The notes beneath the pieces were generated by a model. It ran no database searches and was not told the origin of the DNA. It saw nothing but the letters and a program-made list of their open reading frames with translations. A program made the position numbers and the translations under genes. From IMG/VR virus record IMGVR_UViG_3300024344_000019, positions 1-53,159 of that record: DNA of 53,159 bases; one strand, written 5' to 3'. The stretch comes from a virus (lineage: Duplodnaviria; Caudoviricetes). Positions 1 to 53,159 of this stretch are shown one piece after another. How positions within the stretch are numbered: the first letter of the stretch is position 1; each line of letters begins with the position of its first letter.

Positions 1-1649
1 AGATAATATTGAAATGCTTCTGAAATCTCATCAACTAATTTCCATGCTTGTTTGTCATCATATTTAACTTTATTCTTTGCAAGATAGTGAGCAAGACCAA
101 TATAACCTATGCCTAAACTTCTTCTTGCAAGTGTAGATTTTTTTGCGGCCTCTACTGGATATTCTTGATAGTCTATTATTTCTTCTAATGACCTTACAGA
201 TAAATCACATAAGTCCTCTAAATCTTCTTTATCTTTTATCATACCTAAGTTAATAGCAGATAATATACATAGAGCAATCTCACCATCAGGATCATCTATG
301 TGTTTGATAGGTGTTGTTGGTAACGTAATCTCTTGACATAAATTAGACATATAAACTTTATCTTTAAAAGATGAATGGGTATTACAATGGTCAATATTCA
401 TTATGTAAATACGACCTGTTTCTGCTCTTTCTTTTAATAGGTCCATAAATAAAGTTTGTGCTCTTATTTTCTTTTTAGTAATAGATGTTTTTCTTTCATA
501 CTTCTCATACATTTCATCAAACTCTGGCATACCAAATGCTTCATATAACCCAGGTGTTTCATGTGGTGAAAATAAAGTTATATCTTCATCTTTAATAAAT
601 CTCTCATAAAATAATTTAGATATCTGTATAGAGTAATCTAGTTTTCTTACTCTATTATCCTCTGTACCTTTGTTGTTTTTTAAAACAAGTATATCTTCTA
701 TTTCTTGGTGCCAGATTGGGAAGTGAACTGTTGCTGATCCTCCTCTAACTCCGTTTTGTGTGCAACACCTAACCGTTGCTTCAAATTTTTTAAGGAAAGG
801 AATGACACCAGTATGTTGTATCTCACCTCCACGAATTTTCGAATTGATTCCCCTAATTCTTCCTGCATTGATGCCGATCCCTGCTCTTTGGGCAACATAA
901 CGACCAATAGCCATATCGGAACTAAAGATACTAGGAAGAGTGTCATCGCTGTCAACCAGTACACAACTCGCAAACTGCCTAAGAGGAGTACGAACACCAG
1001 CCATAACAGGCGTGGGAATATTAATTTTAAATCTACTGATTGCGTCATAGTATTTTTTGACATATTGTAACCTACTTTCTGTTGGATACTTTGCAAATAA
1101 TGTGGCAGAAATCATCATGTACATAAACTGTGGTGTTTCAAAAATTTCATTTGTACTTCTATCTTGTACTAGATATTTGTCCATGACTTGTCTTAATCCT
1201 GCATAGGTAAAACTATAATCTCTCTCATGGTCAATCCACATACCCATTCTATCAATCTCTGCTTCAGTATAGTTTTCTAATATACCTTTATCATATAGTC
1301 CCAAATCAATTAGTTTTTTAATGTGGTCTATGAACTTTGGGTGTTCCCATAATCTATGAAACAAATTTTTACGAAGTGAAAATAATAATAGTCTAGCTGC
1401 AACAAACTGGTAATTAGGATTATCTAAACTAATTAAATCATTTGCTGACTTAATTAATATTTGTTGTATATCATCTGTCGATATACCATCAAAAAATTGT
1501 AACCCACTATTCATTTCAACATGAGAAGCACTAACTCCTGTTATACCTTCAGTTGCAAAACCAACCATTGAATGAATTTTATCTATATTTAAGGACTCTT
1601 TGCCCCTACCGTTTCTTTTTATAACATTAATTTGTTCGTTAGAGGTCAT
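1..1649 (-). CDS. nrdA: Ribonucleotide reductase class Ia alpha subunit (partial, runs off left edge)
   Basis: Not in the ORF track; translated by hand from ATG 1649: MTSNEQINVIKRNGRGKESLNIDKIH (ATP cone), with in-frame catalytic SNLCQEITLP and GEIALCILSAINLG near 350-250. Confidence 0.97.
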   Translation of the reverse strand, partial: MTSNEQINVIKRNGRGKESLNIDKIHSMVGFATEGITGVSASHVEMNSGLQFFDGISTDDIQQILIKSANDLISLDNPNYQFVAARLLLFSLRKNLFHRLWEHPKFIDHIKKLIDLGLYDKGILENYTEAEIDRMGMWIDHERDYSFTYAGLRQVMDKYLVQDRSTNEIFETPQFMYMMISATLFAKYPTESRLQYVKKYYDAISRFKINIPTPVMAGVRTPLRQFASCVLVDSDDTLPSIFSSDMAIGRYVAQRAGIGINAGRIRGINSKIRGGEIQHTGVIPFLKKFEATVRCCTQNGVRGGSATVHFPIWHQEIEDILVLKNNKGTEDNRVRKLDYSIQISKLFYERFIKDEDITLFSPHETPGLYEAFGMPEFDEMYEKYERKTSITKKKIRAQTLFMDLLKERAETGRIYIMNIDHCNTHSSFKDKVYMSNLCQEITLPTTPIKHIDDPDGEIALCILSAINLGMIKDKEDLEDLCDLSVRSLEEIIDYQEYPVEAAKKSTLARRSLGIGYIGLAHYLAKNKVKYDDKQAWKLVDEISEAFQYY

Positions 1650-1652
1650 CTA

Positions 1653-2666
1653 TTAAATCCTTTTCCAGTTGTTGATATGTTGTAGTGCTGTTAGTCCGCT
1701 GTATGTGTTATTACTTATAATAGTTTGCACCTCTGCTGAGGTCTTTCCTGCAATTATCATATCATTTAAATCTTTATATTTCAATGCCTTTGGCCATACA
1801 ACCAAATTAAATTTTTTATCAACAGCCTTTATCATACGGTTGACTATTTCTTGATTACGTGGTTCATTATCAAAGACCATTGTACATTGTTGAGGATTAA
1901 TTTTAATATCAGCATCAGCGCCTGCGAGTGCGACAGCATTACTCAGAAATAAACTATCAATAGGTCCTTCAGTTATCATCACAGGTTTATTTAAATCTAA
2001 TCTATCTAAACCATAAATCTTTTGTTTTGTATCATCAAATTTTATTGTAATATATTTCGGTTGTTCTTTACCAAAAGCACGACCTTGAAAAGCAAAAAAG
2101 TTACCTTCTCTATCAAAGAAAGGTATCACAACTCTAGGATGGTCGTCTCTCAAACTAGGAAACTTATTAGGCACAATACTATTAGTCCAATCATAAAATT
2201 TAGGACACAAATAAAATTTGTCCCAATGTTCTTTTGGTATTAATCTTTTATATACAAATTGTTTTGCTGGGTGTGTTGTAACTAATTTATCAAAACTAAC
2301 TAATTCATCTAGTATTCTATCGTAAGCAGTTTTCTTTTTTAAAATTTTAGATGGTGTAAAATCAAACTCTGGTTTTTCTTCTTGTACTTTACCATCTTTA
2401 AATCTTTCAAAGATGTATTCTTTATGCATTGTAGGGTCTAAAAACTTAATTAGATTACCTAGTGTCTGACCCATGCCACAATTATGACATTTAAAAAACA
2501 TATCAGTTTTTTTACGATATACAAAACCTCTGGCCTTTGATGATGATTTTTTAGAATCACCACAATGCGGACACCTGAAGTTATATAAGTATTCTGATTT
2601 TCTTTTAAATTTATCTAGTCTTGTGGATAAGAGATTAAGAAACTTGATATCAATATAAGAGGACAT
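1653..2666 (-). CDS. 61: T4-like DNA primase (gp61)
   Basis: Zn finger CPHCGDS...CHNC, TOPRIM EGPIDSLF, DNEPRN, KDLND. Confidence 0.96.
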   Translation of the reverse strand: MSSYIDIKFLNLLSTRLDKFKRKSEYLYNFRCPHCGDSKKSSSKARGFVYRKKTDMFFKCHNCGMGQTLGNLIKFLDPTMHKEYIFERFKDGKVQEEKPEFDFTPSKILKKKTAYDRILDELVSFDKLVTTHPAKQFVYKRLIPKEHWDKFYLCPKFYDWTNSIVPNKFPSLRDDHPRVVIPFFDREGNFFAFQGRAFGKEQPKYITIKFDDTKQKIYGLDRLDLNKPVMITEGPIDSLFLSNAVALAGADADIKINPQQCTMVFDNEPRNQEIVNRMIKAVDKKFNLVVWPKALKYKDLNDMIIAGKTSAEVQTIISNNTYSGLTALQHINNWKRI

Positions 2667-2674
2667 ATGAACAC

Positions 2675-2703
2675 ATTATAACAGGTTCATATGGTAAAGT
2701 CAA
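2675..2703 (-). promoter_or_regulatory. sigma70-type promoter for primase
   Basis: TTGACT-17-TATAAT, 8 nt upstream of ATG. Confidence 0.75.
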
Positions 2704-2707
2704 GCAC

Positions 2708-3160
2708 TTAGAACATTTTAAATAAAGGATTATCGGGATTAGACATCATAAGTCCAATAATTATAGAACCACCAATAATCAACCAACGCCATTTCTCTAA
2801 CACGCCAACTCTTTCGGATAGTTGTGTTCTAACAGCACGAATTTCATTTAGCAGTTTACTCTCTAGTTGATATTGGGACTCTCTTAGTTCTCTATTATTA
2901 GTAGTAATCCTAGAGTGTAATTCTTTAAGGTCATTATCCCATTCTTTTCTTCTAGATTCTAGAGTAATAAAAATATCATCATCTGTTTGCTCTGCTCTTG
3001 TTAGTTTACTTTCTTGTTGAGCAATCATACCTTTTAATGATATAGTAATTTCAGTAAGTTTATCTACAGCAACCTCTAATCTTTGATGAATAAGCTCACC
3101 TGTTTTAGCGTCTTTCTTTAGTAGTGCTATATCTGTTTTAAGTTTTTCTAGGTCTGACAT
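2708..3160 (-). CDS. Coiled-coil protein with C-terminal transmembrane helix (possible lysis protein)
   Basis: Heptad-rich body, hydrophobic WRWLIIGGSIIIGLMM tail; adjacent to spanins; late-promoter-like AATAAATA at 3166-3173. Confidence 0.6.
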   Translation of the reverse strand: MSDLEKLKTDIALLKKDAKTGELIHQRLEVAVDKLTEITISLKGMIAQQESKLTRAEQTDDDIFITLESRRKEWDNDLKELHSRITTNNRELRESQYQLESKLLNEIRAVRTQLSERVGVLEKWRWLIIGGSIIIGLMMSNPDNPLFKMF

Positions 3161-3174
3161 GCTTATATTTATTC

Positions 3175-3534
3175 TTATTCGGCTTCATAGTATTCTTTAT
3201 AAGATAATATAATCTGTCTTTGCTCTGCTAATTTGTTTCGTATGTCAGCAAAATTTAATGATAATTTTTCATAACCAGTATCAGTTACAGCAAATAAAGC
3301 ATAGTCGCCGTTCTTTTCGTTTTTGATTTTTTCAAAAACTTCATCTGCGTTATCTTTTGTAATAATAATCCATTCAACATCCTGTAATTCAAGAGGTGCA
3401 GGCATTGTTAAGTCTAAAGGTTCTCTTTTCTTTTCTATTTTGTAAGTCTGTAATGTTTTAACACCAGCAGCACAACTACTCAGTAGTATTGCTATCAGGC
3501 CAAAAACTAGGACATTCCCTATTAGGCGTACCAT
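3175..3534 (-). CDS. Outer-membrane spanin (o-spanin, Rz1-like lipoprotein)
   Basis: Signal peptide ending in lipobox LLSS-C, Pro-containing segment, overlaps the 3' end of the i-spanin gene. Confidence 0.75.
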   Translation of the reverse strand: MVRLIGNVLVFGLIAILLSSCAAGVKTLQTYKIEKKREPLDLTMPAPLELQDVEWIIITKDNADEVFEKIKNEKNGDYALFAVTDTGYEKLSLNFADIRNKLAEQRQIILSYKEYYEAE

Positions 3535-3928
3535 TTAACTCCTCCTCTGTTAGTGGACTACCAGACGCAATCTCCATACATCTAGCAGCACTATCACTTG
3601 CTTTGTTTATAATCTTCTCTACTAGACCAGGTTTATTTTCTGCAAGATTACCTATATCGTGCTTACCTAATCTATTGTTTAATGCGTTTCTATCTTTTTC
3701 TAGTTTAGCATTTAATTCTTCTACTTTTTTCAATGTGTTTCTTATTTGTTTTAAATCTTTTGTTTGTTGTTCAATAACACCTTTTTGATCCTCAACAGCA
3801 GTCTCTAATTTAATTGTATTTTCTTTGAGTATAGCATTATCTTTTTGTAACTTTTGCACATACAGATATCCTCCGCCTGCCCCTGCTAACATTACTAATA
3901 TTAATCCTATTTTTATACTACTAAACAT
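3476..3928 (-). CDS. Inner-membrane spanin (i-spanin, Rz-like)
   Basis: N-terminal TM helix, long coiled coil, two C-terminal Cys, overlaps lipoprotein gene by 59 bp. Confidence 0.75.
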   Translation of the reverse strand: MFSSIKIGLILVMLAGAGGGYLYVQKLQKDNAILKENTIKLETAVEDQKGVIEQQTKDLKQIRNTLKKVEELNAKLEKDRNALNNRLGKHDIGNLAENKPGLVEKIINKASDSAARCMEIASGSPLTEEELNGTPNRECPSFWPDSNTTE

Positions 3929-4227
3929 TATTTTTTCTTCTTAAATTGTTTTGAAACTTCTATTTGTTCAAGTCGTTCTTCTAACTCATCAATCTTTTTA
4001 GTAACATACGGATACTTCTTTCTCCATGCGTCATCAGGTTGTTGTAACCAAGTTAGTCCCCAGCGTTCAACTAGATAGTCTGCAAATATATCAAACTTAC
4101 CATACATCCAAAGACCTATTCTTGTACTTTTAAAGTATGTTGAGAATGCTAATCCGAATAGTGAACCAACTAATGCTGTGTAAATCCACAATCTATCAGT
4201 AGCCATTCTTTCAATCATTTCCCACAT
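3928..4227 (-). CDS. Small membrane protein (holin/antiholin candidate)
   Basis: TM segment LWIYTALVGSLFGLAFS, charged C-terminus, directly upstream of spanins. Confidence 0.5.
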   Translation of the reverse strand: MWEMIERMATDRLWIYTALVGSLFGLAFSTYFKSTRIGLWMYGKFDIFADYLVERWGLTWLQQPDDAWRKKYPYVTKKIDELEERLEQIEVSKQFKKKK

Positions 4228-5012
4228 TATTTTTTAATTTCCTTTTTGCATAATTCATAATAAGCATCCATAGAGTGGTCAGAAAAACCATCAATCTTTA
4301 GTTTTAATAAACCTTTAAATGTGCCTTTAATCCATTGTGTAAACATATACCATCTACTGAAACCTTCTTTTAGTTTACCATTTATATCAAAGTATTTTAA
4401 TTCTGTACTTTTATGTGTAAATCCTAAAAACTCAGGTGGTACTTTTGTTACGATATCATTATTGTTTCTGATACGATAACAATTAAAATTCATATTTTTA
4501 ATTAATTGTTTATTACCAACTCGTGGTGAACCATAAGTATAACATACAGATTTAGAGTCATTTATTCTATCAGTATAAAGAGTTGCAAGAGCAGCCCCTA
4601 AACTATGACCTGTTACTACTAACTGTTTGCCTAAACCGTTTTCTTGATAATGTTCCCATAAAGTTTTCCAGATATCATTTAGAGCGTGTCTAAATCCAGA
4701 GTGTATCTTACCCTTAGAACCTATACCTCTTGAAGTATCTGGCATCCATTCTCTCTTTGATTTAACAAAGAAAGCGTCTGCTTTAATATCTTCCCAAGAT
4801 GTAGGTTGAGTGCCTCTAAAAACAACTACATAGTTTTTATCACAGGTTAGTACATAACATTCAGTACCACCCTCTGAAAACATAGTAATATTATCCCAAT
4901 CTTTTGTGTAGATTTTTCGAAAGTCTTTCTTAGCCAAATATGCGTTCATACTTAAACGAGCACACATTGTAGCAGTTTCCCATGAAAACTTATTGTTCAA
5001 CACACGAGTCAT
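4227..5012 (-). CDS. Class 3 lipase (alpha/beta hydrolase)
   Basis: VVFRGT, KIHSGF, nucleophile elbow TGHSLGAALA, YTYGSPRVGN, NNNDIVTKVPP, DHSM. Confidence 0.9.
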   Translation of the reverse strand: MTRVLNNKFSWETATMCARLSMNAYLAKKDFRKIYTKDWDNITMFSEGGTECYVLTCDKNYVVVFRGTQPTSWEDIKADAFFVKSKREWMPDTSRGIGSKGKIHSGFRHALNDIWKTLWEHYQENGLGKQLVVTGHSLGAALATLYTDRINDSKSVCYTYGSPRVGNKQLIKNMNFNCYRIRNNNDIVTKVPPEFLGFTHKSTELKYFDINGKLKEGFSRWYMFTQWIKGTFKGLLKLKIDGFSDHSMDAYYELCKKEIKK

Positions 5013-5017
5013 AAAAA

Positions 5018-5179
5018 TTAACCTTGTTTTTTAACCATTGAGACAATGCCCCATATGATAGCCGCATATGCAGCTAACTTTACGAAAGGACCACCTAGTA
5101 CTACTAGTAGACCAAGTGCAACTAACGAAGCGCCTGACCATGTTGATATCTCTTTTATTCTTCCTTTTAACCAATCCAT
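5018..5179 (-). CDS. Small two-TM protein, holin candidate (53 aa)
   Basis: Start revised to MDWLKGRIKE behind AAAGGAG; two hydrophobic helices and a basic tail. Confidence 0.55.
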   Translation of the reverse strand: MDWLKGRIKEISTWSGASLVALGLLVVLGGPFVKLAAYAAIIWGIVSMVKKQG

Positions 5180-5244
5180 TTGATTTTTCTCCTTTATTGA
5201 ATTATCTCCCCATACTGCCATTTCAGCAGTCAGGTAAAGATTCC

Positions 5245-5409
5245 TTATTTCCTCTTTTTGAGTTCCTTGATCCATTTTTCTCTCACCTTTTTTACATTCT
5301 CTTTTTTTCGTAATGGATTAAGTGCTGCCATAGGCTTCATATAACTCGTAGAGGGAACTTGTAGTCCCATGGCATATTCTTTAACAAACTCTTTGTATGA
5401 TTTTGACAT
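5245..5409 (-). CDS. Small basic hypothetical protein (54 aa) with capsid-targeting-like N-terminus
   Basis: Hand-translated MSKSYKEFVKEYAMGLQVP...KELKKRK; start abuts the upstream stop. Confidence 0.6.
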   Translation of the reverse strand: MSKSYKEFVKEYAMGLQVPSTSYMKPMAALNPLRKKENVKKVREKWIKELKKRK

Positions 5410-6252
5410 TTACTTCTGGCCAGCACGAACTTTTTTTGCTAAATCTTTATCAGCACCGCCCCATGTTCCAGATGATTTAGTTACAAAACTATTTACTCTA
5501 GCAAATGCCCATTGTTGTTGAGTTGCACCAGGTCTATGTCCGCCTTTCCATGCAGCCATACCTCTATTGTAAACTTGTTTTAGTATCGAGTAAGGCATAC
5601 CAGTTTTCTTTGCCTTGTTTTGTAGACCTTTAATTGCTTCATCTAAATCAGCTTCTTTCATCGCCATTGCTTTTAAATGTTTTACTTTTTCTTTGATTTC
5701 GTCTTTAGGTCTTTCTAAATCAGGAATTGTTCTATCAATAGTTTCATTAATTTTAAATCTTCTTAATAGTCTATCTTTCATAGTTTCCTTATCTTTCTTT
5801 TTCTTCATTACAACTGTTGATGAATCATCACCTGTGCCTGCGACTGCTGTGCCTGTCGCATTTGCTGGGGTATCTTCGCCATACATTTGTTTATACTTTT
5901 TAGTATGTGTAGATGTTTTTGTTTTTGCTTTTTTATCGCCAGGTGCTGGTTTATAATCGTCATCATCATCTGATGGTTTATAAGTGCCTGCTTTTTTCTT
6001 AAAGAAAGCCGCTCTTTTCTTTTTTGTATCTTTATCTAAAGTCTTGTAATACTTTTTAGGTTGTGTACCTTTTACTTTTTTAACATCTTTATCTTGTGGT
6101 TGAGCATCCATATCTTCATACTTAGGACTTACTTTTTTAGTACCGTCTGCTCTAGGTATCAGACCTTTTGCTTTTAAATGAGCCTTGTCTGTAAATCCTG
6201 CTTTACCAGCTTTATATCTTTTCATAGCGTCTGCTGTATTAGGCGTTGGCAT
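5410..6252 (-). CDS. Lys-rich modular hypothetical protein with C-terminal DUF5824-like domain
   Basis: LKQVYNRGMAAWKGGHRPGATQQQWAFARVNSF resembles a conserved large-virus domain (from memory). Confidence 0.6.
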   Translation of the reverse strand: MPTPNTADAMKRYKAGKAGFTDKAHLKAKGLIPRADGTKKVSPKYEDMDAQPQDKDVKKVKGTQPKKYYKTLDKDTKKKRAAFFKKKAGTYKPSDDDDDYKPAPGDKKAKTKTSTHTKKYKQMYGEDTPANATGTAVAGTGDDSSTVVMKKKKDKETMKDRLLRRFKINETIDRTIPDLERPKDEIKEKVKHLKAMAMKEADLDEAIKGLQNKAKKTGMPYSILKQVYNRGMAAWKGGHRPGATQQQWAFARVNSFVTKSSGTWGGADKDLAKKVRAGQK

Positions 6253-6784
6253 ATAAGTCCTCCGTTGTTAAATATACATTTCTATACTTGAATACATCAT
6301 ACCCTAGTATAGTGTCTGTATTGCCTTCAAATATAACTTCTTCGTCTATATTTATGACTATATCGCCTTCTAAATCTGTAATATCTCTATTTACTCTATA
6401 TGTACCAGGTCGTAAGGGATCCCCATAATTTTCATTTACTTCAAATTCAAAACCGTTTTCTTTTAGATGTTTGTAAACTACTTTTTCTATTTCTGGATTG
6501 TAACCATTATCTTCTTTAAAAAATGCTAAAGCGGCAGCTGCAGAGGTTCCTAATGGTCCTCTAATACCTACTTTACCTAATAATTTTTTGAGATTGAATA
6601 CGAAGCGAATGAGTAATGTGTATGCTTCTCTTTTTGGTCCTGAATTAGGAAGGTCTTTTGATTTGATTAATACTTTACCTTTATCGTCTATGATACCTAA
6701 TTTAAATGCTTTGGTTCTATTAAAAGGCGTTACTAAAAGTTTTAAAACTCTGTATGCGATTAAGGCGTCTATTACTCTTCCCAT
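6239..6784 (-). CDS. Conserved T4-like hypothetical protein
   Basis: YRVLKLLVTPFNRTKAFKLGIIDDKGKVL motif typical of T4-like phage proteins near the primase gene. Confidence 0.65.
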   Translation of the reverse strand: MGRVIDALIAYRVLKLLVTPFNRTKAFKLGIIDDKGKVLIKSKDLPNSGPKREAYTLLIRFVFNLKKLLGKVGIRGPLGTSAAAALAFFKEDNGYNPEIEKVVYKHLKENGFEFEVNENYGDPLRPGTYRVNRDITDLEGDIVINIDEEVIFEGNTDTILGYDVFKYRNVYLTTEDLYANA

Positions 6785-7152
6785 TAAATTGTTCCTAACT
6801 CTGCCATAACTTTTTGATTGATTCTTATATCGGTCATATCTTCTTCTGGCATATAATGTAAAAAAACAAGAATGGTTTTAAGTAGTGACCAGTGTTGTCT
6901 ATCTATCTTAAAAAATAATAAGGTAGTAGCAGCGTCAACACCAAATACGTTTGACAAAACAATTATATGATTAATAATCAGTCTTGACTTTAATTCTTTA
7001 GATGTGTCATACTTTCTAAATAATCTTTTCAGATATTTAAATCGTTTCATATCATCTAAAAACTCTTGTTCATCTACACATGAGGGATTATCATAATGTT
7101 TGATAGCAAACATATTAATATTCTCAGGCGTGAGATGTTTAAAATCACTCAT
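6784..7152 (-). CDS. Conserved marine myophage hypothetical protein
   Basis: FAIKHYDNPSC...FKYLKRLF...RLIINHIIVLSNVFG; translationally coupled. Confidence 0.7.
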   Translation of the reverse strand: MSDFKHLTPENINMFAIKHYDNPSCVDEQEFLDDMKRFKYLKRLFRKYDTSKELKSRLIINHIIVLSNVFGVDAATTLLFFKIDRQHWSLLKTILVFLHYMPEEDMTDIRINQKVMAELGTI

Positions 7153-7192
7153 AATAAAACCAATCTGTACATATTAATATATATGTACTTAA

Positions 7193-7627
7193 TTAAACTA
7201 AATTCGCAAATACTTTGTAAGTGTTGTTGGGTTGTTTTTCCCAATTAAATTCTAGTTTTAAACCGCCTTCTTTTCTATGAGATATGCCATCACCGTTTTC
7301 AATATCACCATCACCAGATGTTGTATTGTCAGATGTTTTTCCATATCTTCCACCAAACTGAGAAACCTCTACTACTGATTTACCATTTTTACCTTCAACT
7401 TTAGGTATGGTGTAATTTAGACCAATAGTTGCCAGTTTCATCGCTAATTGGTGCATAGCAGCGTCTGGTTGTACATATTCTTGTTCAGCGATTGCACCTA
7501 CAAAAGCATTAACTTTTTGCAAAGATTCAGGATTAGCAACATCAAAAATAGCAACATTATCGTTCTCTACTGATTGATGAGCAAATCTATCTGTATATGC
7601 TTCGTTGTATTGTTTAAAGCTCTTCAT
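7193..7627 (-). CDS. Hypothetical protein, probable head-internal protein
   Basis: N-terminus MKSFKQYNEA resembles the T4 capsid targeting sequence. Confidence 0.6.
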   Translation of the reverse strand: MKSFKQYNEAYTDRFAHQSVENDNVAIFDVANPESLQKVNAFVGAIAEQEYVQPDAAMHQLAMKLATIGLNYTIPKVEGKNGKSVVEVSQFGGRYGKTSDNTTSGDGDIENGDGISHRKEGGLKLEFNWEKQPNNTYKVFANLV

Positions 7628-7787
7628 TTTTTTCGTCCTTCTTCTTTTTAGGTTTTTCTTCCTTTACAACAACTTCGATATTAGGATTTTCAGTTGTTAT
7701 TTCAGAAAGGACCGTATTAGAATCTTCGTATTGTTTTCTCGCTCTTGGCGATAAACTATTTAATTCTTCCTGTGTTAATTTGTCCAT
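7614..7787 (-). CDS. Small hypothetical protein (57 aa)
   Basis: Hand-translated MDKLTQEELNSLSPRARKQYE...KDEKNEEL, GGAG RBS, fills the gap between genes. Confidence 0.6.
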   Translation of the reverse strand: MDKLTQEELNSLSPRARKQYEDSNTVLSEITTENPNIEVVVKEEKPKKKKDEKNEEL

Positions 7788-7799
7788 TAATCTTTTCTC

Positions 7800-8033
7800 C
7801 TAAGAGGTTGCAATATCAAGTGCCTGTTGTTTTTCAGCAGGCATTGGTGCGTCATCATCTGCAATTTGTTTTAGAAACATATCACATTGTTGCATAGCAC
7901 CCGCTAAAGCATTCAAATTATTTTTCATACTAATAACCTTGACTTCACTTTCCTCAATTTGTTGTTTCACGGTTTGAAAGTCTTTTTCTAATTCAGATTT
8001 TCTCGTTTCAATTTGTTCTTTACTTATTGACAT
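7800..8033 (-). CDS. Small coiled-coil hypothetical protein
   Basis: Heptad pattern, GGAG RBS. Confidence 0.65.
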   Translation of the reverse strand: MSISKEQIETRKSELEKDFQTVKQQIEESEVKVISMKNNLNALAGAMQQCDMFLKQIADDDAPMPAEKQQALDIATS

Positions 8034-8046
8034 AATATCTCCATTT

Positions 8047-8074
8047 TAAATTAAGGAGGGGGCGAACCCCCTCC
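8047..8074 (-). terminator. Intrinsic terminator
   Basis: GGAGGGGG-TTCG-CCCCCTCC followed by TTAATTT. Confidence 0.75.
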
Positions 8075-8108
8075 CAAGTATTTTTCTAGTTACTTAACTA
8101 ATCAGTTA

Positions 8109-8660
8109 TTACTGGTCAGCAAAAGCAACAGCGGTGTCAGAAGCAGTGAAACCAGACACAGCGTAAACTGTACTAGAAACGCCTACAAGATTAATCTCGT
8201 ATGCCTCTGGTGTAGCCAAAGTAATTTTACTGTTGGAATCTCCATCAGAAAATACAGTATCAGTTGTTTGACCTGTTTGGTTGTTATCGTTGTGTTGCAA
8301 CGCACCTTTGAAAAAGATTGTGTTACCAGCAGTCTGGAATATATGAGATGAAGCGTCAGTCGCCGCACCGATATAAATGAACTTAAAAGTAAGTCCAGCA
8401 GAAGGTGTTGGTAATACATATGTTGAGTTCTGAGATACATCAACAACCATGTTAGTTCTACCTGCATTAGCAGCAGCAGTTAGAGTAGTTGATGAAGCGT
8501 CAGCCAAAGTAACAGGAGCTCTTAGAGCATTTTCCATCTCTGCGATTGTTACTTTTTTGTTTATCGGTGTTCCAGAAGGATCATCAACTACATGAAGTAA
8601 ATCTTCTCTTGCAGTCGCTGTTCCTAATGAAGTTAATGCCGTGATTTTTTTATCAGCCAT
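8109..8660 (-). CDS. Virion structural / fibre-like protein
   Basis: [10 protein letters not shown]...[14 protein letters not shown]-terminus typical of fibre or decoration proteins; Thr/Ala/Ser rich; late promoter upstream. Confidence 0.65.
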
Positions 8661-8778
8661 TGTTTGTTTTCTCCATTTAATTTAACCCCTTATGTATTCG
8701 GGGAATGTTAGCCCAGGCATTGAAGTTATCTCGCCAGGGATCAAGTGTATAGGAGGAACAATTTCCCCCTATACAAAT

Positions 8779-8786
8779 TATTTATA
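8779..8786 (-). promoter_or_regulatory. T4-type late promoter
   Basis: TATAAATA, intergenic. Confidence 0.8.
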
Positions 8787-8803
8787 AGACTTATATACTA
8801 CTA

Positions 8804-9994
8804 TTATGTAGTAGTTACGCCTTTAAGTATATTAGCACTACCAGAAGCAGAACCTGATTTAGCTTCTAATACTAAACCGTCAGCGTCAATAGTAAATTCT
8901 TCTGGTCTAAAGTGACCGCCTGAATTATCTTCGTTTTCGATAAAGCCATCAGCATCCTCTAATAATCCTACTCTACCGTCAACTGTATCAACACCAAAAC
9001 CAGTTCTCATCGCTTGAGTTCCAACAACACTTGTAGCGCCGTCAGCACCCTCAATTGTCATTGAGATACTATTCTGTTCAATACCTTCACCTGCGTCAGC
9101 AGAAAATAATAATTTAATATTATCTGCAACTGTAATTGGTTCTGAAACTGTGAATGAAGTTTGAGAAGCAACCGCTGTGATTGTTAATGTATTGTCTGTA
9201 CTGATTCCTGTATCGCCATCTTCGCCAGCAGTAATTGAAGCAGCAGGTGTTCCACCTTCGCCGTTTACTGTAACTACTTGACCAGTAGCAATTGTTCCTG
9301 ATACACCATCAACTGTAACTGTTGTTGAAGCAGTTGTGATTGCACCATTTACAACACCTGAAGCAGCAGATGAAGCGTCTAATACGATACTGTTATCTGT
9401 TCCTTGAGCAGAAGCTGTTTCTGATAGAATACCAGAAAAAGTTTCACTATCTGCTTGCATAGTTGCAGTACCATTTACATGAATAAAGTTGTCTGCAAAT
9501 CCAAGATAACCATTATCAGTAGTGTTTAATCTACCTCTGAATGTTAGTGTGTTTGTGCCTGAACCAGATTTGTATTGACAATTAACTGTATTGTCTGTTA
9601 CCATATCTGTTGCACCTATTTCATTTAGTGTAATAAATACCTTGTTTGTTATAGTGTTGTTGCTTGTTGCAGCCGCACTAGTAACTGTGATATTCTCGTC
9701 AAATGTTAGTACTAAATCAAAATCAGCCGCGTCTGCGTAAGCACCATCTGTCCAGTCAATAGACAGTAAGTTAGCTGACCTTAGTTGTGTACTCGATAAG
9801 TTTCTAATTGCTACCAAGATTTCAGGATCAGCACTTGTATTATCGTTACCAGTAGCAGCACTTGCTACGCCAGGTTGAAATACCCATCCTTTACTTGTTG
9901 CAGTTACAAACTCTCGGGAATATGACGAGTTAGAATCATTTGGCAAAGACTTTGGTCTTGCCTCAGTATCTACTGTTTTTCCCCATAAAGCCAT
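8804..9994 (-). CDS. Virion structural protein (beta-rich, Ig/fibre-like)
   Basis: MALWGK N-terminus, Thr/Gly/Asp/Ser-rich, AAGGAG RBS, GATAAATA late-like promoter at 10045-10052. Confidence 0.65.
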   Translation of the reverse strand: MALWGKTVDTEARPKSLPNDSNSSYSREFVTATSKGWVFQPGVASAATGNDNTSADPEILVAIRNLSSTQLRSANLLSIDWTDGAYADAADFDLVLTFDENITVTSAAATSNNTITNKVFITLNEIGATDMVTDNTVNCQYKSGSGTNTLTFRGRLNTTDNGYLGFADNFIHVNGTATMQADSETFSGILSETASAQGTDNSIVLDASSAASGVVNGAITTASTTVTVDGVSGTIATGQVVTVNGEGGTPAASITAGEDGDTGISTDNTLTITAVASQTSFTVSEPITVADNIKLLFSADAGEGIEQNSISMTIEGADGATSVVGTQAMRTGFGVDTVDGRVGLLEDADGFIENEDNSGGHFRPEEFTIDADGLVLEAKSGSASGSANILKGVTTT

Positions 9995-10050
9995 TTTAAT
10001 CTCTCCTTATTAATAAGTTGTTTAGTTTGTTAATTAACTATTACTATTTA

Positions 10051-10578
10051 TCAAAAACCAATTCTCTTAAGCTGAGAAATCGTGTTTGATGTACTTGTAT
10101 GTTCAATACCTATACCCCCAGCAGCTCTAAATTGTTGAACATTCTTTGAATAATCATCAATTAAGATTGCAGGTTGTCGTTTAATCGCACTACCTTTCAT
10201 AGCAAAGTTCTTTTTTTCTCTACGCCTTACAATGTTTATCATTGAATTTTGCGTATATCCTACTTCTTTTCGTAACCATCTCATCTTTCCTGGTATACAA
10301 TTAGGATCTTCTATACTATATGCTGATAAAATATGAGGATTGTACTTTCTTAAATATGACCAAAGTTGTTTACCATCTCTAGTCCAAGGCATATTTGCCC
10401 AAAAGTTCTTTGTTTTTCTTATAGATTCCCAATCTTGTCCGTCTCGCAAACCAACCCAATTTTGACCAGTTGCTCTTTTAGCAGCAAGAATGAAATCACA
10501 TAACACTCCATCCATATCAACATAGATACGAGGCATATCGCCTTTCGCTTCTCTGTAAAATTCTTTATAATCTCTCAT
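10051..10578 (-). CDS. HAD-superfamily 5'(3')-nucleotidase-like phosphatase
   Basis: Motif I YVDMDGVLCDF, ILSA, K, motif IV LIDD. Confidence 0.85.
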   Translation of the reverse strand: MRDYKEFYREAKGDMPRIYVDMDGVLCDFILAAKRATGQNWVGLRDGQDWESIRKTKNFWANMPWTRDGKQLWSYLRKYNPHILSAYSIEDPNCIPGKMRWLRKEVGYTQNSMINIVRRREKKNFAMKGSAIKRQPAILIDDYSKNVQQFRAAGGIGIEHTSTSNTISQLKRIGF

Positions 10579-10592
10579 AAGAGATTTTCCCC

Positions 10593-11234
10593 TTAATGTA
10601 GATTGCCGTTAGGTGTATTTTTACCTCCAGAAAATACCCCAATCTCTACATCAGGATTTACTTCTATTTTGGATTTACCTAAACTCATCTTTAGTTTCTT
10701 CTTATCAATTGAACCTTTTTCTTCTGGTTTGTTTTTAGAATTTTTATCTAATATAGCATTTGCAAGACCAGTTCTTAAAGGTACTTCACCAGTTTCTGGA
10801 TTTGGTTCAGGTTTTACAGTTTTATCTTTTTCTATTTTTAGTTCAAGTTCTAGTTTTTGAATTTTATCTTTAAGAGATTGTATTTCACTTTCGCTTTTAC
10901 CAGCATCTTTGTCCATAGCTCTGATTTTAGCAATCTTAACACCTGGGGCATTGTCTTTATCTATTGCTGGTATTTCTTTTTCTTCGTTTGTAGAAGGCAC
11001 TAAAAGATAGTCTCTTAATTTATTCATACTATTAGCTGCAATAGCAATCTTATTCATCCACCAACTAGGTAATGAATCTTCTGGATTCATGCCTTGTAGT
11101 TTAGACAACATCTGAGAAGCATCCTCAATTGCAGTCTTACATTGTCTTACAGCAGACGCCACATCTGTATGGCCATCTTCTTTAACCTGTCTTACTTCTT
11201 CGAGTGCTTCTTTAAATGTTTTATTATATTTCAT
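10593..11234 (-). CDS. Hypothetical protein, probable head-internal protein
   Basis: MKYNKTFKEALEE start; charged modular sequence. Confidence 0.6.
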   Translation of the reverse strand: MKYNKTFKEALEEVRQVKEDGHTDVASAVRQCKTAIEDASQMLSKLQGMNPEDSLPSWWMNKIAIAANSMNKLRDYLLVPSTNEEKEIPAIDKDNAPGVKIAKIRAMDKDAGKSESEIQSLKDKIQKLELELKIEKDKTVKPEPNPETGEVPLRTGLANAILDKNSKNKPEEKGSIDKKKLKMSLGKSKIEVNPDVEIGVFSGGKNTPNGNLH

Positions 11235-11235
11235 A

Positions 11236-13278
11236 TTATTTTTTTTCTACTAGACCTCTTGAAACTAATACTGCTTCTTCTAGTGAACCAGGTTTAGTTT
11301 GTAGATATCTTTTGTTAGTGCTTTCTTTTTTGTACATAGCGTTGATTTTTTTCATTGGTTCTTGCATAACAGGTTTGTCTTTTACTTTAGACATATCATC
11401 GCCACCACCATCTTTAACAGCAGCCCTTACATCTGATTTCATATAACCTGCAGCCATATCTTGTTTAGGGTCTTGCATAGTCATAGCATTCATTTTTTTA
11501 GGGTCTGTTACAGCATTCATCTTCATAGATGACATTGGTTGCATATCGTCATCACCAGTTTTCATTTCTTTTTTTGATTTCATATACATCGCTCTGATAG
11601 GCATTTTCATAGCATTCATCTTCATCATCTCTTGTGGGTTCATCATTTCTTCTACTTCTTCTTTTTTCTTTTTACCTTTTTCTTTGTAACCACTAGCAAA
11701 TGCAGCTTTTCTTTGAGCGTCTGAAGCAAAACCTTCTTTCATCGCCATTTCCATCTTTTTCATCATTTCTTTCTTCATCATCTCAGGCATTTTATCCATT
11801 TCTTTCATCATCTCTTTTTTCATCATTTCCATTTTCTCAGGATCTGTTTCTGCCTTCATCATCTCCATCTTTTTCATCATTTCTTTTTTCATCATTTCGT
11901 ATTGAGCGTTCATAGAACCATATTCTTTTAAATCTGTTTCATCTGCGATATCTTTTTCTAAAGTTTTTGCTTGTTTATCATGTGTCTTAACAGACTTTTT
12001 AAGTTGTTTGATAACAGGTTCAATAGTTTTTTTATCTTTATCGTCTAGTTCTTCTTTTTTATCTTCTTTATCTTTAATTGCTTTTTGCAATCCAGCAGGT
12101 AATTTCTTTTGTGCTGGTGTTAGTTCTTCATTCTTTGCAGTATGCATTCCATCTACATGCTTAAAGAATTTCTTTTTGTCAGCGTCCGTTTTCAGGTCAT
12201 CTAAGGAGTTAATCCCAAAGTCCTTCATGGCCGCTTTGAACTTGTCTTTATAAGTTGCCTCGTTCATGTTGTCTCCCTTTTGTTTTGATTCAGGTACAAA
12301 TTCTTCTTCTTCTATACCTAGTTGTTTTTTGACCATATTAGTTGCTGTTGCATACCTAACACTATCACCGTCTTTACCATATCTTTTAATAAAATCTTTT
12401 TTAGGCATATCGTCTGCCTTTTTGTGAACCATTTTAACTTGCGTTTTAGTCAAGTCTGCTTCTGGCACAAACTCATCTCGTATACCTAGTCTTTGTTTTT
12501 CTTTATCAATTTCTTTTTGAGTAAGCATTTCGCCTTGTTTGTCGTTTGCCTGTTTCATTCTACCTAGTTGAATTAACAAGTCTGAATATTTTGTAAATTT
12601 ACCCTCTTGCATATCTTCTCCTTGTGGGCATTCACAACCCTCTCCCTCACATCTAGGACAAGATGGATCAACACTCTCTTTTTGTTCGAATGTAGAACCA
12701 GCAAATTTTGATATATGATTTATTTTTGCGTTCTCTATTGCAGCTCTTGTAGGTGCATCCATATTAGCAATCATTTGTTTGACAGCTGGTGTTAAAGCAG
12801 AAGCAGGTTTATTCTTCCAGTCTTGTTTCATTCTCTCTAGTTGAGCGTCTGTAAAAGACCCTCTTAAATCGTTTATTTCGTTTATTAAATCTCCAAACAT
12901 TTCTTTAACTACACTTTCTGGTACACAATTAGGTACCATTCTATCGCCTTTCTTTTTAAGTCCGACTTGTTTATAACCAGTCCAACACGCCTCTTGTTGC
13001 AACTCATCTGCTTCAGCCATATCTAATGGCTTTTTAAAATCTGAATATTTTTTACCATGTTTCATAACTAGTTTAGACATAGACGCCGTTGATAAGAAAG
13101 GTATATCTGCATTTGCTAACTTCATAAGCATATCAGGCGAATACTTATTTAACATAGCATCCATTTTCTTAATATTATCCATAGATACTCTTTTACCTTT
13201 TAACGGTTCGTATTCTTTTTTAAGTTTTGTTAATTGTTGAACAGTAAACTCTTTTAATTCTTTAAATGATAGTGCCAT
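11236..13278 (-). CDS. Large modular Met/Lys/Glu-rich protein, probable head-internal/core protein
   Basis: MALSFKELKE start, ACWTGYKQVG...VPNCVPE module, CPRCEGEGCECP, EMMKK repeats. Confidence 0.65.
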   Translation of the reverse strand: MALSFKELKEFTVQQLTKLKKEYEPLKGKRVSMDNIKKMDAMLNKYSPDMLMKLANADIPFLSTASMSKLVMKHGKKYSDFKKPLDMAEADELQQEACWTGYKQVGLKKKGDRMVPNCVPESVVKEMFGDLINEINDLRGSFTDAQLERMKQDWKNKPASALTPAVKQMIANMDAPTRAAIENAKINHISKFAGSTFEQKESVDPSCPRCEGEGCECPQGEDMQEGKFTKYSDLLIQLGRMKQANDKQGEMLTQKEIDKEKQRLGIRDEFVPEADLTKTQVKMVHKKADDMPKKDFIKRYGKDGDSVRYATATNMVKKQLGIEEEEFVPESKQKGDNMNEATYKDKFKAAMKDFGINSLDDLKTDADKKKFFKHVDGMHTAKNEELTPAQKKLPAGLQKAIKDKEDKKEELDDKDKKTIEPVIKQLKKSVKTHDKQAKTLEKDIADETDLKEYGSMNAQYEMMKKEMMKKMEMMKAETDPEKMEMMKKEMMKEMDKMPEMMKKEMMKKMEMAMKEGFASDAQRKAAFASGYKEKGKKKKEEVEEMMNPQEMMKMNAMKMPIRAMYMKSKKEMKTGDDDMQPMSSMKMNAVTDPKKMNAMTMQDPKQDMAAGYMKSDVRAAVKDGGGDDMSKVKDKPVMQEPMKKINAMYKKESTNKRYLQTKPGSLEEAVLVSRGLVEKK
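11745..11900 (-). repeat. Low-complexity coding repeat (EMMKKEMMKKMEM)
   Basis: Repeated ttcatcat/ttccat units on + strand; EMMKKEMMKKMEM occurs twice. Confidence 0.8.
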
Positions 13279-14198
13279 TATTTTAACCTCGGATAATACT
13301 TTCTAACTAAAGCATTTCTTTTTGAATAATCAGGATCAGTTATGTGACCTCTTTGTTTATGTCTTTTATCAATATCTTCCATATCTTTAATTTCTTGTGA
13401 TGTACCAAACTCTTTTGCTAACATAATAGCATTTAAAGAATGGTCGTTCTCATCTTCGTTTCTATCAAATTCTTTTTTAGTAAATCTTTCTTCTAAGTTT
13501 TCAGCAACAACTTTTGCACCATAGAAGTTTTGTAAGTCTGTACCGATAGCATTAAGTTCTGCACCTTTGCCATCAACTTTCATTACTAAACCTTTTGCGT
13601 CTATTGTAAAACCATATTTTGCTAAATCAGTAGAAGCCTTTGACATTGTAGCCATGTCTCTAAAAGTAACAGTCATTTTTTTGTACTCTTTGATTGTTTC
13701 TTCTTTTAGACCTTTTGGTTTCATAAGAGACATATAACCTGTTTGATTGCCATACATTTTTTTAAATGTAGCAGGTTCTTTTTTACTGATTACACTCATT
13801 ACATATTCTCTAGGTTCTGTATCAGCGTTGTAAATATGATTACCTAATGCTACATAATCTTTTTTTTTCAATAAATCTGCTGACTTTTTATACATTTGAT
13901 AGTCCATACTATCTCGTCTAGTATTTGTTCTATCAATTTCTCTAGCAGCAACACTTTCTTCTAATTCTTCGTTTGCTCTTTTTAATGCGTTTGCAACATC
14001 TGGATGACTTGCCAAACCTTTTGCAATCTTCTCAATAGCAGCATAAGCACCTGAATAGTTTCCTTGTTTATATCTAGGATCGTTTAGAACACCATATGCC
14101 ATTTTGATTTGTTGACTTGAAAAGCCTTTATCTTCATTGACAGGATCTCTATATGACCTTGCTTCTTCTAAAGCTTCTCTCATTGTTTTTCTGTACAT
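13278..14198 (-). CDS. Modular hypothetical protein, probable head-internal protein
   Basis: MYRKTMREALEEA start; coupled to both neighbours by TAATG overlaps. Confidence 0.6.
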   Translation of the reverse strand: MYRKTMREALEEARSYRDPVNEDKGFSSQQIKMAYGVLNDPRYKQGNYSGAYAAIEKIAKGLASHPDVANALKRANEELEESVAAREIDRTNTRRDSMDYQMYKKSADLLKKKDYVALGNHIYNADTEPREYVMSVISKKEPATFKKMYGNQTGYMSLMKPKGLKEETIKEYKKMTVTFRDMATMSKASTDLAKYGFTIDAKGLVMKVDGKGAELNAIGTDLQNFYGAKVVAENLEERFTKKEFDRNEDENDHSLNAIMLAKEFGTSQEIKDMEDIDKRHKQRGHITDPDYSKRNALVRKYYPRLK

Positions 14199-16477
14199 TA
14201 TAGTTGTTCCTTCATTTTTTCAACTGCTTTGTCGAGTTCGACTTTCCAGTTTTCTTTAAATCTTTTCTTATATTTATCTATTGTTCCACCTTCATTCTTG
14301 AATTTTTGCAAGTCCTTGTCAGTTATTTTGTCTGTTGACCTTCTAAAATTCTGTATTGGTTGACCTGGTGTCATTTTCATTGTATGCTGAGCATACTCAT
14401 CTGTACCTATTTCGTAAGATTCGTCTGCTCTCATCTCTTGTTCTAGTCTATCTAATAGATTAATACTTCTTCTACCTTCTATTTTATCTTGATAATCTTC
14501 TTTTTTCATTTGTTTTGTCTTTTCTTTCATCTGGTTTATATACTTACGATATATTGCTGCCTCAGCAGTCTTACCCATTTCTCTTGCTCTCTGTTCCATT
14601 GCAACAGCAGCCTGAATTTTATGTGCGTGAGTTTTGCCAGAATTTTTAATTTTGTTTATACTTGCCTTTGCAGTTGCTACATCTTTAAATCCAAGACCTT
14701 GAATTGTGCCTTTTGGATTTTCATCTGTATATAAATCAGAATGTTTATCTGAACCTGCAGGTTGACCTTTTTTTCTAGGTATTCTTGGTTCTTCTTCTAA
14801 TGATTGTATATCATATAACCATGCCTTCTTAATAAGACCGTCACTCTCATATGAAACATAATTTGAGCCTCGTCTTACAATCATACCCATTGAACCGTCC
14901 ATGTGTTCAATTATATCACCAATATTAAATATTCTTTCTTGATGATATTCTTCTCTTAAATCGTTGTTTAAAAAGTTTGTAAAACTTTCTATACTTTCTC
15001 TTATACCCATGCCTTTTTTAACAGCATTAAATAATTCTTTTGTGTCTGAATCTGAAAGACCAGTTACACCTGTTTTAAAGTTTCTGTAATCATTGTTCTT
15101 TGCCATCTCTCTCATCTTTGAAGCTGACATTCCTGAAACACCTTCAGCATCTGGATCTCTTTCGCCAGAAGAAACTACTGTAACTTTTTTGTATTCATAA
15201 TCTTTGCCATTGTACTTATCAGCAAGAGATTGAAATTCTCGTATTCTATCACTACCTGCAACCATGATTACTTCACCATACATCTTATTATAGAACTTTA
15301 ATATCTCCATAAATGTTCTTTGATTACCACCTGCCGCCTGTATCTTATTTTGTGGGAACATCTTTTTCATAAACTTAACTTTTGTGTTTACATCTAATGG
15401 ATTTTTTCTTCTATCGGTTGAGGCGCTAGCATAAACAATGTGGTTAGCATTATTTTTTCTAGCTTGTGTAATCACTTCCTTCATAAGTTTAGCATGGCCT
15501 GTGGTAGGAGGGTTGAACCTACCAAAAGCAAAAATCAATTTGTTTGCCTTATCTAACGCCTCTCCGATTGCCCTCGTTTTACTTTGGGCAGATTCTACAT
15601 ATTTTAAAGAGTCTATCTCATCATCTGTAACCTTACCATCATCTAAAATCTTCTTACACTTTTTCAAAAAAGTTAAGTAGTGATATTTCTCTAACATTTT
15701 ATAAATTACATTTTTAGGTAATCTGTTTTTAATACTATAAGTTTTAATTTCATCTGGTGTCATATCTTTATCAAACGCAGCTCTTCTTTCAGCGTCAACT
15801 TCAGTACCGATGTCTGTTAAATCTTGTATATCTTTTTCTATTTCACCTAGTTTGTTACTAATTCTTTTTTCTAAATCTTTAATCTCACCAGGTTTTAATT
15901 CTGTTAATTCGTCATAGTCTATAATATCTCTTTTTAATTCACCTTTCAACATATCTATTTTGTCAACTTGTTTTTGAAAGTCTTTTAGATACAAGTTAGG
16001 ATTAAAATCAAATTCTTCTGGTCGTTTTTCAAATGATTGACCTTTAATATCAAATACAGCGTCTGCCTTTTTGTTTTGGTCATCATAAGTTTTTTTATCT
16101 GTAATAAAATAATAGTTAATAGGATGTTTTGTTCCTGGTATTAATTTACCTTGTATATTATCTGGATTACTAGACGCTAAATATTTCTTAGATAGTCTTA
16201 ATCTTTCTTCTTCTTGTTTTTCTTCTGGTACATCAAATAAAACATTGATATCTAAATCAGCGTCATTACGATATCTTTTTGTAAGTATAGAACCTATCAA
16301 ACTATAATCTAATATAGGATATTCTGATTCAAATTCTTTAAATTGTTCCGTGATTAATCTTAATACACTATCTTTAATTTTAGGATTATCTGTATCTTCA
16401 TCATCAAAAACACTAGGAGCATATGTGCGTCTAGGTATATCAATGATTGATTCTTTAAATAGTTTAAAACTTTTCAT
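14198..16477 (-). CDS. Fusion of Pol-beta-like nucleotidyltransferase and HIGH-type cytidylyltransferase-like domain with C-terminal modules
   Basis: GSILTKRYRNDADLDINV (GS...DxD); FGRFNPPTTGH, VAGSDR, GMSASKMR. Confidence 0.8.
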   Translation of the reverse strand: MKSFKLFKESIIDIPRRTYAPSVFDDEDTDNPKIKDSVLRLITEQFKEFESEYPILDYSLIGSILTKRYRNDADLDINVLFDVPEEKQEEERLRLSKKYLASSNPDNIQGKLIPGTKHPINYYFITDKKTYDDQNKKADAVFDIKGQSFEKRPEEFDFNPNLYLKDFQKQVDKIDMLKGELKRDIIDYDELTELKPGEIKDLEKRISNKLGEIEKDIQDLTDIGTEVDAERRAAFDKDMTPDEIKTYSIKNRLPKNVIYKMLEKYHYLTFLKKCKKILDDGKVTDDEIDSLKYVESAQSKTRAIGEALDKANKLIFAFGRFNPPTTGHAKLMKEVITQARKNNANHIVYASASTDRRKNPLDVNTKVKFMKKMFPQNKIQAAGGNQRTFMEILKFYNKMYGEVIMVAGSDRIREFQSLADKYNGKDYEYKKVTVVSSGERDPDAEGVSGMSASKMREMAKNNDYRNFKTGVTGLSDSDTKELFNAVKKGMGIRESIESFTNFLNNDLREEYHQERIFNIGDIIEHMDGSMGMIVRRGSNYVSYESDGLIKKAWLYDIQSLEEEPRIPRKKGQPAGSDKHSDLYTDENPKGTIQGLGFKDVATAKASINKIKNSGKTHAHKIQAAVAMEQRAREMGKTAEAAIYRKYINQMKEKTKQMKKEDYQDKIEGRRSINLLDRLEQEMRADESYEIGTDEYAQHTMKMTPGQPIQNFRRSTDKITDKDLQKFKNEGGTIDKYKKRFKENWKVELDKAVEKMKEQL

Positions 16478-16734
16478 TCTCCCCCATTTCCATTACCATT
16501 AGTACCGTTACCATTTGAACCATTACCATTAGTACCATTGCCGTTTGTATTATTGTTTGTGTTATCATCTGATTGTTGATTGTCTTGTCCATTACCATTT
16601 CGACCACCAAAATAAGGATAATATCTAGTTACTCCAGTAGGCACACACACTTGTAATTTTTTATCAAACCTATATCCTTCAGGACATTTCTTTGTTTGTT
16701 GTGCAGCCGTAATAAAACTTCTAAATGAATCCAT
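16474..16734 (-). CDS. Small protein with CPxGY..CVP motif and Asn-Gly repeat tail
   Basis: Start revised to MDSFRSFITAA (TAATG overlap); NGNGTNGNGSNGNGTNGNG tail. Confidence 0.6.
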   Translation of the reverse strand: MDSFRSFITAAQQTKKCPEGYRFDKKLQVCVPTGVTRYYPYFGGRNGNGQDNQQSDDNTNNNTNGNGTNGNGSNGNGTNGNGNGGE

Positions 16735-17972
16735 TATCCTTTTACCCAATCTTTTGCCATATTAAAGTTTGCTTTACTAAACTCTAATCTGTCAACTAGT
16801 TTAACAGCACCGCCTTTTTGAATTGCTACATATCCTTCAGGATTTGTAACTTTGTATCCATTACTTGTTCTCAAAAATGAACCGATACTTTGTATAGTAT
16901 TTAATCTTCTTAACAATACAGCTTTTGCTGATTGAAATGTAATATAAGTTGCAATCGCAAAATATAAACCGTCTCTATTTGCTCTTAATATTTTCATACC
17001 TGCTTCAAGTATTTCTTCATACTTTTGTTTTGCAGCTGGTGTTTTTTTACTATCTATTTCTTTTTTAATTCTGCCTCTAAAATAAACTTCAAAATTATTT
17101 GCTAACTTTGATGTATTTGTAATTGCTGTGCCTTGTCTTATATAAACATTAAAAAATGTTTTCATTTGAACACCTAGTGATAAAGGTCCTGTATCTTTTT
17201 TTAGTTTATCAACAAACGCACCTGCCTTATAAGCAGAACCCTCTGCCATTCTAATAATATTATCAAATGCTTTTTCTTCAGCAGGACTAAAAGCTGCACC
17301 ATCAGCTCTTTTATAAGTTGCGTCATCAAAGAATACATTTTTACTTTTTTTCAAACCTCTAACATTAGCACCAAATCCTGCCTTTAGTGTTGCCATTGTT
17401 TTGCCTGAATAAGATGTATGAAATATAATACCTATTTTTGCACTATTAACTTCTTTATATATGTTTCTACCAAGACCTAGAAAACCTGAACTTACGACAG
17501 GTACTGCATATGTAATAGTGTTAGGGGTAAATATGATTGATTTCTTACCTGCAACATTAGCAGTCTTTTTATCGCCACTTGCAAAGAGTAAATCGCCTTG
17601 TAAAATTCCTGAGATGCCTAGAGATGGTAAATATTTTAAACACTCTTTTAATTTATCAGCAAGAGCACCACCATGATTTCTACTGATATCAGCATTTGTA
17701 TAGTTTATTTTAGGTGTTTTATTAAAGATAGATTTAGTACCGACAAAGAACTTTCCGTTCTCAGGATTGATACCACAAAAGACCGCAGGTGCACCGTCCC
17801 ATTTTACTGAAACTGTGGATCCACCTGACCCTCCTTGTAACATCTGTTTGATAGACTTTAAAAACTCTATTGCTGTTTTAGCTCCACGACTTCCATTATT
17901 AATTATTTCGTCTTCCAGATGTTCAAGATGTGTGTTCTTATCTTCGATAAGATAATCTTGAAATTTCTGCAT
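16734..17972 (-). CDS. DUF6267-like conserved myophage protein with ATP-dependent ligase-like motifs
   Basis: KNTHLEHLED, VKWDGAP, LQGDLLF, PEGYVA, VKLVDR. Confidence 0.7.
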   Translation of the reverse strand: MQKFQDYLIEDKNTHLEHLEDEIINNGSRGAKTAIEFLKSIKQMLQGGSGGSTVSVKWDGAPAVFCGINPENGKFFVGTKSIFNKTPKINYTNADISRNHGGALADKLKECLKYLPSLGISGILQGDLLFASGDKKTANVAGKKSIIFTPNTITYAVPVVSSGFLGLGRNIYKEVNSAKIGIIFHTSYSGKTMATLKAGFGANVRGLKKSKNVFFDDATYKRADGAAFSPAEEKAFDNIIRMAEGSAYKAGAFVDKLKKDTGPLSLGVQMKTFFNVYIRQGTAITNTSKLANNFEVYFRGRIKKEIDSKKTPAAKQKYEEILEAGMKILRANRDGLYFAIATYITFQSAKAVLLRRLNTIQSIGSFLRTSNGYKVTNPEGYVAIQKGGAVKLVDRLEFSKANFNMAKDWVKG

Positions 17973-17994
17973 TTAGCACTCTCTCCATTTATAT

Positions 17995-18023
17995 ATTATA
18001 ACACTATTATTTATAATAGTCAA
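17995..18023 (-). promoter_or_regulatory. Composite promoter: sigma70 with late promoter inside the spacer
   Basis: TTGACT(18023-18018)-17-TATAAT(18000-17995); TATAAATA at 18015-18008. Confidence 0.7.
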
Positions 18024-18034
18024 GCATTATCACT

Positions 18035-19123
18035 CTATAAGTAGTTAAAATCCCCCATGATCCTAGTCGGATATCCGTCACCACCTTGTGTGTCTCTTAT
18101 ATTTACTTTCATTTTATACTTTGGTGTCTTAATTACCATATCAATTCTCTTACCTTGACCGCCTAATCCACCATAAAAAACTTGACAAGATAAAGGTTTA
18201 GTCGCACTCAACATATATGCCCTATCTACTTTGAAAGATTTGATACCAGAAGGCAATTTATGAATGACATGAAAACCATAGCCTAAACCTGATTGTAAAA
18301 ATTCTTCTAGATATTTTTTATTTACTTTACCAAATGTATTACTACTATATCCTTTTGCTAATTTACCATTAAATATTTGACAAAATGTTTTATTGTCAAT
18401 ACCAAACATCTTCAATAGTTTTAGACCATCTGGATTCTTAACCATACCACTCTGTATTTCATCTTTAGTTAATATCTTTTTAATACCAATATTAAAGAAA
18501 GTTGTAGTACCACCTAGTTTTAAACTTAAATAAGATACAACTTCATTTCTTGCATAACGCTCTACATTTTTATTTTTATGTATAGTTAAATCTGTTACTA
18601 CTGGACCAATATCTAAACTACCTGTTGGTGATGTTATGAAAGGTCCTGGTTTAAATGCTAAAGGTCTCTTTGTGTTTAAAGCACCTTCTTCTTTTACATT
18701 TAATGTTTTTAATTTTTTGAATTTATATGTTTTTGCTAAATCTTCTATAGCCTTTAACATAGCAGGATCTTCTACTTTATCACCACCCCAATAATTGTTT
18801 ATCTCTCTTGCAAAATTATTTTCAAAAAGATTACCTCTATTCGCAACACCTCTGTTACCAGCAGAACCAGCACCAAACTTAATTTTAACTTTATCTAATT
18901 TTGCTTCTTTTTGAATTGTTTTTAAATCAGCAGTACCTTGCAAATCTCTTGTTACATTTACTATACTTAATTTACCAGGATCAATATTGATTGGTATTTT
19001 TACTGTTTTATATTTTCTTTTGAGAAAAGAAAAAAGCTCAACTATCTCACCACCTTTTACAGCGTCTGATTTAACAACTTTTAATATGTCAGCTGTTTTT
19101 TCTGGGAATACAGTATATGCCAT
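18035..19123 (-). CDS. Hypothetical protein, possible PD-(D/E)XK-fold nuclease
   Basis: GNLFE ... VTDLTI ... YLSLK arrangement; basic protein. Confidence 0.5.
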   Translation of the reverse strand: MAYTVFPEKTADILKVVKSDAVKGGEIVELFSFLKRKYKTVKIPINIDPGKLSIVNVTRDLQGTADLKTIQKEAKLDKVKIKFGAGSAGNRGVANRGNLFENNFAREINNYWGGDKVEDPAMLKAIEDLAKTYKFKKLKTLNVKEEGALNTKRPLAFKPGPFITSPTGSLDIGPVVTDLTIHKNKNVERYARNEVVSYLSLKLGGTTTFFNIGIKKILTKDEIQSGMVKNPDGLKLLKMFGIDNKTFCQIFNGKLAKGYSSNTFGKVNKKYLEEFLQSGLGYGFHVIHKLPSGIKSFKVDRAYMLSATKPLSCQVFYGGLGGQGKRIDMVIKTPKYKMKVNIRDTQGGDGYPTRIMGDFNYL

Positions 19124-19128
19124 ACTGC

Positions 19129-19159
19129 TATTTATATACTAACAGTACCGTTTTGTCAA
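19129..19159 (-). promoter_or_regulatory. Overlapping sigma70/late promoter
   Basis: TTGACA(19159-19154)-17-TATAAA, the -10 being part of TATAAATA (19136-19129). Confidence 0.65.
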
Positions 19160-19162
19160 GCG

Positions 19163-19930
19163 TTATCTAGGTATTGCTTTGCATTTAAACACTAGTGAAA
19201 CTCTGAATTTATCACTCTCTACTGCTCTTGCAACATGGGGTATTCTAGCGTCAAACAATACAACACGCCCTGCCCTTGGCCAATATGATTTTACAATGTT
19301 CATATTAGGGTCACCATTAAGACCATAAGGTGTATTGATTGCCATTGCTTTCATTTCATCATCTAGATTAGGTGTCCAAAACTCTATCGTACCACCATCT
19401 TCTGGTCGCCAGTCAGGTGTTAGATATACAATGACTGTATATTGGTCGCCAGTCCATCCATCAATATGAATACCGCCAGATTGACCTGCGTGATGTCCGT
19501 TAAGATAATGTCTTAATAGTTTTGCACCAGGATTTACTTTATCCCAAATCTCTTGTACCCAATCTTGTTCAATTTCATAATCAACTTCTTTAGTATCACT
19601 ACCACCTAAATGAATATGTTTATAACCAGGTGTCTTTGCTTCGTTCTTCATTTTTTCAGACGAATACCAACCGTCTTGCCAATCCATATTCATTACAATA
19701 TCATAGTATTTTTTTATATCATCTTCGGGTATTGTGCCATCAGACGCTTGTATGATTTTATGATAGTCTCCGCCTTTTAAAGCGTCAGCCTTTATTGTAT
19801 AAACTTTATCAGTTTTTGTATCTGTAATTTGAAAGTTCTCAGGATCTTCTGGATTGCCTATTGACTCAATATCAAACTTTTTTGCTTGTGAAGTAAAATC
19901 TTTTTCAGGATCAATTATCTTGGTGGTCAT
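19163..19930 (-). CDS. 2OG-Fe(II) dioxygenase
   Basis: HID, YLTPDWRPEDGG, GRVVLFD..IPH, R-x-S; start revised to MTTKII. Confidence 0.88.
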   Translation of the reverse strand: MTTKIIDPEKDFTSQAKKFDIESIGNPEDPENFQITDTKTDKVYTIKADALKGGDYHKIIQASDGTIPEDDIKKYYDIVMNMDWQDGWYSSEKMKNEAKTPGYKHIHLGGSDTKEVDYEIEQDWVQEIWDKVNPGAKLLRHYLNGHHAGQSGGIHIDGWTGDQYTVIVYLTPDWRPEDGGTIEFWTPNLDDEMKAMAINTPYGLNGDPNMNIVKSYWPRAGRVVLFDARIPHVARAVESDKFRVSLVFKCKAIPR

Positions 19931-20243
19931 TTTTTTCTTCTTCTTCTTCAAATAGTATCATGGTAATTAAACTATAAATTGCCATGTCCATTAAAGTGTC
20001 TTTGATACTTTCTTCTTTAAATTTAAATTCACCTTTTTTGATGAAGTTACTTATACGAGCATACTTATCGCCCATACGAACAACGGAACCTTGCCAAGCA
20101 GGTATGCCTGATAATTCTGACAATCTAAAATTAGCAAAGATATCTTCATTTGCACCATAATCATGTCGTTTTTTATCGTGTAATGTTTTAATTACATCTA
20201 TGATTTCATAAAATCTTTTGCTTTGTTTGTTTATATCGTCCAT
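19911..20243 (-). CDS. DUF1599 / nucleotide-modification-associated (MazG-like helical) protein
   Basis: KKRHDYG..DIFANF, RMGDKYARI, ESIKDTLMDMAIYS. Confidence 0.75.
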   Translation of the reverse strand: MDDINKQSKRFYEIIDVIKTLHDKKRHDYGANEDIFANFRLSELSGIPAWQGSVVRMGDKYARISNFIKKGEFKFKEESIKDTLMDMAIYSLITMILFEEEEEKNDHQDN

Positions 20244-20482
20244 TATATTTTTCCTAGTGTTAAAAATTTAACTACTCCTCCTTGGTTCTCCCATTGTTTA
20301 TGTTTATTTTGATGGTCGCAAACTGCCTGTGCCTCATCTTCAAACTCAGACTCAGTTATGATACTGCCCGTTGGTCGTTCAATACATAACCAACGGACCT
20401 TACCTTGCCTCTTAACGAGTTTTACTTCATAAGAAATCTTATGTTTCTTTACTCTAGGTTTTTTTGCGACCTTTCTACCCAT
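20243..20482 (-). CDS. Small basic hypothetical protein
   Basis: Start revised to MGRKVAKKPR to avoid overlap with the upstream gene. Confidence 0.6.
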   Translation of the reverse strand: MGRKVAKKPRVKKHKISYEVKLVKRQGKVRWLCIERPTGSIITESEFEDEAQAVCDHQNKHKQWENQGGVVKFLTLGKI

Positions 20483-20498
20483 ACTACTCTGCTGGTGT

Positions 20499-20771
20499 TT
20501 ATGCAGGTGCTTCTTCAGCAGGTGCTTCGGCAGCGTCTGTTTTAACTTCTTCTGCCTTAGAAGTATCTTTAGGTGCTTCAGTTTCAGCAGCTGCAGGTAC
20601 ATTGTCCATAACAAACTTTGAATACCATTGAGATAGTATTTTAGAGTTTTGTTGTTCAACACTTGCTTTAGCAGCAGCGTTTTGATTTACACTTATTTGT
20701 ACGATAGCATGTTTCAATTCATTACTGAATTTAGTTTCATCATACCACTTTTCATTTATTTTAATAGCCAT
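20499..20771 (-). CDS. Hypothetical protein with Ala/Glu/Pro tail
   Basis: AAAGGAG RBS; IKINEKWYD start. Confidence 0.7.
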   Translation of the reverse strand: MAIKINEKWYDETKFSNELKHAIVQISVNQNAAAKASVEQQNSKILSQWYSKFVMDNVPAAAETEAPKDTSKAEEVKTDAAEAPAEEAPA

Positions 20772-20791
20772 TGTTTTCTCCTTTGTTACTA

Positions 20792-22168
20792 TTATATTTT
20801 AAAGTCTGAGAATTGCCCCAGCCTTTTAAATTTATCATTAGACGATACTGAGTCTTGCCCACTATCAACTAAATCAGATTGAGCGTTTTGTTCTACATCA
20901 TAGAAACGCATTTTAGACCTATCGACACCAAGTATAAACTTTCGATTTACAGTTGGGTCGTTGTATCTATTTTTAAGTTGTTTAACCATTATCTGGCTTT
21001 TTTCTTCTAGTTCTTCACTTGATATCAAAGCAAACATAAAGTCTGCTGTTGCAGGAAGACCAAAAGATTCTGAGGTATCTTCTAACCCCACATCGCTACT
21101 TACAAAACCACCACGAGTAGTTTGTGTAGCAGAGAATATTGGAATATCATTTTCTACAGCAAGACCTCTTAATTCTTCAGCGATTGCCTTGATGTAAGTA
21201 TAACTGTTTACATTTGCACCAGACTTAAATCTAGATGAAGCACAAATATTTAGATAGTCAACAAATACAATATCTGGTTTAAATGACTTTTTCAATGCAA
21301 GTTCACTAATCAAATTTTTAAAGTGACCTGTGTGAGCAGTAGCAGTTGGATATTCTTTGATGATTAATGTGCCTGTTGTCTTACTTTGTAGTTTGTTAAT
21401 CTTTGTCTCATACATTGTATATGGTAGTTCTTCTAAATCACTCATGCCAACATTTAATAAATTAGCGTCTATTCTTTCAGCGATTCTTTCTTCAGCCATC
21501 TCCATAGTAATATACAAAACATTTTTACCTTGTAGTAATACAGACGAAGCAAGGTGTGTCATAAACATTGTTTTACCTACACCAGTACCTGCAAGACAAA
21601 TATTTAAAGTCTTACTCGGTATACCACCTCTTGTAATCTTATTAAAAAATTCTAAATCTAATTCTAATCTTTCTTCTTTCTTTTTATAGAAATCATATCT
21701 CTCTTTTGATTCTTGTAAATAATCATGCCCAACTTTTTGGTCAAAAGACACACCCAAAGCATTTGATAATAATTCAGGTAAATATTCTGGTGTATGGTTC
21801 TTATCTTTACCATCTATAATTTGAATACCATTTAAAATAGCATTATGTATAGAACGGTCTTTACAAAACTTTTCTGTTGTCTCAACTAACCAATCTAGAT
21901 TAACTGGTTCTGGATTTAAAGTAGATAGTATATCAGTAACCTTTTTATATTCATCTTCATTGATACTCTTATTACTATTAATTTCAATTGATAAAGATTC
22001 TTTTGTCGGAAGATTATTATACTTGTTTACAAACTTATAGATTTCAGTAAATAATACTTTTTCTAATCTATCTGAAAAATATTCTTCTTTGATAAAAGGC
22101 AAAACCTTTCTACAATACTTTTCATTATGAATTAAATTACGAAGTGCTGTTCTTTCAATTCTCTCCAT
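20792..22168 (-). CDS. 41: Replicative helicase (gp41)
   Basis: Walker A AGTGVGKT, YITMEMAEE, FVDYLNIC, SESFGLPATAD, KQLKNRY. Confidence 0.97.
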   Translation of the reverse strand: MERIERTALRNLIHNEKYCRKVLPFIKEEYFSDRLEKVLFTEIYKFVNKYNNLPTKESLSIEINSNKSINEDEYKKVTDILSTLNPEPVNLDWLVETTEKFCKDRSIHNAILNGIQIIDGKDKNHTPEYLPELLSNALGVSFDQKVGHDYLQESKERYDFYKKKEERLELDLEFFNKITRGGIPSKTLNICLAGTGVGKTMFMTHLASSVLLQGKNVLYITMEMAEERIAERIDANLLNVGMSDLEELPYTMYETKINKLQSKTTGTLIIKEYPTATAHTGHFKNLISELALKKSFKPDIVFVDYLNICASSRFKSGANVNSYTYIKAIAEELRGLAVENDIPIFSATQTTRGGFVSSDVGLEDTSESFGLPATADFMFALISSEELEEKSQIMVKQLKNRYNDPTVNRKFILGVDRSKMRFYDVEQNAQSDLVDSGQDSVSSNDKFKRLGQFSDFKI

Positions 22169-22493
22169 TAAGTTCCTTTTTCTCCTTCAATTGTTCATCA
22201 AGTAATACAACTAAAATATCACCGATATGATTTATAAATTCTTGACTATCTGTATCTGCACCTATCTTATTTTCAATAACTGTATAATCAAACACCATAG
22301 GTAAAGCACCATCTGGTGTTTTTTCTGACTCTGGTCTAAATCCTACATTACCATATTTAAGAACTATACTTGCATATGGTCCACTAATCAGTTTAATGCC
22401 TGTAAAGTCCTCTCCAGGTTTTTCTACAAACACATAATCTTCTTGGTGTTTAGGACTTGTCGTCTTGTGGGTCGGTGGTATCTTCGGTGTCAA
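22155..22493 (-). CDS. Hypothetical protein, positional gp40 (head vertex assembly chaperone) candidate
   Basis: Sits between uvsX and 41 as gene 40 does in T4; similar size. Confidence 0.5.
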
Positions 22494-23508
22494 CTACATC
22501 TCCATACTTAAATTCTTTAGCACAAACTTCATCTAACTTTTCTAATATCTCTGGTGTAAAATACTTTTCAGGATTATTATTAATTGTTTTACCAAATGTT
22601 TTACTACCATCTGGCAATTCTACCCTTGTTGATACTGATTTAAATATATTATGTTTTAATGCTAAATCTAATAAGCCATAATATCTATCTAAACCTTTAT
22701 CATAAGTTAAACGAACATCTACTACTTTATTTTCTTTTGTCAATCTGGACTTGTAATTTTTACAATGAATAATATTACCAATAATTTCTGTTCCGTCTTT
22801 TTCTTTTCTCTTAGAAAGATAGACGATAGAACTAGCTGCATATTTCAGACCAGAACCACCACCCATTTCTTTTGTTGGGAACATACTACCGATAACATCA
22901 TAAGTATGATTTGTTATGATAAGGGGAACTTTTGCCTTACCTAGTTTTAATGTTAATACTCTAAAGGCAGCTTTAACAATCTGTGCCCTTGTCATATCTT
23001 TTGTTTCTTTACCTGCCTGTGTATCTTCTATTTCTTTAGTTGTTGATAACATACCTAAAGAATCTAATACAAGCAATAATGGTTTTCTTTCAGACTTATC
23101 TTGAGCAATATATTTGTCTAATACTGTCAATGATTGATGTCTAAATTCTTGAACAGTAGTTACTGGCATTACAACCATTCTACTACTATCAATTTGTCGT
23201 TCTTCAATAATCTCTTTTGATACTGCTGATTCTGATTCAAAGAATATAACACCACCATCAGGATTTTGGTCTAGAAAATGTTTACACATACCTAGTACAA
23301 AGAAAGTTTTACCCGTAGCACTTTCACCTGCAATAGCAGTTATTTTATTTGATGGTAAACCTTTGTTTATACCACCACCTAATAATGCGTTGAATATATA
23401 AGAACCTGTATCAATAAAATCTGTTACGTCACCTGACGCACCATCTGATACTAAACTAGCATATTCATTACCAGTTTCTTTAATTATGTCTTTCAAAAAA
23501 TCACTCAT
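22450..23508 (-). CDS. uvsX: RecA-like recombinase
   Basis: [37 protein letters not shown]. Confidence 0.96.
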
Positions 23509-23680
23509 TATCTGTTACCTCTATTTTATATTCTTTGTCATTTTCTCTTTGTTTAAAATTACCAGCATATTCTACTTCTCTTTTTTTACCGCCTGGCATA
23601 CCATCGATATATGTAGAGTGAAACTCCCACTCACTTTTTTTCTTGCCATCTATTGTTCGAGAATAAACTGTTACTGTCAT
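23501..23680 (-). CDS. Small hypothetical protein (59 aa)
   Basis: Hand-translated [27 protein letters not shown]...; fills the gap after a promoter, overlaps the uvsX start. Confidence 0.6.
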
Positions 23681-23690
23681 TTTGATTTAT

Positions 23691-23719
23691 ATTATACACT
23701 ATATATAATTTTTTGTCAA
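23691..23719 (-). promoter_or_regulatory. sigma70-type promoter
   Basis: TTGACA-17-TATAAT, perfect consensus. Confidence 0.8.
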
Positions 23720-25044
23720 GCAAAGAACTCATCTAAAGTTGCCTTTCTTGAATTTTTAAATAGGTCTGTTTCTGGTCCAAAACACCAAACATTTTCTATA
23801 AACATCTTATTCATAAAGTCTGCCTTTTCTTGCTCATCTTTAAATAATGTATCTGATTTTGGTCGTTGCATAATTCTCATGCCAATCTGACCAAGAAATT
23901 TATCTTTAAACTTATCTACCAATTCATCGCCAGAACGATATCTAATACCGTGTATCTTTGGATCCATAATATTTACAAACATGAACTTAGATACTTCCAT
24001 AGTTTTTTCTGCAACTGGTAAATAAAACTCATCACGCCATTTATCATACTCGTTGAACTTATGCCATGATTGGTCCTCTTGATGTTCCCCACCTTTGTTA
24101 TATTGTTCGGTAGAGAAGTATGGTGGACTTGTAAATGCAACATCAATCTTTGGTAGTTTGTGATATGGTAAATCTTCAGCACCACATCTCCATATGTGAA
24201 CCTTTTTAGGTTTATCTAAAAATTTATTATATGTTGCAATCTGTTCTTGATATCTTTGGTAAGTATTAGGATTAGGATCACAGCCATAATATTCTTCAGC
24301 GTCTGAAGCAAAGAAACCTGCAAGTCTATCACCCCAACCACAACTTGTATCTAATACAGTTTTAGCATTTGTGATATCATAGATTGCCTTTGCAACGACA
24401 GGTTTAAATTGTGTTGCAATATAAGTACCTAATCTAAATGCTGATATATAACTTTTTTCATCTAACTGACCACCGACTAGTTTCTCTGTTTCAGTACCAT
24501 CTAATTCTTTTATCTTTGTAAGTTTAACTCCATTTATACCTCGCCATATGGGTCCTAGGCATTTCCAGATAGCATAGGCATCACCGTTCTCCCAAACTTC
24601 TTTAGGTGCTCGAAAGCCATAACTACTACATTCTAATCTCAAATCTTGCATGAAATAATTACTTACATCATTAAAGGTACTAGCACCATTTATTAAGCCA
24701 AGACCCCACTTACTATAAGAGTATTTGTAATCATCATACTTTTCAAATACTTCTTTTTCTACTTGCTCATTAGGAATGCAAATGGTACTAGTATCAAACT
24801 TTTTAAGATTGGCAAATGCTGTTCTCATATCTTCTTTTGTAATTTCTTTGAGAGGAAAGACTGGTCTTTCACTAGCAATATAGTCTGCCAAGTGTGTTCT
24901 CATCTTCTCTTTTCCGTACTCAGCGTTCATTTTTTCGAAGATACTTGATGTCAAGACAGGTAGTTTTCCGTCTGTAGCGGCGGCTATGAGACGGTTATAT
25001 AGTGTATTATCTCTAATATAGTGTGTAAATGCGTTTTCTTTCAT
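23716..25044 (-). CDS. Amino (N4-C/N6-A) DNA methyltransferase with C-terminal clamp-binding-like motif
   Basis: SAM motif LDTSCGWGDRL, GCDPN, catalytic FTSPPYF; ends KATLDEFFA. Confidence 0.88.
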   Translation of the reverse strand: MKENAFTHYIRDNTLYNRLIAAATDGKLPVLTSSIFEKMNAEYGKEKMRTHLADYIASERPVFPLKEITKEDMRTAFANLKKFDTSTICIPNEQVEKEVFEKYDDYKYSYSKWGLGLINGASTFNDVSNYFMQDLRLECSSYGFRAPKEVWENGDAYAIWKCLGPIWRGINGVKLTKIKELDGTETEKLVGGQLDEKSYISAFRLGTYIATQFKPVVAKAIYDITNAKTVLDTSCGWGDRLAGFFASDAEEYYGCDPNPNTYQRYQEQIATYNKFLDKPKKVHIWRCGAEDLPYHKLPKIDVAFTSPPYFSTEQYNKGGEHQEDQSWHKFNEYDKWRDEFYLPVAEKTMEVSKFMFVNIMDPKIHGIRYRSGDELVDKFKDKFLGQIGMRIMQRPKSDTLFKDEQEKADFMNKMFIENVWCFGPETDLFKNSRKATLDEFFA

Positions 25045-27539
25045 TAGAAGAAGTTATCCAGGGTTGCTTGTTTTTCAAAATTCCAGTTGATTGCATTGAC
25101 AATAAATCGTAATGGTTCTAAAAATGACTTGTCAAACTGCTCATCAAAATCAATATATTGGTGTAGATTAAATTCTTTTGGTAAGTGTGTTGGGAAAGAT
25201 ATCACCTTTTCTCTTAATGGATTAGGTTCTTTTAAAACAATAAATTTAATCTTATCGCCTTCTTGTATTACTTCATACTTTCTTAATTTGTTTTTCTTTA
25301 GTAAATTATTATACAGTAGAGCACCTTTCACATGAATTGGTGTTGACTTTTGATATATGTCTGTTGATGAAGAATACTTTTTAAGATTATTACATGAACG
25401 AGGATAAGCAATTTCTTCTGGTCGTAACTTTTTGAAATGTGTTCTAAACTCATCAATAAATTGTATCAAAGCATTTTCATCTTTATTCATAATTACTTTC
25501 AATGCCTCTTTAATCTTGATACGACAAGGGGCAGGAGTTGAACTCTTAACTGCTTCAATACCCATAATCTTTAATTTAGGTTCTTTCAAATCAACACCTT
25601 CTTCATTATAAACATTTAAGATATATCTTTTCTTAGCAGTCCAGATACCTTTGTTTGCAATTACTTCTCGTTTCATAATCATTTTTTGGTCAAATGCTTT
25701 TACATATTTAGCAAGATTATCATAACTCTTATCAATTGCAATTTGTAATTTTTCTTCACAAAATTTATCTAGAACTTTTACAATCTTTCTTGTATCAGAT
25801 TTATCTTTAAATATTTTATCTACAACTGCACCAAGTTTTACATAGATAGAATCAGTATCAGAAGCCACAACATAAACTACGTTTTTAGTTTTAAGTAAAT
25901 TATTTAAATAATTATTTACGTCTCTTTCAATCCATCTAATCGCAAGTTGACCTGCCTTTGTAATACCTTCAGCGTGTCTTACATCAAAATATTTAAAGTA
26001 TTGATTGCCGATAGCACCATAGGCACTATTCAAAGCAATCTTTCTTGCAAGTTGAATATTATGGTTAGCAGCGATATCATTTAATAATCTTTTATCACCA
26101 GTTTCTTGATACAAAGATTTTGCTTCTAACATTTTCTTTTTATATACAACTCGTTCTTTATAAAGTTTCTCCATCAACTTAGGAAGAAAACCTCGTTTGT
26201 CTGTACGAAACTGAGCACCGTTTGGTGTTATGGTACAACCATCTAAATGAGATAAATCAGATTCTTGATTTAACATTTTTTCAACACTTACAGAATTAGG
26301 TTCAAACCCGACCATTGTTTCAGGAGATATATTATACTGCATAATCAAATGAGGATATAGACTATTCAAATCAAAACTACAAATCCAATCGTGAAAACCT
26401 ACAACTGGATCTTTTACATATGCACCTTCATAACCACCAGAATATTCGTTTTCATTTACAGCAGGACAAACAAGTTTATTCTCTTTTAGATAATTAAATA
26501 TAATTGTATCCCACATACGAACTTGACCAAATACATCTTGATAATTAACTTTTGCTTCATAGGCCATAGTTAAGTGTAAAGCAATCAACTGCATTTTATC
26601 TTCTAACTTATCAACTATCTCAACGTCTTGAATATTATACTCTACAAATAATTGATAGTCGTTAGAATAAAACTCTTTGAAAGTATCATATGGATTCTCT
26701 AATTTATTTTCACCTAATTCTACTTCACCGATATAATCTAGTTTATAACTTTCTTGTCTAACAAATGTATGTTTACGATATAAGTCAAGATAATCTAAAA
26801 CTGAAACACCTAAAATATCATAATAGTTTTGTTCTTTGTTAAAACCTTTAGCAGTTATTCTTGCACTACTTTGATTTACGATACCCCAAGGACTAAACTG
26901 ATTTAAATATTCATCGCCCATAAGATATTTAAATCGATTCATTAAATAAGGAATATCAAAGAACTTAACATTCCAACCAGTTACAACATCTGGATTATAA
27001 GCAGTCCAGAACTTTGTAAACTTTTGTATTAAATCTCTTTCAGTAGAACATTTAAAATATTTTACATCATCACGGTCATTGACAAAGTTGCCACATCCAA
27101 AAACAATAATACTTTTTCTTGCATGGTCTTTTACAGTAATACAGATTAAAGGTTCTTCAGCCTTATCTACATCAGGAAAACCATTTTCACTTTCACACTC
27201 AATGTCAATTGTGATTAATCTTATTTGTTTAATATCCCAATCAACTTTGCCTGGGAACTCATCTGCGATATATGGATATTGAAATCTTGTATTACCAAAA
27301 TATTCAAAGTTAGTTACATCTTTGTATTCGTCAATCCATTTTCTTGCCTCGAACATACTATCATGTTCAATCTTTGCTACATTACGACCATCTAATGTTT
27401 TATATCCTGTTTCTTTTTGAACAGGTGTAAACAAAGACGGTTTGTAATTTACTCTAAACTTTTTGTGGCTGCCATCATGGTTAACTCCTCTTACTAAGAG
27501 TCGACCTTTATATGGCAGCACACTAGTATAAAATTTCAC
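25044..27539 (-). CDS. 43: Family B DNA polymerase (gp43)
   Basis: DIECE, FDIPY, FDLNSLYP, KIALNSAYG, ASDTDS; ends QATLDNFF; GTG start. Confidence 0.98.
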   Translation of the reverse strand: MKFYTSVLPYKGRLLVRGVNHDGSHKKFRVNYKPSLFTPVQKETGYKTLDGRNVAKIEHDSMFEARKWIDEYKDVTNFEYFGNTRFQYPYIADEFPGKVDWDIKQIRLITIDIECESENGFPDVDKAEEPLICITVKDHARKSIIVFGCGNFVNDRDDVKYFKCSTERDLIQKFTKFWTAYNPDVVTGWNVKFFDIPYLMNRFKYLMGDEYLNQFSPWGIVNQSSARITAKGFNKEQNYYDILGVSVLDYLDLYRKHTFVRQESYKLDYIGEVELGENKLENPYDTFKEFYSNDYQLFVEYNIQDVEIVDKLEDKMQLIALHLTMAYEAKVNYQDVFGQVRMWDTIIFNYLKENKLVCPAVNENEYSGGYEGAYVKDPVVGFHDWICSFDLNSLYPHLIMQYNISPETMVGFEPNSVSVEKMLNQESDLSHLDGCTITPNGAQFRTDKRGFLPKLMEKLYKERVVYKKKMLEAKSLYQETGDKRLLNDIAANHNIQLARKIALNSAYGAIGNQYFKYFDVRHAEGITKAGQLAIRWIERDVNNYLNNLLKTKNVVYVVASDTDSIYVKLGAVVDKIFKDKSDTRKIVKVLDKFCEEKLQIAIDKSYDNLAKYVKAFDQKMIMKREVIANKGIWTAKKRYILNVYNEEGVDLKEPKLKIMGIEAVKSSTPAPCRIKIKEALKVIMNKDENALIQFIDEFRTHFKKLRPEEIAYPRSCNNLKKYSSSTDIYQKSTPIHVKGALLYNNLLKKNKLRKYEVIQEGDKIKFIVLKEPNPLREKVISFPTHLPKEFNLHQYIDFDEQFDKSFLEPLRFIVNAINWNFEKQATLDNFF

Positions 27540-27769
27540 TATATTTGTGTATTATTAAAATGTTTATTTAACGAATGTATTTTTTCTTCGGCAGTTGATA
27601 TTATTTCTAACTGTTTATCCATTTCACTAATGTGTTGTGGATGTTCGCCGATACCTACTGAATTATCAAAATATACAATTAAAGTAGCATACGCTTCTGC
27701 TATCTGTGCTTCGTATCTTTTTGACAATGCCTTGAATAACGGATTGTCTGCTTGGTGATTTTTAGCCAT
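27539..27769 (-). CDS. Conserved small hypothetical protein
   Basis: NSVGIGEHPQ motif, AAGGAG RBS, TTTACA-17-TATAAT promoter at 27795-27823. Confidence 0.7.
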   Translation of the reverse strand: MAKNHQADNPLFKALSKRYEAQIAEAYATLIVYFDNSVGIGEHPQHISEMDKQLEIISTAEEKIHSLNKHFNNTQI

Positions 27770-27826
27770 GTTTGTTCACTCCTTTTCATAACATATTATA
27801 ACACAATACAATTGATTTGTAAAGCG

Positions 27827-29206
27827 TTAATCTAAACTATATTTTGTCGTAACGACATATTTTCTGTCTGGATTTACCATAACATTTACTCTACTCATAA
27901 ACTCTCGGTCAAATAGAATTGGTGTTCTATCTTCTCTATCATCTAAAGTAAATTCTGTTTCATACATAGTACCTAGAAACTCCACATCTAGTTTAATGAC
28001 ATATCTGGTTTCGTCATAGTCTCTTAAACCGCCTACTGATATTTCTTCTTGTCGAATGATATCACTTGTGATAGTTTTATCTAGTAAAGACCATGTAATC
28101 TTTTTACCATTAACTTTCATTTTATCAGCATGAATAACTGACATGCCTGAATTACCTGTATCAAACTTAGCGATAATTTCACCAAATGGTTTGATAGTTA
28201 CAATTTCTTTGTAACCACACTCACTTGGTACTTTGACCCAATTCTTTTTCTCAGCAAAAAATTCTATAATTTCTTTACTAATATTTTGACCACTTGCTTC
28301 TTCCATACCTTCAGTACCAGGAGATGAGTTTACCTCAATCACAAATGGAGGCTCTTTTTCTCTATTCTTACTTGGTATAAAGTCAACAGCAGTCCATAGT
28401 CCATTAACTGCTTTTGCAGCCTTTAAACTTTCTTCTATTTCTAATTCTGTTAGTTCAATTTTTTCTGGTTTAGAACCTTGCGATACGTTACTTCTAAAGT
28501 CACCTTCAATAACAGGTCGCTTCATTGTAGCAAGTATCTTGCCGCCTAAGACTAATACTCTAACATCATAATCTGTTTTAATATATTCTTGTAAAAGTAA
28601 ATCTGTATCTTCGTCTTGTTTGTAAATTAATTGTACAATACTGTCTAATGCTTTTTCTGATTCAATAAACAATACACCAACACCTTTTGACCCCCTTAAA
28701 GTTTTCATAATCACAGGCATTTGTGTATCTAGTTTATCAAATGCTAGTGCTGATTTTTCTGGATCGTTTATTAAAGTAGTTTTAGGTTGTCGAATACCAT
28801 AATCAGAAAGTCTTAGTGCTGTTCTATATTTGTCTGTACAAATATTGATTGTTTGCCTACTATTGATGACACAAACACTATGTTTTTCTAATGAAGATAT
28901 AATATCCATCCAACTATCTTTTCTGACAACTGAACCTCTTATGATTGCGATTGTGTCTTTACCTGAAACTTCAAAACCTTTTTCATCTTCTTTATTATGT
29001 AATCTAAAAATACCATCTTCGTATGAAGTATAACCACCAGTTAGTTTATACAGATAATGTTTCCATCCTAATTTCTCTGCTTCTTCTTTGAGTCTATCAG
29101 CAGTATGAAAGGTCTTTGCCTTTTCAGGCTCATCTGTTATAATCAGTAGTTTATACTTTTCAGTTTTAGCTTCTGTTATAAAGTCTTTAAACTTCGGTGC
29201 CTTCAT
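27827..29206 (-). CDS. RimK-like ATP-grasp ligase fused to retropepsin-like (RimB-type) protease domain
   Basis: GSKGVGV, LLQEYI, DVRVLV, DFRSNVSQG, IEVNSSPG; C-terminal AKFDTGN ... EFTLDDR ... PILFDREF. Confidence 0.87.
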   Translation of the reverse strand: MKAPKFKDFITEAKTEKYKLLIITDEPEKAKTFHTADRLKEEAEKLGWKHYLYKLTGGYTSYEDGIFRLHNKEDEKGFEVSGKDTIAIIRGSVVRKDSWMDIISSLEKHSVCVINSRQTINICTDKYRTALRLSDYGIRQPKTTLINDPEKSALAFDKLDTQMPVIMKTLRGSKGVGVLFIESEKALDSIVQLIYKQDEDTDLLLQEYIKTDYDVRVLVLGGKILATMKRPVIEGDFRSNVSQGSKPEKIELTELEIEESLKAAKAVNGLWTAVDFIPSKNREKEPPFVIEVNSSPGTEGMEEASGQNISKEIIEFFAEKKNWVKVPSECGYKEIVTIKPFGEIIAKFDTGNSGMSVIHADKMKVNGKKITWSLLDKTITSDIIRQEEISVGGLRDYDETRYVIKLDVEFLGTMYETEFTLDDREDRTPILFDREFMSRVNVMVNPDRKYVVTTKYSLD

Positions 29207-29618
29207 CTTCGATTTTTTTACCTATGTTATATTTCGCTTGTAAGTCCCAATCATTCTTTTCTTTAAATGATAAAACTTTAATTTGTGATAGAGGTGCTTT
29301 TTTCTCAGCAACTGTAGCATTAATTATTGCAATTAATCCCCAATCTGCCAATAACTGAGCAATCGTATTTCTTCTTTCAATATCATTGTCGGTTAAGTTT
29401 GCTTCTTTACCATCTAACGCAAATAGTTCCTTAAAATGCGTTATGAAATATCTACCTTGTTTGTGTAGTATATGACACGATTGAAATAATTTTTTATCTT
29501 TTCTAGAGGCAACACCAATTCTAGTTAGTGTTTCACGAACCTTTAAAAAATCGTCTGGTTCTTTTAATTGTACTTCCAGCATTTTCTCTGGATGCCAACT
29601 GTTATCTAATTCATTCAT
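29187..29618 (-). CDS. regA: Translational repressor RegA
   Basis: DDFLKVRETLTRIGVAS, QSCHILHKQGRYFITHFKELF. Confidence 0.96.
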   Translation of the reverse strand: MNELDNSWHPEKMLEVQLKEPDDFLKVRETLTRIGVASRKDKKLFQSCHILHKQGRYFITHFKELFALDGKEANLTDNDIERRNTIAQLLADWGLIAIINATVAEKKAPLSQIKVLSFKEKNDWDLQAKYNIGKKIEDEGTEV

Positions 29619-30004
29619 TTTATCCCACCTTTGTATAATTTTTCCTTAATGAGTTTTATCTCATCTTTGGTGAGTATATCAAGAGCGGATTTTGCTTTAT
29701 CATTACTATAGCCATAATACTCTTTTACACACTCAATTTCTTTTAGTTTACTCGCCCTCAAAAACGGACTATACCGTTTCTTCGTTCTAATACTATTTAG
29801 TAGAAATTGAAATTGCATATCTTTATCAATGAAGTGATTTCTATTCATTTCATTAACAAGCATTATAGTGTCTGAAAAAGCAGACAATAGTTTATTTACG
29901 ATAAATGCAGGATACTTTTTCTTCCATAATTCATCATCTGAATCCATTAGATCCTTTTTAGTGAAGTTTATGGCGTTTAAGTATTCTTTTAATTCGTAAC
30001 TCAT
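29615..30004 (-). CDS. 62: Clamp loader small subunit (gp62)
   Basis: YLNAIN..K, YPAFIVN, NEMN, YYGYS; position in 45-44-62-regA order. Confidence 0.93.
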   Translation of the reverse strand: MSYELKEYLNAINFTKKDLMDSDDELWKKKYPAFIVNKLLSAFSDTIMLVNEMNRNHFIDKDMQFQFLLNSIRTKKRYSPFLRASKLKEIECVKEYYGYSNDKAKSALDILTKDEIKLIKEKLYKGGIK

Positions 30005-30939
30005 TTGAATTTAACCTGGGACATCAATTCAGTTAAACAGGCCACCAAGTTAATTTCTTGGTCTGCAACAAAGGCAGACTTATACTGATAATCAGCAATA
30101 ATTAAAACAGCATGAGGTATAGTTTCTGGTTCTAAACTCTCATACATATTGTCATAAATTTTACGAAATATTTTAACTGGATCATTGTCAAGATTATTGA
30201 CAACCCATTTTCTCATATCACTAAACTCTTTACCTTTTAAATGTGTTACAAGTGTCTTTAAGTTTTCGTCTGATACATTAACAAGAATACCAGCGTCAAT
30301 AGTACCACTTACAGAATATCTTTGTAGTTCATTGATAAGTTTTCTAAAGTCTGGAAAATGTTTCTTGATTAATTCAGCAAGTACCTTTTCTTCAAAGTCA
30401 ACATTCTGTTCTTTCAGAATATGAGTTGCTCTTGAAAACAACTGACTTGCTAATTTAGGTTTATCTTTTGGATTAATTCTAAATTCAATATTAGAAAATC
30501 TACTATGCAAAGGTTCTATGATTCTATTCTTGAAGTTACAAGTAAGAATAAATCTACAATTCTTATGAAACTCCTCAATGAAACCTCTTAATGCAGGTTG
30601 TGTAGATTGTGGATTAAGATAATCTGCCTCGTCAAGTATAACTACTTTTTTACCACCTGATAGTGATACAGTAGAAGCAAAGTTTTTAATCTTGTTTCTT
30701 AATACATCAATGCCACCTTCTTCGGAACCATTAATCATTATCCAATCACAATTTAATTCTTCACATAATGCTTTTGCAACTGTGGTCTTACCAATACCTG
30801 GTGTACCTGAAAATAATAGATTAGATAATTCGCCTTTAGTAATAAAGGATTTAAATAGTGTTTTTAATGATGATGGTAATATACAATCATCAATAGTTTT
30901 AGGCCGATACTCCTCGACCCATAGAAAGTCTGTATTCAT
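30001..30939 (-). CDS. 44: Clamp loader ATPase subunit (gp44)
   Basis: LWVEEYRP, GTPGIGKTT, ILDEAD, PLHSR. Confidence 0.96.
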   Translation of the reverse strand: MNTDFLWVEEYRPKTIDDCILPSSLKTLFKSFITKGELSNLLFSGTPGIGKTTVAKALCEELNCDWIMINGSEEGGIDVLRNKIKNFASTVSLSGGKKVVILDEADYLNPQSTQPALRGFIEEFHKNCRFILTCNFKNRIIEPLHSRFSNIEFRINPKDKPKLASQLFSRATHILKEQNVDFEEKVLAELIKKHFPDFRKLINELQRYSVSGTIDAGILVNVSDENLKTLVTHLKGKEFSDMRKWVVNNLDNDPVKIFRKIYDNMYESLEPETIPHAVLIIADYQYKSAFVADQEINLVACLTELMSQVKFK

Positions 30940-30968
30940 ATTTCACTCCGTTCATGTTATAATTAAAA

Positions 30969-31643
30969 TTACTTACTGATTGTACTGTCTGGCTCAAGAG
31001 CAATCCAATATTCAATAGGTAGTTTTTTGTTTTTGAAATGAGATATAGACTTTGAAGATACTGAAACATCATAATCACCAGATATCATTTTTAAATTTTC
31101 TACTTTAAAATAGAAAGTATAATCTGCTGTAGCACTTTCGCCTACAACGATATCAAAGTTATTAGATGTATCATTCTTTTTATCACATACTTTTAACACT
31201 ATATCACCACCTTTTGTTCCTACTAATGCAAGGTCAGGTGTTTTTAGAATCGCAGCCATCTTTTTCAATTCTGTAAGATGTGATTCTGATAAACTAAAAG
31301 TAACATCTGCCTCTGGCATATTTACTTCTTTAGTTGGCGACACTAGAACTGACGGATCAGAATAAAAGTATTTTGCTTTTGACTTACTGCCTTCAGCAGA
31401 AATAGTCATAAATTTATCTTGTAAAGATAATTCAGGTTTGTTTAGTCCTGACATTACTGCAAGAAATTCATTAAGGTCATAGATACCAAATTCAGTATCA
31501 AATGATTCATCAATATTTGCTTTTGCAAATATATTTCTCATAGTAGATATTGTACTTAATTCTTTTCCTGGTTTAATCAATATATTAGTATTGATTTCAG
31601 AAAAGTTTTTAAGTATGTTTTGTGTGTTTTGATTGATTTTCAT
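30969..31643 (-). CDS. 45: Sliding clamp (gp45)
   Basis: LKNFSEINTNI, FGIYDLNEFL, YWIALE; start revised to MKINQ. Confidence 0.95.
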   Translation of the reverse strand: MKINQNTQNILKNFSEINTNILIKPGKELSTISTMRNIFAKANIDESFDTEFGIYDLNEFLAVMSGLNKPELSLQDKFMTISAEGSKSKAKYFYSDPSVLVSPTKEVNMPEADVTFSLSESHLTELKKMAAILKTPDLALVGTKGGDIVLKVCDKKNDTSNNFDIVVGESATADYTFYFKVENLKMISGDYDVSVSSKSISHFKNKKLPIEYWIALEPDSTISK

Positions 31644-31678
31644 AATATTAATATTCACCTTTTTGTTTAATTAAAATC

Positions 31679-31719
31679 ATTATAACAGAAATAAAGGGAC
31701 CTGTCAAGCAGGTCCCCTT
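31679..31719 (-). promoter_or_regulatory. Terminator hairpin overlapping a perfect sigma70 promoter
   Basis: GGGACCTG-CTTGA-CAGGTCCC-TTTATTT; TTGACA(31707-31702)-17-TATAAT(31684-31679). Confidence 0.8.
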
Positions 31720-31726
31720 AAAATAA

Positions 31727-32755
31727 TTATTTAATTGATTTACCATTTACATTTACCAAAAATCTCATATCTTCATTTTTGGTATCTTGTGGTAAAAATC
31801 CTAATATCTTTATGAAGTTAGTATTTTTAACTCCCAAAGATTTAAACATATCTAACATATTTTTAAATTGTTCTATTTTGTTTTGTCTTAGTTGTTTTAC
31901 CGTTTTATTACCTGGGTCTTTTACATGAAGAACCACATAACTAAAGTTATTTGTTTCAACATATTTACGAGCAGCATTAATTATTGGATCCATAGTATTA
32001 GCACCCAAGTAACCATATTGATTTCTGTCTTTGTCATACTTACCACCAAAAACAAATTTTGCTTTTTCATCTGCTGTTTCATCTTGCCAAGTTTTTACTG
32101 AAGAAGCATTATAGGTTATAAATGCTCTTGATTTCGTCTGAGCATTTTTTGCTTTTGACACTATTCTACCTCTTACCTCTTCGGACATACCAGGCCAAAC
32201 TCTATCAATATATGCTCTAATAGAATCTTCAGTATTAACAAGTTCTTTATGTTTTTTAGCAATCTCATTTTTTATATGATGAATAATACCTATCTCACCA
32301 GTATTATATTTTGTATCGTTAATATGACTTGTATTTTCATAGGTAGCAATTTCATCTATTTGAGACGGTGTTGCATTTTCAACAATGTAAAACCAATATT
32401 CTTTTATGCCATTTTCTTGTAGTCCATTAAGAGTACCAAACCCAGCAACTAAGTTGTATTCAGCTTCAATATCTGGATCATTATTCTTAACAATAACAGG
32501 TAAATCTAAATATGGTTTTACTCCATTACCTAAATCTTGAGCAATATTTTGTAGCTCTTTAGTTGTATGCCTTTCAGGTCTACCTATGTTTTTTGTTAAA
32601 ACATCCTCTTGTATGATTGTGTTTAATTTAACTTTTACAGGACCAATAAACTTTAGATTATCACCTAGATGTGAATATTTAAAATATGATTTTGTGAAAA
32701 AATGTGAGGCGGTATTTTTATCGAAGTTAACCACTTCGTTTAGTTTATGTAACAT
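31727..32755 (-). CDS. Hypothetical protein, possible divergent ParB/Srx-like N-terminal domain
   Basis: LPVIVK...YNLVAGFGTLNGL pattern; AAAAGGAG RBS; own late promoter. Confidence 0.5.
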   Translation of the reverse strand: MLHKLNEVVNFDKNTASHFFTKSYFKYSHLGDNLKFIGPVKVKLNTIIQEDVLTKNIGRPERHTTKELQNIAQDLGNGVKPYLDLPVIVKNNDPDIEAEYNLVAGFGTLNGLQENGIKEYWFYIVENATPSQIDEIATYENTSHINDTKYNTGEIGIIHHIKNEIAKKHKELVNTEDSIRAYIDRVWPGMSEEVRGRIVSKAKNAQTKSRAFITYNASSVKTWQDETADEKAKFVFGGKYDKDRNQYGYLGANTMDPIINAARKYVETNNFSYVVLHVKDPGNKTVKQLRQNKIEQFKNMLDMFKSLGVKNTNFIKILGFLPQDTKNEDMRFLVNVNGKSIK

Positions 32756-32826
32756 ATGTTACTCCTTTTAATAATATTAGAATGTCGCAACCCATATGGG
32801 AAACAATAGACTAATGTTGTTTTAAT

Positions 32827-32856
32827 TATTTATAAGGCGACCCCGAAGGATCGCCT
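32827..32856 (-). promoter_or_regulatory. C(UUCG)G hairpin followed directly by a late promoter
   Basis: AGGCGATCC-TTCG-GGGTCGCCT then TATAAATA (32834-32827). Confidence 0.7.
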
Positions 32857-32870
32857 ATCTATTGAATCAA

Positions 32871-33296
32871 TTACTTGATGTCAATTGTACGAGGTTTCTT
32901 TTCCTCTGGTACGATTTTCTCTAAGTCAATCAAAAGCATTCCATCTTTTAACTTAGCACCATTAACTTTGATATCATCTGCCAAAGTAAATGTTCTACTA
33001 AATTTTCTTTTTGAAATACCTCTATGTAGAGTTTCCTTTTCATCCTTATCATCACTCTCAACTGACTTAATTGTCAATTGACTATTAGCAGATTTAACTT
33101 CAATGTCTTTTTTACCGAAACCAGCAAGTGCCATTTCGATTTGATAATTTAAATCATCTACTTTGTTAATGTTGTAAGGTGGATATGATGTTGGTTGTTT
33201 AACCGTGTACTCTAATGTATTATTAAAGTGGTCAAATAGGTCATCAAAACCTACTGAAAATGGACGTAAATCGTTCCATATAGATAGTCTTGTCAT
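32871..33296 (-). CDS. Small heat shock protein Hsp20
   Basis: SYPPYNI, IEMALAGF, LHRGISKRKFSRTFTL, LKDGML, PRTIDI; start revised to MTRLSIW. Confidence 0.95.
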   Translation of the reverse strand: MTRLSIWNDLRPFSVGFDDLFDHFNNTLEYTVKQPTSYPPYNINKVDDLNYQIEMALAGFGKKDIEVKSANSQLTIKSVESDDKDEKETLHRGISKRKFSRTFTLADDIKVNGAKLKDGMLLIDLEKIVPEEKKPRTIDIK

Positions 33297-33360
33297 TGTT
33301 TTCTCCTTTTTTATAAGCAAGTTAATCTAAATGATACCTCCTAATTGAGCGTATCACAAT

Positions 33361-33368
33361 TATTTATA
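33361..33368 (-). promoter_or_regulatory. T4-type late promoter (hsp20)
   Basis: TATAAATA. Confidence 0.75.
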
Positions 33369-33399
33369 TAAGTATTGTTTTAAAAATTACAACCCCTAT

Positions 33400-33622
33400 A
33401 AAAAAAATATTATTGGCAGAGGTAGGTCTCACCCTCTTTATACTAACGAGTCTTACCTCGCCTATCAGACTAAGGATCCCTATCAATTCTCTGCTACAAA
33501 GACCAATGAGCCAATAAAAGTGCCGTTTTTTTGTCTCGGGTAAACGGCAAAACCCAAATCGGTGTCTTTGCGGAAGACACTCTACCTCTAATGTCAGGAC
33601 TTACGAACTGCCTTGACATTAC
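33400..33622 (-). ncRNA. Candidate structured non-coding RNA (two domains, H-type pseudoknot)
   Basis: GC-elevated stretch with no ORF in the track, directly after TATAAATA (33630-33623); several perfect stems, ends in a U-tract. Confidence 0.65.
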
Positions 33623-33643
33623 TATTTATACGATAAAATACTC

Positions 33644-33961
33644 TTACTGATTAGAATAAGCGTATTTTTGTTTACCGTATAAAGCTCTGATACCAGCAGC
33701 AACGATTTCATTTGTGTTACCTTTTAACACTTTTTGAACGCCTGCAGCTAAAATAGCTTTAGTAGGTGTACCCATACGATATGAAGTACCATCAGCAGTC
33801 TGGTTAATATAAACCATATGACCCTCTGTTCTTAGTTGATCCACCATCGCTCTAGGTGATGTTAAATCAAATTTATTTCTTAGTGAAGTCCATGTTACTG
33901 ACTTACCATTTGATAATAAATTTAGTACTTTTTGTTTTTTTGTTAAGGCTTTTCTACCCAT
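33644..33961 (-). CDS. Winged helix-turn-helix DNA-binding protein
   Basis: TKKQKVLNLLSNGKSVT..LRNKF..PRAMVDQLRTEGHMVY; AAGGAG RBS. Confidence 0.7.
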   Translation of the reverse strand: MGRKALTKKQKVLNLLSNGKSVTWTSLRNKFDLTSPRAMVDQLRTEGHMVYINQTADGTSYRMGTPTKAILAAGVQKVLKGNTNEIVAAGIRALYGKQKYAYSNQ

Positions 33962-34044
33962 AATAAATTACTCCTTCAAGTATTTTGTTGCCTAAGTTTA
34001 TTACATTATTCGATATGGGCAACAGATTCATATCAAGTAATTCT

Positions 34045-34254
34045 TTAATAACCTTCTCTCAAAGTTTTTAATTTTTGTTCTTTTTTAATTCTTCTAATAC
34101 TTTGTTTCTTTGCCTCTCTTTTAATTTCAGAGGGTTTAGAAAAGTATTGACGTTCTTTCATTTCTTTCATAAGACCATCTTTAAGAAGTTTCTTTTTTAA
34201 AACTCTCATGGCCTTTTCTACATTATTATTTCTTACGGTTACTTCTATTGTCAT
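34045..34254 (-). CDS. rpsU: Ribosomal protein bS21
   Basis: VTVRNNNVEKAMRVLKKK...ERQYFSKPSEIKRE. Confidence 0.93.
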   Translation of the reverse strand: MTIEVTVRNNNVEKAMRVLKKKLLKDGLMKEMKERQYFSKPSEIKREAKKQSIRRIKKEQKLKTLREGY

Positions 34255-34596
34255 TTACAATCCATTAATCTTAAACATTCTTAAAATATTTTGACTAGGT
34301 ATTACAGTTGAATTACCACCATCAGATAAATCACCATGTTTATCATAATTGTAATCACTCATCAATATATGTACCTTTCTATCTTTCTTAACTAACCAAC
34401 CAGTTGAAACGCAAGTAGCAGGTTTCATGCCTTGAATTTCTTTTAAAGACTTCCAACCAGCGTCTGATTCGATATCTTCCCAATACACTAAATAAAAATC
34501 ATATGTAAATGGTATTTCTGGAACATCCTCTCTACGATTTTGTTTATTTAAATTCTTCTTTGAATTGTTTTTGGTTCGTTTAATAGTTTTAGTCAT
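34255..34596 (-). CDS. Hypothetical protein
   Basis: VYWEDIESDAGW..CVSTGWL motif common in phage small proteins. Confidence 0.7.
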   Translation of the reverse strand: MTKTIKRTKNNSKKNLNKQNRREDVPEIPFTYDFYLVYWEDIESDAGWKSLKEIQGMKPATCVSTGWLVKKDRKVHILMSDYNYDKHGDLSDGGNSTVIPSQNILRMFKINGL

Positions 34597-34603
34597 ACTT
34601 CTT

Positions 34604-34632
34604 ATTATACTCTATTTTAAAAAAATTGTCAA
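34604..34632 (-). promoter_or_regulatory. sigma70-type promoter driving the bS21 operon
   Basis: TTGACA-17-TATAAT, 7 nt before ATG 34596. Confidence 0.8.
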
Positions 34633-34639
34633 GCTGTTG

Positions 34640-34667
34640 TAAAGTGGCAGCGGACTAAGCTGCCACT
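34640..34667 (-). terminator. Probable terminator hairpin after AAA ATPase gene
   Basis: AGTGGCAGC-TTAGTCC-GCTGCCACT followed by a short U run. Confidence 0.6.
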
Positions 34668-34690
34668 CGACTACATTATGAAATAGATTT

Positions 34691-35902
34691 TTAATAACTA
34701 GGGTTATCTTCCTCACTATCATCGGAATCTTGTTCTTCTTCTAGAACTGGATTACCCCAAGTGGTAACATCTTCGCCACCATCAACTTTGGTATATAAAT
34801 CCATAAATGATGTTTTGGTATCAACATCAAATCTATTAGTACACATTTCAATTGCCTTCATCTTGTTTTTAAAGATTGTATAGGCTTCTACAATGTGAAC
34901 CAATCGTCTAGTAGAAATTATCTCATCTACGCCGCCCTCATAAAAGGTCTTTCTGATAATGTCTGCCCAAGTAATTAAGTTTAGGGAAAACTTCTCATCA
35001 TCTTTTTTAGTAAGACCTTTTTCGGACATTACATTGTTTAAGATTTTACTCTCAATTTTATTTGTTGGATATGATTGTTCAACAGTAATCGGAAATCTCT
35101 CAAGGAATGCCTCGTTAAGAATATTAGTACCGATAAACTTACCATCTTCGGATCCTTGACCTTTAGTATTGGCAGTGGCAATCACATTAAACCCTGGTGC
35201 AGGTTTAATAAACTTGTTAATCTTTTTAAGGAAGACACCATTACCTTCTAAGATAGGTTGTAAACACATAATCTTATTAGACGCAAGGTCAATCTCATCA
35301 AGAAGAAGTATAGCACCTCTTTCCATTGCCTCGATTACTGGACCATTCTGCCAAACAGTTTGACCCTCTTGCAATCTATAACCACCGAGTAAATCATCTT
35401 CATCGGTCTCGATTGTAATATTAACTCTAATACATTCTCTTTTTGCCTGAGCACAAGCCTGTGATACATTCATTGTCTTACCGTTACCAGACAAGCCAGT
35501 AATAAAGATAGGATAGAATTGTTTACTTGTAATGATTGATTTAATATCTTTAAAGTAACCCCAAGGAACAAAAACATTGTCTTTGGCAGGAACGATATTA
35601 CCAGTTAAACTAGAAACGATAAATGCAGCCTTATTTACTGTATCAACAGTAGGTGCGGTTTCATTTTTAGGTAATTCGGATTGTATTTCTTCTTTTACTT
35701 TTGAAGAAATATCGTTGCCTTCAATCGGTAAAGAGTAAACTCCTCTAGCAACTTTGTATTGGTCTTGTTTTAACCAACTTGGATTTTTGATTTTGCCACT
35801 TTTAACAAAATCATTAATCTCACTTCTTGTTAAATCAGTTTTTTTGTAGTGTTTATATAACAACTCTACCTGACCTAACTGGTCTTGATTCAAATTATTC
35901 AT
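34691..35902 (-). CDS. cobS: MoxR/CobS-like AAA+ ATPase
   Basis: GLSGNGKT, ETDEDDLLGG, LLLDEID, TANTKGQG, NEAFLERF, ISTRRL. Confidence 0.9.
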   Translation of the reverse strand: MNNLNQDQLGQVELLYKHYKKTDLTRSEINDFVKSGKIKNPSWLKQDQYKVARGVYSLPIEGNDISSKVKEEIQSELPKNETAPTVDTVNKAAFIVSSLTGNIVPAKDNVFVPWGYFKDIKSIITSKQFYPIFITGLSGNGKTMNVSQACAQAKRECIRVNITIETDEDDLLGGYRLQEGQTVWQNGPVIEAMERGAILLLDEIDLASNKIMCLQPILEGNGVFLKKINKFIKPAPGFNVIATANTKGQGSEDGKFIGTNILNEAFLERFPITVEQSYPTNKIESKILNNVMSEKGLTKKDDEKFSLNLITWADIIRKTFYEGGVDEIISTRRLVHIVEAYTIFKNKMKAIEMCTNRFDVDTKTSFMDLYTKVDGGEDVTTWGNPVLEEEQDSDDSEEDNPSY

Positions 35903-35936
35903 AATATAAGTCCTTTCATAATGTAATAATCAATTT

Positions 35937-36040
35937 ATACTGCTATGCTACACTAATTTCCATTGATTGTCAAGCATATTAGTATCTTTTTTTCCCTTAT
36001 TTTTAGGGGTTTTTTCACTTTTTTTGTTCTTCTTTTGTTC
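35937..36040 (-). promoter_or_regulatory. Early promoter (repeat family copy 1) with upstream A-tracts and LexA-like box
   Basis: GCTTGACA-17-TAGCAT; GTTC-N7-GTTC at 36026-36040. Confidence 0.7.
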
Positions 36041-36050
36041 TTTTTTCTCG

Positions 36051-36078
36051 ATAAGGGGGTCAGAAACCCCCTTATTTT
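36051..36078. terminator. Terminator-like hairpin
   Basis: ATAAGGGGGT-CAGAA-ACCCCCTTAT; the T-tract lies on the + strand side. Confidence 0.6.
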
Positions 36079-36089
36079 GATTTTTTGGA

Positions 36090-36335
36090 CTATTCACTAT
36101 CTGATTCGGTAGTGTTAGACTCAACGGTTTGCCCTAATGTAGGTAAAGCATAACCGCCTCTGCTCAATCTATAAGATTGATTCTTCATCAACCAAGCAGG
36201 TTTGGTGATGCCGTGTTTACTTTGAAGGGATATGATATCCTTTCTAGTAATTTCGGTAGTGAACCCTTCTTCATTTGCCATTTTGACAAATGCTTCTTGG
36301 GCAGGTGTTAAAGCTATTTTAGATGTATTATCCAT
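36090..36335 (-). CDS. Small protein homologous to the N-terminal domain of the adjacent AAA ATPase
   Basis: ITRKDI...ITKPAWLMKNQSYRLSRGGYALP vs LTRSEI...IKNPSWLKQDQYKVARGVYSLP. Confidence 0.75.
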   Translation of the reverse strand: MDNTSKIALTPAQEAFVKMANEEGFTTEITRKDIISLQSKHGITKPAWLMKNQSYRLSRGGYALPTLGQTVESNTTESDSE

Positions 36336-36354
36336 TATATAGTTCCTTTCTCAA

Positions 36355-38784
36355 TTAAGCGACTTGCGAGATAAATTTATTTAAGACTACTCTACTATCT
36401 TTATTTTCTTTTAAAGTAGAAGTGAATAATCTTTTTATCTCACTCTTTTTGGCGTTTTCAGATGGTGTCGCCATTTGACCATCTGATACTTGCATATTAC
36501 CTCCAGCAAGGAGATAAAATTCATCATAAGCAGAATTATGTTTAACAACTAAACATTTGTTTTTTCTAAATTCTGCCATTACTTTTTTTCTATCAAATAC
36601 TTTTTCTGATTTATCATAAGAATACTGTGGAAAAAATCTATCCATTGTCCATCTATCAATCTTTTTACCACTTGCAACATAGAAACCTAATACTTTAGTG
36701 CCAGTTCTATTTCTCAAAGCGTCTAGTAAATGGTCTGTCATTTCTCTACGACCTGAATTAGTATATTCTTTTTTAGTTACGGTATCTCTTAATACGACAT
36801 TAGAACCATAGTCGGTACTACCAATATAAAATCCGTCTCTTTTATTTAAATAATTATGTTCTTTTTCATGTTCACTAGGATTAATAAAAACTTTTCTATC
36901 ATTACCATCACTTGCACCATCAGTTAAAAAAATTGTATTCATTTTATCAATAGCATATCTTTTTCTGAAAGCAGTAACCATTGGCATCGCAGCCATAATA
37001 GTATCGTTTAATGGAGTAGAACACAAACCATAACCAGATGGTTCATATGGTAAGTTTGAAACATAATCTTGTTGTTTTTGATAATCAGCAAATTGTTCAG
37101 GATCTAAATTATAGACTCTTCTACCATAACGATAATATGTATTATCATTTTTTTCAGCAAGTAAGAATAAGTTAATCATGCCTTTTTCATATTCTTTAGC
37201 ATTCATTCTAGAGGATATAAAGTTTAATAAAGACAATCTCTCATCAACTGTAATATCGCCGTCTTGATATCTAGGCGATTTTCTACCTTCAGGTGTCTCA
37301 TTTTCATTATCCCAATATCTATGTCTACCTGCCCTATCGTCATTACTAAAAGCATATACTTCAAAAGGTATATTTACTTTTTGACAAAACATTGTTAAAT
37401 TCATCAACTGGTGAATAGTAGGAGTAATCTTGTCATGCATACTACCTGACCAGTCTATAAACATCATCATACCGTGGTTCTTACCATCAGGTGTGATTGC
37501 CATTCTTTTAAAGATATCATCATTATATTTGTAACTATGTAATTTAAGTGGGTCAATAACACCAGACTTATCTTGTTTAGTTCTAGAATAAGCGGCAGCA
37601 GCCTTTTTCATTTCATATTCTTTAACCATATAACTAACTTTTTTAGATTGGTCTTTAGTAAATTTTCTGTATTTAGAAATCAATGTACTAATAGCTTCTT
37701 GACGACTACTATCCAATGTTTCTTTATTGTAAGGTTTTCTAAATACTCTATCAAAATCTGATAATACAGTTTTATAGTCAACAATATAATCATTCACATT
37801 TTTGTAATTATGAATATTAATGTATTCATTGTTTTTAGATTCTGGATCTAATAAATTTTCTTTTTTATCTTCCCAAGATTGGTCCGTCTCAGCAGATACT
37901 TCTTCTATTTCTTCTTCAACAGGTTTAGCAGGTTTTGATTCTTCGCCTTTTAATTTTGTTTCTGATTGTTGACCACTTGAAGGTTTATCAGAAACGTCTG
38001 TATCTGATTTTTGTTCTTCAGCGTCTTTGGTTTTTTCTTCGCCTTTATCATCAGAATTTTTAGAACCACTTTTTTCTTCTTCATCTTTTTCATCTGATGG
38101 ATCAGAAATCATATCGCCGTCTTGGTCTAAATCATTTTCATCAAGGTCATCAAAATCATGGTCATCAAAACCATAAGTTTCCATTTCTTCTTCTTTTTCT
38201 TCTTGTTCTTTTTTACAATACTTTGCCAACTCATCAGCAAGGTCAACAACTTGTTTAAAGGTTTCTAATTTTTCAATTCTCTTAACAACATCATTCTCAT
38301 AACTATCGGTAAAAGATAAAGGTGATTCTACATGAGACGATTTAAAATGAATATTTAATCTATCAATAAGAAGCATATCATCAAGGTTTTTATCTTTAGT
38401 ACCAAAGAAGTTGTTATTGATAAGGTCTCTATAACCTCTAATAAATGATTGTGATAAACCAGGATATTTTCTTTTGATTAGTTTTTCAATACGAGCATCC
38501 TCAAGAACATTTAAAAATGACTTAGGTATTTTTCTCTTTACAATTGAATCTTCCCAACCAGAGTGTGGGGTAAATAATGCATGGCCAACTTCATGTGCAA
38601 TAAGTAAATCTGTAATATCCTCATTCATGTCTTTCCATATAGGTAAAACAAGTAATCTAGATTTTACATCAAAATAAGCAGTCTTAACTTTTTTGTGTTC
38701 TACTGATATATTTTCAGTAGCAAGTAATTTTGCAAGATACGATTTGGCGTTGTTATTGATTTTGTTTGTTTTCAAGTTTTTCAT
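36355..38784 (-). CDS. CobT-like protein: HExxH metallopeptidase-like domain, acidic linker, VWA domain
   Basis: AHEVGHALFT, NVLEDARIE, MIDAS DWSGSM, STPL, FLTDG. Confidence 0.85.
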   Translation of the reverse strand: MKNLKTNKINNNAKSYLAKLLATENISVEHKKVKTAYFDVKSRLLVLPIWKDMNEDITDLLIAHEVGHALFTPHSGWEDSIVKRKIPKSFLNVLEDARIEKLIKRKYPGLSQSFIRGYRDLINNNFFGTKDKNLDDMLLIDRLNIHFKSSHVESPLSFTDSYENDVVKRIEKLETFKQVVDLADELAKYCKKEQEEKEEEMETYGFDDHDFDDLDENDLDQDGDMISDPSDEKDEEEKSGSKNSDDKGEEKTKDAEEQKSDTDVSDKPSSGQQSETKLKGEESKPAKPVEEEIEEVSAETDQSWEDKKENLLDPESKNNEYINIHNYKNVNDYIVDYKTVLSDFDRVFRKPYNKETLDSSRQEAISTLISKYRKFTKDQSKKVSYMVKEYEMKKAAAAYSRTKQDKSGVIDPLKLHSYKYNDDIFKRMAITPDGKNHGMMMFIDWSGSMHDKITPTIHQLMNLTMFCQKVNIPFEVYAFSNDDRAGRHRYWDNENETPEGRKSPRYQDGDITVDERLSLLNFISSRMNAKEYEKGMINLFLLAEKNDNTYYRYGRRVYNLDPEQFADYQKQQDYVSNLPYEPSGYGLCSTPLNDTIMAAMPMVTAFRKRYAIDKMNTIFLTDGASDGNDRKVFINPSEHEKEHNYLNKRDGFYIGSTDYGSNVVLRDTVTKKEYTNSGRREMTDHLLDALRNRTGTKVLGFYVASGKKIDRWTMDRFFPQYSYDKSEKVFDRKKVMAEFRKNKCLVVKHNSAYDEFYLLAGGNMQVSDGQMATPSENAKKSEIKRLFTSTLKENKDSRVVLNKFISQVA

Positions 38785-38791
38785 AATATAG

Positions 38792-38995
38792 TGTTATGCT
38801 ACTACAAATTGGCAAATATGTCAAGCATATTATCCACTTTTATGTGGAATAAATAAACTATTGATATTATTGATTTTTTTAACATACTGCTATGCTACAC
38901 TATATTGGCATATAAGTCAAGCACATTATCCACTTTTTTAACCCTTATTTTTCAAGGGTTTAAAGTGCGACAAGTTGTCAGTTCTTGTTTTGTTC
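38792..38995 (-). promoter_or_regulatory. Tandem early promoters (repeat copies 2 and 3) with upstream operator-like motifs
   Basis: AAAAGTGGATAAT(A/G)TGCTTGAC(A/T)-17-TAGCAT twice (38796-38841, 38892-38936); AACCCTT-N7-AAGGGTT; GTTC-N7-GTTC at 38981-38995. Confidence 0.75.
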
Positions 38996-40074
38996 TACTT
39001 TTTAAAGATAAAAGTTGGTTCGAATTTACGACCTGATATGTCGGGTCTCACGAATCGACCCATATATTGTTGTTTTTGTTTAGTTTCAGTAGTATCGCCA
39101 TCTAGTGTAGATACGGCAGAACCCCCTTGTTGAGTCGATAATGATAACCACCACGTATCTGTATGTTCAAACCCTACTGATTCGGCAAGTTCAACTGTAT
39201 CTTCCTCAAAGGTTTTGTACTGTTTAGTATTCGCAACATTAAGAGCAAGGTATTTACCCCCTTTAAGCCCCTTGTATGCGTTGGCAATCGTCTGTTTTAG
39301 AAACTTCTCTTTCCATATTTCAGATGTATCAAACTTAATACTTGATTGTTCTGGTTCATCACCATATGCTTCCCAACCAAAATACGGTGGACTTGTAAAT
39401 ACAAAATCTAGACTTTCATCTTCTGGTATAAATGTCTCACTACCTTGTCTATAAAGATGATAGTTATTATGTGTATTACCATATTGTGTACATATTTGAG
39501 ATAATCCTTTATAAGTAGGAATACAAGGGTCAGTACCAATATAGTTTATGCCAGCTGCGATTGCACCAAGTAATCGACCACCATACCCCATAGATGGATC
39601 CCATACTGTGCCTGCTTTTGTTCCTTCAAGTGGACTATCTTTATCTACAAATACATCATATAGAGCTGCGGCTGCTGTAGGTCTAAAATTAGATACCATT
39701 TGAGTGCCACTATATCTTCTTAACATAGACCTCATATCTGATTCTGTAATCATATGAGCAGGTTTCTTCATAAAGAAAGTGCCTGATAGTATCTTGTTTA
39801 ATCCTTTTTTAAGATGTTCTTCATCATCCCATATCTCCATAGGCGTTTTCATTTTACCACACTTAATACCCCATGCGTGTTCCATATAAGACCATGCAAG
39901 ATTTAGGCCGTGTGCTGATTGACCTATGATTTTATTTTTTCTATCAATAAGTGTGTCTCGTCTAAAGTTTACTAACTGATTAAATATCTCATCACGCCAT
40001 TTTTGATTTGTAGGGTAATATGGAAAACCTTTATCTTTCCACTCATCATGTATTTGTTGTAAATTATCTGTCAT
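38995..40074 (-). CDS. Amino (N4-C/N6-A) DNA methyltransferase
   Basis: SNFRPTAA, WDPSMGYGGRLLG, GTDP, FTSPPYF; start revised to MTDNLQQ. Confidence 0.87.
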   Translation of the reverse strand: MTDNLQQIHDEWKDKGFPYYPTNQKWRDEIFNQLVNFRRDTLIDRKNKIIGQSAHGLNLAWSYMEHAWGIKCGKMKTPMEIWDDEEHLKKGLNKILSGTFFMKKPAHMITESDMRSMLRRYSGTQMVSNFRPTAAAALYDVFVDKDSPLEGTKAGTVWDPSMGYGGRLLGAIAAGINYIGTDPCIPTYKGLSQICTQYGNTHNNYHLYRQGSETFIPEDESLDFVFTSPPYFGWEAYGDEPEQSSIKFDTSEIWKEKFLKQTIANAYKGLKGGKYLALNVANTKQYKTFEEDTVELAESVGFEHTDTWWLSLSTQQGGSAVSTLDGDTTETKQKQQYMGRFVRPDISGRKFEPTFIFKK

Positions 40075-40489
40075 ATAAGTAAACATCTCCTGGTAGTGTG
40101 CCTTTTGCCCATGTGGTAGAACCAACTAGTTTCATATCATTTTTAACATAGAATTTTTTTGCTATTTCGTTATCACTACGAACACTTAAATAAACTCGTC
40201 TTGGTTTTACAAACTCAAAAAACTTTTGTAGTGCCTGACTTGCTGAACCATTTTGATGTTTAGCAGCGATTTGATGTAAAATACAATCACCTTGTTGAGC
40301 AATTATATCACCTATTCTTTGTTTTCTTTTATAAAAATTATATGTAATAACAACATCATTATCATATACAAGATTATTCTTCGCAATCATACGTTTCATA
40401 TAATCAGTTCTTATATGTGGAAACCATTTCTTATGTTGATAAAAGATTTCTTTTACCGCTTCAAAGTCTGTTTCTTTGGCATGATTCAT
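40064..40489 (-). CDS. GNAT-family acetyltransferase
   Basis: LHQIAAK..NGSAS, LSVRSDNEIAKKFYVKNDM; TTTACT-17-TATAAT promoter at 40496-40524. Confidence 0.78.
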   Translation of the reverse strand: MNHAKETDFEAVKEIFYQHKKWFPHIRTDYMKRMIAKNNLVYDNDVVITYNFYKRKQRIGDIIAQQGDCILHQIAAKHQNGSASQALQKFFEFVKPRRVYLSVRSDNEIAKKFYVKNDMKLVGSTTWAKGTLPGDVYLYDR

Positions 40490-40511
40490 AGATGTATTAT
40501 ATCATAGTTAA

Positions 40512-41129
40512 TTAAGAAAGTAAAGCCCTCATTTTTTCATTAGAGTAGCAATCAGCAACTAGGTGTATTCTATCAATATTGCTAGTATTTCTTACGGCGT
40601 GTGCTTTTGTAACATCGGTATAATAGTAGTGTCCAGTTTTTAAATTGTATTCTGTGCCATCTTTATCTTTTGTACTTTCATATAAAGTAAATACCACATT
40701 ATCATTCGTTCTAATTGGCATATGGATTCGAATAATATCGCCATCATCAAATCCAATATCTTTGTCTATCTTGTCTGTATGTTTACCAATAACTTTACCT
40801 GCTTCTAATCTCATAAATCTAACCCTCTCAAACTCACATGGTAAATTATCAAGCATATCTAAAATAGGTGTCATGATACTACTTTCTTTTAAAGATGTCC
40901 ATTGTAGTTTTTCTTCAGTTTTTACTGAACTCTTTAGTACACCAGGTTTTAATATATCTAAAGGGTCTGGTCCATATCCATGTAGTGATATAGCATCCCA
41001 TCCTGTTTTGACATATTTTGTTTTTACTTTTTTAAAATTCATATTATCAAGATTTGCGGCCACACTATTAAGTATTGAAGTGTCTTTATATGCCTCTAGT
41101 GATAATTCTTTCATTATAGGTCTAGTCAT
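40512..41129 (-). CDS. Aspartyl/asparaginyl beta-hydroxylase-like 2OG-Fe(II) oxygenase
   Basis: RVRFMRL..G..IGKHTD, RIHMPIRTN, HAVRN...RIHLVAD. Confidence 0.82.
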   Translation of the reverse strand: MTRPIMKELSLEAYKDTSILNSVAANLDNMNFKKVKTKYVKTGWDAISLHGYGPDPLDILKPGVLKSSVKTEEKLQWTSLKESSIMTPILDMLDNLPCEFERVRFMRLEAGKVIGKHTDKIDKDIGFDDGDIIRIHMPIRTNDNVVFTLYESTKDKDGTEYNLKTGHYYYTDVTKAHAVRNTSNIDRIHLVADCYSNEKMRALLS

Positions 41130-41130
41130 T

Positions 41131-41370
41131 TTATTCCTTTCCGTTTATTCGCCAAGTATCATCTTTTGGTACCCAATTATTTGGTGCTTCTTGATACTCA
41201 CCTTCCTTTACCCTACTCCACATTTCATCAAAAGATGATTGTAAAGATAGACCTGTTCTGGTTTCTATTTCTTCAATAGCGTTTCTTAACAATTCTCTAT
41301 TGTATTCTTTCTTTCTTTGAAAGTCGTAATATTCTTTTAACTTTTCATATTCTACTGGATCAATTGCCAT
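41131..41370 (-). CDS. Small hypothetical protein
   Basis: Start revised to MAIDP (TAATG overlap). Confidence 0.6.
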   Translation of the reverse strand: MAIDPVEYEKLKEYYDFQRKKEYNRELLRNAIEEIETRTGLSLQSSFDEMWSRVKEGEYQEAPNNWVPKDDTWRINGKE

Positions 41371-41867
41371 TAGTGTACCGACCATTGATACTCAAAATTT
41401 TGTGTTGTAGAATTTATACTAATTAATTTAGCACCATTTTTCATGTGAAAGTGCGTGGCCATAGGTGTTAGTGGTGATAAAGTTATTAGTCTTTTTATGT
41501 ATGGTTTTTCTTTTACAAACTCTAATAACTTAGTTATTATTTCTCTACCTGCACCTCGTTTTCGTGACCATACTGTATATGCTACAGCAATTTTACCACA
41601 TTGATTATCTTGACAAGCAACTTGGCTCATATAATCTAATTCTTTAACAGTAGTAGGAACTTCGTTAGTATATGCAACACAAACAATTGCTTCAATGTTA
41701 TTTTCATAACTAAGACCATATATTTTTCTTTCAGCAAATAAGCGCCAATTTAAATCTAATTCTGGTCTTACTGGATCCTCTGATACATCTATGTTAGTTA
41801 ATTCAACTAGCTCTGTACCTTTAACCCACTTAAAAAAGTTATCAATTTTATTCTGAAATATTTTCAT
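41370..41867 (-). CDS. GNAT-fold-like hypothetical protein (resembles malonyl-CoA decarboxylase C-terminal region)
   Basis: EDPVRPEL, AVAYTVWSRKRGAGREII, LITLSP, HFHMKNGA. Confidence 0.55.
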   Translation of the reverse strand: MKIFQNKIDNFFKWVKGTELVELTNIDVSEDPVRPELDLNWRLFAERKIYGLSYENNIEAIVCVAYTNEVPTTVKELDYMSQVACQDNQCGKIAVAYTVWSRKRGAGREIITKLLEFVKEKPYIKRLITLSPLTPMATHFHMKNGAKLISINSTTQNFEYQWSVH

Positions 41868-42615
41868 CTTTTGTTGCCACTTCATGTCTTAATCTTTGTT
41901 GTTGTGCTCTAATGGTTTGTTTAATTAATTTAGATTGTGCTTTTTTACCTCTTTCTAATTTCATTTTACTTACTAGGTCGGTAAACACATATCCATTCAT
42001 ATGTTCGTTTTCATGTTGAAATATCCTTGCTGACATACCATGTAGATATTCGTCAATCGTTTCACCGTTCTCATCTGTATATTTTACATTTACCCATTTA
42101 GGTCTTTTGATTGATAAGAATAAGAAAGGATAGGATAAACAACCTTCTTTCATTAATACTGTTTCAGGACTTACATCATTAATTAATGGATTAAAACAGT
42201 TTCTTACTTTACCATCTTCTATCTGTGGGTGCCCACCCATAACAAACATACGAAATGGTAAACCAACTTGATTACAAGATAATCCTATACCACCATATTT
42301 AACCATACTGTTATACATTTTTTTAGATAAATCTTTTCTATCTTCTATTTTAAACTCTTTTAACATATCATCTGTATATGGTGCTATTCTCATTAATAAT
42401 CTAGGGTCAGTAGGTGGTATTAGTGGATATGTATTAGGGTCTTTCTTTTTTAGGTATTCATGCATATCGTTAATAGGTTGTGCTTGACTATCTAAAATAG
42501 GTTGTTCTTTTAAAAGACCTTGGTCTTTTTCTATAATAGGCGTTTTACCACTCGTAATATTTTCGTAGTGTCTTGCCGCTTCTTCTATTTTTTCTGGTGT
42601 TAGTTTATCTGCCAT
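41848..42615 (-). CDS. def: Peptide deformylase
   Basis: GGIGLSCNQVG, EGCLS, FQHENEHMNG. Confidence 0.92.
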   Translation of the reverse strand: MADKLTPEKIEEAARHYENITSGKTPIIEKDQGLLKEQPILDSQAQPINDMHEYLKKKDPNTYPLIPPTDPRLLMRIAPYTDDMLKEFKIEDRKDLSKKMYNSMVKYGGIGLSCNQVGLPFRMFVMGGHPQIEDGKVRNCFNPLINDVSPETVLMKEGCLSYPFLFLSIKRPKWVNVKYTDENGETIDEYLHGMSARIFQHENEHMNGYVFTDLVSKMKLERGKKAQSKLIKQTIRAQQQRLRHEVATKDENISE

Positions 42616-43195
42616 TTTTAAGTTTTCCTTTAATTGTTGCTATAGTTTCAGGAACACCAAGATGATGAAACCAACCTGTGATAATATATTTATCGTGTTG
42701 TGAAACAATCCCTCTATGAGTGTGTGTGAAATCAGTAGGCCATAATAAACTTAGACCTCTTTTTGCTTTTATTTTGACTTCTGGATAATATACAAACTCT
42801 GTTCCACCACCATCAGGAACATCATTTAAATATGTCATAAAAACTAATGCTCTTTGGTGTGATTGATGTTGGTCTCTCTCATTGTGCCATCGTTTAAATC
42901 CTTGTCCAGGTCCATAGTGTTGTATGTTAAAGCCCTCAGAAATAGTTAGTTCAGGATTAAAATATTCATACTTATTAGAATATGCTTTTAATCCGTTTAT
43001 AAGATAATTGGTATAACTTTTGATAAATTTATTATTAGATACAAATTGAATATTAACATCTGTGGATTGTTTAGTATCTTTATCATGTGTTGCTTCGCTG
43101 TTGTATTTGTATTCTGTATTATTTTTGTGATAATCAATAAGACCATCAAATAACTCATCATTGTCTATCTGAAAAGGTAATATAAAGTTTTCCAT
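42605..43195 (-). CDS. 2OG-Fe(II) oxygenase
   Basis: WHNE, VFMTYLNDVPDGGGTEF, WPTDFTHTHRG, KYIITGW. Confidence 0.88.
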   Translation of the reverse strand: MENFILPFQIDNDELFDGLIDYHKNNTEYKYNSEATHDKDTKQSTDVNIQFVSNNKFIKSYTNYLINGLKAYSNKYEYFNPELTISEGFNIQHYGPGQGFKRWHNERDQHQSHQRALVFMTYLNDVPDGGGTEFVYYPEVKIKAKRGLSLLWPTDFTHTHRGIVSQHDKYIITGWFHHLGVPETIATIKGKLKNGR

Positions 43196-44910
43196 TATTC
43201 TGCCATCCTTGTAAAGTTTTTATATTTCTCAAACTTCATTACTCTAGGAAACTTATCTATAAGAGTATCTCCTTTATGAGATATAACAAATATGTTTTCT
43301 TTTGCCATAGTGTTATGTAATATTCTCATAAACTCATCTGTGCCTGAGCTGTCTAGTGAACTATCAAATATTTCATCTAGTATAAGTAGATTTGTATTTG
43401 TACTATTTTTAAGTTTAGCAATTTCTCTCCATGTAAACAGTATTGCTAAATCTATTCTTAATTTTTCACCCTCACTAAATGAGTGATAATTAAACTCGTC
43501 TCTATGTCTTGACTTTATTGTCTCATTAAATTCTTCATCTAAACTAAAATTAACAAAGAAGTCCATATTTGCTAAATTTTTATTAATTAGTTGGTTCATA
43601 ATTGGCAAGTATTGTTTTATAATTTTTGTTTTAATACCTGTGTCTTGCATAAGGTGTCTAGCCGTATCTATGTAAAGCATTTCATTTTTTTGGTTCAACT
43701 TATCTTTTTCTAAATCTGCTATTCTTTCTCTTAACTGATTTAACTCGCCAGTCTGCTCTGCTGTAGATACCTTTTCATCTTGTAAATCTGCTATCTCTTG
43801 ACCTAATCTAACTGTTTGTTTTTTTATCTCCTCAATAGAAGTTTCGTAACGATTAATTAATAATTCTTTTTCTCTAATTGTTACCATTGTTTTATTAATG
43901 GTATCTAGTTTCATTTCACTAGTCTTAATTTCTTTGTCTATTTGACCAAGTGCAATCTCTAACTCTTGTATCTTCTCTGCCTTTTTACTCATCATTGTAG
44001 ATTTGTATGCCTCGTCAATCGCTTGTTGGCAGACAGGACAGTCGTTATGTGTCTGAAAGAAACCTAAATCTTTTTTGTGTTTGTTGCAAGTGTTCTCTAA
44101 CTTTGCTTCCATATTATGAAGTTTTTTGTGTTTATCATTTACCTTAGCTTCATCTATTACTAGTTTTTGTAAAACAGCAATATCAACTCTAACTTTTTTA
44201 ATATCTTCTTCATAGTTTGTTATGTCGGTTATAGATTTATTTAATTCTGCCTTTTTAGAATCTGCTAAATCTTTACTGCGATTGCTAATATCGTCAATAT
44301 ACTTTTTCTTATCATCAATCTTATTATCAACTAATTGGTAACTAAAATCTGTTTGTTTAATTAATTCATCTTGATTCTTTTGTTTTTCTCTAAACAATAA
44401 ATTCATTTTAGAAAAGATTTCAATGTCTAGTATTTCTTCTACAACTTGTCGTCTATGTCTTGCTCTTAATTGCATAAATGGCACAAACGAAGCATTACCT
44501 AATATTACAACCTGTGTAAATGACCGATAGTTTAATTTAAGTATTTGTTGTTCTAGGTGTTTTTGATAATCTCTTTGGGCGGCGTCTTGATTTAACATAT
44601 CGCCATCGCACCATATCTCAAACTTGTTTGGCTTAATACCTCTTATAATCTTATAATTTTTTTGACCTACTATAAACTCAACTTCAACAATACATTCTTT
44701 TTCGTTGATAGAATTAATTAACTGGTCTTTTTTAATATTACGAAATGGTCTTTGAAACAACCCAAAACACAATGCGTCTAACATTGTAGATTTACCTGCA
44801 CCGTTTTCACCAACAACTAATGTGGTGTTTGCTTTGTCTAAGTCTATTTCTATAAATTGTTGTCCTGTACTTAAAAAGTTTTTATATCTTACTTTTTGAA
44901 ATAATATCAT
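43195..44910 (-). CDS. 46: Recombination endonuclease ATPase subunit (gp46, SbcC/Rad50-like)
   Basis: GENGAGKST, CPVC hook, FSEGEK, LILDEIFDSSLD, VISH. Confidence 0.96.
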   Translation of the reverse strand: MILFQKVRYKNFLSTGQQFIEIDLDKANTTLVVGENGAGKSTMLDALCFGLFQRPFRNIKKDQLINSINEKECIVEVEFIVGQKNYKIIRGIKPNKFEIWCDGDMLNQDAAQRDYQKHLEQQILKLNYRSFTQVVILGNASFVPFMQLRARHRRQVVEEILDIEIFSKMNLLFREKQKNQDELIKQTDFSYQLVDNKIDDKKKYIDDISNRSKDLADSKKAELNKSITDITNYEEDIKKVRVDIAVLQKLVIDEAKVNDKHKKLHNMEAKLENTCNKHKKDLGFFQTHNDCPVCQQAIDEAYKSTMMSKKAEKIQELEIALGQIDKEIKTSEMKLDTINKTMVTIREKELLINRYETSIEEIKKQTVRLGQEIADLQDEKVSTAEQTGELNQLRERIADLEKDKLNQKNEMLYIDTARHLMQDTGIKTKIIKQYLPIMNQLINKNLANMDFFVNFSLDEEFNETIKSRHRDEFNYHSFSEGEKLRIDLAILFTWREIAKLKNSTNTNLLILDEIFDSSLDSSGTDEFMRILHNTMAKENIFVISHKGDTLIDKFPRVMKFEKYKNFTRMAE

Positions 44911-45373
44911 TCACATACCCTTCTAGTTTATCATAATCATAAAAAATTGAAACCTTTTTATGTCTAAATTTTTGTTCGGCTATATATTCTTTTATACCTG
45001 GTCGCCATCCTTCACCAAGTATTGCTAGTATAACTTCATACTCTGGAAACTTGTGTCTAACATTCTCTAACAGATATGGTATTTTTTCATCTGTGGATCC
45101 TGCCTTTTCTTGTGATTTAAATTCTATTCTAATTCTTCTATTGTTTAGTATTAACACAAATTCTGTTTTACACATACTACCTGGATAGATACTTTCATAA
45201 GGAAAATCTTTGACTAGTATTTTATTATCTTCATCAAAAGAACCTGTACCGCTTTTTGACCATCTACTATGATAGATACTGCCTATATCTTTTGAATTAC
45301 AAAACAATTCAAATTTTTTCTCATAAGACATACCATCTACTTTGGCCTTTCTTAAACTAGGATTAGATATCAT
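44882..45373 (-). CDS. PD-(D/E)XK-family nuclease-like protein
   Basis: GMSYE ... KTEFVL ... IEFKSQEKAGSTDEKIPY; coupled to a methylase. Confidence 0.65.
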   Translation of the reverse strand: MISNPSLRKAKVDGMSYEKKFELFCNSKDIGSIYHSRWSKSGTGSFDEDNKILVKDFPYESIYPGSMCKTEFVLILNNRRIRIEFKSQEKAGSTDEKIPYLLENVRHKFPEYEVILAILGEGWRPGIKEYIAEQKFRHKKVSIFYDYDKLEGYVNDIISKSKI

Positions 45374-45906
45374 ATTTCATTTCCCCAAGCATCCCATCCA
45401 TCAAATTTTTGTCTAGCAAATAATTCTATTCTAGGTAGGTCGCCACATAACTCAACTATGTCGTGTCTAATTCTATCTGGTTTTCTACTATGTTCTCTGC
45501 GTTGGTCTATAACTAATTGTGCCACAGACTTACTAATTCTTTTTGGTTTACCTTTTGTTGCAAGTAAACACATTTCTGGATTACTTCTAGTCCAGTATCC
45601 TAAACCTGTAAACATTCCCATATTACTCTTGTTTGATTTTGCCCATGTAAATGCAACTGTTTTATATACAAAGTTCCAAGACTTTATTACTTTAAATGCT
45701 TTTTCTAGTAAAGGGTCTGTAACCCACATAAACAAAATACTATTGTCTTTGGATATATCTTTCACAGGTAAATTACAAATATCTTTTATTGTCATACAAT
45801 CATAATGTTGTGTTGCATTTCTACCATCACCTTTCTTAGAATATGATTTAAAGTTCCAAGGCGGGTCGGCATATATTATATCATATTTTTTATTCGGTAG
45901 CAACAT
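45370..45906 (-). CDS. MT-A70 family adenine methyltransferase
   Basis: IIYADPPW, LFMWVT, GYWTRSNPE, REHSRKPD, IELFAR, GWDAWGNE. Confidence 0.92.
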   Translation of the reverse strand: MLLPNKKYDIIYADPPWNFKSYSKKGDGRNATQHYDCMTIKDICNLPVKDISKDNSILFMWVTDPLLEKAFKVIKSWNFVYKTVAFTWAKSNKSNMGMFTGLGYWTRSNPEMCLLATKGKPKRISKSVAQLVIDQRREHSRKPDRIRHDIVELCGDLPRIELFARQKFDGWDAWGNEI

Positions 45907-46969
45907 CCGTATCTTGTGCCTCAATGTACATTTCTTTAATCATAACTTTTAATTTATCTTTATCTAAATCAACTGGCAACTGGTCAACATAATTATTAAC
46001 TAGTGTAATAGTATCTTCGGATCCTTCTACCACATCATCACTTACATTCGTATGACTAAGGTCAGAATAATCTTCTATTATTTTTAATTCGTTTACACTT
46101 ATTTTGTTATAAAGCTTATCAAGCAATCTATCAAACATCTGATTGTCTTTTTTGTTGACAACAACTAACTTAACAAATTTTTGATTGTAGTCTGTTATAT
46201 CAAGTTTATCGTAATCTGTTTTGGTATCATCATACATAAGTTTCTTAAATATTGTATATGGATTTTTTATAAACTCTACTTCTCTTGTTTCGGTATCAAA
46301 TACATGAAACCCTTTTTGATTGTTATAATCTGACCAAGTCATTTCATATTGACTACCTAGATAAAATACTTGACCATCATCATTCTTGTGGTGAAAGTGA
46401 CCACTATATGTTTTTTCAAATCGTGATACAATACTCTTGTCGTGGCCATGTGTTTGAACCATAGTGTCCATCATTCTAAATCCGTTCAAATCAAAATGAC
46501 CCATGCATACATCAGCGTTTGCTGTGTTTAACATTTCCATACAATATGCTTCGTTTTCAGGATTAATCCAAGGCATCATCAAAATATTTAAACCATCAAA
46601 ATCTACAACTTTTGGATCCTCGTAAATAAATGGCTCATTAACACCATCAGGCGCTGTGCATAATTCTTGAACAGCATTTACTTTGTTTGTGTTTCTATAA
46701 TAGATATCATGATTACCTATAATGATATGAGTATCAATTTTGTCTTGCCATAATCTATTCATAAACTTGTTTCTAAAGTTATGAGCAATTCTATAATTAA
46801 TAAACTTTCGTCTATCAACAATATCACCTAAATGAACAAGTGTTTTTATGTTGTGCTCTTTTAGGTAAGGAAAGAATATATTATCATAGAACTTATAAAA
46901 GTATTCGTCAAATATATTACTATCGTTACGAGCACCAAAATGGGTGTCGTTTAACAATGCTATTTTCAT
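45890..46969 (-). CDS. 47: Recombination endonuclease nuclease subunit (gp47, SbcD/Mre11-like)
   Basis: DTHFG, HLGD, GNHD, SGHFH. Confidence 0.96.
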   Translation of the reverse strand: MKIALLNDTHFGARNDSNIFDEYFYKFYDNIFFPYLKEHNIKTLVHLGDIVDRRKFINYRIAHNFRNKFMNRLWQDKIDTHIIIGNHDIYYRNTNKVNAVQELCTAPDGVNEPFIYEDPKVVDFDGLNILMMPWINPENEAYCMEMLNTANADVCMGHFDLNGFRMMDTMVQTHGHDKSIVSRFEKTYSGHFHHKNDDGQVFYLGSQYEMTWSDYNNQKGFHVFDTETREVEFIKNPYTIFKKLMYDDTKTDYDKLDITDYNQKFVKLVVVNKKDNQMFDRLLDKLYNKISVNELKIIEDYSDLSHTNVSDDVVEGSEDTITLVNNYVDQLPVDLDKDKLKVMIKEMYIEAQDTDVATE

Positions 46970-46970
46970 A

Positions 46971-47456
46971 TTATTTTTTAGTCGGTTCTTCTTTTAAATT
47001 CTTTTGTAGATAATCTAACATTTGACTTTGGTATACAGCGTCATCGCCTTTTAATTGATCCATCATGTTTTCTACACCTGCATTAGCAATTAACTTAGAT
47101 TTTATTTGTATTTGTTTTTTCTCTTTCTGTATTCTTCTAATAAATGCGTAATATATTATTTGTGTAAAATATGCAAATGGATTTTTACTTTTCTCTGGAT
47201 TAAAATTATCCATATATTGTAAACAATTCTCAATACCATCGCTAATCATGTCGTCTCTAAAAGTATAATTAATAAAGTTTGGTCTATAAGATAAATGATT
47301 GGCAATCTTTAAAAAACATTCACCAATATAGTTTGTTACCATTGGTCGTTTTTTACCTTTTTCTTCTGCCGTTTTAACTTTAAGTCTAAACTCAGTCATC
47401 GCTTCAAGAAACTTTTTGTTATCAACGTAATGTGGTTTTTCTTTTGCTTTTTTCAT
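46971..47456 (-). CDS. 55: Late transcription sigma factor (gp55)
   Basis: HYVDNKKF, YIGECFLKIA, NFINYT, NPFAYFTQIIYYAFIRRI. Confidence 0.95.
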   Translation of the reverse strand: MKKAKEKPHYVDNKKFLEAMTEFRLKVKTAEEKGKKRPMVTNYIGECFLKIANHLSYRPNFINYTFRDDMISDGIENCLQYMDNFNPEKSKNPFAYFTQIIYYAFIRRIQKEKKQIQIKSKLIANAGVENMMDQLKGDDAVYQSQMLDYLQKNLKEEPTKK

Positions 47457-47462
47457 AAATTT

Positions 47463-47491
47463 ATTATACTATATTTTGTAGGTAAACACAA
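47463..47491 (-). promoter_or_regulatory. sigma70-type promoter for gp55
   Basis: TTGTGT-17-TATAAT, 6 nt before ATG. Confidence 0.6.
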
Positions 47492-47548
47492 GCCTTTATA
47501 CAACTTTTTTTGGTTTAAATTATTTTTTAATTATTCCTTGATATGTGC

Positions 47549-47576
47549 TTGACATATTTAGGATTGCGTGTATAAT
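47549..47576 (+). promoter_or_regulatory. Plus-strand (antisense) sigma70-type promoter
   Basis: GCTTGACA-16-TATAAT. Confidence 0.55.
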
Positions 47577-47608
47577 CGACTATGTAGTCGCCAGGGGATG
47601 AGCTATAG

Positions 47609-48058
47609 CTAGTGTATAGTTTTGGTAGTCTCATCATATAAAAGACTTTCTTCTTCTTCCTTTTGTCTCATCTCATCATCTAGCTGTTCAGCAATTTCCA
47701 TTATCTTATTAATTTCTTTTGTTGAGTATTCCGTTTTAACTTTTGATTGTTGTAATTTTGATAGAATAACATCATAATAATTAGCTAATTCTTTTGCAGC
47801 TCTTGACACTACCATTACTTTGTCTTTTGGTATTACAAACATTTTATCCTCTGTAAAAGGTATCCAAGGTGCCAAAGTAGAATCATCTTTTAATCCAAAC
47901 TCGGTCATTCTTGGTGTTGTAATTAGTTGTAAAGGATTTTGTATTCTTAAAAACTCTTTATCTAAAGAGATACTTCCAACCAATGTACAACCGTCTAATA
48001 ACTTAACGATTCGATAGTCTGTTAAGTCGTTCGGTGCTTTGTTTATTAATTTATCCAT
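47609..48058 (-). CDS. Conserved hypothetical protein (Sm-like beta pattern)
   Basis: IVKLLDG..LVG, NPLQL, LAPWIPFT; usual position between uvsW and 55; GATAAATA at 48064-48071. Confidence 0.65.
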   Translation of the reverse strand: MDKLINKAPNDLTDYRIVKLLDGCTLVGSISLDKEFLRIQNPLQLITTPRMTEFGLKDDSTLAPWIPFTEDKMFVIPKDKVMVVSRAAKELANYYDVILSKLQQSKVKTEYSTKEINKIMEIAEQLDDEMRQKEEEESLLYDETTKTIH

Positions 48059-48070
48059 ATAACTATTTAT

Positions 48071-49549
48071 CTATTCTTTTAACTCAATATTGTGCATTTC
48101 GTAATCAAATTCTTCTTCGGTATAAATGTTTATTCTTTCTTGAAAATGTTTTAATGTAAAGTTTTCTTTTGATTTATAAGTTAAATCATCTGCTATATCA
48201 TACAAAGTAGCATTAACCTTATTGTCACCTAATCTTAAACCACGACCTATACTTTGTAAATTTCTTATTCTACTCTTTGAAGGACTTGCAAAAATAATAT
48301 TGTGTAAGTTTTTAATATTAACACCAGTAGAAAATGTACCATAACTTGCAACAATAATAGCATTCTTTTCTTTTTCTACTATGCCTCTAATTGCTTCTCT
48401 TTCATCTGCTTCGACACCACCAAAAATATAAAAAACTTTTCGATTTTTACCAGCCTTCTCTTTTATTATTTCATGTAAATTTTTACCATGTTTTTCTACT
48501 AGTTGAAATAATACTAAAGTATTACCTTTTAATTTAAGTGCTAAGTTTTTAATAAAATTTTGTCTTGATTTGCTACTTACTAGATAATCTATCTCATCTT
48601 GATATTTACCATTTACAACCATCTTACTATTTTCTGCTGTATGTTTTAAGATTAAACAACGAACCACTAAATTAGATAGTTGTTTTTTATCCATAAGTTT
48701 TCTTGTAGATGTAACTTTATTTACAGCACCAAATAATCCCTCTAATACTAGTTTGTGAGTTTGAGCACCATCAAGTGTACCAGTAAGACCAATACGATAT
48801 TTACAATCTTCAAGTTTTGTCATAATCTCTGTAAGTGATTTAGATTTAAATAAGTGTGCTTCATCACCAAATACAACACCAAACTGTTCAAAATATTTTT
48901 TCGGCAACTTGTATAAACTTTGCCATGTAGATATTAGTACTTTTTTAGTTGTTTGATTTGAATATCCACTATACAATCTATGACAATTTTTCTTTACATT
49001 CCAACCATACGATTCGAAGTCTGAATACATCTGCTCAACCAACGAGGTTGTCGGTACAATCAATAATATTCGATTGTTAGGGTTATCTTTAATTAAGTGA
49101 GAATAATATCGTATTAACGAATATATGATGAATGACTTACCTGACGCTGTAGGACTTAGTAGCAACGCCCTATTGAACTTTAAACTATGATATATGGCGT
49201 CTATCTGATAGTCTCTTGCCTCAAATTTTTGACCTAGACTATTAGAAAACTTTTTAACTATTTCTTTATCTACACTATTATTAATCTCAACATCTTTGCC
49301 TGCAACAATCTGATATCCTCGTTCTTCAGCAAAGGCTCTAATGTAGGGAAATAGTCCAAAGTAAATTTCTTTTGTTTTTTGAGAGTATAATCTTATCTTA
49401 CCATCCCACATACGATTACGGAATGCTGGCATAAACTTATATCCAGGAACATAAAATGTAAAGAACTCTGATATTTCTCGTTGAATGTTTTGGTCACAAT
49501 CAACGGTTATATAGACTTCGTTTTTCTTTTCAATGATTAAAGTATCCAT
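48071..49549 (-). CDS. uvsW: SF2 DNA helicase UvsW
   Basis: WDGKIRL, SPTASGKS, DEAH, GLTGT, QSIGRGLR. Confidence 0.96.
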   Translation of the reverse strand: MDTLIIEKKNEVYITVDCDQNIQREISEFFTFYVPGYKFMPAFRNRMWDGKIRLYSQKTKEIYFGLFPYIRAFAEERGYQIVAGKDVEINNSVDKEIVKKFSNSLGQKFEARDYQIDAIYHSLKFNRALLLSPTASGKSFIIYSLIRYYSHLIKDNPNNRILLIVPTTSLVEQMYSDFESYGWNVKKNCHRLYSGYSNQTTKKVLISTWQSLYKLPKKYFEQFGVVFGDEAHLFKSKSLTEIMTKLEDCKYRIGLTGTLDGAQTHKLVLEGLFGAVNKVTSTRKLMDKKQLSNLVVRCLILKHTAENSKMVVNGKYQDEIDYLVSSKSRQNFIKNLALKLKGNTLVLFQLVEKHGKNLHEIIKEKAGKNRKVFYIFGGVEADEREAIRGIVEKEKNAIIVASYGTFSTGVNIKNLHNIIFASPSKSRIRNLQSIGRGLRLGDNKVNATLYDIADDLTYKSKENFTLKHFQERINIYTEEEFDYEMHNIELKE

Positions 49550-50100
49550 GTCATTATGCTATATCTGTTACCACTTATTACTTCTTTAACCTCATGAGGA
49601 AACATAAAGTTTGATGGAAAGACAACTGCTGAACCTTTTTTCTTTTCTAAAGATTCACCGCATAACATAAATTCACCACCCTCGTAATCATCATTTAAAA
49701 ATATTAATGATGTTAAATGAGGATAACCTGTTTTTTGTCCATGACTATGATGAATATTATCTATATGTTCTTTCATAAAACCGCCAGTTTCATAGCAGTT
49801 AATTCTAAAGTGTGTGTATTCTTGTATTTTAATTTTATCGTGTATTGATGTATAATCGTTTACGGCTGATTGAAATCCTTGATGTATAGTTTTATAACCA
49901 AACATATCAGGCATTATCCAAAACTCTTTCATATCAACTTTAGATGTACCTGTTACATTACTTGTTGTAGAAAAGGTAGAAGTTTTCCACTTTTTAAATG
50001 TGTCTTTATTATAATGTGCAACTATATTATCACAAGCAGTTTCTCCTAGTGCTTGAGGATAATAAAAGATATAATCAGAAACTTGCTGATTGGAACTCAT
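49537..50100 (-). CDS. 2OG-Fe(II) oxygenase (prolyl-hydroxylase-like)
   Basis: EHID, FLNDDYEGGEF, FPSNFMFPHEV, RYS. Confidence 0.88.
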   Translation of the reverse strand: MSSNQQVSDYIFYYPQALGETACDNIVAHYNKDTFKKWKTSTFSTTSNVTGTSKVDMKEFWIMPDMFGYKTIHQGFQSAVNDYTSIHDKIKIQEYTHFRINCYETGGFMKEHIDNIHHSHGQKTGYPHLTSLIFLNDDYEGGEFMLCGESLEKKKGSAVVFPSNFMFPHEVKEVISGNRYSIMTWIL

Positions 50101-50698
50101 GATGTTCACCTACCTGTCCTTTCACTTGCATATTCCAAGCAATACTTATGCGTTTATTATTAGACTTATTTTGTTGAACCCAATGTGGCAACCATGCAGG
50201 AAAAAATATTGCTCTATTTGATGTTGAAGCATAACTTAATAAACTAGAATTTAAAGTATTCTTTTCTTTTTTTCTAGGTACTATAACATCAGCTGCAGGT
50301 CGTGGGTCATGAAAAACTATACTTGCACCTTTATCAGATTGCAAATAATAAGTGCCACTTAAAAAATTATTTGAATGTGTATGAACAGGATGATGTTCAT
50401 TATACTTTAATACATTTGCCCACATATCAGTAATAATTAAATCTTCTACATCATAACCTAGTGTATTACAAATATCTTTACCAGTCTTTACAATCAAATC
50501 TGAAAAATACTTAAATTCTTTTTTTGTTTGTAAGTTTGCTGATTTTGTTTGCCAATTATCATCATAGTCTCTTTCTGACCATAAATCACTAATATATTTT
50601 TTCATATTAAGTACCGTTGATACCTCTGTTGCTGTTATTTGTGGTATAAAATTATCTAATAAGAATATATTAGTTGCGAATATTTTTTGATGTTCCAT
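50075..50698 (-). CDS. TIGR02466-like 2OG-Fe(II) oxygenase
   Basis: MWAN, HTHSNNFLSGTYY, FHDPRP, FFPAWLPHWV, RISIAWN. Confidence 0.85.
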   Translation of the reverse strand: MEHQKIFATNIFLLDNFIPQITATEVSTVLNMKKYISDLWSERDYDDNWQTKSANLQTKKEFKYFSDLIVKTGKDICNTLGYDVEDLIITDMWANVLKYNEHHPVHTHSNNFLSGTYYLQSDKGASIVFHDPRPAADVIVPRKKEKNTLNSSLLSYASTSNRAIFFPAWLPHWVQQNKSNNKRISIAWNMQVKGQVGEHHEFQSASF

Positions 50699-50876
50699 AA
50701 GTCTCCAAGTTTCTTTTTATACTTCTTTTATATAAAACATTCATAATATAATACAATGGATAAATTAAAGGAACACGATAACAATGTTTTCCTCTTACAA
50801 TTAACATATGCCATATCCAACTTCCTTCAATATGACCAAACCCAACGCAGCCTAAAAAACTTCTAGATTGCTCCAC
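50670..50876 (-). CDS. Small hypothetical protein
   Basis: Fills the gap with short overlaps to both neighbours. Confidence 0.5.
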   Translation of the reverse strand: MEQSRSFLGCVGFGHIEGSWIWHMLIVRGKHCYRVPLIYPLYYIMNVLYKRSIKRNLETYGTSKNIRN

Positions 50877-51291
50877 TTGTAAACTTCTTCCACTCTATTG
50901 CATTTTTAATTAAAAATGTCCTGTTGTTAATACTTCTTAAAACCTGTTCAAGATAAGTTGTAACTTGTTTTAGATATGCAGCTTTCTGGTCTGCTTTTTG
51001 TAATTCTTCATCTGAATCCATATAGATATGTACATCTGCTTTTAATACTTTTAAATCAAATGGTTTTTCTGCATACACCGATGGGTCTGATTTACCTGTA
51101 TAATATTCCCATTTGTGTCTTTTTAAAAGGTTGTAATCGTATTCAGCCTTCTTTAGTAGTAAAGAAAACTTATTAAAATGTTGTAGGTACTTATTGTGTA
51201 ATAAAGGTATTTTAATTGATTCAGCGTCTAACTCGGTATCATCAAGTTTAAAATCTTTATCTACTTGTTGTTGTAATTCTTCTAATGTCAT
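50863..51291 (-). CDS. uvsY: Recombination mediator UvsY
   Basis: IPLLHNKYL, KWEYYTGK, IKNAIEWKKF; start revised to MTLEEL behind TTGACA-17-TATAAT (51327-51299). Confidence 0.92.
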   Translation of the reverse strand: MTLEELQQQVDKDFKLDDTELDAESIKIPLLHNKYLQHFNKFSLLLKKAEYDYNLLKRHKWEYYTGKSDPSVYAEKPFDLKVLKADVHIYMDSDEELQKADQKAAYLKQVTTYLEQVLRSINNRTFLIKNAIEWKKFTSGAI

Positions 51292-51304
51292 AGTCTGTAT
51301 TATA

Positions 51305-52093
51305 TCACCTTTTGGTAGTTTTGTCAAGGCTTTCAACCAATTCTTTTTGTGCAATATAGGTAAGATTATTGCAATCTTTCCATTCTTCTATCTCACAATC
51401 TATTGCTGATGTACCAATAGCATTTGGATTTACCTTGTAAAATTTTGTACTTTTAAACCTATTAAATGTATTCTTATGTTGCAATATCCAGTTAAAAGTC
51501 TCATCTGGATTATCAGGTCTAGCATAATCAGCATTTTTATCAGCATAACTATTTGTTCCAGCATAGATATTGTTTATTTTATTATCTAAACTATACAAGT
51601 CATGACCAATAATGTAAACTTCTTTTGCACCTAATTCACAAGCAAGATAGATACTTCTTGAACCTGTTGCATAGGCAAAACCATCTACATCTGGTTCTAT
51701 ATCTTTTACTTTATCGGAATGTGATACTCCAGTAATATAAGTTATACCTAAATTGTGTCCTTTTGTAAGTGTAAACACTCCGTCAGCACCATGATATACT
51801 ACTTGCTCACTATTATTCCAAACTATATCAGTTTTATCTGCCATAGTTTTCATCATTTCTTTTGCAACAAATATTGGCACAGGCGTCCAGTACCCTAGAT
51901 AACAAGTATGTTTATGTGCATATCCTGAACGATATATCTCATGACCTATTCTTGAGTCTAATGCTACAACAATATCAGGTGTAAAATCACGATAGATTGC
52001 ATTACACCCTATTACTGTTCCGTGTTTTTTAAAATTGTCTAGATTTAGACCTTTACGAGAATTACCATTACCAAAGCAAAACGCTGTCGTCAT
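51305..52093 (-). CDS. Sialyltransferase/Maf-like (Rossmann glycosyltransferase-like) hypothetical protein
   Basis: FCFGNGNSRK, IGCNAIYRD..PD, ATG..SIYLA...EVYIIGHD. Confidence 0.55.
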   Translation of the reverse strand: MTTAFCFGNGNSRKGLNLDNFKKHGTVIGCNAIYRDFTPDIVVALDSRIGHEIYRSGYAHKHTCYLGYWTPVPIFVAKEMMKTMADKTDIVWNNSEQVVYHGADGVFTLTKGHNLGITYITGVSHSDKVKDIEPDVDGFAYATGSRSIYLACELGAKEVYIIGHDLYSLDNKINNIYAGTNSYADKNADYARPDNPDETFNWILQHKNTFNRFKSTKFYKVNPNAIGTSAIDCEIEEWKDCNNLTYIAQKELVESLDKTTKR

Positions 52094-52118
52094 TATATAT
52101 CATCCTATATTATTACTA

Positions 52119-52718
52119 CTATGTAGTAGATATCTGTATTATATCATAATTCATATAATTAAAACTAACCGAAGCACGTAGATAATCAACATCGGTTTGT
52201 GTTACATCATAATTTAAACTACCCAAAGATGTGGGATAGACATTTTGAAATCTTATTTCTGTTTTAGCAATATTCTTACTATTTAAAACTGTTAGTATTG
52301 CGTCTGAATATATACCACCTTCAGAAAGTGGTGCTGGTGTTTGAACACCAGGCACAGTTGGGCCTGCAGTTGAACCAGGAAATCTATCTGAACCTGCTGT
52401 TTGTAAATCAGCAAATTGTTGATGATTACTCGGGAACCCTAAGCCAAGTATCCAATCATGTATCTCTTTATAGTTGTTTAAATTTTCATCAACAAGAAAT
52501 GACATATCAAGAGCCGCAAAAGTTATTTTATCTCCAGGCAAAGGCATATCATACAATGGAGTATTTTGTTGTGCTGAACCTAGATTGATACCTGGTATGT
52601 TAGCACTTTGTACAAAGAACTCTACTGTTGGAAGTTTAGTACACTTGAACCTAAACTGAATAGGACTAGCATAATCACTTTTAGAAGGTTCTCTTTGAAT
52701 TACATTTGTTGTTGTCAT
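52119..52718 (-). CDS. 3: Tail tube terminator / tail completion protein (gp3-like)
   Basis: VEFFVQSANIPGI, PGDKITF, FLVDENLNNYKEIHDW, FQNVYPTSLG; late promoter TATAAATA 52731-52724. Confidence 0.85.
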   Translation of the reverse strand: MTTTNVIQREPSKSDYASPIQFRFKCTKLPTVEFFVQSANIPGINLGSAQQNTPLYDMPLPGDKITFAALDMSFLVDENLNNYKEIHDWILGLGFPSNHQQFADLQTAGSDRFPGSTAGPTVPGVQTPAPLSEGGIYSDAILTVLNSKNIAKTEIRFQNVYPTSLGSLNYDVTQTDVDYLRASVSFNYMNYDIIQISTT

Positions 52719-52826
52719 ACTACTATTTATAACAGTTTTTAGGGGGTACTATCATATCACCGTGTTCTCTTTTCCGTCTCAGGCGGCGGCTATGACAATC
52801 TTTTTTTGAGGGTTTTGATAGAATAC

Positions 52827-52854
52827 AAAAAAAAGGGCGCCGAAGCGCCCTTTT
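52827..52854 (-). terminator. Strong intrinsic terminator after major capsid gene
   Basis: GGGCGC-TTCG-GCGCCC followed by T8. Confidence 0.9.
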
Positions 52855-52878
52855 CTAAAACATTTACTTAAAGTAAAA

Positions 52879-53159
52879 TTACATAATGTTTGTAACTTTA
52901 ACTCGTCTGTAATATAAGTTTTGACTAGCAGCTGCAACAGCACCAGAGTTATCTAGTGCGCCATCAGCGCCAGAATGTGCGAAAGGATTTTGAACCATTC
53001 CGTATCTAGTTTTGAATCCAATTTTTGGTTGGAAACTGTCTTGACCAACTGCACGAACCATTTGTAGTGGAACGTATGGGCAATAGAACAGACCAGAATC
53101 GTAAGGTGAAGTTCCTTTGTAACCAATTACATAGTACTGACTAGCAGAAATATTAGCTG
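52879..53159 (-). CDS. 23: Major capsid protein gp23, C-terminal part (partial)
   Basis: YYVIGYKGTSPYDSGLFYCPYVPLQMVRAVGQDSFQPKIGFKTRYG...NLYYRRVKV. Confidence 0.97.
   Translation of the reverse strand, partial: ANISASQYYVIGYKGTSPYDSGLFYCPYVPLQMVRAVGQDSFQPKIGFKTRYGMVQNPFAHSGADGALDNSGAVAAASQNLYYRRVKVTNIM

Follow-up and report, generated by a model that had tools for sequence, protein, structure and literature searches.

We analysed a window of 53,159 nt from a marine T4-like phage, and all positions given here are counted on it. Between positions 17972 and 10051 the window carries a densely packed run of genes, all on the minus strand, in which the listed open reading frames abut or overlap and the largest gap is 14 nt. 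The only sizeable intergenic gap of the run lies at its head (17973-18034), and contains a sigma-70-like element on the minus strand, TTGACT-17-TATAAT with a TG (17995..18023), which matches at 11 of 12 positions, and is the best such match in the 11-kb region scanned, making it a putative promoter. The same gap contains the T4 late-promoter-like sequence TATAAATA (18008-18015, minus strand); the seven matches to it in the window are all on the minus strand, and their total is no higher than chance (11.6 expected). Its first gene lies in the replication block, with the gp41 helicase on one side and the gp61 primase/NrdA on the other. A gp41-like gene was present in 53 of 80 related loci.

The first gene (16734..17972, minus strand) encodes a protein of 412 aa and pI 9.8, belonging to the family DUF6267 (Pfam PF19782, E 1.4e-123), a common phage protein annotated "unknown function". 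The family is restricted to phages; tblastn matched it in 471 phage records, of which 456 bear the name Synechococcus, Prochlorococcus or Cyanophage. A preliminary description had read four covalent nucleotidyltransferase motifs in this gene, and all lie where it placed them: motif I, KWDG (residues 57-60; 17793..17804), with Lys57 as the predicted adenylate acceptor; motif III, QGD (residues 125-127; 17592..17600), on strand 123-130 of the predicted structure; and motifs IV, EGYV (residues 379-382; 16827-16838), and V, VKLV (residues 390-393; 16794-16805), which are 11 residues apart and together occupy 16794..16838. In an alignment of 98 sequences, with 35-55% identity to the query (about 40%), K57, D59, G60, D127, E379, G380 and K391 are invariant (98/98), and Q125, G126 and R395 are conserved in 90% or more of the rows. 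This conservation, with that in the fusion described below, puts the motifs beyond chance.

Two features of these motifs count against a ligase: motif V has a single lysine, and motif III has Asp127 where ligases usually carry Glu. Neither phmmer nor the 98-row profile matched any ligase in the PDB. Profile alignment (hhalign) to a vibriophage Rnl1-like protein was not significant (E 0.25), with the motif IV-V stretch in register with EGWV...FKL, and alignment to a vibriophage Rnl2-like protein (E 0.02) was mis-registered. The link between DUF6267 and ligases was thus reached by no sequence method, which likewise counts against a ligase.

The ligase fold claimed for this gene was recovered from structure prediction. 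The AlphaFold model (pLDDT 92.6, pTM 0.90) returned almost only ligases in two fold searches: 14 of the 15 top rows in a Foldseek-independent search of 48,161 chains, where NgrRnl aligned over 186 residues (Z 8.3, rmsd 4.0), and 49 of 50 rows in a second search (VIA-align). In the latter, NgrRnl (Z 8.6), REL1 (8.2), T4 Rnl2 (7.7), Trl1 (7.5) and T4 Rnl1 (7.1) ranked above DNA ligases (6.5 or lower), a Z of about 8 being middling on the structure-search tool's own scale, which tempers the ligase assignment. Foldseek returned nothing from the PDB at E 1e-3 or better. The ligase alignments cover residues 9-405 of the model, yet align only about 185 residues. A basic, all-helical insert (residues 225-360, pI 9.9; 16893..17300), with helices at 230-259, 266-279, 287-308, 312-331 and 333-358, divides the nucleotidyltransferase core into a front and a back half, and the model shows neither an OB domain nor any recognisable accessory domain of RNA ligases. 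Because the motifs are invariant and the fold searches return almost only ligases, the prediction that DUF6267 proteins are ligase-fold covalent nucleotidyltransferases is supported.

A protein of 759 aa (14198..16477, minus strand) was described as joining two nucleotidyltransferase superfamilies just downstream. It does follow closely, although a small ORF (16474..16749) intervenes, and both superfamilies were recovered, in the order Pol-beta nucleotidyltransferase, helical region, HIGH adenylyltransferase, small beta domain and helical C-terminus (AlphaFold pLDDT 76.5 overall, 85-95 in the domains). The fusion matches phrog_3041 and phrog_395 'cytidyltransferase', and in Pfam matches CTP_transf_like (26.1 bits, cut-off 21) and, below cut-off, NTP_transf_2 (20.3 bits, cut-off 21). 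The N-terminal domain (residues about 20-160; 15998..16420) contains the motifs IGS (61-63) and DADLD (72-76; 16250-16264, giving D72/D74/D76), with G62 kept in 31/31 rows, S63 in 27/31, D74 in 27/31 and D76 in 29/31. It matched 1ylq_B, a 'putative nucleotidyltransferase', over 90 residues within positions 39-144 of the model (VIA-align Z 8.0, rmsd 3.0), and PF01909 occurs in 48-58% of the members of its atlas neighbours. Its prediction as a minimal Pol-beta nucleotidyltransferase is supported by the kept motifs and the match to 1ylq, though its scores are weak. The HIGH-signature domain (residues 310-495; 14993..15550) contains FGRFNPPTTGH (318-328; 15494-15526), with TTGH at 325-328, and MSASKMR (450-456; 15110-15130), and the former has its positions G319...H328 conserved in 44-46 of 47 rows. 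It resembles NMN/NaMN adenylyltransferases (VIA-align Z 13.0-10.2) and PPAT (Z 12.2), and Foldseek gave 103 matches at E <=1e-3, among them PPAT (E 3.7e-6) and NadD (E 1.8e-5), supporting its prediction as an NMNAT/PPAT-like adenylyltransferase.

The small coupled ORF (minus strand) encodes 91 aa if it starts at the TTG at 16749, and 86 aa if it starts at the ATG at 16734, which overlaps the stop of the DUF6267 gene. Its product has the N-terminus MDSFRSFI, two Cys pairs and an Asn/Gly-rich tail, and matches no Pfam family above cut-off; phmmer placed relatives of it at 5 of the 80 related loci. Downstream of the fusion lie three coupled genes (10593..14198, minus strand) for basic, Lys/Glu/Met-rich proteins of 306, 680 and 213 aa, which begin F/M-(K/R)-E-(A/L)-L/K-E and match no Pfam family, and whose relatives recur 3' of the DUF6267/HIGH module in related loci. 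Only beyond these three genes, outside 14198..17972, did we find the HAD phosphatase of the preliminary description: it is real and belongs to the same packed run without adjoining the fusion. This NT5C-type, 5'(3')-deoxyribonucleotidase-like gene (10051..10578, minus strand) contains a DMDGV motif and matches phrog_2643 '5'-3' deoxyribonucleotidase' (E 8.3e-26), with its Pfam NT5C score (23.6 bits) just below the cut-off of 24.8. Of the 37 related loci that extend at least 5 kb downstream, 11 have it 3' of the module.

Across marine T4-like phages, the ligase-like and HIGH genes adjoin or are fused, in either order. Among 37 IMG/VR loci in which 5 kb or more of DNA follows DUF6267, 29 have a HIGH gene downstream of it, and Pfam shows one further (L088); of the 46 loci carrying a HIGH gene, 17 have its start no more than 100 nt from the DUF6267 stop. 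Scanning 34 long DUF6267 proteins, from 150 representatives listed, we found eight fusions with CTP_transf_like domains (four N-terminal and four C-terminal) and one with an AAA_33/zeta kinase (P0181), and phrog_455 covers both the DUF6267 and the HIGH halves. Profile searches found no kinase in the window. In relatives, the ligase-like and HIGH genes also adjoin or are fused to AAA_33/zeta-type and adenylate kinases: L088, L084 and L062 have HIGH-kinase fusions (the HIGH half of the last by a purpose-built HMM), a single 913-aa ORF in L027 combines kinase, Pol-beta and HIGH domains, and three of the nine kinase ORFs scanned contain an adenylate-kinase domain. Of the pathways put forward in the preliminary description, end healing or repair would suit the AAA_33/zeta-type kinase fusions, and a link to NAD would suit the NMNAT-like fold predicted for the HIGH domain. 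None of the evidence pointed to CCA addition or oligonucleotide signalling.

The DUF6267 protein begins MQKFQDYLIE (17943..17972), resembling the T4 capsid-targeting sequence with which IPII and IPIII start (MKTYQEFIAE), and ending in a predicted prohead-protease-type L-x-E site. It agrees in kind with the T4 layout given in PMC9026906, in which residues 4 and 7 serve targeting, and 8 and 10 processing. Residues 1-10 of the AlphaFold model have pLDDT below 50. A strict form of this pattern occurs in 33 of 98 DUF6267 members, versus 12 of 601 unrelated neighbouring ORFs and none of 52 gp41 proteins. Several proteins of the run begin with such a peptide, unrelated enzymes included, among them the NT5C-type protein (MRDYKEFYRE); the N-terminus of the fusion (MKSFKLFKE) is without an L/I-x-E site, which counts against packaging. 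PMC9146016 and PMC10665884 place a transferase homologue in the virion proteomes of S-SZBM1 and S-CREM2; in the S-SZBM1 proteome text the DUF6267 gene (mapped as ORF141) is absent, and ORF140 and ORF139 are present, a further point against packaging. The capsid-targeting-like N-termini would point to at least some of the set being packaged in the head and injected together with the DNA.

None of the known ligase families PF01068, PF09414, PF01653 and PF09511 gave a match at E <=1 in the four complete Kyanoviridae genomes searched (HTVC008M, DSL-LC02, Syn9 and S-CAM7). Vibrio phage EniLVp02, with gp30-like, Rnl1-like and Rnl2-like genes, nonetheless keeps the DUF6267 and HIGH pair, so that replacing a ligase cannot be all that the pair does.

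We consider the best reading, with somewhat better than even confidence, to be that DUF6267 represents a new OB-less ligase family, working as a unit with nucleotide-handling partners. Alternatively, NAD+ or a related dinucleotide might supply DUF6267 with AMP, in the way that NAD+ supplies bacterial LigA, with the fused or adjacent NMNAT-like partner remaking the dinucleotide locally from NMN and ATP, and adenylate kinase clearing the AMP released on sealing; or the pair might mainly keep NAD+ available early in infection. NMN/NaMN adenylyltransferases account for 14 of the 17 highest VIA rows for the HIGH domain, the DUF6267-HIGH fusions in either order argue for a shared metabolite, and in relatives the module includes adenylate kinases. 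The HIGH-plus-P-loop-kinase fusions recall the layout of NadR, which is among the matches (8x7f Z 10.4, 6gye Z 10.2); the best NCBIfam row is nadR_NMN_Atrans, which is very weak (22.8 bits; cut-off 341); and the single motif V lysine resembles that of LigA. However, PPAT lies less than 1 Z from the NMNATs and heads the Foldseek list, so that the fold would suit more than one phosphorylated substrate, and the signature opens with Thr (TTGH), as in PPAT, and not with His. LigA-type domain Ia is not seen, PF01653 matches 0 of 5 genomes searched, the kinases of relatives match AAA_33/Zeta_toxin, and the sole rows for AAA_28, the NadR kinase type, are weak (E 1.8e-4 to 4.8e-4) and fall on adenylate-kinase ORFs. 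To our knowledge, moreover, NMN is not a product of the NAD-depleting defences. We regard a coupling to NAD as unlikely.

A slightly less probable possibility is that no strands are joined, and that the lysyl-NMP caps or tags an end or other molecule (e.g. a phage RNA or DNA end cap, or protein nucleotidylation), with the HIGH and Pol-beta domains as further modifiers in an injected host-takeover set. Capping enzymes share the fold (1p16 Z 4.9, and the snurportin cap-binding domain, Z 5.2, are listed), yet ligases beat them by 3-4 Z units and fill nearly every row. The departures in motifs III and V hint at changed chemistry, the model is without OB or accessory domains, minimal 1ylq-type Pol-beta transferases commonly nucleotidylate proteins or small molecules, EniLVp02 keeps the pair despite three ligases, and capsid-targeting-like tags are common to unrelated enzymes of the run; against this, the surface and insert are strongly basic, as would suit polynucleotide binding, and P0181 shows the classic heal-and-seal pairing.

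Least probably, DUF6267 could be the replicative (Okazaki-fragment) ligase of Kyanoviridae in place of T4 gp30, beside chance precursor-metabolism genes: its place in the replication block, the lack of searched ligase families in 4/4 genomes, its presence in 371 Synechococcus-phage records, the absence of Synechococcus from the ten commonest labels (the tenth with 63 records) among the 2674 phage records matched by a gp30-like query, and the account, in PMC2993671, of gp30 as a quasi-core gene in a group many of whose members are missing from some marine cyanophages would suit this, but repeated HIGH and kinase fusions are unexpected for chance neighbours, RNA ligases fit better than DNA ligases, the OB domain is lacking, EniLVp02 has gp30 yet keeps the pair, and a capsid-targeting-like tag is odd on a replisome enzyme.

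We therefore return to the OB-less ligase working with partners, against which it counts that we know of no ligation pathway requiring a HIGH adenylyltransferase, that the window contains no kinase, and that EniLVp02 keeps the pair beside known ligases. The DUF6267 protein would be a previously unassigned member of the polynucleotide ligase superfamily, and we infer that AMP would pass from a nucleotide donor to Lys57 of KWDG, and from there to a 5'-phosphate end, after which the enzyme would seal the nicked or broken RNA or DNA. The basic helical insert may substitute for the missing nucleic-acid-binding domain. The enzyme would act as a unit with the 759-aa protein, whose NMNAT/PPAT-like domain may make or recycle an adenylylated cofactor or intermediate, and whose Pol-beta domain may nucleotidylate some acceptor. 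With the AAA_33/zeta-type kinase and adenylate kinase added in relatives, and an NT5C/HAD phosphatase in the same run, the whole set would be shaped like an end-healing-and-sealing kit with its own nucleotide supply.

The 412-aa protein encoded at 16734-17972 (-) belongs to the Pfam family DUF6267 (PF19782; E 1.4e-123; 413.4 bits, the cut-off being 27; the whole profile covered, positions 1-376) and also matches phrog_455. DUF6267 was the only family returned by the Pfam search, with no match to PF01068, PF09414 or PF09511, and an NCBIfam search of the protein gave no match. We identified 2579 relatives at E <=1e-3 in a search of 1.84 billion cluster representatives (clusters at 50% identity), and the family comprises at least 8000 clusters at 90% identity. 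Across an alignment of 98 stand-alone proteins of the family (35-55% identity to the query), residues H18, K57, D59, G60, G67, P70, K80, D127, Y155, G181, H185, T186, E379, G380, K391 and F398 were invariant; the fixed positions therefore include the KWDG lysine, the motif III acidic residue, the motif IV EG and the motif V lysine. The putative motif I (KxDG) is KWDG at residues 57-60, with K57 in the position of the nucleophile and K57, D59 and G60 invariant in 98 of 98 rows; motifs III, IIIa, IV and V follow in canonical order, with D127, F148/Y155, E379-G380 and K391 either invariant or conserved in no fewer than 90% of rows. Every motif that the preliminary description had quoted, for this protein and for the fusion protein encoded downstream, was found where it had been placed, and the catalytic residues that it had expected to be conserved in homologues (K57, D127, E379-G380 and K391) are invariant in the alignment.

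Structure prediction and fold search, the route that it had proposed, led to a predicted ligase fold. An AlphaFold2 model of DUF6267 built from the 98-row alignment had a pLDDT of 92.6 and a pTM of 0.90, with only residues 1-10 below 50. Foldseek searches of the PDB with this model returned nothing at E <=1e-3, the best rows being DNA ligases at E ~0.09. With VIA-align against 48,161 representative chains, ligases occupied 14 of the top 15 rows, with Z of 8.3 for NgrRnl, 8.2 for REL1, 7.9 and 7.8 for Trl1, 7.6 for T4 Rnl2, 6.8 for archaeal Rnl3, 6.7 for T4 Rnl1 and at most 6.5 for DNA ligases, a Z near 8 being middling by the tool's own warning. Ligases filled 49 of 50 rows when VIA-align was run on the Foldseek top 1000. 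The case for a ligase fold is made because the match list is so specific and the motifs are invariant. The ligase alignments span residues 9-405 of the model and use only ~185 of them; inside the core lies a basic insert of five helices (residues 225-360, 136 residues; pI 9.9, and 9.8 for the whole protein). A single helix (19-45) precedes the core, and the protein ends ~20 residues past motif V. The model lacks the OB fold and motif VI that in ATP-dependent DNA ligases follow the nucleotidyltransferase domain, and there is no room for them, as motif V (390-393) lies close to the end of the 412-residue chain.

On balance, we lean towards reading DUF6267 as a divergent polynucleotide ligase working together with nucleotide-handling enzymes. 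Its neighbour, the 759-aa fusion protein at 14198-16477 (-), passes the cut-off for Pfam CTP_transf_like (PF01467; 26.1 bits against 21) and falls just under that for NTP_transf_2 (PF01909; 20.3 bits against 21). The model of the fusion is confident domain by domain. Its HIGH signatures are TTGH (325-328; conserved in 44-46 of 47 rows) and SASKMR (451-456). For the HIGH domain (310-495), NMN/NaMN adenylyltransferases, NadM-Nudix and NadR included, took 14 of the top 17 VIA-align rows (Z 13.0-10.2), with phosphopantetheine adenylyltransferase (PPAT) at Z 12.2, within 1 Z of the NMNATs; Foldseek placed PPAT first (E 3.7e-6), with NadD at E 1.8e-5. From these fold matches, the modelled HIGH domain is an adenylyltransferase of the NMNAT/PPAT branch, with the NMNAT and PPAT matches tied. 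The common annotation 'glycerol-3-phosphate cytidylyltransferase' was rejected, cytidylyltransferases scoring Z 9.2-7.6, below the adenylyltransferases. The domain has the (T/H)xGH and S-x-S/T-x-x-R signatures in common with NadM, NadD, NadR and CoaD, both of them conserved, at only 10-18% identity to NMNATs and PPAT; unlike NMNAT or CoaD, it forms part of a 759-aa chain that also contains a Pol-beta domain, a small beta domain and a tail of helices.

The phage HIGH family has been described as an NMNAT homologue (PMC10665884). The NCBIfam NMNAT equivalog models score far under their cut-offs on the fusion. DUF6267 could be read as an NAD-coupled ligase with an NMNAT partner, a reading that we consider unlikely. 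Complex prediction for DUF6267 with fusion residues 305-560 gave no verdict either way (0.35, 0.00 and 0.02 over its runs). The cyanophage records S-MbCM25 / metaG-MbCM1 name proteins of the module 'ribonucleotide reductase A' or 'NrdB', and phrog_4808 bears the same label; these labels look like a propagated annotation error.

In the Pol-beta domain of the fusion, IGS followed by DADLD fits the pattern hG[GS]-x9-13-Dh[DE]h, with G62, S63, D74 and D76 kept in 27-31 of 31 rows, and residues 39-144 match the minimal nucleotidyltransferase 1ylq_B at Z 8.0 (rmsd 3.0, 90 of 93 residues). The union of two nucleotidyltransferase superfamilies in one protein, as first described, thus stands, with an NMNAT/PPAT-like fold on one side and a conserved Pol-beta signature on the other. 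CCA-adding and oligonucleotide-synthase readings of the Pol-beta domain were set aside, the minimal nucleotidyltransferase being the sole structural match in a list that, for the whole fusion, was filled by the HIGH domain and barely probed the rest of the protein.

For DUF6267 read as a polynucleotide ligase, the best structural match is the Naegleria gruberi RNA ligase NgrRnl (Rnl5; PDB 5cot, 6vt1; Z 8.6, rmsd 3.8, 185 residues aligned, chain residues 140-339). The nucleotidyltransferase domain of NgrRnl and DUF6267 have motifs I, III, IV and V in the same order, with the motif I lysine in both; their identity is ~10%, and no sequence-level link between them was found with phmmer or with a profile search against the PDB. 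Unlike NgrRnl, DUF6267 has the 136-residue helical insert in its core, its motif III carries Asp in place of Glu and its motif V just one lysine, and only a helix stands ahead of the core where NgrRnl has its N-terminal OB-like domain. That the protein is a capping or tagging enzyme instead of a sealing enzyme seems doubtful to us; these departures in motifs III and V speak for such an enzyme, and a match list made up almost wholly of ligases speaks against it.

Other RNA ligases scored within ~1.5 Z of NgrRnl: of the Rnl2 type, Trypanosoma REL1 (8.2) and T4 Rnl2 (7.7), and of the Rnl1 type, the ligase domain of fungal Trl1 (7.5) and T4 Rnl1 (7.1). Rnl1 and Rnl2 have a C-terminal helical domain; neither this nor the N-terminal OB-like domain of Rnl5 was seen in the DUF6267 model, where the extra domain is the internal insert and the chain ends shortly after motif V. 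DUF6267 also differs from the Rnl1 and Rnl2 systems in having a HIGH adenylyltransferase as its partner, and we know of no Rnl1 or Rnl2 system with such a partner. P0181, a relative in which DUF6267 is fused to a P-loop kinase, can be likened to Trl1, which carries a fused kinase, and to T4, which pairs Pnkp with Rnl1.

Sequence methods did not recover the relationship. Searches of PDB sequences with phmmer and with the 98-row profile returned no ligase, the sole matches at E <0.01 being low-complexity ones, to ribosomal protein eS8. The short spacing of motifs IV and V in DUF6267 lines up with the Rnl1-like protein of the vibriophage EniLVp02 in an hhalign comparison that is not significant (E 0.25, 19 columns, motifs IV-V), and the alignment with the Rnl2-like protein of the same phage (E 0.02) is out of register and no proof. 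This invisibility may be the reason that the family has remained a DUF, and we found no paper assigning DUF6267 in a full-text literature search.

We investigated the distribution of the family alongside that of known ligases. A tblastn search identified DUF6267 in 471 phage records, 456 of them named Synechococcus, Prochlorococcus or Cyanophage, and the T4-like phages that predominate on Synechococcus, Prochlorococcus and SAR11 carry the family. A scan of 185,579 species genomes identified 67 DUF6267 loci, almost exclusively from aquatic MAGs or SAGs; gp41-like and/or HIGH genes are present in 23 of the 27 of these loci that are at least 9 kb long, and with such neighbours and the look of phage contigs the scan provides no independent cellular context. 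On this evidence, the DUF6267 family is phage-borne. The IMG/VR record is the 53-kb window itself, estimated to be 29% complete, and the absence of ligases was therefore checked in complete relatives: HTVC008M, DSL-LC02, Syn9 and S-CAM7 gave no match to PF01068, PF09414, PF01653 or PF09511 at E <=1, and all four carry DUF6267. The T4 DNA ligase gp30 is listed among quasi-core genes, many of which are missing from one or more marine cyanophages (PMC2993671); these phages are described as being without some of the replication and repair genes of T4, a group to which DNA ligase belongs.

The ATP-dependent DNA ligases (T4 gp30, Chlorella virus ligase, LigI/III/IV) have the same nucleotidyltransferase fold (Z 6.5-5.2, below the RNA ligases), whereas DUF6267 is without their OB domain and motif VI. 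A plain replicative DNA ligase with unrelated neighbours is very improbable: DUF6267 does sit in the replication block of phages lacking gp30, yet EniLVp02 has gp30-like, Rnl2-like and Rnl1-like genes and keeps both DUF6267, with intact KWDG, EGFV and VKLV, and the HIGH gene, which argues against simple ligase substitution. The gene after DUF6267 in EniLVp02 (L005:7035-7961), labelled 'DNA helicase' in its record, contains NPPTAAH and ISATRMR motifs, and from these it looks like the HIGH adenylyltransferase partner.

The association between the putative ligase and nucleotide-handling enzymes recurs in relatives. We examined 80 IMG/VR loci encoding a DUF6267 relative, with ORFs labelled by phmmer and home-built HMMs. 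The usual order is gp41, one to a few unidentified genes, DUF6267, an optional small ORF, optional kinases, and the HIGH protein with or without Pol-beta. A gp41-like gene is present in 53 of the 80 loci. Where at least 5 kb of downstream sequence was available (37 loci), we identified a HIGH gene downstream in 29, and by Pfam in one more (L088), a kinase in 16, a Pol-beta domain in 15 and an NT5C-like gene in 11. Among the 46 loci carrying HIGH, its gene starts <100 nt from the DUF6267 stop in 17. Of 21 ORFs with Pol-beta, 19 are fusions with HIGH and the remaining two are cut by contig ends.

We additionally identified fusions of DUF6267 itself in a scan of 34 representatives, picked for length among 150 listed: eight are fused to CTP_transf_like, four in each order, and one (P0181) to an AAA_33/zeta-type kinase, while the other 25 contained no second Pfam family. 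Kinase, Pol-beta and HIGH are found within a single 913-aa ORF in one locus (L027), HIGH-kinase fusions occur in three (L088, L084 and L062), and an adenylate-kinase domain was present in three of the nine kinase ORFs scanned. In HTVC008M, a zeta/AAA_33 kinase lies between the DUF6267 and HIGH genes. In a divergent lineage (L058, L075, L086, L088 and L089), an island of genes of sugar-nucleotide, methyltransferase and Fe-S types stands between DUF6267 and a HIGH-zeta-kinase fusion gene, and encodes methyltransferases, NTP_transferase, an APH-type kinase and DHQ-synthase-like, SDR, glycosyltransferase and IscA/NifU-like proteins.

The window is a fragment of a marine T4-like myovirus with all genes on the (-) strand and a G+C content of ~32%; its nearest cultured relative at the DNA level is the Pelagibacter phage HTVC008M (Kyanoviridae), followed by the cyanomyoviruses. 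Pfam searches identified a T4 replication and recombination set comprising UvsY, UvsW, gp46/47-like proteins, clamp, clamp loader, RegA, gp43 polymerase, UvsX, gp41 helicase, primase and NrdA. The region of DUF6267 and the fusion is flanked on one side by the gp41 helicase gene (20792-22168) and on the other by the primase gene (1653-2666). Here Pol-beta is fused to the HIGH enzyme, no kinase was found in Pfam scans of the window, and a long coupled run of tagged proteins ends in an NT5C-like gene. Within this run, from 17972 to 10051, genes abut or overlap, the biggest gap being 14 nt.

The preliminary description had a HAD phosphatase following in the same run. The gene is real, and the wording "same run" is fair because of this close packing, although it lies at 10051-10578 (-), three genes past the fusion. 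It encodes a protein like the NT5C-type 5'(3')-deoxyribonucleotidases of the HAD superfamily, with the DxDx(T/V) motif present as DMDGV, a profile match to phrog_2643 (E 8.3e-26) and a Pfam NT5C score of 23.6 bits, just below the cut-off of 24.8.

Several further features of the run and its surroundings were noted. A small coupled ORF at 16474-16749 (-) encodes CPEGY...CVP cysteines and a long (N/G/T)-repeat tail, and its ATG at 16734 overlaps the DUF6267 stop (TAATG). A basic 680-aa protein (11236-13278, -) is rich in Lys (18%) and Met (10%), with stretches like MMKKEMMKKMEMMK; Pfam assigned it to no family and its PHROG matches were weak, and related loci repeatedly have a relative of it downstream of the module. 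A 280-aa DUF5824 protein (5410-6252, -) aligns with positions 477-677, the C-terminal third, of phrog_3041, a 'cytidyltransferase' profile, indicating that the tail fused to HIGH in HTVC008M is a separate gene in the window, ~8 kb off. Just upstream of DUF6267, a 362-aa protein (18035-19123, -) matches phrog_8438 (E 3e-89) and no Pfam family; by phmmer, only 6 of 80 loci have a relative of it upstream of DUF6267, a gene of 350-500 aa being usual at that position. Four 2OG-Fe(II) oxygenase genes are present in the 53 kb (19163-19951, 42605-43195, 49537-50109 and 50075-50698, all -), one of them adjoining a DUF1599 'nucleotide modification associated' gene (19911-20243).

The 62-nt gap ahead of the DUF6267 gene contains the region's best sigma-70-like match and one TATAAATA, both candidate signals. 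This late-promoter marker is not enriched in the window (7 observed against 11.6 expected). Its matches, at 8779, 18008, 19129, 32827, 33361, 33623 and 52724, are 7/7 on the coding (-) strand, and those placed against the gene map lie shortly ahead of gene starts, with a total not above chance.

The tags of the run resemble signals for capsid loading. For T4, the first 10 residues are reported to suffice for head loading, targeting depending in part on residues 4 and 7 and processing on residues 8 and 10, and gp21 cleaves after L/I-x-E (PMC9026906). T4 IPII and IPIII start with MKTYQEFIAE and IPI with MKTFKEF. DUF6267 in the window starts with MQKFQDYLIE, followed by DKNTHLEHLED, in which F4, Y7, L8 and E10 fit the layout of a ~10-residue tag and of the gp21-cut T4 cargo (IPI-III and Alt), with aromatics at 4 and 7, L/I at 8 and E at 10. 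This tag is the only disordered part of the DUF6267 model, and some homologues are without it, starting straight at the conserved KN.HLEH core. The strict pattern is found in 33 of 98 members of the family alignment, 19/79 DUF6267 ORFs in related loci and 7/68 HIGH, Pol-beta and kinase ORFs, and in none of 52 gp41 ORFs and 12 of 601 other neighbouring ORFs.

The fusion start MKSFKLFKE fits in part (F4, F7 and E9, without L/I-x-E). Tag-like starts were also identified in the small ORF read from its ATG (MDSFRSFI), the NT5C-like protein (MRDYKEFYRE), a 144-aa protein (MKSFKQY), the 306-, 680- and 213-aa proteins, and a RimK-like ATP-grasp protein at 27827-29206 (-), the last combining RimK ATP-grasp with Zn_protease. 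In all, nine unrelated proteins in 7193-17972 and 27827-29206 (-) begin M-x-x-F/Y-K/Q-x-F/Y/L...E; as read from their N-termini, these suggest a large packaged cargo. The T4 cargo consists of small basic proteins, whereas here it would be enzymes of 400-760 aa.

Virion proteomes of related phages bear on this point. That of S-CREM2 includes a "cytidylyltransferase" homologue and adjacent genes (ORF154-156), for which its authors state that carry-over cannot be excluded (PMC10665884), and that of S-SZBM1 includes a "cytidylyltransferase" homologue and an adjacent gene (ORF140 and ORF139; PMC9146016). We mapped the DUF6267 gene of S-SZBM1 to ORF141, which does not appear in the text of that paper (PMC9146016). 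The supplementary tables of the two proteome papers may name additional virion proteins. The proteomes therefore lend no support to packaging of DUF6267 itself.

A more elaborate proposal, which we advance tentatively and think unlikely, is that DUF6267 and its HIGH partner form a self-supplied, head-delivered sealing machine, fed by a dinucleotide, injected, and accompanied by helper enzymes in relatives. The OB-less ligase would take its adenylate from a dinucleotide made alongside by the fused or adjacent NMNAT-like enzyme, and in relatives kinase, phosphatase and adenylate-kinase helpers would join. Entering the cell along with the genome, the set would mend phage (or host) nucleic acid ahead of phage gene expression. 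If true, this would couple a ligase to the synthase of its cofactor and make enzymes of this kind a cargo, neither of which we found described for any phage in the literature searched. If the set is capsid-loaded, the known range of injected phage enzymes widens. If DUF6267 is an active ligase, it represents a new architecture, in which helices are inserted within the core, the OB domain is absent and an adenylyltransferase is the fixed partner, and it would fill the missing-ligase gap in these marine T4-like phages.

What the first reader, a model, noticed from the sequence alone, without database searches (positions are those of the whole stretch)
33400..33630. Candidate novel structured ncRNA with an H-type pseudoknot beside the bS21 operon
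Seen on the minus strand straight after TATAAATA: stem UAAUGUCA/UGACAUUA (33621-33589); stem GUGUCUU/AAGACAC (33580-33562); an H-type pseudoknot with S1 UUUGGGU/ACCCGAG and S2 UGCCGUUU/AAACGGCA (33558-33521); then a second ~105 nt domain closed by UAUUGGC/GCCAAUA (33516-33411) and a U-tract. The 3' CUACCUCUGC has three possible partners (5' AGAGGUAG, internal GAGGUA, GCAGAG), suggesting a conformational switch. The track shows no ORF here, and hsp20 has its own promoter downstream, so this looks like a stand-alone late RNA or a tandem pair. I do not recognise it as tRNA, tmRNA or a known riboswitch.
Basis: partly seen in the sequence, partly recalled or inferred. Interest (0 to 1): 0.82.

Follow-up and report, generated by a model that had tools for sequence, protein, structure and literature searches.

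The report
Conserved pseudoknotted RNA of SAR11 myophages
The gene-free stretch between a small regulator-like gene and the heat-shock gene of this ocean phage encodes a real, evolution-supported folded RNA made of two pseudoknotted modules that is in no RNA catalogue searched, and whose job is still only inferred.

Summary
On the minus strand, 33630-33400 carries a TATAAATA box, then module 1 (33621-33513: hairpin H1, invariant GAGGUAGA, hairpin H2, H-type pseudoknot), then module 2 (33518-33405: closing stem P1, a second pseudoknot, U8 tract). One sequence alone folds no better than shuffles (z -1.76). Comparison decides it. 63 distinct module 1 copies are 97.7% paired against 86.9% when shuffled, with 12 of 21 pairs compensatory. 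23 module 2 copies are 93.5% against 81.7%, 12 of 24 compensatory. Pseudoknot stem S1 passes a cognate versus permuted-loop test.

Rfam 15 has no match. The stretch is not coding. The family occurs in HTVC008M, Mosig and Melnitz but in none of 3 cyanomyophages. The core pattern matches 100 IMG/VR stretches and no cellular genome.

It is not a leader of hsp20: 5 loci keep the RNA without hsp20. The proposed three-partner switch is not supported. Best reading: a self-standing late small RNA, function unknown; a link to phage bS21 is a lead only. No transcript ends could be shown. This scan found the same family before on other DNA.

The parts
33623..33630 (-). T4-type late-promoter-like box TATAAATA, 13 nt after the stop of the upstream gene
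   Evidence: Sequence. All 7 TATAAATA copies in the window are on the minus strand, and 11.6 are expected on both strands by chance. The same box sits 5 nt before an ATG at four other genes. It reads CATAAATA in HTVC008M and GATAAATA in Mosig. Promoter activity is inferred, not shown.
33589..33621 (-). Hairpin H1 of module 1. Covarying core is 33617-33593. The loop with the UCGUAA motif is the most conserved feature of the family.
   Evidence: 5 of 9 pairs show compensatory change and 97.5% of cells are paired. The loop motif is kept in HTVC008M, Mosig and Melnitz.
33581..33588 (-). Linker GAGGUAGA (with G33580 it reads GAGGUAGAG), unpaired and invariant
   Evidence: Invariant in 63 of 63 main-clade sequences. 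Absent from HTVC008M-type copies.
33562..33580 (-). Hairpin H2, GUGUCUU/AAGACAC with invariant loop CCGCA
   Evidence: 7 pairs, 2 with compensatory and 2 with one-sided change, 99.8% paired.
33521..33558 (-). H-type pseudoknot: S1 33558-33553 with 33540-33535; L1 UUU 33552-33550; S2 33549-33542 with 33528-33521; A-rich L3 33534-33529
   Evidence: S2 has 5 of 5 core pairs compensatory. S1 passes the cognate versus permuted-loop test, 0 of 5000 and 10 of 5000. S1 types seen: GGG/CCC, GAG/CUC, AGG/CCU, GCC/GGC and CAG/CUG.
33513..33520 (-). Weak U-rich tract CUUUUAUU after S2. Its last bases overlap the start of module 2.
   Evidence: Sequence. A U run of 4 or more follows S2 in 6 of 22 copies with module 2 and in 21 of 41 without it.
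33405..33518 (-). Module 2: P1 33515-33510 with 33417-33412; pseudoknot P2 33504-33499 with 33430-33425; P3a 33493-33490 with 33469-33466; P3b 33460-33457 with 33450-33447 (loop GUAAGA); P4 33436-33433 with 33422-33419
   Evidence: Pair counts on A3. CM R2 scores 97.4 bits on the window, and gives 44 matches over 100 sources, one per source. The placement of each match next to module 1 was checked only on examples and on the loci. Module 2 is also in Mosig (70 bits) and absent from many close relatives.
33400..33407 (-). U8 tract directly after P1 of module 2, the likely end of the transcript in this window
   Evidence: Sequence. A U run of 4 or more follows P1 in 15 of 22 copies. Termination is inferred; the simple terminator scan lists nothing here.
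33361..33368 (-). Separate TATAAATA box of hsp20 (context, not part of the RNA)
   Evidence: It is kept upstream of hsp20 in relatives.
33644..33961 (-). Upstream gene, 105 aa, winged-helix-like (context)
   Evidence: Pfam HTH_39 at 20.6 bits, just under the 21.3-bit cut-off. It lies directly upstream of the RNA in 94 of 98 IMG/VR loci; the other 4 are cut by a contig end.
34045..34254 (-). Phage ribosomal protein bS21 gene (context)
   Evidence: Pfam Ribosomal_S21 at 57.1 bits. S21 lies upstream in 69 of 75 loci that have enough upstream DNA.
32871..33296 (-). hsp20 gene (context)
   Evidence: Pfam HSP20 at 70.4 bits.

Best explanation
This is a small structured RNA gene of its own, conserved in the T4-like myophages of SAR11 and OM43 (pelagimyophage group).

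Inferred steps:
- Late in infection, transcription starts about 6 nt after the TATAAATA box, near G33617, which is the first covarying pair of H1.
- The transcript folds into module 1: a 5'-terminal hairpin with a fixed UCGUAA loop, a fixed single-stranded GAGGUAGA, a second hairpin, and an H-type pseudoknot whose second stem is terminator-like.
- In this window it most likely runs on through module 2 and ends at the U8 tract (33407-33400). That gives an RNA of about 215 nt; relatives without module 2 would make about 105 nt.
- The invariant loops and linker, which are kept better than the neighbouring coding DNA, are contact sites. The RNA therefore acts in trans as a protein- or ribosome-binding RNA, not as a cis-regulator of hsp20. 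The two compact pseudoknots give the fold and protect the 3' end.

Shown: the fold, its strand, its conservation, its independence from hsp20, and its absence from Rfam.

Inferred only: the promoter, the start, the ends, the trans action and the partner.
For: Fold and strand.

Not coding:
- An ATG is present in 38 of 63 copies.
- An ORF of 27 or more codons is present in 7 of 63.
- Variable columns fall 19/31, 19/32 and 18/32 by codon phase.

Conservation: the H1-H2 half averages 87.7% nt identity to the window, against 81.1% for the upstream gene and 79.3% for hsp20. It is higher than the upstream gene in 59 of 62 loci and higher than hsp20 in 55 of 62.

Promoter and start:
- The box is kept in the 63 aligned main-clade copies (they were picked by that box) and, with one base changed, in HTVC008M and Mosig.
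- The box-N5-ATG arrangement at four other genes places the start about 6 nt after the box.
- Compensatory pairs of H1 begin exactly there; the two outer column pairs do not covary.

Independence from neighbours:
- 5 of 98 loci have the RNA followed by an early-type promoter and the clamp gene, with no hsp20.
- Genes are inserted between the RNA and hsp20 in L007, L105 and L212.
- In Mosig the RNA follows S21 directly, and a 323-aa gene separates it from hsp20.
- In Melnitz the upstream gene has its own hairpin plus U run before the RNA.

One unit with module 2: the strong U run tends to sit after S2 when module 2 is absent (21 of 41) and after P1 when it is present (15 of 22, against 6 of 22 after S2).

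Copy number: one copy in the window's own record.

RNA libraries: contigs from 4 marine metatranscriptome runs of 4 studies cover parts of the stretch.
Against: - No transcript start, end, strand or level was seen. All runs were assembled contigs, and DNA carry-over cannot be excluded.
- Several contigs bridge the upstream gene and H1 (for example 33566-33834 and 33584-33781). This fits read-through as well as a promoter of its own.
- The terminator scan finds nothing in 32800-34300.
- The loop of S2 is 13 nt here, longer than in textbook terminators.
- 20 of 41 copies without module 2 have no U run of 4 after S2. About a dozen of these abut the hsp20 box directly, so in them the RNA may run into hsp20.
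- Melnitz has TATATAATA instead of the late box.
- No partner is known.
- The GAGGUAGA linker is missing from HTVC008M-type copies, so it cannot be the universal active site.
Confidence: 0.58

Rival explanations
1. It is the structured 3' end (3' UTR) of the upstream operon (S21 and the winged-helix gene). It acts in cis to stop transcription and shield the mRNA from 3' exonucleases, or it is cut off as a 3'-UTR-derived RNA.
For: - It always lies on the same strand directly after an ORF. It follows the winged-helix gene in 94 of 98 loci; the other 4 are cut by a contig end.
- S21 lies upstream in 69 of 75 loci.
- Contigs from RNA libraries run from that gene into H1.
- S2 plus a U run is terminator-like in about half of the copies.
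Against: - The upstream gene differs: S21 itself in Mosig, and a 319-aa gene with its own hairpin and U run in Melnitz.
- A promoter-like box is kept between the stop codon and H1.
- Invariant loops and an invariant linker, kept better than the coding DNA, are more than a terminator needs.
- Five records with the RNA have no S21 at all in the fragment.
Confidence: 0.22
2. It is a long cis-acting leader of hsp20, a riboswitch or thermosensor that controls read-through into hsp20.
For: - hsp20 follows the RNA in 93 of 98 loci, 89 of them between the two usual neighbours.
- About a dozen copies have no U run between S2 and the hsp20 box.
- An earlier agent filed the family as a leader.
Against: - 5 loci keep the RNA but have no hsp20.
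- Genes of 0.6-1.5 kb are inserted between the RNA and hsp20 in L212, L007 and L105.
- In Mosig another gene lies between them.
- hsp20 has its own box and its own ROSE-like leader.
- The pseudoknot does not compete with the S2 hairpin, so no switch is apparent.
Confidence: 0.06
3. Module 2 alone is a separate, gain-and-loss accessory element, selfish or mobile, or a small ribozyme or aptamer cassette, that has landed behind module 1.
For: - It is present in 42 of the 98 module 1 loci and window searched with R2 (44 matches over 100 sources, which include Mosig with it and HTVC008M without it).
- Its presence or absence differs between close relatives with sharp borders.
- One RNA-library contig skips 33401-33514.
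- L006 and L101 keep only P1 and one hairpin.
- Other inserts occupy the same site in L109-type loci.
Against: - There is never more than one copy per locus, and none elsewhere in the 53-kb window or in the Mosig genome.
- Where its place was checked it lies directly behind module 1.
- No Rfam ribozyme or riboswitch match.
- The shift of the U run fits one transcript with module 1.
Confidence: 0.1
4. The stretch encodes a small protein: the 41-aa ORF 33619-33494 or the 40-aa ORF 33486-33364.
For: Both ORFs are listed mechanically.
Against: - The ATG is kept in 38 of 63 copies.
- The frame stays open for 27 or more codons in only 7 of 63, and stops after 1-5 codons in 31.
- Variable columns are spread evenly over the codon phases.
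- Indels of 1 nt are compensated within stems rather than within frames.
Confidence: 0.02

Closest known systems
bS21-binding P6 region of OLE RNA (Wencker, Lyon and Breaker 2025, PMC12054373; abstract and section 6 read)
   Same: - A structured noncoding RNA linked to ribosomal protein bS21.
- In OLE, bS21 binds a helix that mimics the Shine-Dalgarno/anti-SD duplex, and conserved G-C pairs are decisive.
- Here P4 of module 2 is GAGG/CCUC with three invariant G-C pairs.
- S1 of module 1 is a purine strand on a pyrimidine strand.
- The RNA co-occurs with a phage bS21 gene in 3 of 3 cultured phages that have it, while 2 of 2 cyanomyophages tested for S21 have neither.
   Different: - No sequence or model similarity to OLE; Rfam gave no match.
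- OLE is about 600 nt, from Bacillota, and not from phages.
- The SD-like letters of P4 are not kept: GUGG/CCAC in 11 of 23 copies and GGGG/CCCC in Mosig.
- Module 2 is optional.
- In Melnitz S21 lies about 100 kb away.
- Binding was not tested.
H-type pseudoknot riboswitch aptamers of SAR11 and relatives (SAM-II, SAM-V, preQ1-II). Named from recall; their Rfam models were in the scans.
   Same: A classical H-type pseudoknot with a short U-rich L1 and an A-rich L3, in a phage whose host relies on riboswitches.
   Different: - No Rfam match even at E up to 10.
- The pseudoknot sits at the 3' end of a non-leader RNA.
- It is not followed by a regulated gene in 5 loci.
- No alternative fold was found.
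- The pelagimyophage comparative paper reports that Riboswitch Scanner found no riboswitches in these phages (PMC7029224, passages).
T4 late promoters set at or inside hairpins of read-through transcripts (genes e, soc, 49, I-TevI). Recalled, and named by earlier agents of this scan.
   Same: A TATAAATA box lies just before or at the foot of a hairpin. A late transcript would therefore start inside the longer hairpin that a read-through transcript can form (outer H1 pairs 33621-33618 with 33592-33589).
   Different: In T4 the hairpin hides a ribosome-binding site of a downstream gene. Here no gene or ribosome-binding site is involved, and the structure downstream is conserved for its own sake.
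Stable small RNAs of T4 (RNA C and RNA D) and the two-domain pRNA of phi29. Recalled; not compared by any search.
   Same: Phage-encoded stable structured RNAs of 100-200 nt. phi29 pRNA also has a dispensable second domain.
   Different: - T4 RNAs C and D are processed from the tRNA cluster.
- pRNA belongs to phi29-like podoviruses and their packaging motor.
- No similarity was tested or is claimed.
Orphan structured RNA motifs found by comparative metagenomics in marine phages and bacteria (for example manA, wcaG and IMES in Rfam). Names recalled.
   Same: Same kind of evidence (covariation, metagenomic abundance) and same status (function unknown).
   Different: None of these models matches. 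This family is specific to the pelagimyophage group and holds two pseudoknots.

Membership tests
Any Rfam 15 family (tRNA, tmRNA, riboswitches, ribozymes, OLE, ROSE and the rest) | Covariance-model score at or above the family's gathering score | tested here: not met
   - 0 matches in the whole window.
- In E-value mode on 33100-33900, the only row inside the stretch is SNORD53_SNORD92 at 14.8 bits against a 46-bit cut-off, E 7.6.
- Nothing on the RNA in six related loci, 40,355 bases.
- ARAGORN found 0 genes.
Classical H-type pseudoknot | Two stems in which the 3' strand of S1 lies in the loop of S2, both supported by covariation | tested here: met
   S2 has 5 of 5 pairs compensatory. S1 gives 4.16 against 3.42 consecutive pairs, 0 of 5000 permutations, and 10 of 5000 with one representative per type. 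One clade (L064, L070, L059, L076, L144) fits poorly in this register.
Classical H-type pseudoknot | Short L1 across S2 and a longer A-rich L3 across S1 | tested here: met
   L1 is UUU (2-5 nt in relatives) and L3 is ACAAAA here.
Intrinsic (Rho-independent) terminator | G+C-rich hairpin with a short loop | tested here: not met
   The S2 stem is real, but its loop is 13 nt here and 7-32 nt in relatives. The consensus scan lists 0 sites in 32800-34300.
Intrinsic (Rho-independent) terminator | Run of U directly after the hairpin | tested here: inconclusive
   A U run of 4 or more follows S2 in 27 of 63 copies, and follows P1 of module 2 in 15 of 22. This window has U8 at 33407-33400.
T4-type late promoter | TATAAATA box on the coding strand upstream of the transcribed unit | tested here: met
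   Box at 33630-33623. All 7 copies in the window are on the minus strand. It is kept in relatives, with a changed first base in HTVC008M and Mosig.
T4-type late promoter | Transcript start a few bases downstream, dependent on the late sigma factor | not testable with these tools
   Only contigs of RNA libraries were on hand.
Cis-regulatory leader of hsp20 (ROSE-type or riboswitch) | Constant linkage to the regulated gene with no intervening promoter or gene | tested here: not met
   5 of 98 loci lack hsp20. There are inserted genes in L007, L105 and L212. hsp20 has its own box at 33368-33361.
bS21-binding SD/anti-SD mimic helix (OLE P6 type) | Helix of an anti-SD-like strand on an SD-like strand with conserved G-C pairs | tested here: inconclusive
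   P4 is GAGG/CCUC here, with 3 invariant G-C pairs. The fourth pair is A-U in 11, U-A in 11 and G-C in 1 of 23 copies, so the SD letters are not kept. The OLE data also tolerate changed letters if pairing and the G-C pairs stay.
bS21-binding SD/anti-SD mimic helix (OLE P6 type) | Direct binding of bS21 | not testable with these tools
   No tool folds or docks RNA with protein.
Small protein-coding gene | Conserved open frame and codon-phase pattern of change | tested here: not met

The most novel reading that the evidence does not exclude
The RNA is the phage's partner for ribosomal protein bS21, a viral counterpart in function (not in descent) of the bS21-binding helix of OLE RNA.

Its purine-on-pyrimidine helices (S1 and P4) and its SD-like GAGGUAGA would bind phage or host bS21, or the anti-SD tail of 16S rRNA, late in infection. 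That would shift translation, for example towards the leaderless-looking late mRNAs that start 5 nt after TATAAATA boxes in this genome.

This would make it the first phage RNA known to act on the ribosome together with a phage-encoded ribosomal protein.
Probability: 0.12. Interest if true: 0.85.

Novelty: new variant of a known kind. Interest (0 to 1): 0.62.

Why it matters
Pelagimyophages infect SAR11, among the most abundant bacteria in the sea. Their comparative genomics reported no regulatory RNAs: Riboswitch Scanner found none (PMC7029224, passages).

This family is a core noncoding gene of that phage group.
- It is present in all three cultured representatives tested (HTVC008M, Mosig, Melnitz).
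- Its core pattern matches 100 IMG/VR stretches.
- Part of it is kept better than the neighbouring protein-coding DNA.
- It sits in a neighbourhood of translation-related genes: bS21, and a tRNA just upstream of S21 in HTVC008M.

If it is a ribosome- or bS21-binding RNA, it would make directly testable the open question of why these phages carry a ribosomal protein. Even without a function it corrects annotations: three 'hypothetical proteins' in GenBank records overlap it. It also adds a double-pseudoknot RNA class for structural work.

Tried and rejected
**Long-range pairing of module 1 GAGGUAG with module 2 CUACCUC.** Rejected: CCUC covaries with the local GAGG, while the module 1 linker never changes.

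**Small ORFs.** Rejected.

**hsp20 leader.** Rejected as the main reading.

**Host homologue.** The 27-nt core pattern has 0 matches in 185,579 species genomes. No looser host search was made.

**Expression.** 18 RNA-labelled runs hold part of the stretch. Four were laid. Contigs cannot show ends, strand or level. Several contigs stop at 33584, but these are assembly contigs in a region shared by many strains, so I draw nothing from that. Parts without cover prove nothing.

**Tertiary contact.** The H1 loop and the linker after H2 (alignment A2, columns 18 and 93) are canonical in 60 of 68 sequences, but the neighbouring columns do not fit. Unresolved.

**Weak R2 matches.** HTVC008M 52458-52556 lies inside a baseplate gene and is chance. 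P-SSM3 at 19.9 bits was not followed.

**First literature search.** Too broad, nothing useful.

**Literature for this RNA.**
- Searches.
- Passages read: PMC7029224 and PMC12379486.
- No paper found describes it. Subscription journals and supplements were not seen and may hold it, for instance sRNA lists from ocean metatranscriptomes.

**Rows dropped.**
- A1 holds 63 of the 74 distinct spacers. L046 and L047 have no exact box. L045 and L056 have no CCGCA. The other 7 became identical after trimming.
- One search dropped Mosig because no U run of 2 or more precedes S2 there.
- A3 holds 23 of the 24 distinct module 2 copies; L209 was left out because it differs only in its last bases.
Full report
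**What is there.**

The window is a 53,159-base virus record, estimated 29% complete, of a T4-like phage of the pelagimyophage group. The nearest named records are Pelagibacter phages Mosig EXVC030M and HTVC008M.

Gene order on the minus strand:
- an AAA ATPase gene
- a 113-aa ORF
- ribosomal protein bS21, 34254-34045 (Pfam 57.1 bits)
- a 105-aa winged-helix-like gene, 33961-33644 (HTH_39, 20.6 bits, just under the cut-off)
- a 347-nt spacer, 33643-33297
- hsp20, 33296-32871 (Pfam 70.4 bits)

**Is it more than chance?**

The single sequence is not. Its MFE of -63.3 kcal/mol has z -1.76, and 14 of 200 shuffles fold as well. The case rests on relatives.

- Protein-anchored searches of IMG/VR gave 149 loci that hold both flanking genes, with 74 distinct spacers of 121-384 nt and two of about 1650 nt.
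- The first 130 nt of the spacer are 94-97% identical even in loci that lack the next 105 nt.
- A MAFFT alignment of 63 distinct copies of this first part (A1) gives an RNAalifold consensus of three hairpins. 12 of 21 pairs carry compensatory changes.
- 97.7% of cells are paired against 86.9% in column shuffles, with 0 of 500 shuffles as high. Only 34-46% are paired when partners are slid by 1-3 columns.
- G-U pairs outnumber A-C by 76 to 1, so the fold belongs to the gene-sense strand.

**The pseudoknot.**

S2 (33549-33542 with 33528-33521) is the best-supported helix: 5 of 5 core pairs are compensatory.

S1 (33558-33553 with 33540-33535) lies partly in badly alignable loop sequence. I tested it with an anchored script: the bases before the U-rich L1 against the start of the S2 loop, with cognate pairs compared with loops permuted among sequence classes.
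- 38 classes give 4.16 consecutive pairs against 3.42 +/- 0.18, 0 of 5000 permutations.
- One representative per 4-mer type (13) gives 3.85 against 2.84, 10 of 5000.

The three pairs next to L1 read GGG/CCC, GAG/CUC, AGG/CCU, GCC/GGC (L045, L046) and CAG/CUG (Mosig). One clade (L064, L070, L059, L076, L144) fits poorly in this register. L1 is short and U-rich and L3 is A-rich, the classical H-type geometry.

**The second domain.**

The stretch 33518-33405 is a separate module. I aligned 23 of its 24 distinct copies (A3). They support:
- P1 (33515-33510 with 33417-33412), 4 of 6 pairs compensatory
- P3b, 4 of 4 compensatory
- P4 (GAGG with CCUC), one pair that is A-U in 11, U-A in 11 and G-C in 1 sequence
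- a pseudoknot P2 (GGUCUU 33504-33499 with GAGACC 33430-33425, inside the loop of P4), 100% paired, with one pair changed U-A to C-G in 3 sequences

Overall 93.5% of cells are paired against 81.7% shuffled, 0 of 500, and slid controls give 35-54%. A divergent copy (L165) has P1 fully exchanged, ACGAG with CUCGU.

Module 2 is optional. Model R2 finds it once per source in 44 of 100 sources. These are the window, Mosig and 42 of 97 IMG/VR loci; HTVC008M lacks it.

**The proposed switch fails.**

The 3' CCUC pairs locally, as shown by its covariation. The GAGGUAGAG of module 1 is invariant in all 63 copies, including those whose module 2 reads CCAC.

**What it is not.**

- *Not in Rfam 15.* There are 0 matches in the window, nothing but a chance snoRNA row in E-value mode, and nothing on the RNA in six related loci. 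ARAGORN finds no tRNA or tmRNA.
- *Not coding*.
- *Not a leader of hsp20.* Of 98 IMG/VR loci that hold the 27-nt core, 89 have the order winged-helix gene, RNA, hsp20, and 4 are cut upstream. In 5 the RNA is followed by an early-type promoter and the sliding-clamp gene, with no hsp20. Genes are inserted between the RNA and hsp20 in L007, L105 and L212.
- *Not tied to one upstream gene.* In Mosig the RNA, both modules, follows S21 directly and overlaps two annotated 'hypothetical proteins'. In HTVC008M module 1 (45.1 bits) follows gp110. In Melnitz, a phage of OM43, module 1 (34.4 bits) overlaps another 'hypothetical protein'. There it is preceded by the upstream gene's own hairpin and U run.

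**Distribution.**

Three cyanomyophage genomes (P-TIM40, P-SSM3, S-TIM4) have no match to model R1 at E up to 0.1. The core pattern matches 100 IMG/VR stretches and no genome among 185,579 prokaryote species.

**How it most likely works.**

*Promoter and start.* The TATAAATA box is kept 3 nt before H1; it reads CATAAATA in HTVC008M and GATAAATA in Mosig. In the window all 7 copies of the box lie on the coding strand, and the motif is rarer than chance. At four genes a box of this type stands exactly 5 nt before the ATG, which suggests starts about 6 nt after the box. For the RNA that is G33617. It is also the first H1 pair with compensatory change; the two outer column pairs do not covary. I therefore infer a late transcript that begins at the foot of H1.

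*End.* The end is less clear. A U run of 4 or more follows S2 in 21 of 41 copies without module 2, but in only 6 of 22 with it. In the copies with module 2, 15 of 22 have the run after P1. This fits one transcript over both modules, ending here at U8 (33407-33400). About a dozen copies abut the hsp20 box with no U run, and the simple terminator scan finds nothing.

*Mode of action.* The H1-H2 half is kept better than the flanking coding DNA: 87.7% against 81.1% and 79.3%. The invariant parts are loops and a linker. That points to contacts with a partner, so I favour a trans-acting, protein- or ribosome-binding RNA.

None of the transcription steps is shown. The RNA-library data were contigs only, they also cover the flanking genes, and some bridge the upstream gene and H1.

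**The bS21 lead.**

Earlier agents of this scan met the same family in at least eight other windows. They called it real, uncatalogued and of unknown function, and several pointed to OLE RNA. I read that paper's abstract and section 6. There bS21 binds an OLE helix that mimics the SD/anti-SD duplex, conserved G-C pairs are decisive, and changed letters are tolerated.

Points in favour here:
- P4 is GAGG/CCUC with three invariant G-C pairs.
- S1 is a purine strand on a pyrimidine strand.
- The linker is SD-like.
- S21 lies upstream in 69 of 75 loci with enough DNA.
- The three cultured phages with the RNA all encode S21, and two cyanomyophages tested have neither.

Points against:
- The SD letters of P4 are not kept.
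- Module 2 is optional.
- The linker is missing in HTVC008M-type copies.
- In Melnitz S21 lies about 100 kb from the RNA.
- Five fragmentary records with the RNA hold no S21.
- Co-occurrence is confounded by common descent.

I keep this as the boldest reading not excluded, at about 0.12.

**Novelty and verdict.**

The switch does not, and the stand-alone transcript is unproven.

No paper found in four searches and two sets of read passages describes it. Supplements and subscription journals were not seen.

It is a new family within a known kind, the orphan phage-encoded structured RNAs. It is notable for two pseudoknots, its conservation and its link to translation genes in the phages of SAR11.

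Noticed in passing
window 33357-33293 (minus strand): The hsp20 leader has a conserved 5' hairpin (GAUAC..GUAUC, with a compensatory change in L079). A second hairpin pairs CUU(G)CUU with the AAGGAG ribosome-binding site, like a ROSE thermometer. Rfam ROSE_3 scores 24.6 bits here and 27.7 bits in L165, both under the 43-bit cut-off.
   Followed up: partly
window 52724-52731, 48064-48071, 19129-19136, 3166-3173 (minus strand): A late-type box (T/G/A)ATAAATA stands exactly 5 nt before an ATG of an ORF of 50 aa or more. This would give leaderless or nearly leaderless late mRNAs. It is of interest beside a phage-encoded bS21.
   Followed up: no
L109, L113, L126, L127, L137 (after module 1); L040, L051 (inside the hsp20 leader); L006, L101: Other inserts occupy the same site: a different element of about 80 nt in L109-type loci, and an element of about 60 nt inside the hsp20 leader in L040 and L051. 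L006 and L101 hold a cut-down module 2 that keeps only P1 and one hairpin. The spacer is a hot spot for structured modules.
   Followed up: no
L001 1611-1730 and 1743-1859 (Mosig_00015, Mosig_00014); L260 3305-3409 (MelnitzEXVC044M_222): Three annotated 'hypothetical proteins' in GenBank phage records overlap the RNA and are probably not genes.
   Followed up: partly
L259 3913-3983 (HTVC008M): A tRNA gene (49.5 bits) lies directly upstream of the S21 gene, giving the order tRNA, S21, gp110, RNA, hsp20.
   Followed up: no
L007/L090, L105/L053 (about 1.5 kb) and L212 (210-aa ORF): Extra genes are inserted between the RNA and hsp20, each behind its own late-type box in L007 and L105.
   Followed up: no
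alignment A2, columns 18 and 93 (window about 33607 and 33560): A variable base of the H1 loop and a base of the linker after H2 form canonical pairs in 60 of 68 sequences, with four pair types. The neighbouring columns do not fit. This is either a tertiary contact or shared descent.
   Followed up: partly
window 33401-33514: One contig of an RNA library joins 33400 to 33515 and so lacks module 2. DNA contigs without module 2 exist too, so this is a strain variant and not evidence of splicing.
   Followed up: partly
NC_021559.1 59475-59609 (P-SSM3, minus strand): Weak match of the module 2 model (19.9 bits, E 0.05 for the genome) with UUGGU..ACCA and AGG..CCUACCU features. It is far from hsp20. 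It may be chance.
   Followed up: no
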